A stretch of DNA of 64,000 nucleotides from Octopus sinensis (GCF_006345805.1 NC_043020.1:10788001-10852000), one strand, 5' to 3'; counted from the first letter of the stretch, positions 1 to 64,000 are shown. The notes: generated by a model from the letters alone, not told the origin. Program-made: numbers and translations.

Positions 1-200
1 CTGCTAGCCAGAAATAGATGTCAATTACCTACCATGCCCACCCATGATGAATCAACAAACTCAGCTCTCTACAGCTTCTAGATCCCAGCTCTGCTGGCCA
101 GAAATAGATGTCAATTACCTACCATGCCCACCCATGATGAATCAACAAACTCAGCTCTCTACAGCTTCTAGATCACAGCGCTGCTAGCCAGAAACAGAAG
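1..200. repeat. 90-bp tandem repeat (2.2 copies visible)
   Basis: CTGCT(A/G)GCCAGAAA at 1, 91 and 181. Confidence 0.9.
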
Positions 201-459
201 TCAATTCCCATACCCTATTGTCTTCAAACAAATGGAAAGGACGCACAAGACATTTTTCCACAGCCATTTTGGTGCTGTTGAATCAATGCTGAATTATTTG
301 CAAGCAGACATTTTAATGTTTCACTGGTTTTTCTCTCTCTTTCTGCTCTCGCCTTATGTGTGTGAACATATTTCTATTTATGTGTCTGAGGAGATGGAAA
401 GTGTGTATGGTGAGCCAGAGGACTGTGTCAAGTTCCACTGCCTGTTTTGGTATAATAAT

Positions 460-850
460 AATGTGTACAGTGCTCAGGTGCACTACAACTCATCTAAAGT
501 GTATATATAATCAGGTGTAGTTTCGGCGGATTTCGGAAAGCATGAGGGCCTTAAAGGATGCAGTTTCATGGCAGTCAACAACTGACGCAGGCAGTTTATT
601 CCATGCTTCAGCAACTCTGAGCGTGAAAAAATGTTTCCGAAAGTCATGGGAGCTGTGTTGTTTTCTGACTTTGTAGGCATGTCCACGTGTGTTAGACACA
701 TGGAGATCAAAAAGGTGTTCAGTGTTGTTGTTGGTGAGGTGGTATGGTTTCTAAAGCTGGATACCCTTCTTAATGACAACAACTGTAAAGAGTGTATTGG
801 GCGTTTTTTACACAGCACCAGCCTTAAGGAAGTTACCTGGCAACTCACAA
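460..850 (-). mobile_element. CR1-group LINE 3' end (family 2)
   Basis: [35 protein letters not shown]. Related copies at about 24050-24480 (-) and 36835-37165 (+). Confidence 0.75.
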
Positions 851-1002
851 GACATGACCTCTCAGCTGAGGTGTGGGAACATTTTGAAGGAGGTCCAACC
901 CATGCCAGCATGGGAGGCGGATGTTAAACAATGATGATGATAATGATGATATGAGTGTAAGTGTGTGAATAATTATGTCTCCTTGGATTGACACTGTGTG
1001 AT

Positions 1003-1080
1003 ACAAGCAGTATTGTTCATTTCTGCCATACAAGCAGTATTGTTCATTTCTGCCATACAAGCAGTATTGTTCATTTCTGA
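1003..1080. repeat. 27-bp minisatellite x3
   Basis: ACAAGCAGTATTGTTCATTTCTGCCAT. Confidence 0.9.
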
Positions 1081-1739
1081 TATTTTGTGAGAACACATCT
1101 GGCCATGGGAAAAGGAATTACAACCGTGTTTCGTGGTCTGCTACCACAACAGCTCCTTTATAGGATCCAGTTAGCTCAAGGCATCATCAGGAGGAACCAC
1201 GTCCGGTTTCGGCCTCTACTCCTGTACCGTTTTGATGTGGTGGGACCCCCCCCTTTCGGAGGTGTCTTCAGCTCTGGTGTTGGATGCATGTCTCCTTTCT
1301 TCTGTTCCCTGGCCTCTTCGATGTATCATCAGCGAGTGTCAGCCGGTGACTGACTGTCTTGTCAAATTTTTCCCTTTAAATACCTGTCACATAGGCTCCA
1401 GCAGGCAGCCCCAGCAAGTTGTTACGTGACACTGTCTCACCTTAACTGACTAGTGAAGGCGCGTAGTTTTAGCCCATGCTTTTTCTAAACGACCGTCACC
1501 TGTCAGGCAACCCCAGCAAGTTGTCACGTGACACTGTCTCACTTTGCTTGGAAACAAGTGCAGGTTGGTGACAGGAAGGGCATCCAGCTATAAAAAAAAA
1601 ATCTGTCAAACCCATGCAAGCATGGAAAAGTAGACATTAAAACAATAAGGATGATGAAAGTGTTTTAAGAGAGTATCTGAAAACCAAGTCAAAATAGAGT
1701 ACAAGACTGAATGAAAAAGAGTACAAAATATCAACATAC

Positions 1740-1900
1740 CACTTTAAGGTAATATCTGATGGCCAGTTTGTAGAAAGACAAATCAACAGAATAATCCGCT
1801 AGCATCTCATATTGTTTCATCAGGCTCTTGATATTCTCGCTATCTGATGATTTTTTCTCTAGTGTTGTCAGTTTGTCCTGGACTATTTCACTCTTCTGAG
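1740..1900 (-). CDS. TONSL: TONSL exon 7 ([11 protein letters not shown]...[26 protein letters not shown])
   Basis: Acceptor TTTTCTTCTCCAACAG|, donor GTG|GTATGT, 161 nt, phase 1-0. Resembles human [25 protein letters not shown]. Confidence 0.88.
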
Positions 1901-2888
1901 CTGTTGGAGAAGAAAAGATTGAATAATTTCATTTTAAAAATGTTAATATTATTATTGAGTGCAAGAACAATGCATACCATCAAAGTGACACCAGGGTATA
2001 AATATACAAAGTTCAATATACCCACCATGGCTACCTGCCTGATAAGAGTACACCAGGCATCACAACTATATGTGCACAACATGGTGATTCTTCTTCTTAG
2101 TTATCATTAAGCTGGTTGTAGGAACATAAATTGTGACGAAAGTTTGGTGGAAGATTTTAAATGAGAACTTTTGTAAACAAGACATTTGTACTTCAGAGCT
2201 GGAGGCAGTTTCAGGCGAGTTGTTATCAAAAAGGTTAACAAACATATTTACTTCCCATAAATATCCCACTGTGTGGCACTTTGGGTAGGTGTCTTCCGCT
2301 ATAGCCCCGAGCTGACCGAAGCTTTGTGATTGAATTCGGCAGGCGGAAGTTACTGCCGTGTGTGTATATGTGCGTGTAGGTGCTTGTGCCTCTCCGAAAG
2401 AGAGAGAGAGAGGGATAACTTGTGGCAAAACCATGCAAAGTTAGTGAGACATGCTTCTCTTTTAGCAACCAGCTCTCCTGTGGTTCATATTTTTAAAAGT
2501 AAGACCAACTAGGTGTTCATTTATTCTACACACTAAGAAAATATGTTTAGTTGTAAAAAAACAATCCACTTCAACTCTGTTTTTATGATGTGAACTTTTT
2601 GTTTTAAGGTTATCGAAATGAAAACCTAATCAACTTTTACTGTTGATTTATGTTCCTAACAACAAATTAATAATGACCAAGTTATTTAAATCCTTTATTG
2701 TTTTAAAAATTAATTGAGAAAAATGCGCAGGAGTGGCTGTGTGGTAAGTAGCTTGTTAACCAACCACATGGTTCCGGGTTCAGTCCCACTGCGTGGTATC
2801 TTGGGCAAGTGTCTTCTGCTATAGCCCCGGGCCGACCAATGCCTTGTGAGTGGATTTGGTAGACGGAAACTGAAAGAAGCCTGTCGTG

Positions 2889-2925
<37 letters not shown>

Positions 2926-5900
2926 TTGTCCCCCTAGCATTGCTTGACAACCGATGCTGGTGTGTTTATGTCCCCGTTACTTAGCGGTTCAGCAAAAGAG
3001 ACCGATAGAATAAGTACTGGCCTTACAAAGAATAAGTCCCGGGGTCGATTTGCTTGACTAAAGTCGGTGCTCCAGCATGGCGACAGTCAAATGACTGAAA
3101 CAAGTAAAAGAGTAAAAGAGTAATGTATTTCTACAGAAATTTGATGACAAATGTGTTAATTTCTGAAGTTAATATATCTTTTTTTATTTCAAAGATTTTA
3201 CCACCATTACTCATACTTCCAGGAATGTCTTAATTTGCAGTTAAGCAATTATTTATATACATACTTGATGACTTCTTTTGATAATACTTATGTATTATAC
3301 GTCGTTATCATCACCATTCTCATTGTTGCTGATTTAACTTTTGCATGCTTGCATGGGTCAGATAGAATTTGTTAAGTTAGATATTTTACAATGGGATGCT
3401 CTTCCTCTTGCTAACCCTCACTAGTTTCTAAGCCATGTAATATTTCCCCTTGGCCATGTTTTCACAAAAGACCAAAAATATATGACCCCTCTTGTATGAT
3501 GGTGACTCTTACTCTTTTACTTGTTTCAGTCATTTGACTGCGGCCATGCTGGAGCACCGCCTTTAATCGAGCAACTCGACCCCGGGTCTTATTCTTTCGT
3601 AAGCCCAGTACTTATTCTATCGGTCTCTTTTTGCCGAACCGCTAAGTAACGGGGACATAAACACACCAGCATCGGTTGTCAAGCGATGTTGGGAGGGGAC
3701 AAACACAGACACACAAACATATACACACACATATATATATACATATATACGACGGGCTTCTTTCAGTTTCCGTCTACCAAATCCACTCACAAGGCTTTGG
3801 TCGGCCCGAGGCTATAGTAGAAGACACTTGCCCAAGGTGCTACGCAGTGGGACTGAACCCGGAACCATGTGGTTGGTAAACAAGCTACTTACCACACAGC
3901 CACTCCTTATGATGTAGTATTTCTCAGCATTGAATTATGGATTTATATTGAACAGTAGAGATGGATTGAATTATTTTAAACTGCATTATTACATAGATTT
4001 ATATCAGAAAATAACTCACCAATGCTATAAAATTTTTTCAGTTTCCTGTCATCATTGAAGCCAATGTTAACCAGCTTTTTCAAAGAATGGCGTGCTACTC
4101 CGTATTGTCCAGCTTCAAAGCATATCTGGAAAGGCAATGTGAGAGAAACCAAAAATAGGGCTTAGAAGAGCAAAATATAAGCATGGACATAGAAGGCAGT
4201 GTGTGGTGGTTTAAATAAACATAGTCGTCAGTAAGTATTGTCTTGAGGCCTAGGACTCATAGGACTGGTTGCCTAGATTCCATGGCATATAAGTAACCAA
4301 GATCACGGATCTTTTCGGTTTGAACGGTAGTTTTTAAAAATAATTTCTAGGTGACTAAAAAAATGTTAAACTTCGTATACTGGTAGAATGTGTTTATAAA
4401 ACATCTTTTTCTCTTGGTTTTATTGAGAAAATTCTACGGTTTGTAAGATATTTGTTGTTTTTTTTCCTTCAATTTCTTCAATTTCAACCAATCAATGACG
4501 TCTATTGAGGTAAAAAAAAACATTCTGTGCCGTATGAATATGTCCCTCGTTTAAGAAACAGATTGGGATCTTTTTGGTTTGAACGGAAGTTTTTAACATA
4601 ATTTCTAGGTAACTAAACACTTTTAAACTTCGTATACTGGTAGAATGTGTTTATAAAACATCTTTTTCTCTTGGCTTTATTGAGAAAATTCTACAGTTTG
4701 CAAGATATTTGTTGGTTTTTTTTTCCTTCAATTTCTGCAATTTCAACCAATCAATGACGTCCACTGAGGTAAAAAAAACATTCTGTGCTGTATGAATATG
4801 TCCCTCGTTTAAGAAACAGATTGGGTTTATTTACATTTGTGAAGAAAAAAAGATACCCTTCCCCCCACCCCTAACCCTTAACCCTAAAACAGATTGAAAT
4901 GCAATAGATCGATACTAGGGTCATAATTATGGGTGACAATTTCATATGACACCGCTAGAAAAAACTGCCGTTCAAACCGAAAAGATCCCAGATCACAATG
5001 GTCCCCCTGAACAGGACACCGATCCTTTGCAGAGTTACCCATTTATAACTGAGTGAATTGGAGCAGTGGGAAATGAAGGGTTTTGTTCAAGAACACAATG
5101 CACCGCCCAGTCTAGGAACTGAAACCGCGATCTTGCAATCATGAGTGCAACACTTTAGCTACTAGGCCGCATGACTTCTCTGTTATAAGAAGGAAAGGAA
5201 AAGAAAGAAAAATATTCAATATTCATGGCTTCATTTCGCCTACAACACATGGAACCTCTCTTCCCTTTCAGATCGAGGGGGGGGACCCCTTTCGGTCACG
5301 ACACTGACCATGGGATTGCACCTAGAAAGTTACCCTCCTAGTTACAAGTCTGGGCAAGATGGTTTATGGAAGACCAGCAGTCGCCCATGCATACCGGCCT
5401 CCCCTCTCCACGCCACCAGTGTTATCCAAGGGAAAGGCAAAGGGGCCGACACAGCTTGGCACCAGTGACGTCACAACTCATTTCTACAGCTGAGTGAACT
5501 GGAGCAACATGAAATAAAGTGTCTTGCTCAAGAACACAACACGCAGCCCGGTCCGGGATTCGAGCTCACAACCTCATGATCGTAAGCTCGACGCTCTAAC
5601 CACTGAGCCTATGCCTTCTCTCCTTTCAGATACATTTCAGTTTTAACTACAAGACATGGAATTCTCGCTTCCCTTTCAACTACAGTATTTGATGGCATAA
5701 AACACTCATGAACATATTAGATGCACCCCAATTTCAGCATGTAACATTGGCAAAACTACACATATAGGACTTAGGGTAATTTTTTGAGATATTTTTTAAG
5801 GAAAATATGGACTTGTACTTGTGGCGACAATCACCCTGGGCGGGTTGAGTCGGCTTCTACTAACACCCTCGAGGCATCTCGAACCAAAGTCCATCCCCTC

Positions 5901-8188
5901 CTCATTTTGTGAGTAAAATTGAGAAACAGAAACTACAGAAGTTTACATACATACATCCACCCATCCATACATAATATATAAATTTACACATACATCCGTG
6001 TGTGCCAGCCTCGCCTGGCCTCCGTGCCAGTGACACATAAAAAACACCATCCGAGCGTGGCCGCTCACCAGCCTCGTCTGGCACCTGTGTCGGTGGCACA
6101 TAAAAAACACCATCCGAGCGTGGCCGTTCGCCAGACTCGTCTGGCACCTGTGTCGGTGGCACATAAAAAGCACCCACTACACTCACGGAGTGGTTGGCAT
6201 TAGGAAGGGCATCCAGCTGTAGAAACACTGCCAGATCTGACTGGCCTGGTGCAGCCTTCGGGCTTCCCTGACCCCAGTTGAACCGTCCAACCCATGCTAG
6301 CATGGAAAGCGGATGTTAAACGATGATGATGATGATGATAATGATGATGAAGATGAATCGTCCATCCAGAGAATGACAACAACCCCACCACTTGAGAGCC
6401 TCATTTCTCAGATGGGCTGCCAAGCACTTATATTAACCAAATAGACTGCTTTGTGGATTCATTCTAGCTGATCTTACTAATCGGTTTCACACTGGATATT
6501 ACTTAACGGTACTGTTATATAACATCCAGTTATTTTATATCTAATGTGAAACTGATTGGTAAGACCAGCTGAAATGGATCTATAATACAGCATCTCGAAA
6601 GAGTCCAGAAGCTGGCTACCCACATGGTTCTTGGTCTCAAGCATTTGTCTTATGAAGAAAGGCTGAAGACGCTCGACCTTTATTCTCTCGAAAAATGCCA
6701 CCGCCGTGGTGATCTCATTCTCGCTCACAACATCATAAGCGGAGAGTGTAACCTCTCGAAAGAGCTGTTCTTCACTCCTGCTCCAGAGTGTGGGCTGCGG
6801 GGTCACTCCGAAAAGCTCTATCTACAATGATTTCATCTCAATCGAAGGAGAGGAGCTTTCTCCGTCCGGGTTGCGGATCCGTGGAATAAGCTACCGGATA
6901 AGATAGTGAAGATGCCGACAACCGCTCGGTTCAAAGTCTCTCTTGACCAGAAATGGCCTGAACTCTTTGTATGACCACCCTCCCTGTACATAACTCCCTG
7001 TCCCCCTACATGGCCTTGCTTTTGCCTTTTGAGCCAATAAAAACTGAATTGAATTATAATACTGTATACTTTGATTAATAATGTGTATGTGTACGTTACT
7101 GTCTCTTTTCCCCGACATCACATGGTGGTTGTAAGGTGGTCATACAAGCAGTGTCCTTCATTTCCAATCTTTTATATGTACGGTCATGGGAAATATTACC
7201 TTACTGGAAACAAATGAGGATCGGAAACAGAAAGGGTAAGCAACTGTGGAAAGATTTATCTCAACAAATTCCACCCGATCCATGCAAGCATGAAAAGTGG
7301 ACAATAAACCATAATGATGTAATATTTTTTTTATTAGGGGAATATTAGAAGATAAAATATAAATGATTATTTTGCACATGATTTATCACTAAATTTTTCT
7401 CTATTTCTCCTACATAATTAATCAATTTGTTCTAACATATTTCTTAATGCTTATTAGTTTGTTCTAATTAAGTTATAATTTACATTCCATTCAAGATAGA
7501 AAAAACATATAGATGGTGGGAAGAGTAATATCATCTGACTGTTGCCGAATTCCACAATAATGAGCTTAACCCTATCATATGACAGGAAATAAAATTTTGT
7601 TCCTCTATACTATTCCATTCAATCTTTATATATAAAAGAGAGGTTGTGTGTCTGTCTCCTACGATTTAGATTCCTAACTACTCCCACATTTTGCGGTGCA
7701 GTTTAACCCAAACTGGGTATCTTATAGTCGTGATTCATATCGAGCCCTTCTGGGTATTAGCGCGCGTCTACGATGAGTCTACGATTTTAAAAATAATTTA
7801 CCATCATTTTTTCCATTTTAATGCATTTTTTTCGCTATTATATAACTCTCTAAAAATGTCTACGATGAGTCAACGATTTAAAAAAAAAATTACCATCATT
7901 TTTTTCCCATTTTTAATGCATTTTTTGCTATTTTTTGGCTATAACTCTCTAAAAATGCTTATATAGTTATTTCCCTTACAAACCCGAGCAACGCCGGGCA
8001 ATACTGCTAGTACCTTATAAAGGAAATTACCAATGTAATTTAATTGTATTATTTGCATGTAATTGTATGGAGGAAAGTGCAGGTGTAGCTGTGTGGTTCC
8101 AGGTTCAATCCCATAGCATGGTACCTTGGGCTATTGTCTTTTGCTTTAGCTTCAGATCAGATGGAAAAAGAAACTTGTCAGATGTGTG

Positions 8189-8232
<44 letters not shown>

Positions 8233-8431
8233 AGTAGTTGAATGAATTATCTTATTATGGATAATTCGGTTAACCGATACCTGGGTAGCAAATTCACGTC
8301 AGAAAAACACGGTTGAGGCTACATGCCAAGGGCAGAGATCACGTGCTTTCGTGTGGAAATTTGTGTCTTTTTTTATTTTCATTTATTTGTGTACATATAT
8401 GTTTGTATGTATGCATATATTTTATTTATTA

Positions 8432-8467
<36 letters not shown>

Positions 8468-8599
8468 AATTATAACAATGAGGGTCTTTGCAACAAGTTG
8501 CTAGACCACATACCGAAAGTATTAGAAATAGCAGCCAGAGGACTGTTATTTCTTTTACTACAAAAAATATGTCACCATCGACAACAGTATTTGTAACTC

Positions 8600-8662
<63 letters not shown>

Positions 8663-8794
8663 AATTATAACAATGAGGGTCTTTGCAACAAGTTGCTAGA
8701 CCACATACCGAAAGTATTAGAAATAGCAGCCAGAGGACTGTTATTTCTTTTACTACAAAAAATATGTCACCATCGACAACAGTATTTGTAACTC

Positions 8795-8846
<52 letters not shown>

Positions 8847-9192
8847 TTACTTGGAAGAAGACGAGTGGCGTTCAATCATATAATAACAATTTAATAAATA
8901 AAACATATGCATACATACATACCTACATCTATATGTATATATACATGCATAAATGGTGCCTTCAAAACACGGAGTAGACAAAGCAGGGGCAGCTGAAGAA
9001 GGGGAATGTTCCTTGTGTTGTATGTCTTGTTCTCTGTTTATTCGTTGTTAAAAAAAAGTCCATTTCCTTGTTTGTGTTTATGTTTTTGTTTCTCATCGTG
9101 TTCTACATTTATTTGTGGTGTCCTGTACCCATATATGCATGTATATATACATATAGATCTAGGTATGTACATATATGTATGTATGTATGCAT

Positions 9193-9269
<77 letters not shown>

Positions 9270-10191
9270 TAAATATTAGGGAATAAATCCAAATTTACAG
9301 GGAAAAAAATCAGATTTAGGATTAAATCCAATTTTATAGTAAAATATTATAAAATATTATTAGAGACAAAACCACTATTTTGCAAAACAAACAAGGAAAG
9401 ACTTAATCAATACATAAAATTTTAATAAATAGTCAAAAAAACCGCCACTACAATCGTTTCTTGTCTTGATCGACAATCTTCAGGTGGACTTCCAATAATT
9501 CAGTGTCTTCCTTGTTTGTTTTGCAAAATAGTGGTTTTGTCTCTAATAATATTTTATATATATATATATATATATAACGGGAAGGTTTACGAAAATAAAC
9601 AAAAGACGAAGGCAGGTGGAGTACAAACAAACAAATGTATTAGTATGGCGCTCAGGAATAGAAATAGAACAAGTCTTTTACGTTTTGAGCCTATGCTCTT
9701 CGACAGAAAGATACACAGAAAAAATCAAGAAGAGAAACAAGGAGAGAAAAGATCAAGGTTAAAAGTGTAGACGTCGTGGTGTATTTCAAGGATTTCACAT
9801 CAATAACAAAGTCACTTTGATCCGTGTAGGAGAGGTGCAGCCAGAGGGTAGGTGTCCTTAGAGGTAAAAAAATCCAATGGAGAGGTTAATGTCCATCGAG
9901 GAAATGTAAGAGTTGGTAGTGGTAGTGGTAGAATATAGGATAAAAGTGAGACGACGTGAGCGCGTGATATATAACAGGAAGGTTTACGAAAATAAACAAA
10001 AGACGAAGGCAGGTGGAGTACAAACAAACAAATGTATTAGTATGGCGCTCAGGAATAGAAATAGAACAAGTCTTTTACGTTTCGAGCCTACGCTCTTCGA
10101 CAGAAAGATACACAGAAGAAAAAAAACAAGGAGAGAAACAAGGAGAGAAAAAAATGCGTGTAGGAGCTAATGATCTATCATGGCGTTCTGA

Positions 10192-10228
<37 letters not shown>

Positions 10229-12015
10229 AAGACCTTTGGAGATATACTGTGATTGAGAAGACCCGACAATTAACATGAGATTGCAGCTATGGCCAATGCC
10301 AGTGTTGCATGCCCAGTTCATCTAAGAGTACCCTTGATGCGTTGGGCGATATGATACGATATGCTTGAGAAGACCTGTTGAATGAAGTAAAACCAAAATC
10401 ATAGCTGTCATCAGTATTTAAAATAATGATCTTATCCTTATTTATATAAATTTATAGATTTACTTCATCATTATATTCACTATGGTGGTATTTTGACCAT
10501 ATAGCACGTGGAGTTTAGCTGGCAGAAACGTTAGCAAGCCGGGCTAAATGCTTTGTGTTATTTCGTCCGCTGCTGCGTTCTGAGTTCAAATTCTGCCAAG
10601 GTCGACTATGCCTTTCATCCTTTCGGGGTCGATAAATTAAGTACCAGTTAGACACTGGGGTCGATGTAATCAACTTAATCCGTTTGTCTGTTCTTGTTTG
10701 TCCCCTCTATGTTCAGCCCCTTGTGGGCAATAAAAAAAATTTTTTTAAATTTAAACTGATCGGGTGCATACATGCATATATGTGTGTATACATGCGTGTA
10801 TGTAAGTATTCGTATGTTGTATATATATGTCGCCTTACTGGCACCTGTGCTGGTGGCATTTGTAAAAAGATTCGAGCGAGGTCGTTGCCAGTACCGCCTG
10901 ACTGGCCCCCCGTGCCGGTGGCACGTAAAAAGCACCCACTACACTATCGGAGTGGTTGGCATTAGGAAGGGCATCCAGCTGTAGAAACTCTGCCAAATCA
11001 AGATTGGAGCCTGGTGCAGCCATCTGGTTCGCCAGCCCTCATTCAAAACCGTCCAGCCCATGCTAGCATGGACAGCGGACGTTAAACGATGATGATGATA
11101 TACATATAATATATATATTTGTATTTATGTACTACCTTGTGTATATTCCACTGATGAAGCAAAGCATTTCTTATGCAAAGCTAGAAATCTAGATCTGGAA
11201 TTATCCAATAATTTTTTGCTAGTTTATTTTGTCACTTTTTCTTCTCTCCTGGTGCTATATGAATATCTGATGTGATTTTAGAGTTAAGATTTGACTGCTA
11301 TCTCTAGCATGATGGTACCCTTAATTATAAAATTGGTCAACAAAAAAATTTTTGAAATGGTGTTGAGACACCAAACATCTTTTTTAGCTAATTTGAGGGC
11401 GCTGAATCTGAAAATGACCTTACTTTTTCTTGGTTAGGTACTGTTTTTGCTGTACAAAAATGCCTCATTTTTGGAAAAAACAGCATTTTTTTCATTAGTT
11501 TTCTGTATATTTGACATTGATTGATGGCAATATTTCTCAAAGTAAAATCATAGAAACCTCTCAATTTGTATTTAAACCAACAAATATTGGTCTGCTTATT
11601 GAGAAATATTATTTTTGCAATAACATATCAAACCCTTTAACACAATTGAATATACCAAGACCAACAAGTATTTTCATCAAATCATTAAATAAACTAACAG
11701 CAGAAATAAAACCTTCATGAACATAAGAACTATGGTAAAAATTTTCTCTTTCTTGATTGTCTGTCATGTTCAATGTTGTTTAAGTCTTTTTTGATACTCC
11801 AGCAGTAGCCAGCCATCATTCGTTTGTCCCACCATCCCTGGTAGCACTCTTCCATTGTTTTGATATCCTAACTACACTCGCGGAGTGGTTGGCGTTAGGA
11901 AGGGCATCCAGCCGTAGAAACACTGCCAGATCAGACTGGGCCTGATGCAGCCTTCTGGCTTCACAGACCCCAGTTGAACCGTCCAACCCATGCTAGCATG
12001 GAAAACGGACGCTAA

Positions 12016-12050
<35 letters not shown>

Positions 12051-12983
12051 ATCATTCTCCTTGCTTATCGCCACAATTATCCAGAAATTTATCTAGATGG
12101 CTATGTAAAAAATGAACCTTAATACTCATATTAGGGCCTATGTCCTGTAGACTTTTCAACAGATTTTCCACAAACTCCTTGTAGTTTTCAGCCCAGCGAT
12201 TGCCTAAGAAGTTCTTCACCACGTCAACAAATGATGTCCAAGCACATAATTCCAAATCCATTCATAAAACTTTGGCTGGCCCAGGTGGTATAGTGGAAGA
12301 CACTTGCCCAACATAGCATGCAGTGAGACTGAACGCACAGCCAGGTGATTGGAAAGCAAGCCATACAGCTACACCTGTACATGTATATACGTGTGTGTGT
12401 GTGTGTGTGTGTGTGTGTCACTGCGTCTCCTTATCTTGACGCTGTTCGTTGTAAAAGGTGACTATCATGTAAGCATGGAAAAGGAGACATTAGAACGATG
12501 ATGATGTATCAATTCCCACTTTAAAAGCTATTCATAGTAAGCTAAATATGCCTTCAATGGCAGGCAATTAAAATAAAAACTGGCGCTAGTCCTCACTCTC
12601 ACTTTGAAGAGCAAACATTATTAACCACACACAAGAACGAAAGCACTTGTTATCTAAAGCCATAGATGAACCTAAGTGAAGAGGGCAAGTCATTGAAGAA
12701 GTAGGAGCGGCGCTGAGAGGACTTTGATAAACATAATTGAGTAGGTTAATCTAATAAGTAATCAAACAATCAATTACTCTTTTACTCCTTCACTTGTTTC
12801 AGTCATTTGACTGCGGCCATGCTGGAGCACCTCCTTTAGTCGAGCAAATTGACCCCGGGACTTATTCTTTGTAAGCCCAGTACTTATTCTATCAGTCTCT
12901 TTTGCCGAACCGCTAAGTGATGGGGACGTAAGCACACCACCATTGGTTGTCAAGCAATGCTAGGGGGACAAACAGACACACAA

Positions 12984-13066
<83 letters not shown>

Positions 13067-16000
13067 TACGACAGGCTTCTTTCAGTTTCCGTCTATCAAA
13101 TCCACTCACAAGGCATTGGTCGGCCCGGGGCTATAGCAGAAGACACTTGCCCAAGATGCCACGCAGTGGGACTGAACCCGGAACCATGTGGCTGGTTAGC
13201 AAGCTACTTACCACACAGCCACTCCTGCGCCTTTATCATCATCATCATCTTCATCATTTAGTGTCCGTTTTCCATGCTGGCATGGGTTAGGCAGTTTGAA
13301 TGAAACTGGTAAGCTGGAGAGCTGTACCAGGGTCCAGTTTGATTTGGCTTGGTTTCTACAGCTGGATGTCCTTCCTAATGCCAACTGGTTAAATGGTTAA
13401 CCAATTGATGAATAAAAACGATACAAAATAGAACCAGTGTGTGTATGTGTGTTTATAATTGGCATAATGATCCATCTAAGACACACTACAACCACCACAC
13501 CATTGGTTATGATGATGAGAGTTCCAGAACAGCTTCATCATCATCGTCATCATTGTTTAACGTTCGTTTTCCATGCTAGCATGGGTTGGATGGTTCAACC
13601 GGGGTCTGGGAAGCCAGAAGGCTGCATCAGGCTCCAGTCTGATCTGGCAGTGTTTCTACAGCTGGATGCCCTTCCTAACGCCAACCACTCCGTGAGTGTA
13701 GTGGCTGCTTTTTACGTGCCACCGGCACAGATGCCAGGCGAGGCTGGCAACGGCCACGATCGGTTAGTGCTTATTACGTGCCACCGGCACGGAAGCCAGT
13801 AAAGGCGGCGCTGGCATTGGCAACAGAACAGCTTGCTTGTGAAATTAACCTAGAAGAGGTTGGAAACTTCACAGATATGCGTAACCTTGAAGTTGTTATC
13901 AGGGAGATTCTGAATGATAAAGGATGTGACATGGTTGGCCCTTTGAAATACAGGTACTACACATTTTTGCCAGCTGAGTGAACTGGAGCAACATGAAATA
14001 AAGTGTCTTTCTCAAGGACACAACATGTTGCCAGGAATTGAACTTATCACCTTACAATCATAAGCCAAGCACCCTAACCACTAAGCCACAAGTCTTCACT
14101 TTATGTAAATCATAGAGACACCTCATGTCACCCTATTCCACACTCTAGTCAATCACAGAGTTTTATTGTAAAAATTGTAAAATTAATTCATCTACCCACA
14201 CAATATAAGCAGCTCAACAGGTTAAGATTACTTTTGACACGTTTCATAGGAACTAACTCACTTCCTTCCTTTAATCGTATTATGCTGTGGTGTTTCACCT
14301 GTAATAAATGCAACCTATGATACCTATGACATTTGTCAAAGAAAACAGCAACTTTGTGAATGTGAAATGAAAAAATGAAACAAATGATTGATTGATTGAT
14401 CAAATGTTTAATGAAACAATCAATTAGTTCAGTGGTTCCCAAACTTTTTGGCGTCGCGACCCACAATTTATCACACCAGTTTATGACGACCCACTTAACT
14501 CTACTGAGTAAAAACATTAATGAAACATTAATCAAAGCTAATGAGTAATTTTATAACTTTTTGCGTCCCACTAAGATTCCATTCGCGACCCATCTGTGGG
14601 TCGCGACTCATAGCTTGGGAACCACTGGATTAGTTAATTGGTTAAATAGTTAACCTATTGAGAAATAAATAATAAAGAAGTGAAAACAACTAGCGTGTGT
14701 AAATAATTGGTATAATGACCCTCCTAAGATACAACAAAACCAATTCATGCAAAGAAGAGAAAGCTCTTAATTTTTTTCTGCAGATAAGATTCTCAGATAA
14801 GCAATCAGTACACTGATGAGTGGTTGGCATTAGGAAGGGTATCTAGTCATAGAAACCATGGCAAAACAGATAATGGAGCCTGGAGCAGCCCCCCCCCCAG
14901 TCTTACTAGCTCCAGTCAAACCATCCAACATGGAGGCACATGATGTAGTGGTTACATCAGTGGACTCGTGGTCGAGGGGTCGCGGGTTCGACTCTCAGAC
15001 CAGGTGATGTGTGTGTGTTTATGAGCGAAACACCCAAGCTCCATGCAGCTCTAGCAGAAGGTAATGGCTAATTTTTGCTGACTCTTTCACCACAACTTTC
15101 TCTCACTCTTTCCTCCTGCATCTTGCAGCTCACCTGCGACGGACCGGCATCCCGTCCAGGTGGGGAACCTATACGCCAAGGAAACCGGCCCTTATGAGCT
15201 AGGTATGGCTCGGAAAGGAACAAACAAACTCTAACCACTTGGTGGGGTGAAATGTGAGGCCCTACATAACACTTTGAGGCAGTATTTAGATCATTTCTGA
15301 ATAGTATGTAGCTTGGTGAAATATTGGTTACTATTAATCATGATATAGTTTAGTCTCCCAGATAAGCTTTACTTATAGGTGGGGAACCTCTACGCCTAGG
15401 AAACTGGCCCTTATGAGCCAGGCATGGCTCGAGAAGGAACAAACAAAAACCATCCACCCCATGCCAGCATGGAAAACAGATTTAAATGATGACGATGATG
15501 ATGATTAACAGAGATGTGTACTGTACAAATTGCGATGCAGGTAATTTAGATGAACAGCAACTGTGAATCAAGGTACAGGAAGAAAGATCTTTTCAGGCTA
15601 GGGCGCATGATAAATAAAATACACTTGGTCTATGCTGTAAAGTGGTCGGCGACGTGAACAGTATCTGATCGTAAAACCATGACATATCCAGCAACATCAT
15701 CATCATCATCATCATCATTTAGCGTCCGTTTTCCATGCTAGCATGGGTTGGACGGTTTAACTGGGGTCTGTGAAGCCGGAAGGCTTCATCAGGCCCAGTC
15801 AGATTTGGCAGTGTTTCTACGGCTGGATGCCCTTGAGAACAATAATGTTTTGTTGTTTTTTTTTGTGTGTGTGAGTGTTGCTGTTTATGCCAGGTGATTA
15901 CGGAGTATGTTAGGAGGAAGGCGGATGAGATACTTACCCAAGTATGGAAGAAAATAGATGACAGTGGTGATGATAGTGATGGTGATGATGATGATGATGA

Positions 16001-19000
16001 TGACGATGAGGGCGAGTCCTCTGAAAAATAGCTTACCTGGAATTTCAAGAGGTAACTGTCAGTCAACAGGTGTTTGTCTTTGTATGGAAGAAAATAGATG
16101 ACAGTGGTGGTGATAGTGATGGTGATGATGATGATGATGATGATGATGAGGGCGAGTCCTCTGAAAAATAGCTTACCTGGAATTTCAAGAGGTAACTGTC
16201 AGTCAACAGGTGTGTGTCTTTGTATGGAAGAAAATAGATGACAGTGGTGGTGATAGTGATGGTGATGATGATGATGATGACGATGAGGGCGAGTCCTCTG
16301 AAAAATAGCTTACCTGGAATTTCAAGAGGTAACTGTCAGTCAACAGGTGTTTGTCTTTGTATGGAAGAAAATAGATGACAGTGGTGGTGATAGTGATGGT
16401 GATGATGATGATGATGATGATGATGAGGGCGAGTCCTCTGAAAAATAGCTTACCTGGAATTTCAAGAGGTAACTGTCAGTCAACAGGTGTTTGTCTTTGT
16501 ATGGAAGAAAATAGATGACAGTGGTGGTGATAGTGATGGTGATGATGATGATGATGACGATGAGGGCGAGTCCTCTGAAAAATAGCTTACCTGGAATTTC
16601 AAGAGGTAACTGTCAGTCAACAGGTGTTTGTCTTTCATCTTTAGTGCCGATTTTATAGCAGATTCTATGTGTTGTAGAGCAGCGGAAGAACTCCCAACCA
16701 AATTGTAATGGTCAGCCAACAGAAACTGACACCGAAACAATTCTTCAGCCAAACCATTTGTTCTGCGAGTGAGAGAGAGAGAGAGAGTGACAAAAAGAGG
16801 AAAAACTAAACTCCCATAACCCTTAGTTACTCCCATGACAGACATGCTGCCACTAACAACAACAAACAAGGGTCTCCCTCTTGGTCTACATTACTCATGT
16901 TCCCCATGGTTACCTCTAGATATTTATAATCTTCAACCAATGAGAAACACTATGAGGTCACTCATTATTATCGGATCTTTTCGGTTTGAATGGCAGTTTT
17001 TAACATAATTTCTAGGTAACTAAAAAATTTTAAACTTCGTATACTGGTAGAATGTGTTTATAAAACATCTTTTTCTCTTAGCTTTATTGAGAAAATTCTA
17101 TAGTTTGTAAGATATTTGTTGTTTTTTTTCTTCATTTTCTGCAATTTCAACCAATCAGTGACGTCTATTGAGGTAACAAACATTCTGTGCCGTATGAATA
17201 TGTCCCTTGTTTAAGAAACAGATTGGGTTTATTTATATTTGTGAAGAAAAAAAGATACCCTTCCCCCACCCCTAACTCTAACCCTAAAACAGATTGAAAT
17301 GCAATAGATCGATTCTAGGGTCATAATTATGGGTGACAATTTCATGACACCGCTAGAAAAAACTGTCGTTCAAACCGAAAAGATCCTTATTATCAAACCA
17401 CAAACTACCATCTTAAAAGAAGGTGGCCACGTTTGATAAGTTTGTCTTGGGTTCAGTGAACCATGGAAATAAAAAATAGGACGGTCACAGCCGGGTCCTT
17501 GATCATAGATCTACTGTTGCTGGGCATAATGTAGTTTAACCCTTTCGTTACTGTATTTATTTTGAGATGCTCTGTGTTTCTTACAATTATTTTAAATATA
17601 ATAAAGAATGTAGTAAAATAACTTAGTTATCATTCAGCTAGTGTTAGGAACGTAAATTGTGACTAAGGCTTGGTGGAAGATTTTAATTCAAAACTTATGA
17701 AAACAAGACATTTGTACTACAGAGCCAGGGGCAGTTTCAGTCAGTTTGGAATCGAAAGGAATAAATATAACAAAGAATTTAATAAAATAACTTAGTCACC
17801 ATTCAGCTAGTGTTAGGAGCATAAATTGTGACTAAGGCTTGGTGGAAGATTTTAATTCAAAACTTATGAAAACAAGATATTTGTACTACAGAGCCAGGGG
17901 CAGTTTCAGTCAGTTTGGAATCAAAAGGAATAAATATAACAAAGAATTTAATAAAATAACTTAGTCACCATTCAGCTAGTGTTAGGAGCATAAATTGTGA
18001 CTAAGGCTTGGTGGAATATTTTAATTCAAAACTTATGAAAACAAGACATTTTACCACAGAGCCAGAGCCGGTTTTGGCCAGGTGAGTAACAAAAGGGTTC
18101 AGATAAAATCTTGAAACGATGGAGTGGTCACAGCAGAGAATGATTTTAATCATAGGTCTGCCCAACCAGTGCTGACCTGGGGTGAAACAACAACAGCAAA
18201 TTTCATCATCGTCATCATCATATGATGTCCACTTTTCCATACTTGTATGAGTTAGACATAATTTGTTGAGGCAGATTTTCTACAGCTGGATGCCCTTCCT
18301 GTCACCAACACTCACCTGTTTTCAAGCAAAGTCACATTTGTCTGTATTTAGACATGTTTTTCATGTAGGACTGGAAACAACCACACTGCTTGCATGACGG
18401 TGAGGCTCACTTACAGTCATCGCATGATGATAAATCAAGAGTACATACACATATGATGCATATTCTCTTTACTCTTTTACTTGTTTCAGTCATTTGACTG
18501 CGGCCATGCTGGAGCACCGCCTTTAATCAAGCAACTCGATCCCGGGACTTATTCTTTTGTAAGCCCAGTACTTATTCTATCGGTCTCTTTTGCCGAACCG
18601 CTAAATAACAGGGACATAAACACACCAGCATCGGTTGTCAAGCAATGCTAGGGGGACAAACACAGACACACAAACACAAATACGCATATATGTACATATA
18701 TACAACGGGCTTCTTTCAGTTTCCGTCTACCAAATCCACTCACAAGGCTTTGGTCGGCCCGAGGCTACAGTAGAAGACACTTGCCCAAGGTGCCACGCAG
18801 TGGGACTGAACCCAGAACCATGTGGTTGGTAAACAAGCTACTTACCACACAGCCACTATGATGGGTTTCTTTCAGTTTCAGTCTGCCAAATCCACTCACA
18901 AGACTTTAGTTGGCCCAGGGCTGTAGTAGAACACACTTGCCCAAGGTGGCATCGAGTGGGACTGAACCCGAGACGACATAGTTGAGAAGCGAATTTCTTA

Positions 19001-22000
19001 AGCACACAGTCATACCTGCACCAGTTAAATGACAAATGGGACAAGAAAAAATACAATTGCCACCACATATGGCGCAGGAGTGGCTGTGTGGTAAGTAGCT
19101 TGCTAACCAGCCACATGGTTCCGGGTTCAGTCCCACTGCGTGGCATCTTGGGCAAGTGTCTTCTGCTATAGCCCCGGGCCGACCAATGCCTTGTGAGTGG
19201 ATTTGGTAGACGGAAACTGAAAGAAGCCTGTCGTATATATGTATATATATATATGTGTGTGTGTGTTTGTGTGTCTGTGTTTGTCCCCCTAGCATTGCTT
19301 GCTAACCAACCACATGCTGGTGTCTTTACGTCCCCGTCACTTAGCGGTTCGGCAAAAGAGACTTATAGAATAAGTTCTGGGCTTACAAAGAATAAGTCCC
19401 GGGGTCGATTTGCTCGACTAAAAGGCGGTGCTCCAGCATGGCCGCAGCCAAATGACTGAAACAAGTAAAAGAAATTTAAAAAAATAAAAGAAAAAAAACT
19501 ACAATTTCCATTACAATAATCACAATCATTATTACTACAAACTGAAGTCTCCTTGTGCTGGCCCACACCTCTGGCCCACAGTAACTTGATTTGTTCTTGA
19601 AAGAAAGTTCTAATAAACGAGTAACAAAAGGCTACATAACAACAAAAACACGTTCAACAAAACTCTTACTCTTCTTCTACATATTTGTAGCTGACTAGCT
19701 TTCTACTTGAGTGAAAAGTCCTTACCTAGATCAGTTTAAAAGCTGACAAAGAAACATATATTTAAAGAAGGAGAAAAAAAAAATATGATTGTAAAATGAG
19801 AAAGAAACAATCTAAAAAGGATAAGATAAATAAACCAATAAATACAAATTCTTGTTTGAAATACCCAAAGAGTTATTTAATCTTTTGTGCCCATCCCAAA
19901 TTGAACAAATTTGACCTGCTTTTCAAGTATTTTGTCACAACCTGCTAAACTTCTCATACTGAGAAATAGGTCGATCACAGATCACAACATGTTTCATTTT
20001 ATTTTATAATTGTTTCCTTTTGTTAATGTATTTTATTCATTACAGGTATATAGGATTGGCTTGTGACATCTATCGCTGTTCCACTGCATTTATAAATGTA
20101 AAGTTAGAGTAAGATCCGGTGAGACTGAGAAGGTGACAGACACACTAACCAGTATCATCATCGTTTAGCGTCCGCTTTCCATGCTAGCATGGGTTGGACA
20201 GTTCAACTGGGGTCTGGGAAGCCAGAAGGCTGCACCAGGCCCAGTCCGATCTGGCAATGTTTCTACAGCTGGATGCCCTTCCTAACGCCAACCACTCCGT
20301 GAGTGTAGTGGGTGCTTTTTACGTGCCAGATGGGGCTGGCAAACGGCCACAGTCGGATGGTGGTTTTTTACGTGCCACCAGGATGGGGGCCAGGCGAGGC
20401 TGGCAAACGGCCACGGTCGGATGGTGTTTTTTACGTGCCAACAGCACGGGGGCCAGGCGAGGCTGGCAAACGGCCACGGTCAGATGGTGCTTTTTACATG
20501 CCACCATACATATAAACAGGATGGTCATGTTTGAAACGTCTTATAGATTTGCATGACCAGATCTCAACAGCATAATAAGTTATTTTTGTTTCCATGTACC
20601 ACTTTATGGGTTTTCTTATCAATGTACAACAGCATCCTCATCCTCCTGACCATCATCATCACCATTTAACATCTGTTTTCCATGCGGGCATGAGTTGGAT
20701 TGCTTGACAGGAGCTGCAGGGCTGCACCAAGCTCCAATGTCAACTATGGCACAGTTTTACAACTGGATGCCCTTCCTAATGCCAACCACTTTACAGTGTG
20801 TACTGGGTGTTTTTTTCATGTGTCACCAACACTAGTAAATTCACCAACACAGAAAAGAACAGGGAAAATATCCCCCATAACTAAGTAGGGGGAGCATTTT
20901 GGAAGCGGGAGGGGGGGCTTATGCCAAGTGTTGATAGGCTAAAGTATGAGAGAACAAGCAAAAATGTCTTGCTGTTGAGGAGATACAGAAAGGGTGGTTC
21001 GACAAACCTGGTAGCAATAGATTGCCAGAGTAAACTCTCAAGGTACAAGAAGTGAAAAATATATTCGTTGATATTCCACTGAACTGTGGAGGCGCAATGG
21101 CCCAGTGGTTAGGGCAGCGGACTCACGGTCGTAGGATCGCGGTTTCGATTCCCAGACCGGGCGTTGTGAGTGTTTATTGAGCGAAAACACCTAAAGCTCC
21201 ACAAGGCTCCGGCAGGGATGGTGGTGATCCCTGCTGTACTCTTTCACCACAACTTTCTCTCACTCTTACTTCCTGTTTCTGTTGTACCTGTATTTCAAGG
21301 GGCCGGCCTTGTCACTCTCTGTGTCACGCTGAATATCCCCGAGAACTACATTAAGGGTACACGTGTCTGGGGAGTGCTCAGCCACTTACACGTTAATTTC
21401 ACGAGCAGGCTGTTCCGTTGATTCGGATCAACCGGAACCCTCGTCGTCGTAACCGACGGAGTGCTTCCAAATTCCACTGAACTATTTCTCTAATCAATCT
21501 CATGCTAAACATCCCAATAATCATGAAAAATTTGTATTTTCTCAGCTAAATTTCCCTTCTTTCACCACCATAAAACCTGTCCAACTGAGCTAATAAAAGG
21601 GGTCTCATAGTCACCTAACCCTTTAGTGTTTGCATTATTCTACCAAAATTAATGCTTTTTCATCCACCATTGCCTTGAACTAATCATTCATTATCTTGTA
21701 GCTTTGAGAATTTGATGGGGAAGCTGTTAAGTTTTAAAACGATATTGTAGGGTTGGTGTGAGAGACCAGATCTGGTCATTTTGAACATAAAACAGGCAGA
21801 ATATTTTTGGCCGGATATGGCCAGTTTAAATGCTAAAGGGTTAACTCACTAGAAGAAGCAGCTTAAGTCTCCCTTGAATTATACTCTATCATCTTAAGAA
21901 AGGAATGTCTATAATGTTGTCTAGATACCTCTACAGAGACATGGTTGTCAAGAATGGAATGTCTGTGATTATAGGTCTACTTAATCAGGGCTGACCTAGG

Positions 22001-23324
22001 GCTAAACAAGTATAATACCTATTTCTTTACTACCCACAAGGGGCTAAACATAGAGGGGACAAACAAGGACAGACAAACGGATTAAGTCGATTACATCGAC
22101 CCCAGTGCGTAACTGGTACTTTATTTATCGACCACGAAAGGATGAAAGGTAAAGTCGACCTCGGCGGAATTTGAACTCAAAACGTAGCGACAGACGAAAT
22201 ACAGCTAAGCATTTCGCCCTGAGTGCTAATGATTCTGCCAGCTCGCCGCCTGTAATACCAGCACCAAAACTGTAACAACAACCATCAGCATCATCATGAT
22301 GCTTATCATTAACCCCTTACCCAACAATTATTTTGAAAATAAATGTATTTTTTCAGACATATTTTTTAATTGTTTTATTTTACTATGTTTTGAACGGTGA
22401 TTTCGAGGTATATTTCAAACCTTATTTATTATGAATTTTAATTCAATAATATTGATTTTAAATTACCACTTTGGGCAGAAACGAGTTAACCTGTTTTTAG
22501 ATGAAGGAACTCATTTGCTGTCGATTGTGGCGAGTCTATCTTTTGACGAGTTGACTCGCCAGAGATAGAAAAAAACGATTTCGGTCAAAACGCATATATT
22601 CGTTTCTGCCGGGTAAGGGGTTAAGGAAACAAGTAGCAGCAATACTGCAGCAACCAACACTGACAGAACCACCACCACCACCACCACCAGAACCACTGCA
22701 TTCACTACTGATCAATTAACGGTACGACCAATACAACAACAGTGATTTCCACACCCAAAAACACTTGACATGATTTTTTGATATGCATGAGCAAAACAAA
22801 CATAAGAAAATGATAACGATCGGAATTTATATATATATATATATCATCATCGTTTAACGTCCGCTTTCCATGCTAGCATGGGTTGGACGGTTCAACTGGG
22901 GTCTGGCAAGCCCGAAGGCTGCACCAGGCCAGTCAGATCTGGCAGTGTTTCTACAGCTGGATGCCCTTCCTAACGCCAACCACTCCGGGAGTGTAGTGGG
23001 TGATTTTATGTGCCACCGACACAGGTGGCAGACGGCCACGCTCGGATGGTGTTTTTTATGTGCCACAGACACAGGTGCCAGACGAGGCTGGCAGACGGCC
23101 ACGCTCGGATGGTGTTTTCTTATGTGTCACCGACACAGGTGCCAGACGAGGCTGGCGAACGGCCACGCTCGGATGGTGTTTGTTACGTGCCCCCAGCACG
23201 GAGGCCAGTCGATGCGGTACTGGCTACGGTCACTTTCGGATGGTTTTCTTATGTGCCACCGGCACTGGTACCACAAGGATACAAATTCCATTGATGTTCA
23301 TCTATTTTGATTTGGTTTGATATA

Positions 23325-23357
<33 letters not shown>

Positions 23358-26300
23358 CAAATCCACTCACAAGGCTTTGGTCGGCCTGAGGCTATAGTAG
23401 AAGACACTTGCCCCAGGTGCTATGCAGTGGGACTGAACCCAGAATGATGTGGTTGGTAAGCAAGCAACTTACCGCACAACCACTACAAACTCTAACAAGG
23501 TGCTGGATTGCCAATTCATAGATTGCTGGTTCAAATCCCAATGCAAGAATAACATTGGTTGTTGTTTGGCCTCAATCCTACTCTGTTTAAACAGACATAC
23601 AATGAAACCTCTCCCAACATGACAGCCATATCTTTTATTCAAACATATAGTGCATCTAAGGCAGATTTTGGCTGTTATATGTGCAAAGAGGTTCACCAGA
23701 AGAGCTATGGTTACAATATTGACTCTGAATCAGGGGCCATAGCAAAATTTTGGGGTGCCACATGAAAAAAACTGGATATTTGGTGATCTAGAGAAATTTC
23801 TGAAAGATCTGTTGTAATTATGAGATTAATTCCTTCTACGTATATTCTTGATATCACACCTTAACTCCTTTTTCTGCTGAACACCCCTTCCATTCCCTAG
23901 TACATTCTCTCATTTTGCCAGTGACAGCCCTGGGCCAAACAAAGCCTTTTGAGTGGATTCAAGAGACAAAGACTGTGCATGTCTATAACCTGTTTTCAAC
24001 AAAAGCAGTCACCAGTTAGCTTACCACTGGCTACCTTTTTAAATAATAATGATGAAATTATTGTATACAGTGCTCAGGTGCGCCACAACTTGTCAGAAAG
24101 TGCGTATAAAGTGTATGCAGTAATGCACAATTGTCTGGAAAGCGAACAATGTATGAGCCAGATACATGCTTGCGTGTGTATGGAGGGGAGAAAATCAGGT
24201 GTAGTGTTGGCGAATCTCAGAAAGCATGGAAGTTTTGAAGGATGCAGTACTCCGACAACTAACAACTGATGCCGGCAGTTTGTTCCATGCTTCAGCAACT
24301 CTTAGTGTGAAAAAATGTTTCCTAAAGTCATGGGAGCTGTGCTGTTTTCTGACTTTGTAAATATGTCCATGGGTGTTAGACGGGTGGAGTTTGAAAAGGT
24401 GCTCAGAGTTATTGTTTGTAAGATGGTTGATAATTTTATGGGTGTCTGCTCCACTTCTTTGGAAAATTATAGCAGACTTGAATGTCTTCTTGCCTTTTTC
24501 CTGTTGACTGGTGTCATTGAGAATATTTGGCCGAGGTACAGAGACACTTGCTTAAGGTCTCACCAAACCTACCACTGCTTGTACCAGTGGCAATAGGTGG
24601 GGTTTGAACTCAGAATGCAGAATATGGAAATAGATTCAGTTCTGCTAATTCATTGTCATAGTCTTGCACCTTTATTTATCCACTCCAAAAGAATAAACAA
24701 GTCAGCCAAGTTGGGATTTGAACTCAGAACACAAAGTATCAGAATAAAACGCTACAAGGTATTCTATTCCGCACTCTAACAAATAAGCCAATTCGACATC
24801 ATACATCGCAATATACACACACACGCACACACACATGCATTTTTTTCTTTTGTGGCTGTTGCATTTGTATTGCTACCAAGCACTTTTTCAAAGCTATATC
24901 TAATTACCTTTTTCTCTGACCTAACATAACCTGCTAGCACTCCCAAAACAGTAGTTATTTAACAGATTACTATCTGTCCCACTTCCCTAAATTTTGCTTT
25001 ATCAACCAGGTCAATTTGAAGTTAACTTGTATGATTTTGTTTTACATCATCATCATCGTCGTCGTTTACCGTCCGTTTTCCATGCTAGCATGCGTTAGAC
25101 GGTTCAACTGGGATCTGGGAAGCCAGAAGGCTGCGCCAGGCCCAGTCTGATCTGGCAGTGTTTCTACGGCCGGATGCCCTTCCTAACGCCAACCACTCCG
25201 TGAGTGTAGTGGGTGCTTTTTACGTGCCACCTGCACAGGTGCCAGACGAGGCTGGCAAACGGCCACAATCGGATGGTGCTTTTTATGTGCCACTGGCACG
25301 GAGGCCAGTCGTGGCGGGGCTGGCAACGGCCACGTCCTGATGGTTCTCTTACGTGCCACCGGCACTGGTATCACGGCTACAATTTCCATTGATGTTGATC
25401 GATTTTGATTTTGATTTTCACTTGCCTCAACAGGTCTTCACAAGTACAATATATATATATATATAGGCATAGGAGTGGCTGTGTGGTAAATAGCTTGCTT
25501 ACCAACCACATGGTTCTGGGTTCAGTCCCACTGCATGACACTTTGGGCAGGTGTCTTCTACTATAGCCTCGGGCCGACCAAAGTCTTGTGAGTGGATTTG
25601 GTAGACGGAAACTGAAAGAAGCCCGTCGTATATATGTATACATATATACATGTATGTGTGTGTGTGTTTGTGTGTCTGTGGTTGTCTCCCCAACATCGCT
25701 TGACAACCGATGCTGGTGTGTTTACGTCCCCGTCACTTAGCGGTTCGGCAAGAGTGACCGATAGAATAAGTACTAGGCTTCCAAAGAATAAGTCCTGGGG
25801 TCGATTTGCTTGACTAAAGGCGGTGTTCCAGCATGGCCACAGTCAAATGAATGAAACAAATAAAATGTGAGAATATATACTAATTTATAATTATATATAA
25901 AAAATTATATTAAAGGGTATCTAGAAAGACACCAAATGGCTCTAAAAACCACATTTGGCATCTATTTCTAACATATTGGTGGAGTTTATCCACACTCTTT
26001 AATATAATTATATTATATAATTAGGAATTAGTATAAAATGTTACCTGCATGGTTTTTTGTTTTTTTTTCACACTGGCCACTTGATAAAATCATTGAAGTG
26101 ATTTTATCCTTTAATTTTATTGTGTATGTGTGTGTATGTGTGTGTGTGGATATCATCATCATCATCATATATATTTGTCACCAGTTAAAGTAATTCAAAT
26201 ATCAGGGCTTGAGTGATGGGGCTCTTATCAAAGGATAGCACATGGCCTCAATTCCTACAGAAGTCAGCTGCCTTGGCTTTCCAACTAGACTGGAAAAAAT

Positions 26301-29300
26301 TGGTCACAAAGCCAAACAACTTAATAAAGAAAGCCATCAAAGAGATAAGAACGACAGCTGAAAACACCTCGAGGTGGCTGTGGTTGATAAGAGGCCACAA
26401 GTGGAACCCTTCCAGAGACGAATACTCATTCAGCCCTCACTGCCCCACTTCAGTAAAGCATACATGTTAAGGGGTGAAATATTTGTGACCCCTGAGATAT
26501 CTGCTGATAATACAGATCCAGTTTCCAGAGAAGAGCTTGCGATACCTCTGAGAGGTTCTTACAGTTTCTGACGTATCATCATCCTCATCATCATTTAGCA
26601 TCTGCTTTCCATGCTGGCATGGGTTAGACAATTTAAGTGGAACTGGTAAACCAGAGAGCTGTACCAAGTCCCAGTCCGATCTGACATGATTTCTACAGCT
26701 TCCTAATGCCAACCACTACCAGAGTGTACTCTTTACTCTTTTACTTGTTTCAGTCATTTGACTGTGGCCATGCTGGAGCACCGCATTTAGTCGAGCAAAT
26801 CGACCCCGGGACTTATTCTTTGTAAGCCCAGAACTTATTCTATCAGTCTCTTCTGCCGAACCGCTAAGTGACGGACACATAAACACACCAGCATGTGGTT
26901 GGTTAGCAAGCAATGCTAGGGGGACAAACACAGACACACAAACACACACATACATATATATATACATATATACGACAGGCTTCTTTCAGTTTCCGTCTAC
27001 CAAATCCACTCACATAGCTGAGAGCAATAGTCAAAGTGGCTTAGGACAAGTGTCCTCCAGAGGACCATCATGGTTTCCTGGTCTCTTGTTCTAAAGGTTC
27101 TAAGAATCCATCCGGTCAGCCGCCTACATTTCATTGCCTTTTACGTGTCTTTATGTGTCACCTGTACGTGACACCTGCATCAGCCATGAATATGATTTTA
27201 TTTGGCTTGACAAATCTTTTCAAGCACAGTATATTGCCAAACATCTTGGCCGCTTGTCATCAAACCTGTGAGACCCAACATTCAAAGATCATGCTTCACC
27301 ACCTTGTCCCATGTCTTCCTGAGTCTACCTCTTCCACAGGTTTCCTCTGCAGTTAGAGATAATATTGCAAGTTTTACATAAGTCTTAATGAAAAATAGTA
27401 CTATACAAGGCCACATTATAATATTCTCCTAAAGTGCTATACAAGGCTACACTATTCACCCCCACCAAGTGGTTAAAGTGTTGTACTCAATCTAAAATTG
27501 TGGTTTTAATCATTTTTAGAAACTTTCTGACAAAAATTACAACTTTCACAGATAACTTTTACCTTTTACCGGTTTCACTCATTGAACAGCAGCCATGCTG
27601 GAGTACCACGCTGAAGGGTTTAGTCAACACTTCAGGTTACAAAAGAGCAGATGAGACTGAGATTACATATTTCTTTACTAACCACAAGGGGCCAACCACA
27701 AGGGGCCAACCACAAGGGGCCAAACACAGAGAGGACAAACAAGGACAGACAAACGGAATGAGTCGATTACATCGACCCCAGTGTGTAACTGGTACTTATT
27801 TAATCGACCCCGAAGGGATGAAGGGTAAAGTCGACCTCGGCGGAATTTGAACTCAGAACGTAATGGCAGACGATTATACATTTCGCCTGGCGTGCTAACA
27901 ATTCTGCCAGCTTGCCGCCTTAGAGTCTGAGATTACAACACTCTCCATTGTACAGGAGATTGATCTGTTGCAGGATTAACTGCCCAGTTATTGCTGGAAC
28001 GTTCGTCAGCAAAAGATAAATTACTATATAAAACTGCTTTCCACAGTTAACCCTTTAGTGTTCAGATTATTCTATCAAACATAATGCCTATTGATTCCCA
28101 TTTATTTGAATTAATCATGCATCATCTCATATCTTCAAGATGTTGATGGTGTAATTACTTAATGTAGAATAACATTGTAGGGTAGGTGCGAGAGCCTGGA
28201 TCTGGTCAGTTCGAACATAAAACAGATTAACTATTTTGGCCGGATATAGCCGGGTTAAATACTAAAGGGTTAAAGGTAATGAAATTTAGAATGACGGAGA
28301 TGTACTTGCATAGCAAGTGACTTGATCTGAGATCGTGTGCTGGAATGAAAACAATTTCAGCGTGGAAGGTGTTTATAAGCCATTTAAGAAACACACAAAA
28401 GCGTTAGATTCACTTCAACATTTAAATTTAATTCGTCAAAATATTTTCGATGCTTTGAGACTGCGACATGTTCACTGACAAAACTTCGTGCTGCATCTCA
28501 AAGTTTTGTCAGTGAACAGGTCGCGGTCTCAAAGCGACGAAAATATTTTGACAAATTAAATTTAAATGTTGAAGTGAATCTAATGGTTTTTGTGTGTTTC
28601 TTAAATGGCTTATAAACACCTTCCACGCTGAAATTTAGAATGGCTATATCTGAATTTTATAATAAAAGAGTTAATGATGACAAAGTTATTTTACTAAATC
28701 TTCATTATTTTAAAAATTAATTGAAACAACTGCAGAGTATTTCAACAGAAATTCCTGACCAATTGTTTCCGATCTAATGGGAAAGCCCTGGCAGCTGACT
28801 TAATAACTGTGGTTCATATACAAGAATCTGACATCAAAATCATGATATAGAGATAAAATTTGTTGACACAAATGTAAGTGGATCAGATTAATGTCGCCAA
28901 TGTAGACAATAAGCTTTTTTTAAAAAATCACCCTTCTGGTTTATGACCAGGAAAAACTTACTGTCAGTTACAAACTCAACACATTCTATAATGTTAGGTC
29001 TCAATGGTAATTAATTAACAAGATCCAAGCATCAATCAACAATTACAGAACTGCTTGCCACAGTTAACCCTTTAGTGTTCAGATTATTCTATCAAACATA
29101 ATGCCTATTGATTCCCATTTATTTGAATTAATCATGCATTATCTCATATCTTCAAGATGTTGATGGTGTAATTACTTAATGTAGAATAACATTGTAGGGT
29201 AGGTGCGAGAGCCTGGATCTGGTCAGTTTGAACATAAAACAGATTAACTATTTTGGCCGGATATAGCCGGGTTAAATACTAAAGGGTTAAAGGTAATGAA

Positions 29301-32300
29301 ATTTGGAATGACGGAGATGTACTTGCATAGTAAGTGACTTGATCTGAGATCGTGTGCTGGAACGAAAACAATTGCAGCGTGGAAGGTGTTTATAAGCCAT
29401 TTAAGAAACACACAAAAGCGTTAGATTCACTTCAACATTTAAATTTAATTTGTCAAAATATTTTCGATGCTTTGAGACTGCGACCTGTTCACTGACAAAA
29501 CTTCGTGCTGCATCTCAAAGTTTTGTCAGTGAACAGGTCGCGGTCTCAAAGCGACGAAAATATTTTGACAAATTAAATTTAAATGTTGAAGTGAATCTAA
29601 TGGTTTTTGTGTGTTTCTTAAATGGCTTATAAACACCATCCACGCTGAAATTTAGAATGGCTATATCTGAATTTTATAATAAAAGAGTTAATGATGACAA
29701 AGTTATTTTACTAAATCTTCATTATTTTAAAAATTAATTGAAACAACTGCAGAGTATTTCAACAGAAATTCCTGACCAATTGTTTCCGATCTAATGGGAA
29801 AGCCCTGGCAGCTGACTTAATAACTGTGGTTCATATACAAGAATCTGACATCAAAATCATGATATAGAGATAAAATTTGTTGACGCAAATGAAAGTGGAT
29901 CAGATAACTGTCGCCAATGTAGACAATAAGCTTTTTTTTAAAAAAACACCCCAGTCTGGTTTATGACCAGGAAAAACTTACTGTCAGTTACAAACGACAC
30001 ATTCTATAATGTTAGGTCTCAATGGTAATTAATTAACAAGATCCAAGCATCAATCAACAATTACAGGGATTCTCTTCAGTAAATCTTTAACCCTTTAGTG
30101 TTCACATTATTCTGCCAAAATTAATGCTTTTTTATCCACATTGTTTTGAACTAATCATTCATTATCTGGTAGCTATGAGATTTTGATGAGGTAGCTGTTA
30201 ATTTTTAAAACGATATTGTAGGGTTGGTGTGAGAGTTCAGATCTAGCCAGTTTGAACATAGAATAGGTAGAATACTTTTGGCCGGATATGGCCGGTTTAA
30301 ATGCTAAAGGGTTAAAAAATTAAAACTGATAAATTTTTAATAGTATAGTTGTGTATGAAAGAGAAGCAGGGTACAATATGATAATGTTTATCTTTTATTG
30401 TTCACTTCCATCACTCTCTCTCTCTCTCATCCATCACATCCTCTGCCATCATCCCATATTTACCATTATTCCTTCTTCCATCTCTCTCTTTTTTCCCCTT
30501 CATACTGCCTTAGTAAATTCTGAGTAAAGCATGCAATTGTTGGACATATCCAGAAAACTAGAGTTAAAACCTTAAATCTTCTTCACTCATGTGGCTTCTA
30601 TACAACCTCCTTACCAACAACCATCAAGCAGCAGTCAATAGCTCTTTCTCTCCCTCTTCCATTACCCTCCTATATATCACCCTTTCACTCTGGTTCTCTA
30701 ATCCCACACTCTACTGTCCATTCTAACTATATGTGTCCAACAAGCATTGCTCTAATAGCCTGGATGACATCAGGACAAGTACCTCTCTCACCCTCTTTTT
30801 ACTTAAATTCCACATCTGGTGCCCTGAGGATAACATTAATTTATCTCTGACAACCTTTTGCCCATTTACCTTAACATCCACAACAAGGGCTGATATAGTG
30901 TAGAAGGCACACTCTTAGCCCGAGTAAACTATCTAGAAGAACGATCTATCCATTTCTTATACTCTAAGAAGGCCTTCTGCTAATAAACTATGTACAATAT
31001 AAAGATAATACAAAGCTCTCTCTATGAGACTCCCTAATATACCACATAGTGCCAAAGAGATATCAACATAATCCAGCTGCACTTATAACACTTATATCTG
31101 GTCAGTTTGAACATAAAACAGATTTTGGCCGGATATAGCCGGGTTAAATACTAAAGGGTTAAAGGTAATGAAATTTAGAATGACGGAGATGTACTTGCAT
31201 AGTAAGTGACTTGATCTGAGATCGTGTGCTGGAACGAAAACAATTGCAGCGTGGAAGCCATCTTCACTATAACCTGAACACAGCATCAAAGAGAATAGGT
31301 TGCCACTCTATACAATCCATACTAGCATGTAAAAATGGAAATAAAATGATGATGTGTCTAAGATTCTTTTGCATATATATATGTGGCCTACCATCAACAT
31401 TCAGCTGTGAAACAAATAATGGCTGTGGGCGGATGTTTGTGAGATGCCTTCAACACTGAAATAAAAGCAAACTTTATTTTATCAAGTGCACTTCAGGATC
31501 ATCTTTTTTTCTTTCTTTTTTTTATTCTAGAAAGTTTCTAACATCATCGTTTAATCGTTTAACGTCCGTTTTCCATGCTAGCATGGGCTGGACGGTTCAA
31601 CTGGGGTCTGGGAAGCCAGAAGGCTGCGCCAGGCCCAGTCTGATCTGGCAGTGTTTCTACAGCTGGATGCCCTTCCTAACGCCAACCACTCCGTGAGTGT
31701 AGTGGTTGCTTTTTACATGCATCATCATTTAATCGTTTAACGTCCGTTTTCTATGCTAGCATGGGCTGGACGGTTCAACTGGGATCTGGGAAGCCAGAAG
31801 GCTGCGCCAGGCTCCAGTCTGATCTGGCAGTGTTTCTACAGCTGGATGCCCTTCCTAACGCCAACCACTCCGTGAGTGTAGTGGTTGCTTTTTACATGCA
31901 TCATCATTTAATCGTTTAACGTCTGTTTTCCATGCTAGCATGGGCTGGACGGTTCAACTGGGATCTGGGAAGCCAGAAGGCTGCGCCAGGCTCCAGTCTG
32001 ATCTGGCAGTGTTTCTACAGCTGGATGCCCTTCCTAACGCCAACCACTCCGTGAGCGTAGTGGGTGCTTTTTACGTGCCACCCGCACAGGTGCCAGACGA
32101 AGCTGGCAAACGGCCAAAAAATTACAAAAACTTTCACAGATTGCATTTACCTTTTATCTTTTATTTGTTTCACTCATTGGACTGCGGCCATGCTGGGGCA
32201 CAACCCTGATGGGTTTAGTCAACCAAATTGACCCCAGTAATTATATTTTAACTCTGGTACTTATTCAATCAGATATTTTTTTTTTCCTGAACCACTAAGT

Positions 32301-34097
32301 TAGGGGGACATAAACAAACCAATCATGGTTATCAAGAGGGGGGGGGCAGAAAAAAAAACACACACATGCACATGTGTGTTCTTCCTCCTACTACTAAACC
32401 TCTTCTAAATTCCTTAAACCCTTTCTTATCCTTCAAATCACCCCTCTCCTCATCTTTTCTCTTCATCTCACTCAAGACTTTGCTTCTCCTCATTCCATTA
32501 ACCCTTTCATTACTGTATTTATTTTGAGACATTTTGTGTTTCTTTCATTTAATTACTTTAACCCTTTAGTGTTCACATTATTCTGCCAAAATTAATCCTT
32601 TTTTATCCACATTGTTTTGAACTAATCATGCATCATCTTGTAGCTATGAGATTCTGATGAGGTAGCTGTTAATTTTTAAAACGATATTGTAGGGTTGGTG
32701 TGAGAGACCAGATCTGGCCAGTCTGAACATAAAACAGGCAGAATACTTTTGGCCGGATATGGCCGGTTTAAATGCTAAAGGGTTAAATATAACAAAGAAT
32801 TTAGTAAAATAACTTAGTTAAGTTAGTGTTAGGAACATAAATTGTGACTAAGATTTGGTGGAAAATTTTAAGCAAAACTTCTGAAAACAAAACATTTGCA
32901 CTACAGAGCCAGAGGTGGTTTCAGCCGGGTGAGTAATGAAAGGGTTAATCTATTCTTCTTCCTTCTAACACTACTATCCCTACCAATTCTTGTCCACATA
33001 TGATTTACACTTGGTCCTGAATTCCTTATCAGATGCAGCCAGTTTCTTTCCACCCATCCCACTTAGAGGATGTAAAACTCTGCTGGCTTTCATTAATTTC
33101 TAGCCTTTCAACCTTTCCCTCAAAGAGTATCCGTGTTCAATATATTGGATTTTTTTTCTACTCCTCCTGACAAATTCACTGTAGTTTTCTTACTCTTTAC
33201 TCTTTTACTTGTTTCGGTCATTTGACTGCGGCCATGCTGGAGCACCGCCTTTTAGTCGAGCAAATCGACCCCAGGACTTATTCTTTGGAAGCCTAGTACT
33301 TATTCTATCGGTCTCTTTTTTGCCAAACCGCTAAGTTACGGGGTCGTAAACACACCACTATCGGTTGTCAAGCGATGTTGGTGGGGACAAACACAAACAT
33401 ATACACACACATACATATATACATAAATATATACATATATACGACGGGCTCCTTTCAGTTTCCGTCTACCAAATCCACTCACAAGGCATTGGTCGGCCCG
33501 AGGCTATAGTAGAAGACACTTGCCCAAGGTGCCACGCAGTGGGACTGAACCCGGAACCACGTGGTTCGTAAGCAAGCTACTTACCACACAATCGATTTTA
33601 CTACAACTTCATCTACACACACATAATTTCCATCTACCAAAGCTACCTACAAAGCTTTACTTGACCCAGGGTTATAGGAGCGGACATCAGCCCAAGGTGT
33701 CGAGCAGTGGGATTGATCCCAAGACCATATGGCTGGGAATCAAGCTTCTCAACCACACAGCCATGCCTGGAGCAATGGTTATCAGCAGATAACTACCTTT
33801 GCCATGTTGTAACCCTTTAGCTGCTAGGTTATCTGGGCAGCTAAACTATATTAAGATTAGCAGCAACCAACATCTCACCAAGCTCTTACTCTTTTTACTC
33901 TTTTACTTGTTTCAGTCATTTGACTGCAGCCATGCTGGAGCACCGCCTTTTAATGGAGCAACTCGACCCCGGGACTTATTCTTTGTAAGCCCAGTACTTA
34001 TTCTATCGGTCTCTTTTGCTGAACCGCTAAGTAACGGGGACATAAACACACCAGCATCGGTTGTCAAGCAATGCTAGGGGGACAAACACACAAACAT

Positions 34098-34138
<41 letters not shown>

Positions 34139-37100
34139 CACGTATATACGACAGGCTTCTTTCAGTTTCTGTCTACCAAATCCACTCACAAGGCTTTGGT
34201 CGGCCCGAGGCTATAGTAGAAGACACTTGCCCAAGGTGCCACACAGTGGGACTGAACCCGGAACCATGTGGTTGGTAAACAAGCTACTTACCACACAGTC
34301 ACTCCACTATTCAGAAATTACGTAAATATTCTCTGGAAGTGCTATACAAGGCCACATTATAATATTCTCCTAAAGTGCTATACAAGGCTATTCACCCCCA
34401 CCAAGTGGTTAAAGTGTTGTACTCAATCTAAAATTGTGGTTTTAATCATTTTTAGAAACTTTCTGACAAAAATTACAACTTTCACAGATAACTTTTACCT
34501 TTGATCTTTTACCGGTTTCACTCATTGGACTGCAGCCATGCTGGGGCACCACCCTGAAGGGTTTAGTCAACCCTTCAGGTTACAAAAGAGCAGATGAGAC
34601 TGAGATTACATATTTCTTTACTAACCACAAGGGGCCAAACACAGAGAGGACAAACAAGGACAGACAAATGGAATGAGTCGATTACATCGACCCCAGTGTG
34701 TAACTGGTACTTATTTAATCGACCCCGAAGGGATGAAGGGTAAAGTCGACCTCGGCGGAATTTGAACTCAGAACATAACGGCAGACGATATACGGCTACG
34801 CATTTCGCCCGGCGTGCTAACATTTCTGCCAGCTCACCGCCTTAGAGACTGAGATTATAACACTCTCCATTGCACAGGAGATTGATCTGTTGCAGGATTA
34901 ATTTCCCAGTTATTGCTGGAACACGTTTACAGCTGAGTGGACTGAGTAACATGAAACGAAGTTTGTTCAACAACACAATACATTACCTAGACCAGGAATC
35001 GAAACCCATTTTAGATTTGTCAGTACAGCACTCTAACCACTTGGTGGGGTGAATTGTGTAGCCCTACATAACACTTTGAGGCAATATTTAGATCATTTCT
35101 GAATAGTATGTAGCTTGGTGAAATCATCATGATCATGATCATCATCATCATCATCATCATCATCATCGTTTAATGTCTGCTTTCCCGGGGTCTGGGAAGC
35201 AAGGAGGCTGCACCAGGCTCCACTCTGATCTGGCAGTGTTTCTACAGCTTGATGCCCTTCCTAACGCCAACCACTCTGTGAGTGTAGTGGGTGCTTTTTA
35301 CGTGCCACTGGCACAGGTGCCAGGCGAGGCTGGCAACGGCCACAATCAGATGGTGCTTTTTACGTGCCACCGGCACAGAGGCCAGTTGTGGCGGCACTGG
35401 CAACAGCCACGTTTGGATGGTTCTTTTACGTGCCACTGGCACTGGTATCACAACTACAATTTCCATTGATTTTTGATCGATTTCGATTTACATATATATA
35501 TATATATACATATATATATATGTATATATATATATATTAATAAATGAAATAAAACATATGCATATATATAAACATATATGTATGTACCTACCTCTACATG
35601 TACATATACACGCATATATGAGTACAGGACACCAAAGGGACGTCGAACACAAAGAGAAACGAAAACATAGACACAAACCAAAGGAATTGGACATTTTTTT
35701 AAAAACAACAAAAAATGGAGTACAAGACAAATATGTATATATGTGTGTATATGTATATACATATATATATATGTGTGTGTGTGTATATGTATATACATAT
35801 ATAAAGATGTGTGTGTATATGTATTTACATATATATATGTGTGTATTAATCATGATATAGTTTAGTCTCCCAGATAAGCTTTACTTAATGTCAAAAACAA
35901 AGTTTACAAAGAGGAAAATGTAATTTTATATTTTTACTGACTGACTTGTTACTGTTTGCATTGGAAAAATGAATTTAGGACATTACAAACTGGCTCAGTT
36001 GTTAACCATGTCTATCACTAACAGAATTAAAAGATTATATTCTGATTTGCTTCTTTTGCTGAAATGCTAAGTTACAGGGACATAAAAAAAAAAATAAACC
36101 AATACTGGTTGTCAAGCAGTGGTGGGGGACCAACACAAGCATACACATATCAACTCACTCCTTCCTGAACCACTTCTATCCCTCTCACCTCCCCCTCTAT
36201 CAACCACCGCCGCCCCGACTGGCCTCGTGCCGGTGGCACGTAAAAAGCACCGTCCGATCGTGGCCATTGCCAGCCTCGCCTGTGGCACGTAAAAAGCATT
36301 ACCCGATCGTGGCCGTTTGCCAGCCTCGTCTGGCACGTAAAAAGCACCCACTACACTAACGGAGTGGTTGGCATTAGGAAGGGCATCCAGCCGTAGAAAC
36401 CATGACAGAACAGACTGAGCTTGATGCAGCCTTCTGGCTTCCCAGACCCCAGTTGAACCGTCCAACCCATGCTAGCATGGAAAGCGGACGCTAAACGATG
36501 ATGATCTTCACCCCCTTTCAACACTCATTATATCCACCTCCACCTCAATCTCTAACCAGCACCTCCCACACTCTTATAAAGTCACCCACCCTCCCCTTCC
36601 TTCTTGATTCAGTCTATATTCTCCTTTATACTGACCCTTTTTTTGCATTGTGAGTAAGCTGTGGGGCACCCTGTCACCACCATCTTTATCTCCCTTCCAA
36701 ACGACTCTCACACACCCACACATAATGCAGATGGGGCCATGTATCTCCTCTATAGCAAAACACTTGTGCTTGTCCCTCTATCCCCCTTACAAACAATAAC
36801 TCTGAGCACCTTTTCAAACTCCACCCATCTAACACCCGTGGACATATTTACAAAGTCAGAAAACAGCACAGCTCCCATGACTTTAGGAAACATTTTTTCA
36901 CGCTGAGAGTTGCTGAAGCATGGAACAAACTGCCGGCATCAGTTATTAGTTGTCGGAGCACTGCATCCTTCAAAACTTCCATGCTTCCTGAGATTCGCCA
37001 ACACTACACCTGATTTTCTCCCCTCCATACACACGCAAGCATGTATCTGACTCATACATTGTTCGCTTTCCAGACATTTGTACATTACTGCATATACTTT

Positions 37101-37932
37101 ATACGCACTTTCTGACAAGTTGTGGTGCACCTGAGCACTGTATACAATAATTTCATTAATATTATTATCATCATACTTTAGCCTTTAACACCTGGCATAA
37201 AACCATCTCCCCCTTTCTCAAATACACTCGCACTCAGACACAAAACCTTTTCCCATTTCCTTTCTTTACTTTAAGAAACTCACAAACTCATGAAGTTTTG
37301 TCAGTGAACAGGTCGCGGTCTCAAAGCGACGAAAATATTTTGGCAAATTAAATTTAAATGTTGAAGTGAATCTAACGGTTTTGTGTGTTTCTTAAATGGC
37401 TTACAAACACCTTCCACGCTGCAATTGTTTTCGTTCCAGCACACGACCTCAGATCAAGTCACTTGCTATGCAAGTACATCTCCGTAATTTCTTTACTTTG
37501 TCTTACAACAAACTCAGCAACCTTTCTGGTGCCTGTGTCATGCAAAAAAGAACCCAGTACACACTGTAAAATGGTTGACACAAGGAAGGGCATCCAGCTG
37601 TAGAAACCACGCCAGTACAGAAAATTCAGATCAACCTGGTTGATAAAGCAAATTTAGGGAAGTAGGGCAGATAGTAATCTGTTAAATTACTACTGTTATA
37701 GGGAGTGCCAGTAGGTTATGTTAGGTCAGGGAAAAATGTAATTTCACACTGCCTACATTTCTTCTTATTCACCCTTCTGCTTCTTCTTCCTCTTCTTCTT
37801 CTCCTTCCTAACTTTATCACTTATGCGGTTTAGAATAAACAAAACATTAAAAAGAAATATTTTCATGAATTGAATGACTGCTACCATCCACTGTGGGTGA
37901 CCAGTCAACACACTACTGTCATGACACTCCCA

Positions 37933-37973
<41 letters not shown>

Positions 37974-40900
37974 TCCTCCTCCTCCTTTTTCTTCTTTCTC
38001 CCTACCAAGAATTCACAATGACCTCCAACCCACAAGAGTACACAAGAGAGACACAGACAGGCAGAAACAAGGAAAAAGCCACTTGCATTTGAACATTGAT
38101 ACAAATATTCTTTTAAAAAACTTTTCTTTTAATTTTTCTAAATTTAATTGTTTAATTGTTACAGTTGAAAAAGTCTCAATGACTGAAACCGGTACTGAAA
38201 TGTTTTTTATGAAATTATTTTAGCATTTTCTATCTTGACTTTTTTTCCATATATACATATATATAGTAGAAATAGGTTACAAAAAGAAAATATAAGATAC
38301 ACGTGGAAATGTAAGGGTAAAATATGAAAAATCAACGAAAATGCACAGCGATGAATAGCTTTTTGCCGAAACCATGGTTCGCTTTGTTCTCTTACTTTAT
38401 TATCATCTTATAATCATCTCATAATGACTTTTATGACTCTTATTACTACCTCAGTCCATCTAAAAGTACATATATACATATATATATATATATATAATAA
38501 AATATTAGGGAATAAATCCAAACTTACAGGGAAAAATCAGATTTAGGATTGAATCCTATTTTATAGTAAAATATTATATTATATTAAATTAGAGATAAAA
38601 CCACTATTAGGCAAATCATACAATGAAAAACTTAAACCAATACATAAGATTAATTAATTTATATTATTTTAAATATATATCAAAATTATTAAAAAAAGAT
38701 AATTAGTATAACACTACGATCGTTTCATGGCTGTCCAATTCGTAAAAATTCGAGTTATAGTCATTCTTCAGGTGATTGAAATATCAGACTCTCTCTCTAT
38801 ATATATATATATATAGCAAGGCAACTAACCTCATCTAAAGAAGAGGTGGAAAGAACTCTTCTTTAGATGAGTTAACAGAAGTTGTATGAGGTTAGTTGCC
38901 TTGCTAGAAATACCAACAAAATTTCCCTTAAATCACATCACAGATAGTAGCAGCAATGATGATGATGATGATGATGATGGATGTGGGAGGAGGAGATAAA
39001 GGGAACAGGAAAGAAAAAACAAAAGAATAAAATGATACAAGAATGACAGGGTAACTTACCGAGCTATTGATATGCACCGTTCCATATAATTCTTGAATTC
39101 CTGGAAATTGCTTCGGCCAGTCTGTACGACTCCTGTTAGGTACAAGATATACAAATGATGTTACTGAGAAGGCAAAGAAGTGGCAGGACTATCAGAAAGG
39201 CAAATATAGCACACCACCCTCGCTCTGGGTTCAAATTTCATTTTTTGAGGGTTAAAATAGAACCCTCAAAATAGAACCAGTGATACTCAAGGGAACACGA
39301 GTGGAACACTGAGTTGATAAGGGATATCTGCCAAGTAACTGAAGGGGTTAAGGTTTTAAGTTAAGTTAATTTTTGGGCTCAAAAAGCAAAAAGCAAGGCC
39401 ATGTAGGGGGACATGGAGTTATGTACAGGGAGGGTGTTCATGCAAAGAGTTCAGGCCATTTCTGGTCAAGAGAGATTTTGAACCGAGCGGTCGTCGGCAT
39501 CTTCACTATCTCATCCGGCAGCTTATTCCACGGATCCGCAACCTGGACGGAGAAAGCCCCTCTCCTTCGATTGAGATGAAATCGTCGCAGATAGAGCTTT
39601 TCGGAGTGATCCCGCAGCCCACGCTCTGGGGCAGGAGTGAAGAACAGCTCTTTCGAGAGGTTACACTTTCCGCTTATGATGTTGTGAGCAAGAATGAGAT
39701 CACCACGGCAGCGGCGTTTTTCTAGAGAATAAAGGTCGAGCGTCTTCAGCCTTTCTTCATAAGACAAATAGTTCAACTACAGCTGTTGTCTTGTATCCTT
39801 GTTCAAGACTCAAAATAGCTTGGTACATCTGGTCGCATGTAGGTACCACAATGTAGGATTTTTGCATGCATCATCCTGTGATGCACCTGAACGCATCATC
39901 AATGATGTTTCCTGGAGTTGTTGGAGTTTTGTGCCTTTCAACAATCAGACACCCTCACCCAAGTGACGCAGCCACCGTTGGTCAAGCCCCGGGTGATATA
40001 TATTTCTTTATTGCCCACAAGGGGCTAAACATAGAGAGGACGAACAAGGACAGACAAAGGGATTAAGTCGATTGCATCGACCCCCAGTGCGAAACTGGTA
40101 CTTGTATTTATCGACCCCGAAAGGATGAAAGGCAAAGTTGACCTTGGTGGAATTTGAACTCAGAACGTAACAACAGACAAAATATCTATTTCTTTACTAC
40201 CCACAAGGGGCTAAACACAGAGAGGACAAACAAGGACAGACAAACGGATTAAATCGATTACATCGACCCCCCCAGTGCGAAACTGGTACTTATTTAATCG
40301 ACCCCGAAAGGATGAAAGGCAAAGTCGACCTCGGTGGAATTTGAACTCAGAACGTAACGACAGATGAAATACCGTTAAGCATTCTGCCCGGTGCGCTAAC
40401 GTGTCTGCCAGCTCGCCACCTTCCCCAGGTGATATATCGAGTTTAGTATTACTCATCGCAGCACACCTCCTGATCCACAGCCACTCTGAGACAACCTTTG
40501 CTGCCTCCATAGCCGACTTAATGGCCCCTGTGATGCTTGGCATGTTATAGACTCAGCATGAGAACACACCTGCAAACCCTCAGCATCCCACATCAATAGA
40601 AACCGTCTTTCATGCCACTGATTGTTTCAGTGTAACTCCACCAGCTCAGCAGATATTTCACACATTTCCTCTCATCTACCTCCAAAATACAGTCCTTCCA
40701 GGGAATGGATGGAGGGTTCTAACAGAACCACCTGTTTGAATGTTTTTAAGATCAGCTCAGTAAGCAGAGAAAGCATTGTGGAATTAGTGAGTGCTTCCAT
40801 AGCTTGTAGTACCAAGTTCGGATCTTTTCGGTTTGAACGGCAGTTTTTTCTAGCGGTATCATATGAAATTGTCACCCGTAATAATGACCCTAGTATCAAT

Positions 40901-43900
40901 CTATTGCATTTCAATCTGTTTTAGGGTTAGGGTTAGGGGTGGGGGAAGGGTATCTTTTTTTCTTCAGAAATGTAAATAAACCCAATCTGTTTCTTAAACA
41001 AGGGACATATTCATGCGGCACAGAATGTTTTTTTACCTCAATAGACATCATTGATTGGTTGAAATTGCAGAAATTGAAGAAAAAACAACAACAAATATCT
41101 TACAAATTATAGAATTTTCTCAATAAAGCCAAGAGAAAAAAAAATGTTTTATAAACACATTCTACCAGTATACAAAGTTTAAAAGTGTTTAGTTACGTGG
41201 AAATTATTTTAAAAAACTGCCGTTCAAACCGAAAAGATCCCCAAGTTCAATACTTGCCAATGACTGACCTCTATAGTTCTTTGTTGAATGATACCTTTTC
41301 TATCCAAGAAGATTTGCTTTACCAAAATGTGAAATTTGAATGACCTAAGTCAGTTAATAAAAAAGAAAATGCTCACTTTTGCATAACTTTCAGTAAAGCC
41401 CTTGGAAAGAGATCTTTCAAATCATACCTACCATCTTGAGAAAGAAAAGGACTCATTTGAGAATACAGACCCAGATACATTATATCTGAATGTTATATCT
41501 GCTGGAGTTGGGTAGACATAAGACCATACAATAAGTGGAAAACTTCTGCGTGATTGTGTGACCAGCAAGAAATAGCAGCCAAATCTCCCTTAACCCTTTC
41601 GTTACTATATTTCTGACCAAATTACACCCCTTATGTGTTTCAATTAATTTCTAACGTAATCATAAATTTAGTCTGGTTTCATTAAACAACTATAACTTTT
41701 TTATTTATCGATATATTAATCTGATTTTTGGAAGATAATTTAATGAAATATTCTCAACCAATTCTATACTATAATTTTTGTCACAAAGTGACTCTATTTG
41801 CAGGTAGATACAGGTAAATTCAACAAAATATAAAATTATTAAAATTTTGTTCAAACATCGCTATATTAGCTAATATTCAATTGGGTATACAACAAAATTT
41901 CACGATAGAATTTGTTATTCTGGGTAACTTTCTAATACCCATAATAATATTTATGGCAAAATAGGCCTTAATTTCATTTAAGGTTGTGGGAAATAACAAA
42001 CTATCCTTTCTTTCGTTTTGTTTACGTTTAGCGTAACGGTTCGTTTTCGCTGTAATGATTTCAAATAGGCTCATTCGAAAAAGTAAATAGAAATAGCCTA
42101 AGGCTTTACCCTTCTGGGAAAGTCTGTGGCTTGGTCCAGTTTCTGCAGAAAAATCACCGAAAGAAACAGTTTTTAAATTTTCACTCCATTCAGGTGCCAA
42201 TTCGTTTTCTTTATCGCTATCGGAGATCTCAGATTCACTGTTTTCACTTTCGGAAAATGAAACATCAGATTCATTATCAAATACCACATGCTTTTTTTTT
42301 TCAGTCATAGAGTTAGATTTATGAAGGTCTTCAGTAGAAAATCCTTCGAATTCTGACTCGCTGCTTGATATAATGAAATTCGTATCCATTTTTTGTCAGA
42401 ATTACAAATTTTGAAAACACAATAGGAACAAATTTCGGAAAAAAATCTCCCAAAATTCACGGAATTAAAATTACACTTCGATTATTGTACAAAACTGTAG
42501 TTGAACTGTTTACGAAGTATAATACGTGTTTTCACGAATGTACTAAAGAGATTTGCTCTGATATTCTTATTTAAATATGAATAGGTAAATTCGGGCGGCT
42601 TTGGGCGGTTTGGTTTCATAAACCAAAATTTTTTTCGGGCGGCTTTGGGCGGTTTGGTAACGAAAGGGTTAAATAATATGCTACCACCTTCATAAAACGG
42701 ACTCCATAAATAATATACTTCTGGCACCACATAGAAAGCTCTCATGCTAGCACCTTATAAAAAGTACTCATGCTGGCATCACATAAAAAGCACCAATACT
42801 GGTGTCACATAAAAAGTATCCAGTACACAGTAAGGGGGTTGGCATTAGGAAGGGCATCCAGCAGTAGAAACCATGACAGAACAGCTCCTGTCAAACCATC
42901 CAAAATCTGCCAGAATGGAAAACAGACATTCAAATCGAAATCGAATTGAACCAGCCAGGATCCCTGGTCTGGTGGTACGTAAAAAGCACTATCCGACTCG
43001 TGGCCGATGCCAGCACCGCCTTGAATGGCTTCCGTGCTGGTGGCACATAAAATACACCAATCCGACCGTGGCTGCTGCCAGCCTCGCCTGGCACCTGTGC
43101 AGGTGGCACGTAAAAAGCACCCACTACACTCACGGAGTGGTTGGCGTTAGGAAGGGCATCCAGCTGTAGAAACATTGCCAGATAAGACTGGAGCCTGGTG
43201 CAGCCTTCTGGCCTCCCAGATCCCCAGTCGAACCGTCCAACCCATGCTAGCATGGAGAACGGACGTTAAACGATGATGATGATGATGATGATGAATGACA
43301 ATGATGATAATGTAAACTGCTGCTGCTGAGACCCCCTTCGGTCATGACTGACCATGGGATTGCACCTAGAAAGTTACCCTCCCTGGCACAAGTCCGGGCA
43401 AGGTTGTTTATGGAAGACCAATAGTCGCCCATGCATACCAGTCTCACCTTTCCACGCCACCAGTGTTATCCAAGGGTAAGGCAAAGGGGGCCGATACAGC
43501 TTGGCACCTGTGACGTCGCAACTCATTTCTACAGCTGAGTGAACTGAAGCAACGTGAAATAAAGTGTCTTGCTCAAGAACACCACAACACACAGCCCGGT
43601 CCAGGATTCGAACTCACAACCTCACGATCGTAAGCTCGACGCTCTAACCACTGAGCCATGCACCTTCACACAATAATGTAAACAATTTCTAAATAAAGAC
43701 GTAATCACAGAGTAAACAACAACAACAACAACAACAACAAAAGTACAAACACAGAAAAGACTTACCCATATTCAGGAAGAGCCGTGCCTTCATCGTCATG
43801 TACTCCTTATGGCTGAGATCATTTTTCATGCTTTCACAGAGTTCCAGAGCATGTATAAATGCATCTTCAGCCTTGGAATAAGCTGTCCGTCCTTCATCGG

Positions 43901-44554
43901 TTTCAGCCTGAAAGAGGTAAGTCCTTCCAATTGTGGCCCATGCTCTTTGTTCTTCAACAGTGTTCTTCATGCTACGTGCCAGTGACAGGTAACGTTTCTG
44001 AAGTTGAATTGCTTTGTTGAAGTCACCCAGATCACAGTAGCATTCACTGAGCATGCGACATGCAACAGCCGCACCTAAGGTGTCGTTATACGTCTCACAG
44101 ATGGACAAGTCTTGGTTATATTCCTCAATAGCTTCTTTGAAGAAACCTATGTGTATATATAAATAGAAATATTATTTCTAAGTCTCTCTAAAGGAGACAA
44201 CGGCAGCGGTACTGGATATTAACAGTTATTGCCAAGCTAATATGGCAGTCCATAAATATAGCAAGCTAGAGGCGATGGCCCCTTGGAGCTAATCAACGGC
44301 AGCTTTCGTCCTATATTTATGGACTGCCATATTAGCTTGGCGATAACTGATAATATGTGTATATATACTCTTTTACTTGTTTCAGTCATTTGACTGCAGC
44401 CATGCTGGAGCACCGCCTTTAATCGAGCAAATCGACCCCGAATAAGCCCAGTACTTATTCTGTCGGTCTCTTTTGCCGAACCGCTAAGTAACAGGGACAT
44501 AAACACACCAGTATCGGTTGTCAAGCAATGCTAGGGGGGCAAACAGACACACAA

Positions 44555-44598
<44 letters not shown>

Positions 44599-47500
44599 GA
44601 CGGGCTTCTTTCAGTTTCCGTCTACCAAATCCACTCACAAGGCTTTTTCGGCCCGAGGCTATAGTAGAAGACACTTGCCCAAGATGCCATGCAGTGGGAC
44701 TGAACCCGGAACCATGTGGTTTGTGAACAAGCTACTTACCACACAGCCACTCCTGCGCCTATATATATATTTATATATATATCTATATGCATATATATTG
44801 AACACACATACATATAAATATATATATATTCTTTTATCTTATAACTTGTTTCAATCATTTGACTGCGGTCATGCTGGAGCACCGCCTTTAGTCAAACAAA
44901 TCGACCGCAGGACTTATTCTTTGTAAGCCTAGTACTTATGCTATTGGCCTCTTTGCCGAACTGCCAAGTAAATACACCAAGTGATGGTAGGTGAACAAAC
45001 AGACACACAAATACATACATACATATATATATATCAACTCGTGTGTTCCTTTTCATCCTTATGCATATATATATATATATCATTTTGTGGAAGAGCGTAG
45101 GCTCGAAATGTTAAAGACTTTTTCACTTTCTGAATGTTATACTAATACATTCGTTTGTTGTCTACACCACCTGTCTTCGTCTTTTGTTTGTATTTTTTTT
45201 TTGTGAATTCTCCCCCTACCTATCTACATACCTACATACATACATACACAACAGGCCTCTTTCAGATTCTGTTTACTAAATCCACTCACAAGGCTTCAGT
45301 CAGCCTGAGGCTATAGTAGAAGACACTTGCCCAAGGTGCAACGCAGTGGGACTGAACCCGGAACCATGTGGTTGGGAAGTAAGCTACTTACCACACAGCC
45401 ATGTATATATATATATATATTTTTTTTTCTTTACTTGTTTCAGTCATTTGACTGCGGCCATGCTGGAGCACCGCCTTTAGTCGAGCAACTCGACCCCAGG
45501 ACTTATTCTTTTGTAAGCCCAGTACTTATTCTATCGGTCTATTTTGCCGAACCGCTAAATAACGGGGACATAAACACATCAGCATCGGTTGTCAAGCAAT
45601 GCTAGGGGGACAAACACAGACACACACACGCATATATATATATATATATATACATATATACGACGGGCTTCTTTCAGTTTCCGTCTACCAAATCCACTCA
45701 CAAGGCTTTGGTCGGCCATAGGCTATAGTAGAAGACACTTGCCCAAGGTGCCACGCAGTGGGACTGAACCCGGAACCATGTGGTTGGTTAACAAGCTACT
45801 TACCACACAGCCACTCCTGCGCCTATTCATAGGAGTGAGTTCCATGAATTTGAAGTAAGATACTAAGCAGACTATATAGTCTGCTTAGAATCTTCCTTCA
45901 AATTCATGGAACTCACTCCTATAAATTCATAAGGATATTTACACTCTCTAGGATGTTTGGAAAACATATATGTGATTTAGCTGATGAATACTTGACATTA
46001 TATTTGCTGTAATATTTGCAGCTTTAAATAAAATGTTTTAGTATGAAACAATTGTACTAAACTACCGATCCATTCTTGTTGCCTTTTTCTTGGTTATATA
46101 TATATATATATATAAAATAAAGAAGGGAGGCGGTATAAGATGTATATATTTATTTCACCAGTTGACAGCCATATAACAACAATCATTTCACACTCTTTAT
46201 CATTCAAAAACAATTTACTTTAGTGTTTAATAAACTATTAGTAGCATGAAACTATTATGTAGCTCTTTCGGTTGTATATTTAATTTGATATATATATATA
46301 TAAACATACATAACACTTGTTTTTATATGTGTGTATATTTGTGTACATATATATGTGTATAAAAACAGAATGTTTATAGGCTTAAGCTTTCACTTATCAC
46401 CGTTTTTAACTAAACAAAGAATATATATATATATATGTATATACACACACAACAGCCATATAACAACAATCATTTCACACTCTTTATCATTCAAAAACAA
46501 TTTACTTTAGTGTTTAATAAACTATTAGTAGCATGAAACTATTATGTAGCTCTTTCGGTTGTATATTTAATTTGATATATATATATATAAACATACATAA
46601 CACTTGTTTTTATATGTGTGTATATTTGTGTACATATATATGTGTATAAAAACAGAATGTTTATAGTCTTAAGCTTTCACTTATCACCGTTTTTAACTAA
46701 ACAAAGAATATATATATATATATATGTATATATACACACACTGGTCTGGTGGTACGTAAAAAGCACTATCCGACTCGTGGCCATGGCACGTAAAATACTC
46801 CAATGCGACCGTACGACAGGCACCCTTGCCAACCCCCTTTGCTTGTGAAGACATGTTGGGGCAAGCGAAATCGAAATCGAATTGAACCAGCCAGGATCCC
46901 TGGTCTGGTGGTACGTAAAAAGCACTATCCGACTCGTGGCCGATGCCAGCACCGCCTCGACTGGCTTCCGTGCCGGTGGCACATAAAATACACCAATCTG
47001 ACCGTGGCCGTTGCCAGCCCCGCCTGGCACCTGTGCAGGTGGCACGTAAAAAGCACCCACTACACTCACGGAGTGGTTGGCGTTAGGAAGGGCATCCAGC
47101 TGTAGAAACATTGCCAAATTAGACTGGAGCCTGGTGCAGCCTTCTGGCTTCCCAGAACCCCGGTCGAACCGTCCAACCCATGCTAGCATGGAGAACGGAC
47201 GTTAAACGACGATGATGATGATGATGATGATATATATATATATATATTTCTTTACTACCCACTGTGGAGTGCTCAGCCACTTACACGTTAATTTCACGAG
47301 CAGGCTGTTCCGTTGATTCGGATCAACCGGAACCCTCGTCGTCGTCGTTTTCTGACGGAGTGCTTCCATATACACATAAACACACAGACACTCATATATT
47401 CAAAGCTAGACATAAACACACAGACAATGTCACAAACTGATTGAATGATTATCACAGAAAATCTAGATGAAACAACACTGACCATATTTTCGGAAAATCT

Positions 47501-50500
47501 CACCAATTCCGTTACATAACTCGGACACTTCTGTGAACTTGTTCCTTCGCTCAGCATCTTTTTTTTCTTTTTGTAACTCTGGAGATAAAAATTGAAAATG
47601 AAAATTTTATGAAAATTATGAATTTGAAGATATGATCTGGAAAAAAAACTTCTTAACCCTTTAGCATTTAAACCGGCCATATCCAACCAAAAGTATTCTG
47701 CCTGTTTTATGTTCAAACTGACCAGATCTGGTCTTTCACACCAACCCTACAATATCGTTTTAAAAATTAACATCTGCCTCATCAAATTCTCATAGTTAAA
47801 AGATAATGCATTTAAACTGGCCATATCTGGCCAAAAGTACTCTGCCTGTTTTATGTTCAAACTGACCAGATCTGGTCTTTCACACCAACCCTACAATATC
47901 ATCTTAAAAATTAACAGCTACCTCATCAAAATCTCATAGCTACAAGATAAGGCATGATTAGTTTAAAAGAATGTGGATAAAAAAGCATTAATTTTGGCAG
48001 AATAATGAGAACACTAAAGAGTTAACTACACAGTTATGCCTGCTTACGAAGGCCAACCTCAAAATGCTTAAGCAGATGAAGTATTGAAGGCCAATCTCGA
48101 AAACGCTGAATCTTACAAAGGAGATGACAGTGGATGGAGATATATGGTGCATTGCTGTTCTCTAGAAGACCACCCACAACAACAGAATTGGGATCGTACA
48201 ACTAAGGTTCCACGTAAAAAGCTTTGGTGTTGGTGCCACATGAAAAGCACCCAGTATACTTTATGGAGTGGTTGGAAGGACATCCAGCCATAGAAATCAA
48301 ACCAAAATAGACTATGGAACCTGGCGTGGCCCCTGGCCTTGCTAGTTCCCATCAAGCCATTCAACTCATGCCAGCATGGAAAAACAGACAAATGTTGATA
48401 ATCACCGTGATCACCGTGACCGACCAGGCCATCAGATGTTGCTACACATCGCTGGTCACAATGCGCTTTGCATTGTTTTAGCCTTCAAATGACGCCACCC
48501 AGCTGGCTAAGCGAGCAGGCCAACAGAGGAAAGGGTGAGAGAAAGTTGTGACGAAAGAGTACAGCAGGGGTCGCCACCACCCCCAGCCAGAGCCTTGTGG
48601 AGCTTTAGGTGTTTTCGTTCAATAAACACTCACAACGCCAGGACTGGGAATCAAAACCACGATCCTACGACTGCGAGTCCACTGGGCCATTGCGCCTCCA
48701 CGTTGATGATAATAGATACAAGCAAATACTAACCACATCTCATTAAAATTGCTGGCCTTATACTTTAAATACATGGTTCCGGGTTCAGTCCCACTGCGTG
48801 GCATCTTGGGCAAGTGTCTTCTGCTATAGCCCCGGGCCGACCAATGCCTTGTGAGTGGATTTGGTAGACGGAAACTGAAAGAAGCCTGTCGTATATATGT
48901 ATATATATATATATATATATTTGTGTGTATGTGTTTGTGTGTCTGTGTTTGTCCCCCTAGCATTGGTTGCTAACCAACCACATGCTGGTGTGTTTACGTC
49001 CCCGTCACTTAGCAGTTCGCCAAAAGAGACCGATAGAATAAGTACTGGGCTTACAAAGAATAAGTCCCGGGGTCGATTTGCTCGACTAAAAGGCGGTGCT
49101 CCAGCATGGCCGCAGTCAAATGACTGAAACAAGTAAAAGAGTAAAGAGTAAAAGAGTATTCTACAGTGTGGTGTAGACAAAAATAAAATGAGGAATCTCT
49201 AAAGAAAAATTAAATACCGTTATTCCTCGAGTATAATCTGCATTTTTTCCCCAAAATTTAAAGGTCAAAATCCCCAGTGCATCCTATATACGAGGTTAAA
49301 AATGAAAATTATTTTATAAGCAATGTCCGAGTCTCTATTTTTGCTGTCTGGCTATGTTTATTCAGCTGCATTTTGTGATGTCGGGCGCGAAAATACCTTA
49401 AGCTAAGCCTGAAAGCAATGAAGTCATAAAAGAATCATCCATAACTTGCAGTAAGCAACATTTATTAAACGTTATTACTGTTATTTCTTTATTTTCTGCA
49501 AACAAAATGCACAAAAAAGCTACACGTTTGCATTATATTATATATACAATAATAATAAAAGACGATACCGTGTACGTTTTTACAAGCCAAGGACGTTATA
49601 TAGACCTCCTCGACTCAAGCTAGAGAAGGGGTGCGTATTATACACAAGGTTTAGGTTTTTCAGAGGTACAGCCCCCTAAAATGCACAAAAAAGCTACACG
49701 TTTGCATTATATTATATATACAATAATAATAAAGGACGATACCGTGTACGTTTTTACAAACCAAGGACGTTATATAGACCTCCTCGACTCAAGCTAGAGA
49801 AGGGGTGCGTATTATACACAAGGTTTAGGTTTTTCAGAGGTACAGCCCCCTAAAATGCACAAAAAAGCTACACGTTTGCATTATATTATATATTTGTGAT
49901 TTTGTGATTTTTTTGTGACCCCCTTCGGTCATGAATGACCATGGGATTGCACCTAGAAAGTTACCCTCCTAGACACAAGTCTGGGCAAGGTTGTTTATGG
50001 AAGACCAGCAGTCGCCCATGCATACCAGCCTCCCCTCTCCATGCCACCAGTGTTATCCAAGGGAAAGACAAAGGTCGATACAGCTTGGCACCCATGACGT
50101 TGCAGCTCATTTCTACAGCTGAGTGAACTGGAGCAATGTGAAATAAAGTGCCTTGTTCAAGAACACAACACGCAGCCCGGTCCGGGAGTCGAGCTCACAA
50201 CCTCACGATCGTAAGCTCGATGCTCTAACCACTGAGCCATGCGCCTTCACTTGTTATATATACAGGTTATATATACAATAATAATAAAGGACGTTACTGT
50301 ATACATTTTTATAAACCAAGGACGTTATATAGACCTTCTTGACTCAAGTTAGAGAAGGGGTGAGTATTATACACAAGGTTTAGGTTTTTCAGAGGTACAG
50401 CCCCTAAAAATCCTTTGCGTATTATACTCGAAGATTTACGGTATATAAGAAAAGTTAAAATTTAGGGATTTGAAACAAAGACATCAAGATTCAATATAGA

Positions 50501-52668
50501 TATTTCTTTATATAAGAAATACAGAGCATCTCAAAATGAATAAGGTAACGAAAGGGTTAAGGCTGTGGATCTGTTGATTACACAGACCCCAGTACTCAAC
50601 TGGTACTTACTTAATCTACCCCGAAAGGATGAAAGGCAAACTCAGCCTTAGTGGAATTTGAACTCAGAACATAAAGACATCCACAATAATCCAGAAGCTG
50701 AGCTTATAAAATTGTCTTTTTTTTTTTTAATGGAATCAGTTGTTCTTAAGCATAAGAGAAGATATTTGATTGTCTAAGAACTGTGCCTAAAGTGTCCTTC
50801 TCAGGCCTGGCTAGAATTCTAGTAATGGTGCCTTCGGAGAAAGTACCTACTCTTGGATCACAGTAGAGCCAAGTTCTAATACGGAAATAGCAAAGACTAC
50901 AATAAACAAAAGGAAACTGAGCAACAATTGTTGACCATCTCATTCTTGTAGGAAGAAATGCTTTAATTTCTAGGTAACTAAAAAAATTTAAGCTTCGTAT
51001 ACTGGTAGAATGTGTTTATAAAACATCTTTTTCTCTTGGCTTTATTGAGAAAATTCTATAGTTTGTAAAATATCTGTTGTTTTTTTCTTCAATTTCTGCA
51101 ATTTCAACCAATCAATGACGTCTATTGAGATAAAAAAAAATTCTGTGCCGTATGAATATGTTCCTCGTTTAAGAAACAGATTGTGTTTATTTACATTTGT
51201 GAAGAAAAAAATATGCCCTTCCCCCCACCCCCACCCCTAACCCTAAAACAGATTGAAATGCAATAGATCGATACTAGGGTCATAATTATGGGTGACAATT
51301 TCTTTCATATGACACCGCTAGAAAAACTGCCGTTCAAACCGAAAAGATCCAGAGTGTCTATCCCCGACTACGTTATGCAATTTATTATTCCTTCAGTTTA
51401 AGATGGTGGGATGTTATTTGATTGAGATGTGACTGCTATTTCTTGCATGTCAGGCGACTTCCTAAAGGTTTCTTTTTTAAGCACTTTAAACTTCCCACTA
51501 AATGCAGTAATTTCCCCATATGAGTCATATATTTCCTTAGCGACGGTGGAGGCAATCATCTTTGGGGAATTCCATCACAATGCTAAATTAATTGCAGGAA
51601 GTAAATATTGACTGCAAACAAGCAAGCAAGCAGCTTCACTAACGATACAATACAACCAAGCGATAATTTGGAAGACATAAATTGGGTATTTTTTCAGATA
51701 AACAAAATAATTATTTACGACAAACTTTAAAGGATGGGGGTATGTAATTAGGACAAATAAAATTAGGGTATCATTCGGACAAACAAAACTTAAAGTTGGA
51801 CAAACTTAAAAAGAAGATTATGTGGGATGGGTTGAGACAAAGGAAATTTTTTAAACTTTAATCGTGCAAGACAGAGTTTGTAGAACAAATGGAAACATTT
51901 TCCGAAAATACCAAAAGCTAAAAATAATACGACAGGTGGAATTTTGGTAAATTTTCTGTTACTCTGAAAATTTACCGAATTTTTTTGTAAAAAAAGCCAT
52001 CTTTTCCAGATTTAAAATGCCCATCTTAACCTCCTCTTCTCCCAAATTTTTTAATTTTTCAAATTTTCCTGAATAAGAAAAACTTATTCAAATTATGGAA
52101 AGTTTGAATATAAACAACGTTAACTTTCAAAAAGTAATACATGAGTGGCTGTGTGGTAAGTAGCTTGTTTGCCAACCACATGGTTCCGGGTTCAGTCCCA
52201 CTGCGTGGCACCTTGGGCAAGTGTCTTCTGCTATAGCCTCGGGCCGACCAAAGCCTTGTGAGTGGATTTGGTAGACGGAAACTGAAAGAAGCCCGTCGTA
52301 TATATGTATATATATATGTTTGTGTGATGTGTTTGTCCCCCTAGCATTGCTTGACAACCGATGCTGGTGTGTTTGTGTCCCCGTCACTAAGCGGTTCGGT
52401 AAAAGAGACCGATAGAATAAGTACTGGGCTTACAAAGAATAAGTCCCGGGGTCGAGTTGCTCGATTGAAGGCGGTGACTGAAACAAGTAAAAGAGTAAAA
52501 GAGAGAGTGCCCTTGGAAATGATCTGAAGCATCTTTTTTTACATTTCCAATCTTCACCGAAAATTTCCTGAAAGTTATGAGGAAACAAAGTCGGAAAGAG
52601 GCACAATCGTGCAGGTATGCCCATAATTGCAATCTACACCTTCCAAATGGTACACATTAAAAATATAT

Positions 52669-52707
<39 letters not shown>

Positions 52708-52708
52708 C

Positions 52709-52743
<35 letters not shown>

Positions 52744-53084
52744 TATATTTATATAATATTTTACAACTAAAAATAAGGGTGTCTGAGAGACACTACCATG
52801 CCGAAATAGCAGACTCTAAAAACCACCTTAAAGCTAGAAATCCAGGATTTTGAATTATTCAGTAATATTTTTTTTTGCTAGTCTATTTTGTCCCTCTGTC
52901 TTATCTCATAGTGCGATATGAACATTTAAGGTGGTTTTTAGAGTCAGGGATTTGACTGCTATTTCGGCATGGTGGTGTCTCTCAGACACCCTTATTTTTA
53001 GTTGTAAAAAATTATTACCTTTGTATGGTATTTATTCCCATGTTGGCCACTTGATAATATCGATATTATCCTTATTTATAAATT

Positions 53085-53116
<32 letters not shown>

Positions 53117-53442
53117 AGGTTTAAGTAATTGAGATTCAAGTGAGTTCTAATGAATTCACATGAATATGGTCCTTAACTAGGATGCACCGGAAATCTATAT
53201 GGTGTTAACCATACAAGTGGGGTGATTACAAATAGGAAAAAAGCAACAAGAATGTATATATATATATACATACATGCACACACTTGTACAGGATATATAT
53301 ATGTTCAGTAAATGATAAATCCGAAAGAGAAGCACACTAAGTTATAGAGAAGCAGTGTATATTCTGTCTATATATCTATCTATACACAGACACACACATA
53401 TATATCGTCAATGTATCGTATTTCTGAAAAAGATAGACATAT

Positions 53443-53502
<60 letters not shown>

Positions 53503-53676
53503 TGCTTATATGCCAACAGAACGTGGCAGTCCTACGAAGGACGATGTTATTGTTATATATATATATACTTGTATAGAAGATAGTTACTCAAAAGATTGAC
53601 CACTGTAAGTAGATGCATCGTAATAGATAAAATAATTCGTCTTACTCTCGAGTCTTTTTCTGTCACTTGTATCCAT
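1740..53676 (-). CDS. TONSL: Tonsoku-like protein (TONSL/NFKBIL2), 5' part: join(53676-53646,47578-47483,44146-43766,39132-39060,16762-16591,4125-4020,1900-1740); continues beyond the left edge
   Basis: Seven GT-AG exons with compatible phases (31+96+381+73+172+106+161=1020 nt) give one open 340-aa frame. It is colinear with the human TONSL TPR region as recalled: [12 protein letters not shown] vs [21 protein letters not shown] vs [19 protein letters not shown] vs EDLFRARYNL, ARHSLKK vs AKRALKK. The ankyrin and LRR domains are not in the window. Confidence 0.93.
2725..3122 (+). mobile_element. SINE family A (tRNA-like head, internal (TA)n(TG)n, AGTAAAAG tail); about 20 copies or fragments
   Basis: A/B-box-like TGGCTGTGTGGT and GGTTCAGTCCC. 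Approximate other copies: 3505-3905-, 12780-13230-, 18465-18857-, 19071-19470+, 25466-25865+, 26728-27012-, 33190-33590-, 33870-34305-, 44365-44760-, 45428-45825-, 48770-49155+, 52140-52505+, 57595-57826+, 58490-58855-. Confidence 0.85.
4020..4125 (-). CDS. TONSL: TONSL exon 6 ([35 protein letters not shown])
   Basis: Acceptor GCCTTTCCAG|, donor G|GTGAGT, 106 nt, phase 0-1. Confidence 0.88.
4307..4988. mobile_element. GG-ended MITE (Merlin-like), left end duplicated
   Basis: TIR GGATCTTTTCGGTTTGAACGG..CCGTTCAAACCGAAAAGATCC, TSD aagatcac/cagatcac (7/8). The first ~260 bp are repeated in tandem. Confidence 0.75.
6550..7000 (+). mobile_element. CR1-group LINE 3' end
   Basis: [38 protein letters not shown]. 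An antisense copy of the same family lies at about 39350-39775. Confidence 0.8.
7623..8010 (+). mobile_element. Non-autonomous Helitron
   Basis: A|TCTTTATATATAAAAG start, subterminal hairpin CCCGAGCAACGCCGGG, CTAG|T end, no TSD, internal ~80-bp tandem repeat. Confidence 0.75.
8466..8841. repeat. About 195-bp tandem duplication bounded by (TA)n tracts
   Basis: CTAATTATAACAATGAGG at 8466 and 8661. Confidence 0.85.
9266..9560 (-). mobile_element. Penelope-like element terminal (pLTR) remnant with inverted arms
   Basis: About 9349-9412 is inverted relative to about 9505-9557 around the hammerhead. A related copy lies at about 38495-38790. Confidence 0.55.
9445..9487 (-). ncRNA. Minimal type I hammerhead ribozyme (canonical core) in a Penelope-like remnant
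   Basis: CCAC-CUGAAGA-UUGUC(GAUCAA)GACAA-GAAA-C GAUU G-UA-GUGG. Stem I CCAC/GUGG, stem II 5 bp, self-complementary stem III ACGAUUGU, GUA cleavage site. Confidence 0.75.
9575..10150 (-). mobile_element. Penelope-like partial tandem (repeat - unique 220 bp - repeat)
   Basis: About 170-bp direct repeats at 9575-9745 and 9968-10150, each carrying the hammerhead-like motif. A third fragment lies at about 45060-45210 (+). Confidence 0.5.
10071..10108 (-). ncRNA. Hammerhead-like fold with A6U core (CUGUCGA-A)
   Basis: UCUUU-CUGUCGA-A-GAGC(GUAG)GCUC-GAAA-CG-UA-AAAGA. Degenerate relatives at about 9671-9708 (-) and 45085-45118 (+). Confidence 0.45.
11145..11201 (+). ncRNA. Minimal type I hammerhead ribozyme (canonical core, bulged A before GAAA)
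   Basis: AUUCCA-CUGAUGA-AGC..GCAU/AUGC..GCU-A-GAAA-UCUAGA-UC-UGGAAU. Stem I 6 bp, palindromic stem III AUCUAGAU, AUC site. Confidence 0.7.
11320..12262 (-). mobile_element. Chapaev-like (CMC/Transib-related) transposase C-terminal remnant, split by a (GAT)n-tailed repeat
   Basis: [43 protein letters not shown], then after the insertion [25 protein letters not shown]. This matches the recalled [15 protein letters not shown]...GERFHQDI...DYCW motif; the family name is from memory. Confidence 0.6.
12975..13058. repeat. (TA)n microsatellite (representative)
   Basis: Other long tracts at about 8184-8230, 8602-8660, 8797-8841, 9198-9263 and 53447-53500; (ATT)n at about 37935-37970; many (GAT)n and (CA)n tracts. 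Confidence 0.95.
14430..14627. mobile_element. hAT (Charlie-like) MITE
   Basis: TIR CAGTGGTTCCCAA/TTGGGAACCACTG, TSD aattagtt/gattagtt. Confidence 0.75.
15942..16635. repeat. 5-copy 137/140-bp tandem array containing the last 45 nt of TONSL exon 5 and its donor site
   Basis: Donor GT positions (minus strand) at 16590, 16453, 16313, 16176 and 16036. Confidence 0.92.
16591..16762 (-). CDS. TONSL: TONSL exon 5 ([19 protein letters not shown]...DSYLLKFQ)
   Basis: Acceptor (CT)nCACTCGCAG|, donor CAG|GTAAGC, 172 nt, phase 2-0. TPR-like. Confidence 0.9.
16973..17386. mobile_element. GG-ended MITE (Merlin-like), 414 bp
   Basis: Same TIR, perfect 8-bp TSD TTATTATC. Confidence 0.8.
17540..18097. mobile_element. 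piggyBac-type MITE (CCCTTTCGTTAC ends) with 3 internal 169-bp tandem units
   Basis: TTAA on the left, TTCA on the right. Units start at about 17592, 17761 and 17930. Confidence 0.7.
21086..21470 (+). mobile_element. SINE family D (tRNA head), full length
   Basis: 13-bp TSD ATTCCACTGAACT. Relatives at about 14933-15230+, 48410-48700-, 47265-47368 and 63987-64000. Confidence 0.8.
22313..22620. mobile_element. piggyBac-type MITE
   Basis: TTAA|CCCCTTACCC ... GGGTAAGGGG|TTAA. Confidence 0.75.
26213..26420 (+). pseudogene. Hero-like LINE C-terminal remnant
   Basis: [23 protein letters not shown]. Confidence 0.55.
27150..27345 (-). pseudogene. RTE-clade LINE ORF 3' end
   Basis: [25 protein letters not shown], followed by GCACGTAAAA-type UTR repeats. 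Confidence 0.6.
28051..28269. mobile_element. CCCTTTAG-type piggyBac MITE family (~220 bp)
   Basis: TTAA|CCCTTTAG...CTAAAGGG|TTAA. Other copies: 21619-21840, 29068-29286, 30091-30311, 32562-32782, 47657-48021. Confidence 0.75.
28294..28629. mobile_element. Inverted (fold-back) Penelope-like insertion
   Basis: 129-bp arms (28358-28486 / 28501-28630) with a 14-nt spacer, flanked by the 13-bp direct repeat GAAATTTAGAATG. Repeated at about 29310-29647; single arms at about 37290-37490 and 31175-31258. Confidence 0.6.
28505..28555 (+). ncRNA. Hammerhead-fold RNA with variant G3-C8 core
   Basis: UUUGUCA-GUGAACA-G-GUCGC(GGUCUCAAA)GCGAC-GAAA-AUAU-UU-UGACAAA. Stem I 7 bp, stem II 5 bp, palindromic AAUAUU. 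Confidence 0.65.
29522..29572 (+). ncRNA. Second copy of the G3-C8 hammerhead fold
   Basis: Identical to 28505-28555, in the second 1-kb tandem unit. Confidence 0.65.
31543..32075 (-). repeat. Three tandem ~179-bp copies of the family C 3' end
   Basis: AACGTCCG at 31561, 31739 and 31918. Confidence 0.85.
32502..32944. mobile_element. piggyBac MITE with a nested CCCTTTAG-type piggyBac MITE (32562-32782)
   Basis: Both elements are flanked by TTAA. The inner one splits the outer one's internal TTAA. Confidence 0.75.
37297..37347 (+). ncRNA. Third copy of the G3-C8 hammerhead fold
   Basis: Same core. The 3' strand of stem I reads UGGCAAA (A>G gives a G.U wobble and keeps the pairing). Confidence 0.62.
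38712..38774 (-). ncRNA. Minimal type I hammerhead ribozyme (canonical core), same family as 9445
   Basis: CAC-CUGAAGA-AUGACU...AGCCAU-GAAA-CGAUCG-UA-GUG. Perfect palindrome ACGAUCGU, GUA site, stem I only 3 bp. Confidence 0.7.
39060..39132 (-). CDS. TONSL: TONSL exon 4 ([25 protein letters not shown])
   Basis: Acceptor GTACCTAACAG|, donor CG|GTAAGT, 73 nt, phase 1-2. Bridges exons 3 and 5 in frame. Confidence 0.85.
40008..40420 (-). repeat. Head-to-tail dimer of SINE B
   Basis: Same junction again, at about 40180. Confidence 0.8.
40450..41330 (-). pseudogene. Hero/NeSL-like (restriction-like endonuclease) LINE C-terminal remnant
   Basis: KQVVLLE...IDVGC*GFAG...[20 protein letters not shown] matches the KQVVLLELTVPWE..EVGCRGF..SxWLW pattern. 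Stops are present and a MITE interrupts it. Confidence 0.65.
40820..41240. mobile_element. GG-ended MITE (Merlin-like), reverse orientation, inserted in a Hero-like LINE
   Basis: Same TIR, perfect 8-bp TSD CCAAGTTC. Confidence 0.8.
41594..42668 (-). mobile_element. Internally deleted piggyBac element with a transposase N-terminal ORF (42389-41877)
   Basis: TTAA on both sides, TIR CCCTTTCGTTAC. The ORF has an acidic N-terminus and [39 protein letters not shown], typical of PGBD/DDE_Tnp_1_7 N-termini. Confidence 0.85.
42932..43293 (+). mobile_element. Family C: (GAT)n-tailed RTE-associated repeat with an internal ~60-bp GCACGTAAAAAGCAC VNTR
   Basis: Conserved GTTGGCGTTAGGAAGGGCATCCAGCTGTAG block. 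Approximate copies: 6000-6350+, 10835-11098+, 11870-12048+, 13540-13815-, 20155-20500-, 22845-23320-, 25045-25440-, 31545-32115-, 35140-35485-, 36210-36505+, 46740-47230+. Confidence 0.8.
43330..43669 (-). mobile_element. SINE family E (tRNA head, GACCGAAGGGGGTC tail)
   Basis: Head GGCTCAGTGGTTAGAGCG..GTTCGAATCC. Copies at about 5283-5618- and 49917-50250-. Confidence 0.8.
43766..44146 (-). CDS. TONSL: TONSL exon 3 ([14 protein letters not shown]...[12 protein letters not shown]...KARLFLNMG), TPR repeats
   Basis: Acceptor CACATAG|, donor G|GTAAGT, 381 nt, phase 1-1. Contains the TONSL signature [10 protein letters not shown]. Confidence 0.95.
45829..45922. repeat. 94-bp spacerless palindrome
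   Basis: ATAGGAGTGAGTTCCATGAATTTGAAG..GCAGACTATA|TAGTCTGC..CTTCAAATTCATGGAACTCACTCCTAT. Confidence 0.9.
46164..46741. repeat. About 289-bp tandem duplication
   Basis: ACAGCCATATAACAACAATC occurs at about 46164 and 46452. Confidence 0.85.
47483..47578 (-). CDS. TONSL: TONSL exon 2 ([31 protein letters not shown])
   Basis: Acceptor TTTTATCTCCAG|, donor G|GTCAGT, 96 nt, phase 1-1. Resembles human [32 protein letters not shown]. Confidence 0.88.
49217..50441. mobile_element. Tc1/mariner-pogo-type non-autonomous element with ~177-bp internal repeats and a nested SINE
   Basis: TA|CCGTTATTCCTCGAGTATAAT ... ATTATACTCGAAGATTTACGG|TA. Repeat units at about 49505, 49680 and 49855; the last is split by a SINE at 49917-50250. 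Confidence 0.65.
50964..51350. mobile_element. GG-ended MITE, left end truncated
   Basis: Body and right TIR match 16973-17386. Confidence 0.7.
52757..53013. repeat. Fold-back element with ~75-bp arms in TONSL intron 1
   Basis: TTTTACAACTAAAAATAAGGGTGTCTGAGAGACAC.. is inverted at about 52926-53013. Confidence 0.75.
53646..53676 (-). CDS. TONSL: TONSL coding exon 1 ([10 protein letters not shown] + 1 nt)
   Basis: ATG at 53676, donor A|GTAAGA, phase 1; joins AG of exon 2 to give AAG (K). An E2F-like site lies 60 bp upstream. Confidence 0.8.
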
Positions 53677-53735
53677 CCTATGCTAAAACTAAACTTTGAA
53701 TTTAACCAGACACGGACATTTTTTTTTTTTTCAGT

Positions 53736-53743
53736 TTTCGCGC
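53736..53743 (+). promoter_or_regulatory. E2F-type site TTTCGCGC just upstream of the TONSL ATG
   Basis: Matches the E2F consensus TTTSSCGC, within TTTTCGCGCGACTTTT in otherwise CpG-poor DNA. Fits an S-phase repair gene. Function is inferred. Confidence 0.55.
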
Positions 53744-55578
53744 GACTTTTAGGTAATATCAAAAAGTAGGAATTGGTTTGACGGATCATGATCGATACTT
53801 TATTAAAGTACTAAGACGGTGCCTTTATTGATAATATTTTCATATGTTTAGCGTATAAAGAATATTAGAAATAATTATTTAGTGTATTCTTTAAGAACAA
53901 TGAATAAAATGTAGGCATAAGTCAATGAACTTTTCAATAGACGGAAGTGAATTTTGTTTTTAAAAAATGTGGACCGGAAAGAGAACGAAATCATTTTTAC
54001 GTCACAAAGATTAGTTCAATTGAGTTAATAATTGTGCATTTTACACACATAAAACAGGATACATTAGAATTGTTGTTGACATTCTGTGATTCCACGAGTA
54101 TAGTGTATATATGTGTTATGAGCCAATGAAGGAACTTGTAATTGTTAAACCAATCAAAATTACTTAATTAGTTTAATTATAAGCAATAAAACACCATACT
54201 TAAGAATTTTTATACCCTTTCAGAGTGTTCAGCATACAGTTTCTATGTAGTCCCTTCCGATTTGTAAAGGAGGGCATCGTTTATGAGCAGATTCGACAAG
54301 TTTACCAAAAAGTAGAGAGAAACGATAATCAGTGGATGAGGAGAACCAAATATCAGACATTTTGTCAGTAGCGTAGCTAAGGTATGTGCCGCTGGGGTAG
54401 CCCTTGAGTTTGCCCCACTCCGGGTCCACCACAGCACGTACTGACTAATACAGCAGTATCAAGCACTAGCGTAGCTGGAGGATAGTAGGAGCGGTCCGCC
54501 CGTGAGATCCGGGGACGGCAAACGGAAGGGTCGCCCCGGGCGGCACACACTCTACCTTCGCTAGTGGTGTCAAGTGCCACCCTCTCCCATTAGCTACGAT
54601 ACTGTGCTCTGTGCCGCACAGAAACTACTTTAAAGTATTGCAGGCTCCTTTCTTGATACTGTCTAAAGCTATCGCAATATTGGAAACCCTTCTGTATTAT
54701 TAGTAACGATCTCTGGGTCGCAAGGGTTTTGCCCAGTAACCTATATGCTTACTCGAGTGCGACAGCGAAGACTAAATTCGCCTTCCTCTACAGAAAGGCT
54801 TCGTAGATAGAGCCCGTCTGAATATTTTGAAGGTAGGGATAAATCAATGATAATTCGATCCCATTCACTAGCATAGCTAAAGTGTGTATCGCCCTGGACG
54901 GCCCTTCCGTTTGCCGGAACCCACAAAAAAAACAAAAACATATATTGCCTGCAGCAGACCCAAAAGTGCCGCCTGGGGCGGACTGCTATTATACCCTATC
55001 CCCTAGTTACGCTAGTGATCCTCAATATATGATAACTACGTTTTACTGGCTCCCAGAAGAATGAAACGTAAATAGAATACACAAAATGTTCATTGGCATT
55101 TCTTCTAGCATTACGTTCTGAGTTCAAATTCCGCCGAGGTCGACTTTGCCTTTCGATAAAATAAATACAAATTGATCACTAGGGGTCACTATATTCGATT
55201 AATACCCGCTACCCGAAATTTCAGACCTTGTACCTTTAGTAGAAAGAATACAGCGAGTTAGCGCCAATATATTTTGTTCGTTATTGTTCTTAGTCCGCTT
55301 TCATTAATATATGAATGAAAGGTGAAGTACTATCATATGTGGGGAAAACACGCAAAAAAAAAAATAGAAGAGAAATACCGATTTATACGTAACATCTCTT
55401 CTGAAAGTCTGCCAATATACACCCACACATACATACAAACATACATGTTTATAACCTTTATGTGGTCGCTCAATCTGCCAGAAACATCAGTCAAATCTCT
55501 TAAATAACATTCTAAAGTGGATAATGTAGTTATTGATATATAATTGGACAGGGTGTTCATGGTTGATCTAATCATACA

Positions 55579-56173
55579 TATTTCTTTATTACCCACAAGG
55601 GGCTAAACATAGAAGGGGCAAAGACAGACATAGGTATTAAGTCGATTACATCGACCCCAGTGCGTAACTGGTACTTAATTTATCGACCCCGAAAGGATGA
55701 AAGGCAAAGTCGACCTCAGCGGAATTTGAACACAGAACGTAGCGACATATGAAATACCTATTTCTTTATTACCCACAAGGGGCTAAACACAGAGGGGACA
55801 AACAAGGAGAGACATGGGTATTAAGTCGATTACATCGACCCCAGTGCGTAACTGGTACTTAATTTATCGACCCCGAAAGGATGAAAAGCAAAGTCGACCT
55901 TGGCGGAATTTGAACTCAGAACGTAGCGACAGATGAAATACCTATTTCTTTATTACCCACAAGGGGCTAAACACAGAGGGGACAAACAAGGAGAGACATG
56001 GGTATTAAGTCGATTACATCGACCCCAGTGCGTAACTGGTACTTAATTTATCGACCCCGAAAGGATGAAAGGCAAAGTCGACCTCGGCGGAATTTGAACT
56101 CACAACGTAACGACAGACGAAATACGGATACGCATTTCGCCCGGCGTGCTAACGATTCTGCCAGCTCGCCGCC
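55579..56173 (-). repeat. Head-to-tail trimer of SINE B
   Basis: Units start at 55579, 55759 and 55943, with the same junction as the tetramer. Confidence 0.85.
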
Positions 56174-56403
56174 ACAATTGCTTGTTCTGTACTGACCTCG
56201 GAATAAAACAACAACGAATATATTCTTTTCTACTCTAGGCACAAAGCCCGAAATTTTTTGGGGGGGAGGGGGCCAGTCAATTAGATCAACCCCAGTAAGC
56301 ATTTCGCGTGCTACGTTTCTGTTCTACTCTAGACACAAGACCGGAAATTTTTTTTTGGGGGGGGGGCTGTCGATTAGATCGATACCAGTATGCAACTGGT
56401 ACT

Positions 56404-56565
56404 GGATCTTTTCCTTTTGAACGGCATATGTCAACACAATTTCTAGTTAACTAAACACTTTTAAACTTCGTATACTGGTAGAATGTGTTTATAAAACATC
56501 ATTTTTTTTCTTGGCTTTATTGAGAAAATTCTATAGTTTGTAACATATTTTCACTGGAAAGATCC
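56404..56565. mobile_element. GG-ended MITE subfamily 2 (GGATCTTTTCCTTTTGAACGG), internally deleted, inserted in a SINE
   Basis: Perfect 8-bp TSD CTGGTACT. Confidence 0.75.
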
Positions 56566-56875
56566 CTGGTACTTAATTTATCGACCCGAAAGGATGAAAG
56601 GCAAAGTCGAACTCGGCGCAATTTGAATTCAGAAGGTAAAGACAGCTTGCCGTCTAACAACACTGACTTTTATTATAAATAGAAAGCCGGATGTAATAAA
56701 CTGAAAGTGCAGGGTTTGAGAGGGAAAGACAGAGAGGAACTCGAATAAAGCAAGAGAGGGGGGAAGAGAAAGACAGAAATAAAATAACAGAGATATGAAA
56801 GGGAAGAGACAGAGAGAGAGAAGTTAGTGGGGAAGTTTATTGTACACTGAGTAAAGAGTGGAGTGAGAGGGCCTT

Positions 56876-56911
56876 TATAAAGACCAAGGGAAGCTAAGGT
56901 CTGGTTCATTC
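56876..56911 (+). promoter_or_regulatory. TATA box + initiator core promoter of the + strand gene
   Basis: TATAAA at 56876 and TCATTC (TCAKTY-type Inr) with +1 A at 56908, a spacing of 32. Preceded by a GA-rich tract at 56700-56870. Confidence 0.55.
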
Positions 56912-56921
56912 GCTATAGCTA

Positions 56922-57335
56922 ATGCTGAGATCTTTGTTAGCGAAACTTTCAGATATGCCGACTGTAATACCACAGCCTGCTGAAGAAATGAAATCGATGT
57001 GTGTCGATGGAGTTACGGAAGGAGCCGGAAAACTGAACACACCACCACCAAACAAGAAAGCTGTTCAAAATGCTGTTCAAAATGAAAAAGACATCGATGA
57101 AGGAAATCAATTTGTAGATATGCCACCAAAGCAGACAGAGGAAATGAGTAATGACGATAAAGAAGTTCGTTGTTTGATTCCTACGGAAAAACTCGAAGAA
57201 GGCGACCCTAAACAACCAATGAAAACTAAACCCCGGTGGCGTCGAAAAATTCGCCTTATTTTGTGTTTCATTTCGATTGTGCTGGGGATCATCATTGCTA
57301 CTGCCCTGTCAATCATTGCTATTTACCTAAATCAG
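56922..57335 (+). CDS. First coding exon of an unidentified type II membrane protein (start at 56922 or MPTV at 56955)
   Basis: Non-repetitive 138-codon ORF: acidic cytoplasmic N-terminus, basic stop-transfer KPRWRRKIR, a 27-aa hydrophobic helix (LILCFISIVLGIIIATALSIIAIYLNQ), then donor CAG|GTAATA in phase 0. Family not recognised. Confidence 0.75.
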
Positions 57336-57706
57336 GTAATATTATTCGTTTCATTTGGTATGTGTGTGTGTGTGTTAATGCATTTAAACTACAATAGTCT
57401 GTTCGAGAAAACATTCAGTTGATAAACAGTTCTGTGTGGGCGCGCACCTATGCGTGTAATATGAATGAATGTGTGTGAACGAGAGTTGACGTTTTCGCAG
57501 TTTTTTTTTTCTGTCTATTACGATTCACATTGAGTTCGGAACAGTGGTTATTGTATGTCAAACAATTTCAGTTTAAATCGCTCTATAAAATATATAGGCG
57601 TGGCTGTGTGTTAAGAAGCTTGCTTCCCAACCACATGGTTCTGGGTTCACTCCCACTGCGTAGTACCTTGGCAAGTGTCTTCTGCTATAGCCTCGCGCTG
57701 ACCAAG

Positions 57707-57991
57707 GCCTTATGTTTGTCTATCTACCATCGTTTGACAACCGATGCTGGTGTGTTCGCGTCCCTGTAACCGAGCGGTTCGGCAAAATTAATCGATAGGA
57801 TAAGTACCTGGTTCACAAAGAATAACTTATTCTTTGTGAACCAGGTACTTATTCTATCGATTAATTTTGCCGAACCGCTCGGTGAACCAGGTACTTATTC
57901 TATCAATTAATTTTGCCGAACCGCTCGGTTAGAGGGACGCGAACACACCAGCATCGGTTGTCAAACGATGGTAGATAGACAAACATAAGGC
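57707..57991. repeat. SINE A fold-back palindrome with a 1-nt centre at 57826
   Basis: CAAAGAATAA-C-TTATTCTTTG centre, arms of about 120 bp, 46-bp duplication in the right arm. Confidence 0.85.
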
Positions 57992-58212
57992 GGCGAGCTG
58001 GCAGAAACGTTAGCACTCCGGGCGAAATGCGTAGCCGTATTTCGTCTGCCGTTACGTTCTGAGTTCAAATTCCGCCGAGGTCTGACTTTGCCTTTTATCC
58101 TTTCGGGGTCGATAAATTAAGTACCAGTTATTCACTGGGGTCGATGTAATCGACTTGATCCGTTTGTTTGTCCCCTCTATGTTTAGCCCCTTGTAGGTAA
58201 TAAAGAAATAGG
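57988..58212 (+). mobile_element. SINE family B (tRNA head, Meta-domain-like CCTTTCATCCTTTCGGGGTCGATAAATTAAGTACC body)
   Basis: Head GGCGGCGAGCTGGCAG..GAGTTCAAATTCC. Approximate other copies: 10515-10735+, 22020-22252-, 27668-27921-, 34620-34843-, plus the multimers listed separately. Confidence 0.8.
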
Positions 58213-59425
58213 TTGTCAAACGATGGTAGATAGACAAACACAGACACACAAATATATACATATATGTATATATACACGACAGGTATCTCTCAGTTTCCGT
58301 CTACCAAATCCACTCACAAAGCTTTGGTCGGATCGAGACTATAGCAGATACTTTCCCAAGGTGCCATGCAGTGGGACTGAAACCGGAACCATGTCGTTGG
58401 AAAGCTAGCTTCTTTAAATTATGAAATTGGCCATAAAGGCCTTACATAGAGGGGACAACACAAGGGGAAGAACAAAAAAAAACAACTCTTTACTTATTTA
58501 CTTGTTTCAGTCATTTGACTGCGGCCATGCTGGAGCACCGCCTTTTAATCGAGCAACTCGACCCCGGGACTTATTCTTTTGTAAGCCCAGTACTTAATTT
58601 TATCGGTCTCGTTTGCCGATCCGCTAAGTAACGGGGACATAAACACACCAGCCATCGGTTGTCAAGCAATGCTAGGGGGACAAACACAGACACACAAACA
58701 CACACACGCATATATATATTGGTCGGCCTGAGGCTATAGTAGAAGGCACTTGCCCAAGGTGCCACGCTGTGGGACTGAACCCGGAACCATGTGGTTGGTG
58801 AACAAGCTACCTATCTTTTCCCAAGCTACTTACCACACAGCCACTCCTGCGCCTATTAATACACCTTTTTTTAAAGCTTTTTTTGAAAATTATTTAATCG
58901 CCTTTTTTTTTTAAATGTATACATTGTGCTTTTTTAGAATATCTATATACCTTATGTGTTCCGGTATTGCGCTGGTGTCTATGTTTTTTACTCACCATTC
59001 GCAGTCCAGATTTTCCACATACTTCTACTGCCATTACCACCACCACTATCGACTTTAGATGATTATAACTTTCACAAAAATCGATATTTTTTAATGAAAT
59101 TTTCCATGAATATGTGTTATATCATGTAGATTCCGAATATACAAAATTGGAGGGGTGGGATTTTAGGCGGGAGTGGGGAATTTTGGAAAATTCGCCGGAG
59201 TCCACTTCAGTTTGTCTTAACTTTCAAGAAAATGGATAGTTTTTAATGAAATTCTCTACAAATATACCTCGGACTATGTATATTCCGAGGACATAGGAAT
59301 TTTCGGGGAAAACAATTGAGGGTTATTTTTGAGAACCGTTCCTCACTCGGAGGTGTTTCGGAACAAGTCGTCCATTTTGAAGTGGACTCCGGTGAATTTT
59401 CCGTGATTTCCCACCCCCTCCTAAA

Positions 59426-59456
<31 letters not shown>

Positions 59457-59642
59457 AAATGTGTATATTCGGAATCTACATGATATAACACATATTCGTA
59501 AAAAAAAAATCCATTAAAAAAATATCCATCTTTTCTGCAAGTTATGATCATCCAAAGTCGGTGGGGCAGAAATCTGTATTCATGCCTGATTTTGGCCAAA
59601 AATCACATTTTCAAAATTTTTATTTCCCCCACCTTAATATCT

Positions 59643-60248
59643 GGATCTTTTCCTTTTGAGCGGCCGATGTCAACACAATTTCTATGGAGACAAACACAGA
59701 CACACAAACACACACACGCATATATATATATATTGGTCGGCCTGAGGCTATAGTAGAAGGCACTTGTCCAAGGTGCCACGCTGTGGGACTGAACCCGGAA
59801 CCATGTGGTTGGTAAGCAAGCTACTTACCACACAGCCACTCCTGCGCCTATTAATACAACTTCGTACAGCACGAAATCTTTTAAAGTGGAAATATGATAT
59901 AACATATAGAATTTTCTCAATAAAGCCAAGAAAAAATGATGTTTTATAAACACACTCGACCAGTATATGAAGTTTAAAAGTGTTTAGTTAACTAGAAATT
60001 GTGTTGAAATCTGGCCTTCAAAAGGAAAAGATCCCTAAAAAAATGATGTTTTATAAACACATTCTACCAGTATACGAAGTTTAAAAGTGTTTAGTTAACT
60101 AGAAATTGTGTTGAAATCTGGCATTCAAAAGGAAAAGATCCCTAAAAAAATGATGTTTTATAAACACATTCTACCAGTATACGAAGTTTAAAAGTGTTTA
60201 GTTAACTAGAAATTGTGTTGAAATCTGGCCTTCAAAAGGAAAAGATCC
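59643..60248. mobile_element. GG-ended MITE subfamily 2 with a nested SINE fragment and 3 x 107-bp right ends
   Basis: TSD taatatct/caatatct. Right-TIR copies end at 60034, 60141 and 60248. Confidence 0.72.
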
Positions 60249-61140
60249 CAATATCTTGAATTTTAACTTTTTTTCGAAATCGGCGATTACTTCCTCTATC
60301 TTCAAACATAAAATGAAATGTGATTTAAAAACAAAAGTGTATTTAATTTTTTTTTTCATTAACCTCGCTCCCTGTAAATCCTAAAACTTAGGGGATTTTT
60401 TTTGTATTTTCGAAATTATTTTTAATCATAGTTTTATAATACAGACAACTCGAATCTACAATTTCTTTCTGTTTGTAATTTCAAAATAATTTTCAATGGA
60501 AACGGTGTGTGATTTAAGGGAGATTTGGCTGTTTCTGGCACATCCTACGATCCCTTGGTACCTACTTAATACCTATGTCTGTCCTTGTTTGTCCCCTCTA
60601 TGTTTAGCCCCTTGTGGGTAATAAAGAAATAGGTACCTTCCTCGTTTCTTTGCCATTATAGCATGTGTTAATAATAATTTTTTTTTTATCTTTCTTCTCA
60701 TAAACATATTTTACGGAATGATGATGATGTGCTGGGTGGTCTGTTGCTGAGATGTTAGCGACAACAAAAATTTTGTAATTTAAATATTTAATCCCCCACC
60801 CCGCATCAAGCGAGCCCGTATGCATGTTTGTGAAAGAAAAAAAACATTTTCCGACAGAAAAGTATGCTATTGAAATAAATGACTTTTTACGTACCATTTT
60901 TTTAAATCAACCTGTTGCCCAAATGAAATTCTGTACTCACACGCATACACACACACACACAGCGTGAGCTATAGGCTTTTAAAGAGTGTATGGTAGTATA
61001 TATAGAGAGGGGAAAAGTTTACCATGGGAAAAAACGTCAAAAATAAAAGAAAACTATTTGTTCGTGATAGTTGTGATAAAAGGGAAATAAATATTAGGAG
61101 ACGAAGTTTTAAACAAAATGAAAATGCATGTGAGATAATA

Positions 61141-61531
61141 GGATATTTTCCTTTTGAACGGCAGACAATTTCTAGTTAACTAAACACTTTGAAACTTCGT
61201 ATACTGGTAGAATGTGTCAAAATAAAACATTTTTTGGTTTTTTTCCTTTTGAACGGCAGACAATTTCTAGTTAACTAAACACTTTAAAACTTCGTATACT
61301 GGTAGAATGTGTCAAAATAAAACATTTTTTTGGATCTTTTCCTTTTGAACGGCAGACAATTTCTAGTTAACTAAACACTTTAAAACTTCGTATACTGGTA
61401 GAATGTGTCAAAATAAAACATTTTTTGATCTTTTCCTTTTGAACGGCAGACAATTTCTAGTTAACTAAACATTTTAAAACTTAGTTACCCAGAAATTATG
61501 TTACAAACTGCCGTTCAAAAGGAAAAGATCC
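61141..61531. mobile_element. GG-ended MITE subfamily 2 with 4 tandem ~95-bp left ends
   Basis: Perfect 8-bp TSD AGATAATA. Left-TIR copies at about 61141, 61236, 61332 and 61427. Confidence 0.75.
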
Positions 61532-62157
61532 AGATAATACAGTATACATATACAGAGAGAGAAAATAGATATACTTTCATTGTGACAAGTAGAGGGTAAG
61601 AGAGTTTTCGACTTGAGAGTGGAGGTATTTCTCGTTGCAAATTATATATATATATATAAAACTCCAAGAAAGTTAGGGGCTGTGGGTCCAACCCACTAAG
61701 GGATAATATCTATCCAATATACTGTTGGTATAATACCCAATTATTAATGCACGAGTGTTTTTTATTGCATTGCAATTAACTTATATATATTTATCTGGGA
61801 TGCAGATTCCAAAAATCAAATACGTTTTTCTCAAGGATACACCTGTAGGAGCTCACTTGGACCTGCCTGCTTGAGATTCGAATTCAAATCTAAGAATTCT
61901 TGCTTGCCAAATCTATCCCCTATTTGCTGACCAAGTGGGAAACTGTTTTTGTCTTGTCAAAGGGAACAGTAATTGATGTGTTTCCACTTGACCTTCCTAA
62001 ATCAGTGATTCCTAATGTGATCCCTGCGGCCTACCCGTGGTCCGTTGAGAATTTTTAGTGGTCCCCAGAGAATTCGTAACCATTACAAAAATTGAAGCCA
62101 TTTCAGATCTACACGATATTGTTCGATAATAAAGACACTGTTAGTTAATAATAATTT

Positions 62158-62561
62158 GGCAATCTTTCGTCTCTAGTAGACCTTTCCGTCGATTTCCGTA
62201 AAAAATTTTTTTTTTACATATGGGCTTGCGGGAACTTTTGAAGTAATGAGAGCGAAAGAGACTAAGAGAAAGCGATTGTATGACGAAGGAAGTTCTTTTG
62301 AAGTTACCGTGCATGGGAGCATTGATGGACATGTGTGTGTGTGTGTGTGTTTGATGGGGTGTGGCAGACAGTATGTTGTGTAAAGTGAAGTGCTTCTGTT
62401 AGTGTGTGTGAAGAGACAGAGTAATGTGTGAAAGAAAGAGATAACTGAAATTTTTTACTCGGTGTATGTGTATATGTATATTACTTCAAAAGTTCCCGCA
62501 AGCCCATATGTAAAAAAAAAAAAATTTTGACGATAAGGTCTACTAGAGACGAAAGATCGCC
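62158..62561. mobile_element. Second GG-ended, long-TIR MITE family (Merlin-like)
   Basis: About 90-bp imperfect TIRs starting GGC(A/G)ATCTTTCGTCTCTAGTAGACC, perfect 8-bp TSD AATAATTT. Confidence 0.72.
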
Positions 62562-62950
62562 AATAATTTATTTGAAGACAGAATAATAATAAGAAAACAA
62601 AATTCAATAATTATTCCATAAGAATCAATAATGCTACTCTTATAACGGTATATCCATTTTTCTAGCTGGAATGGGCCATTACAAATCCCAGTGCTCTGTA
62701 AGTAAATAAACACGGTGAGATGAGGGGAACTAGAGATGTCACGGAGAGAGAGAGCGGTACAGAGCGACATAGACAGTAACAACAGCATCAGTCGTAATGA
62801 CCAAGCGAACACACAGACACATTCGCTATTCGTTCGACCAACACTCTAGTAGTAAGCTAGTATTGTTTCTCGTCGCTAACCGAAGCTGTCAGCTCATTTT
62901 ATTTAGCGATGCATTTAGAATATTTGTTAACCTGACTTCAACATGAAAAA

Positions 62951-63725
62951 GGGGCTAAACACAGAAGGGACAAACAAGGACAGACAGACGAACGGATTAA
63001 GTCGATTATATCGACCTCAGTGTGTAACTGGTACTTATTTAATCGACCCCGAAAGGATGAAAGGCAAAGTCGACCTCGGCGGAATTTGAACTCAGAACGT
63101 AGCGGCAGACAAAATACCTATTTCTTTACTACCCACAAGGGGCTAAACACAGAGGGGACAAACAAGGACTGACAGACGAACGGATTAAGTCGATTATATC
63201 GACCTCAGTGTGTAACTGGTACTTATTTAATCGACCCCGAAAGGATGAAAGGCAAAGTCGACCTCGGCGTAATTTGAACTCAGAACGTAACAGCAGACGA
63301 AATACCATTTTTTCTTTATTACCCACAAGGGGCTAAACACAGAGGGGACAAACAAGGACAGACAAACGGATTAAGTCGATTAATTCGACCTCAGTGCGTG
63401 ACTGGTACTTAATTTATCGACCACGAAAGGATGAAAGGCAAAGTCGACCTCGGCGTAATTTGAACTCAGAACGTAACAGCAGACGAAATACCATTTTTTC
63501 TTTATTACACACAAGGGGCTAAACACAGAGGGGACAAACAAGGACAGACAAACGGATTAAGTCGATTAATTCGACCTCAGTGCGTGACTGGTACTTAATT
63601 TATCGACCCCGAAAGGATGAAAGGCAAAGTCGACCTCGGCGGAATTTGAACTCAGAACATAGCGACAGATGAAGTACCGCTAAGCATTTCGCCTACCGCG
63701 CTAACGTTTCTGCCAGCTCGCCGCC
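62951..63725 (-). repeat. Head-to-tail tetramer of SINE B
   Basis: Units of 188/190/186 bp plus one full-length unit. Only the 5'-most unit (63725 side) has the A-box head. Confidence 0.85.
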
Positions 63726-64000
63726 TTAAAAAAAACGTGAATACAACGATTAAATAAATGAAGTGAAGAACATCTCTGCCCTTTCTATTATTTGTATCCA
63801 AGCTACACAGATCTATCAACATTTCATCCGCTACACACCGTTTCCGAGCCTTTCAGGGCTAAGCATTCTTGGATAGACATACTTATATGTGCCTCGCCTT
63901 TGTTTCCTTGTAACTTTCTGAAAGATCATATATTTTAATGAAATTCCCCCGAGATACATTTTAGACGGTGTAGATTCAAGTGATGTGGAGGCGCAATGGC

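What the first reader, a model, noticed from the sequence alone, without database searches (positions are those of the whole stretch)
15942..16635. The 3' end and donor site of TONSL exon 5 are amplified five times with a dimeric higher-order pattern
Seen: units of 137/140/137/140 bp, each with 45 nt of exon ([15 protein letters not shown]), an identical CAG|GTAAGC donor and a (GAT)n tract. The tracts alternate between a GAC-interrupted form and pure (GAT)8, giving a 277-bp higher-order repeat. Each junction also creates a pyrimidine tract plus AAG (TCTATTTTCTTCCATACAAAG|), which defines potential 41-nt pseudo-exons. Read-through to distal donors hits a stop (TNTC*). Inference: four decoy donors and frameshifting mini-exons could modulate TONSL splicing or NMD, or be a polymorphic VNTR.
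Basis: partly seen in the sequence, partly recalled or inferred. Interest (0 to 1): 0.75.

Follow-up and report, generated by a model that had tools for sequence, protein, structure and literature searches.

The report
Minisatellite repeating a TONSL-like splice donor
A 137-140 bp piece covering the end of one exon and the start of the next intron of a TONSL-like DNA-repair gene is repeated five times in tandem, leaving four spare copies of the splice donor inside the intron; the same layout is already known from several human genes, where the spare donors are mostly silent.

Summary
On the minus strand, 16635-15942 holds five head-to-tail units of 137/140/137/140/140 nt. Each unit carries the last 45 nt of an exon ([15 protein letters not shown]), an identical CAG|GTAAGC donor and 92-95 nt of intron with an (ATC)n tract. 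Units 1 and 3 are identical, and units 2 and 4 differ by one base, so the pattern is A-B-A-B-A' (2.5 dimers of 277 nt).

The gene is TONSL/TONSOKU-like. Six exons in the window splice into one open 329-aa TPR protein, but only when the first donor (16590) is used. Every distal donor or 41-nt mini-exon runs into the stop TNTC*.

The only relative I could fetch has one copy of the junction and no array, so the array arose after the two lineages split. The unit is not a dispersed repeat. Minisatellites of this size cover 10% of the window.

This is a known kind of feature: human F7, IFI6, CBS, LMNB2 and PDGFA carry minisatellites whose first monomer spans an exon-intron boundary, with pseudo-donors that are mostly silent.

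The best reading is a young, probably neutral, VNTR-like array. A regulatory decoy or NMD role is neither tested nor needed. Whether the assembly is right, and which donors are used, cannot be checked here.

The parts
16591..16762 (-). Authentic exon (called E5 here), 172 nt. It encodes (R)[57 protein letters not shown]. Its last 45 nt belong to repeat unit U1.
   Evidence: Acceptor ctcactcgcag| and donor CAG|gtaagc. Conserved with L001 14895-15020 by tblastx. Its splice phases fit the neighbouring exons.
15942..16635 (-). The whole tandem array: five units, 694 nt, in the pattern A-B-A-B-A'.
   Evidence: TRF. Unit boundaries. Pairwise differences of 0-3 substitutions and 0-3 gap positions.
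16499..16635 (-). U1 (137 nt): the authentic exon tail, the authentic donor (GTAAGC at 16590-16585) and a tract ATC-GTC-(ATC)5.
16359..16498 (-). U2 (140 nt): pseudo-donor GTAAGC at 16453-16448, tract (ATC)8, and candidate 41-nt pseudo-exon at 16494-16454.
16222..16358 (-). U3 (137 nt), identical to U1: pseudo-donor at 16313-16308 and pseudo-exon at 16354-16314.
16082..16221 (-). U4 (140 nt): equals U2 except for A>C in AAAGACA[C]ACACC. Pseudo-donor at 16176-16171 and pseudo-exon at 16217-16177.
15942..16081 (-). U5 (140 nt): GTC-type tract with one more ATC, plus a C>T change. Pseudo-donor at 16036-16031 and pseudo-exon at 16077-16037. Its 3' end abuts unique intron sequence.
15932..15941 (-). 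TTGG|GTAAGT: another strong donor-like site (7/9 consensus positions) directly after the array. It is part of the original intron.
   Evidence: In a single-copy state it would give a stop-free, in-frame 99-nt extension (ORF 15719-16066). It is not conserved in L001.
4020..4125 (-). Next exon (E6), 106 nt, [35 protein letters not shown](G). Its acceptor is in phase 0, matching donor 1.
   Evidence: Intron 5 is 12,465 nt.
39060..39132 (-). Upstream exon (E4), 73 nt. Intron 4 is 22,297 nt.
   Evidence: tblastx with L001 12818-12907. Splice sites and phases.
43766..44146 (-). Upstream TPR exon (E3), 381 nt, containing [16 protein letters not shown].
   Evidence: Pfam TPR_12 at E 3.2e-10.
47483..47578 (-). 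Upstream exon (E2), 96 nt, [31 protein letters not shown](G).
1740..1900 (-). Downstream exon (E7), 161 nt, [54 protein letters not shown].
   Evidence: It falls within the colinear TONSOKU alignment.

Best explanation
This is a young minisatellite that arose after this lineage split from the L001 species. Its first monomer spans the exon 5 / intron 5 junction of a TONSL/TONSOKU-like gene.

How it arose (inferred). A segment of about 137-140 bp, made of the last 45 nt of the exon, the donor and about 92 nt of intron with an unstable (ATC)n microsatellite, was duplicated in tandem. An internal copy then gained a G>A change and one more ATC. The resulting A-B dimer (277 bp) was duplicated again, probably by unequal exchange or replication slippage. 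The result is A-B-A-B-A'.

What follows directly from the sequence. The exon is intact and is followed by its authentic donor. Copies 2-5 of the exon tail and donor lie inside the 12.5-kb intron 5. Only donor 1 gives an open reading frame into the next exon.

What is inferred by analogy. As in the human minisatellites of the same layout, the most upstream donor is the one normally used. The four pseudo-donors are silent or leak at a low level into transcripts that carry a premature stop. The array has no selected function and is likely to vary in copy number.

An added inference that would explain tolerance. Every unit contains CAG|GT, preceded by a consensus-type branch site (CTGAC, branch A at -23) and a moderate pyrimidine tract. 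Splicing from any donor to the CAG of any later copy would therefore recreate exactly the original CAG|GTAAGC junction. Use of a distal donor need not be fatal to the mRNA.
For: - Array structure and significance.
- Exon map: consistent splice phases through six exons and an open 329-aa frame only with donor 1. Donors 2-5 add 137/277/414/554 nt and all stop at TNTC*, as do 1-3 mini-exons.
- Gene identity: one colinear match to TONSOKU 7t7t over query 9-304, E 1.1e-17. Pins and GPSM2 match only as several short stretches of the same ~90 residues.
- Arose after the split from L001: orthologous locus L001 has the same exon end ...FLKFQ|GTAAGA once, and no tandem repeat within the 5 kb that follow.
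- Young: units differ by at most 3 substitutions, and the two dimers by 1 in 277.
- Not a transposon: outside the array the unit matches the window only through its (ATC)n tract.
- Ordinary background process: 16 arrays with periods of 63-287 bp cover 10.2% of the window. With about 12 exon boundaries, one hit is roughly what chance gives.
- Precedent: minisatellites whose first monomer spans an exon-intron boundary in F7, IFI6 (6-16), CBS, LMNB2 and PDGFA. The authentic upstream donor is used alone, or with the one or two nearest pseudo-sites (PMC1557585).
- Self-restoring splicing: YTNAY motifs at -27 and -23 and 60% pyrimidines before each CAG|, compared with 65% for the real E3 and E4 acceptors. 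AG|gt...ag|GT created by tandem duplication was shown to be spliceable (PMC3265369).
Against: - No RNA data and no reads were available, so donor usage, polymorphism and even copy number are unverified.
- The pseudo-donors are strong: 8 of 9 consensus positions, the best among the donors I mapped for this gene in the window. In short-intron model substrates, two strong sites at least 45 nt apart splice almost wholly from the intron-proximal site (PMC3413131). That rule would predict mostly unproductive mRNA here.
- The pyrimidine tract of the proposed CAG| acceptor is interrupted by GAAA. The AG is not conserved, since L001 has CAA|GT.
- Only one relative, about 50-70% identical at the protein level, was available. 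The age of the array is therefore loosely bounded.
Confidence: 0.65

Rival explanations
1. Regulatory decoy array. The four extra donors and the 41-nt mini-exons are used at a meaningful level, divert TONSL pre-mRNA into transcripts with premature stops, and so tune TONSL dosage through NMD.
For: All alternative choices give a stop. The pseudo-donors are strong. The intron-proximal preference for strong duplicated sites (PMC3413131) would favour distal donors. In IFI6 and CBS the two nearest pseudo-sites are used constitutively (PMC1557585).
Against: The array is absent from the one available orthologue. It is very young and one of many arrays in the window. No special RNA structure was found. 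In F7, LMNB2 and PDGFA such sites are silent. A 41-nt exon behind an AAG acceptor with no YTNAY branch motif within 15-45 nt is a poor exon.
Confidence: 0.12
2. Assembly artefact. The true locus has one unit, or a different number, and the array or its copy number was created by misassembly, for example two (ATC)n alleles stitched in alternation.
For: The two unit types differ mainly in microsatellite length, as two alleles would. Near-identical 277-bp repeats are hard to resolve with short reads. No reads could be examined.
Against: The window has no N gaps. The copies carry three private point differences in a consistent nested pattern. Fifteen other arrays of similar size in the same window suggest a real genomic property. 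A 694-bp array is well within a single long read.
Confidence: 0.12
3. Damaging allele. The array strongly diverts splicing to distal donors and is a hypomorphic or null TONSL allele, carried heterozygously or compensated in some way.
For: The intron-proximal rule for strong duplicated donors, and all distal choices end in a stop.
Against: The precedents with the same architecture keep normal splicing. Long flanking introns of 22 and 12 kb favour recognition of the 172-nt exon with its nearest donor; this rests on the established exon-definition model and was not tested here. Splicing between CAG|GT copies could restore the message.
Confidence: 0.06

Closest known systems
Human F7 intron 7 minisatellite (37 bp x 5-9), whose first monomer spans the exon 7 / IVS7 boundary (PMC1557585)
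   Same: Head-to-tail monomers. The first monomer contains the exon's last bases and the authentic donor, so identical donors are reiterated in the intron. Use of most pseudo-sites would be out of frame.
   Different: The monomer here is 137-140 bp and carries 45 nt of exon, against 4 nt in F7. There are five copies with a dimeric pattern. The donor is much closer to consensus (CAG|GTAAGC against UGG|gugggu). Polymorphism and exclusive use of the upstream site are shown for F7 and untested here.
LMNB2 (100 bp x 10-15) and PDGFA intron 4 (81 bp x 16-18) boundary-spanning minisatellites, as summarised in PMC1557585
   Same: Monomers of similar length that reiterate the donor in the intron. Only the authentic donor is reported to be used.
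   Different: They have more copies. They are vertebrate genes. No dimeric pattern is mentioned in that summary.
IFI6 (6-16) intron 2 and CBS intron 13 minisatellites (PMC1557585)
   Same: Reiterated donors.
   Different: Short monomers and many copies. Usage is documented there and not here.
Intron creation by tandem duplication of a segment containing AGGT (Rogers model; PMC3265369, PMC4974935)
   Same: Tandem copies each contain AG|GT, so the stretch between two copies has a donor at one end and an acceptor at the other. Removing it restores the unduplicated message.
   Different: Here the AGGT was already an exon-intron junction. No new intron position is created; the existing intron is lengthened by 557 nt.
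Recursive splice sites / ratchet points in long introns (PMC8605326, from the abstract only)
   Same: An acceptor-like CAG sits next to a strong donor, GTAAGC, inside a 12.5-kb intron. Splicing to it would regenerate a donor.
   Different: These sites arose from a duplicated exon end and are not conserved intronic elements. The pyrimidine tract is weak and use is untested.

Membership tests
Minisatellite whose first monomer spans an exon-intron boundary (F7 IVS7 type) | Head-to-tail array of monomers tens to about 100+ bp long | tested here: met
   TRF reports period 140 x 5.0 and 277 x 2.5, with 97-98% matches.
Minisatellite whose first monomer spans an exon-intron boundary (F7 IVS7 type) | The first monomer contains the exon's last bases and the authentic donor | tested here: met
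   U1 is the last 45 nt of E5 plus CAG|GTAAGC. E5 is placed by splice phases and conservation.
Minisatellite whose first monomer spans an exon-intron boundary (F7 IVS7 type) | [quoted passage not shown] | tested here: met
   The 32 nt from the GT onward are identical in all five units, and the -3..+6 positions are the same.
Minisatellite whose first monomer spans an exon-intron boundary (F7 IVS7 type) | Copy number is polymorphic in the population (VNTR) | not testable with these tools
   No reads or second assembly of this species were reachable. Protein searches found nothing above 69% identity, and a DNA scan of metagenome contigs found nothing.
Minisatellite whose first monomer spans an exon-intron boundary (F7 IVS7 type) | The most upstream donor is the one used and the pseudo-sites are silent or minor | not testable with these tools
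   No transcript data. Only the coding consequence could be computed: the frame is open only with donor 1.
TONSL / TONSOKU gene | N-terminal TPR array colinear with TONSOKU | tested here: met
   A single stretch, query 9-304 to chain 60-361 of 7t7t, E 1.1e-17. 40% identity to human TONSL residues 41-169 as recalled from memory, which is a lead and not a database record.
TONSL / TONSOKU gene | Closer to TONSL than to other TPR proteins (Pins/GPSM2) | tested here: inconclusive
   Pins and GPSM2 have lower E-values (2.6e-23), but through 3-4 overlapping repeat-level matches to the same ~90 residues. TONSOKU is the only long colinear match. No named animal TONSL was present in the searchable collections.
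TONSL / TONSOKU gene | Downstream acidic region, ankyrin repeats, ubiquitin-like domain and leucine-rich repeats | not testable with these tools
   The gene runs off the low-coordinate end of the window after E7 (1740).
Recursive splice site (ratchet point) | A functional acceptor (branch site, pyrimidine tract, AG) directly followed by a donor | tested here: inconclusive
   CTGAC and TTGAC at -23 and -27, 60% pyrimidines, CAG|GTAAGC. Sequence pattern only, with no evidence of use.
Recursive splice site (ratchet point) | Conserved in related species | tested here: not met
   L001 has a single CAA|GTAAGA, with no AG and no intronic copies.
Intron gain by tandem duplication of AGGT | Tandem copies each contain AGGT | tested here: met
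   CAG|GT occurs in all five units.
Intron gain by tandem duplication of AGGT | A new intron position arises in formerly continuous coding sequence | tested here: not met
   The junction already exists in L001 at the same codon...KFQ|GTAAG.

The most novel reading that the evidence does not exclude
The array is a copy-number-variable rheostat for TONSL. Each extra strong donor draws a fraction of transcripts into stop-containing products, so alleles with more units make less TONSL. TONSL loss is reported to unleash tandem duplications (PMC13031629). A weakened allele might then feed back on the unusually high load of tandem arrays seen in this window (10% of bases). Against this, the duplications reported for TONSL loss are about 25 kb and 300 kb, not about 0.1-0.3 kb, and nothing here shows that any distal donor is used.
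Probability: 0.03. Interest if true: 0.7.

Novelty: new member of a known kind. Interest (0 to 1): 0.25.

Why it matters
The finding has modest value. It is a clean natural example, outside vertebrates, of reiterated identical donors behind a real exon. The sites are strong (8 of 9 consensus positions) and spaced 137-140 nt apart.

That is the range where two published rules disagree. One says the most upstream site wins, by oriented scanning (F7 work, PMC1557585). The other says the intron-proximal site wins (PMC3413131). RNA-seq from this animal would show which rule holds in vivo for a 172-nt exon flanked by 22-kb and 12-kb introns.

For annotation, it is a warning. Gene predictors may pick a wrong donor here and report a truncated or frameshifted TONSL model.

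Tried and rejected
- The exon-5 peptide alone found no homologue. The larger TPR exon found only five unnamed fragments of at most 69% identity, so no same-species or same-genus sequence was available to test polymorphism or date the array.
- An exact-match scan of metagenome contigs for the exon-donor junction found nothing.
- RNA folding of the whole array gave z = +0.91, less stable than shuffles, so no structure masks or exposes particular donors.
- Rfam and tRNA scans of the window found nothing, so no embedded RNA gene explains the unit.
- Low-stringency BLAST of the unit against the window matched only (ATC)n tracts, so the unit is not a transposon or dispersed repeat.
- Coding potential of the array is ruled out. 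Each unit has stops in two of three frames. Frame 0 is open, but unit lengths of 137 and 140 shift the frame at every junction.
- The plus-strand poly-Asp ORF (15867-16031, 54 aa) ends in every unit and is taken as a by-product of (GAT)n.
- An in-frame, stop-free 99-nt extension to the TGG|GTAAGT site after the array was considered as an ancestral alternative donor. It is not conserved in L001 and is expected by chance at roughly 7%, so it was dropped.
- No microhomology was found at the unit junction (ATAC|AAAG against flanks GATG|AAAG and ATAC|TTGG), so no specific end-joining signature can be claimed.
- A link to TONSL's reported role in suppressing tandem duplications was considered, but the size classes do not match.
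Full report
**1. The observation**

The sequence at 15942-16635 is a genuine tandem array. Tandem Repeats Finder reports exactly these coordinates twice, as period 140 x 5.0 copies (97% matches, score 1318) and as period 277 x 2.5 copies (98%, score 1347). It is the highest-scoring array in the window. The first 32 nt of the intron part occur five times without a mismatch, against none expected in shuffled sequence.

Read on the minus strand, which is the gene's sense, the units are as follows:

| Unit | Coordinates | Length | Tract |
|---|---|---|---|
| U1 | 16635-16499 | 137 | ATC-GTC-(ATC)5 |
| U2 | 16498-16359 | 140 | (ATC)8 |
| U3 | 16358-16222 | 137 | ATC-GTC-(ATC)5 |
| U4 | 16221-16082 | 140 | (ATC)8 |
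| U5 | 16081-15942 | 140 | ATC-GTC-(ATC)6 |

Each unit begins with the same 45 nt, AAAGACAAACACCTGTTGACTGACAGTTACCTCTTGAAATTCCAG ([15 protein letters not shown]). This is followed by GTAAGC and 92-95 nt that include an (ATC)n tract.

U1 and U3 are identical. U2 and U4 differ by one A>C change. U5 carries a C>T change in addition to its extra ATC. The two 277-nt dimers differ at 1 position. Two small corrections apply: the last unit is a third variant, and one exon copy (U4) has a substitution.

**2. The gene and its exons**

Stop-free stretches on the minus strand, tblastx against a related locus, and inspection of splice sites give six exons:

| Exon | Coordinates |
|---|---|
| E2 | 47578-47483 |
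| E3 | 44146-43766 |
| E4 | 39132-39060 |
| E5 | 16762-16591 |
| E6 | 4125-4020 |
| E7 | 1900-1740 |

All have AG acceptors, GT donors and matching phases. Joined, they give an open 329-aa TPR protein. The introns are 3.3, 4.6, 22.3, 12.5 and 2.1 kb long.

Against solved structures, this protein aligns to Arabidopsis TONSOKU (7t7t) as one colinear stretch, query 9-304 to chain 60-361, E 1.1e-17. Pins and GPSM2 have lower E-values, but only through several repeat-level matches to the same ~90 residues.

Human TONSL as I recall it aligns to E3 at 40% identity over 129 aa and to E2 in the right order. This is a lead from memory, not a database record.

I accept 'TONSL-like' with good but not complete confidence. 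The later domains (ankyrin, UBL, LRR) lie outside the window. 'Exon 5' is right if one further exon carrying the ATG lies upstream, and I did not find it.

**3. Coding consequences**

E5 ends in phase 0 at 16591 and E6 starts in phase 0 at 4125, giving ...LLKFQ|ICFEAGQ..., which is the conserved reading.

Using donor 2, 3, 4 or 5 would add 137, 277, 414 or 554 nt. In every case the frame stops at ...[10 protein letters not shown] inside U2. Including one, two or three of the 41-nt pseudo-exons (AAAG|ACAAAC...CCAG|GT) stops at ...KFQTNTC*.

No frame stays open across a unit junction. Two frames have stops in every unit. The third is open, but unit lengths of 137 and 140 shift the frame at each junction. 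The copies are therefore intronic passengers and cannot be a coding repeat.

**4. Origin**

The unit is not a mobile element. Outside the array it matches the window only through its (ATC)n tract.

The one related locus I could fetch is L001, an 86-kb ENA contig whose TPR exon is 69% identical at the protein level. It has the orthologous exons in the same order and the same exon end...WFLKFQ|GTAAGA. That junction is present once, and there is no tandem repeat in the 5 kb that follow. The array therefore arose after the two lineages split.

Its units differ by at most three substitutions, so it is young or is being homogenised.

The outer units U1 and U5, which are anchored in unique flanks, both have the GTC variant. 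The simplest history runs as follows:
- a single unit was duplicated to three copies;
- the middle copy gained G>A and one more ATC;
- the A-B dimer was duplicated;
- U4 and U5 then gained private changes.

I see no microhomology at the junction.

Tandem arrays of this size class are very common here. Sixteen arrays with periods of 63-287 bp cover 10.2% of the window. With about a dozen exon boundaries in the window, one boundary falling inside an array is roughly what chance predicts if such events are tolerated.

**5. How it most likely behaves**

The five donors are identical from at least 45 nt upstream to about 30 nt downstream. They are the best consensus matches among the donors I mapped for this gene in the window, at 8 of 9 positions.

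Two published rules point in opposite directions.
- In the human F7 gene, a 37-bp minisatellite whose first monomer spans the exon 7 boundary places 4-8 identical pseudo-donors in the intron. Only the most upstream site is used, although all are functional when the upstream ones are destroyed. LMNB2 and PDGFA behave alike, while IFI6 and CBS also use the two nearest pseudo-sites (PMC1557585).
- In short-intron model substrates, two strong sites at least 45 nt apart splice almost wholly from the intron-proximal site (PMC3413131).

I favour the first rule here, because the natural precedents share this architecture. In addition, the 172-nt exon sits between 22-kb and 12-kb introns, where recognition across the exon should pair the acceptor with the nearest donor. 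That last point rests on the established exon-definition model and is an inference.

The sequence also offers a safety net. Each exon copy has CTGAC and TTGAC branch-type motifs at -23 and -27, 60% pyrimidines (the real E3 and E4 acceptors have 65%) and CAG immediately before GTAAGC. Splicing from any donor to the CAG of a later copy would regenerate the original junction exactly. This is the same logic by which a tandem duplication containing AGGT was shown to make a spliceable intron (PMC3265369). It also resembles a recursive splice site (PMC8605326, abstract). This step is plausible from the sequence but untested.

It has no YTNAY motif at 15-45 nt, uses the rarer AAG, and defines only a 41-nt exon.

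**6. What was excluded**

- No RNA structure stands out (z +0.91).
- There is no Rfam family or tRNA in the window.
- The plus-strand poly-Asp ORF is interrupted in each unit.
- The in-frame 99-nt extension to the TGG|GTAAGT site after the array is not conserved.

**7. What could not be tested**

No reads, transcripts or second assembly of this species were reachable. Three things remain open: the reality of the copy number, polymorphism, and donor usage.

**8. Verdict**

The feature is a new example of a known kind, a boundary-spanning minisatellite with reiterated donors. It is most likely neutral. A regulatory role is possible but has no support beyond the presence of the sites. Interest is low to moderate, mainly as a natural test of how identical strong donors are chosen, and as a trap for gene prediction.

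Noticed in passing
window, 15 sites, e.g. 15730-15757 (+), 6281-6308 (-), 43231-43258 (-), 47167-47194 (-), and a 179-bp x 3 tandem array at 31542-32078: A dispersed SINE-like element with a (CAT)n head and the core TTTCCATGCTAGCATGGGTTGGACGGTT occurs 15 times on both strands. One truncated copy lies about 110 nt beyond the array in the same intron. From memory the repeat content looks cephalopod-like, but I did not test that.
   Followed up: partly
window 41880-42395 (-), in intron 3 of the TONSL-like gene: Fragment of a piggyBac-type transposase (Pfam PF13843, E 2.5e-9, matching only the first ~58 of 349 profile positions).
   Followed up: partly
whole window; arrays listed: Sixteen minisatellite arrays (period 63-287 bp, 2-5 copies) cover 10.2% of the window. 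Several lie close to other exons of the same gene: 47664-47955, about 90 nt upstream of E2; 4307-4825, about 180 nt upstream of E6; and 17593-18065 in intron 4.
   Followed up: partly
L001 15027-15036: In the related locus, the orthologous exon has an A10 run. As assembled, it puts the conserved end ...QLLNDAWFLKFQ|GTAAGA one base out of frame with the start of the exon. This is probably a homopolymer-length error in that assembly.
   Followed up: no
window 15932-15941 (-): A strong donor-like site, TTGG|GTAAGT, lies directly after the last unit. In a single-copy state it would give a stop-free, in-frame 99-nt (33-aa, serine-rich) extension of the exon. It is not conserved in L001.
   Followed up: yes
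window 39441-39776 (-) and 6624-6830 (+): Two copies of a reading frame beginning L(S/N)[15 protein letters not shown].., which I recall as typical of the C-terminal end of retrotransposon reverse-transcriptase ORFs. Pfam gave no hit for the copy tested.
   Followed up: partly
literature, PMC13031629: A 2026 paper reports that loss of TONSL/TONSOKU causes tandem duplications of about 25 kb and 300 kb in C. elegans and Arabidopsis. It is a curious coincidence for a tandem duplication inside a TONSL-like gene, but the size classes do not match.
   Followed up: partly
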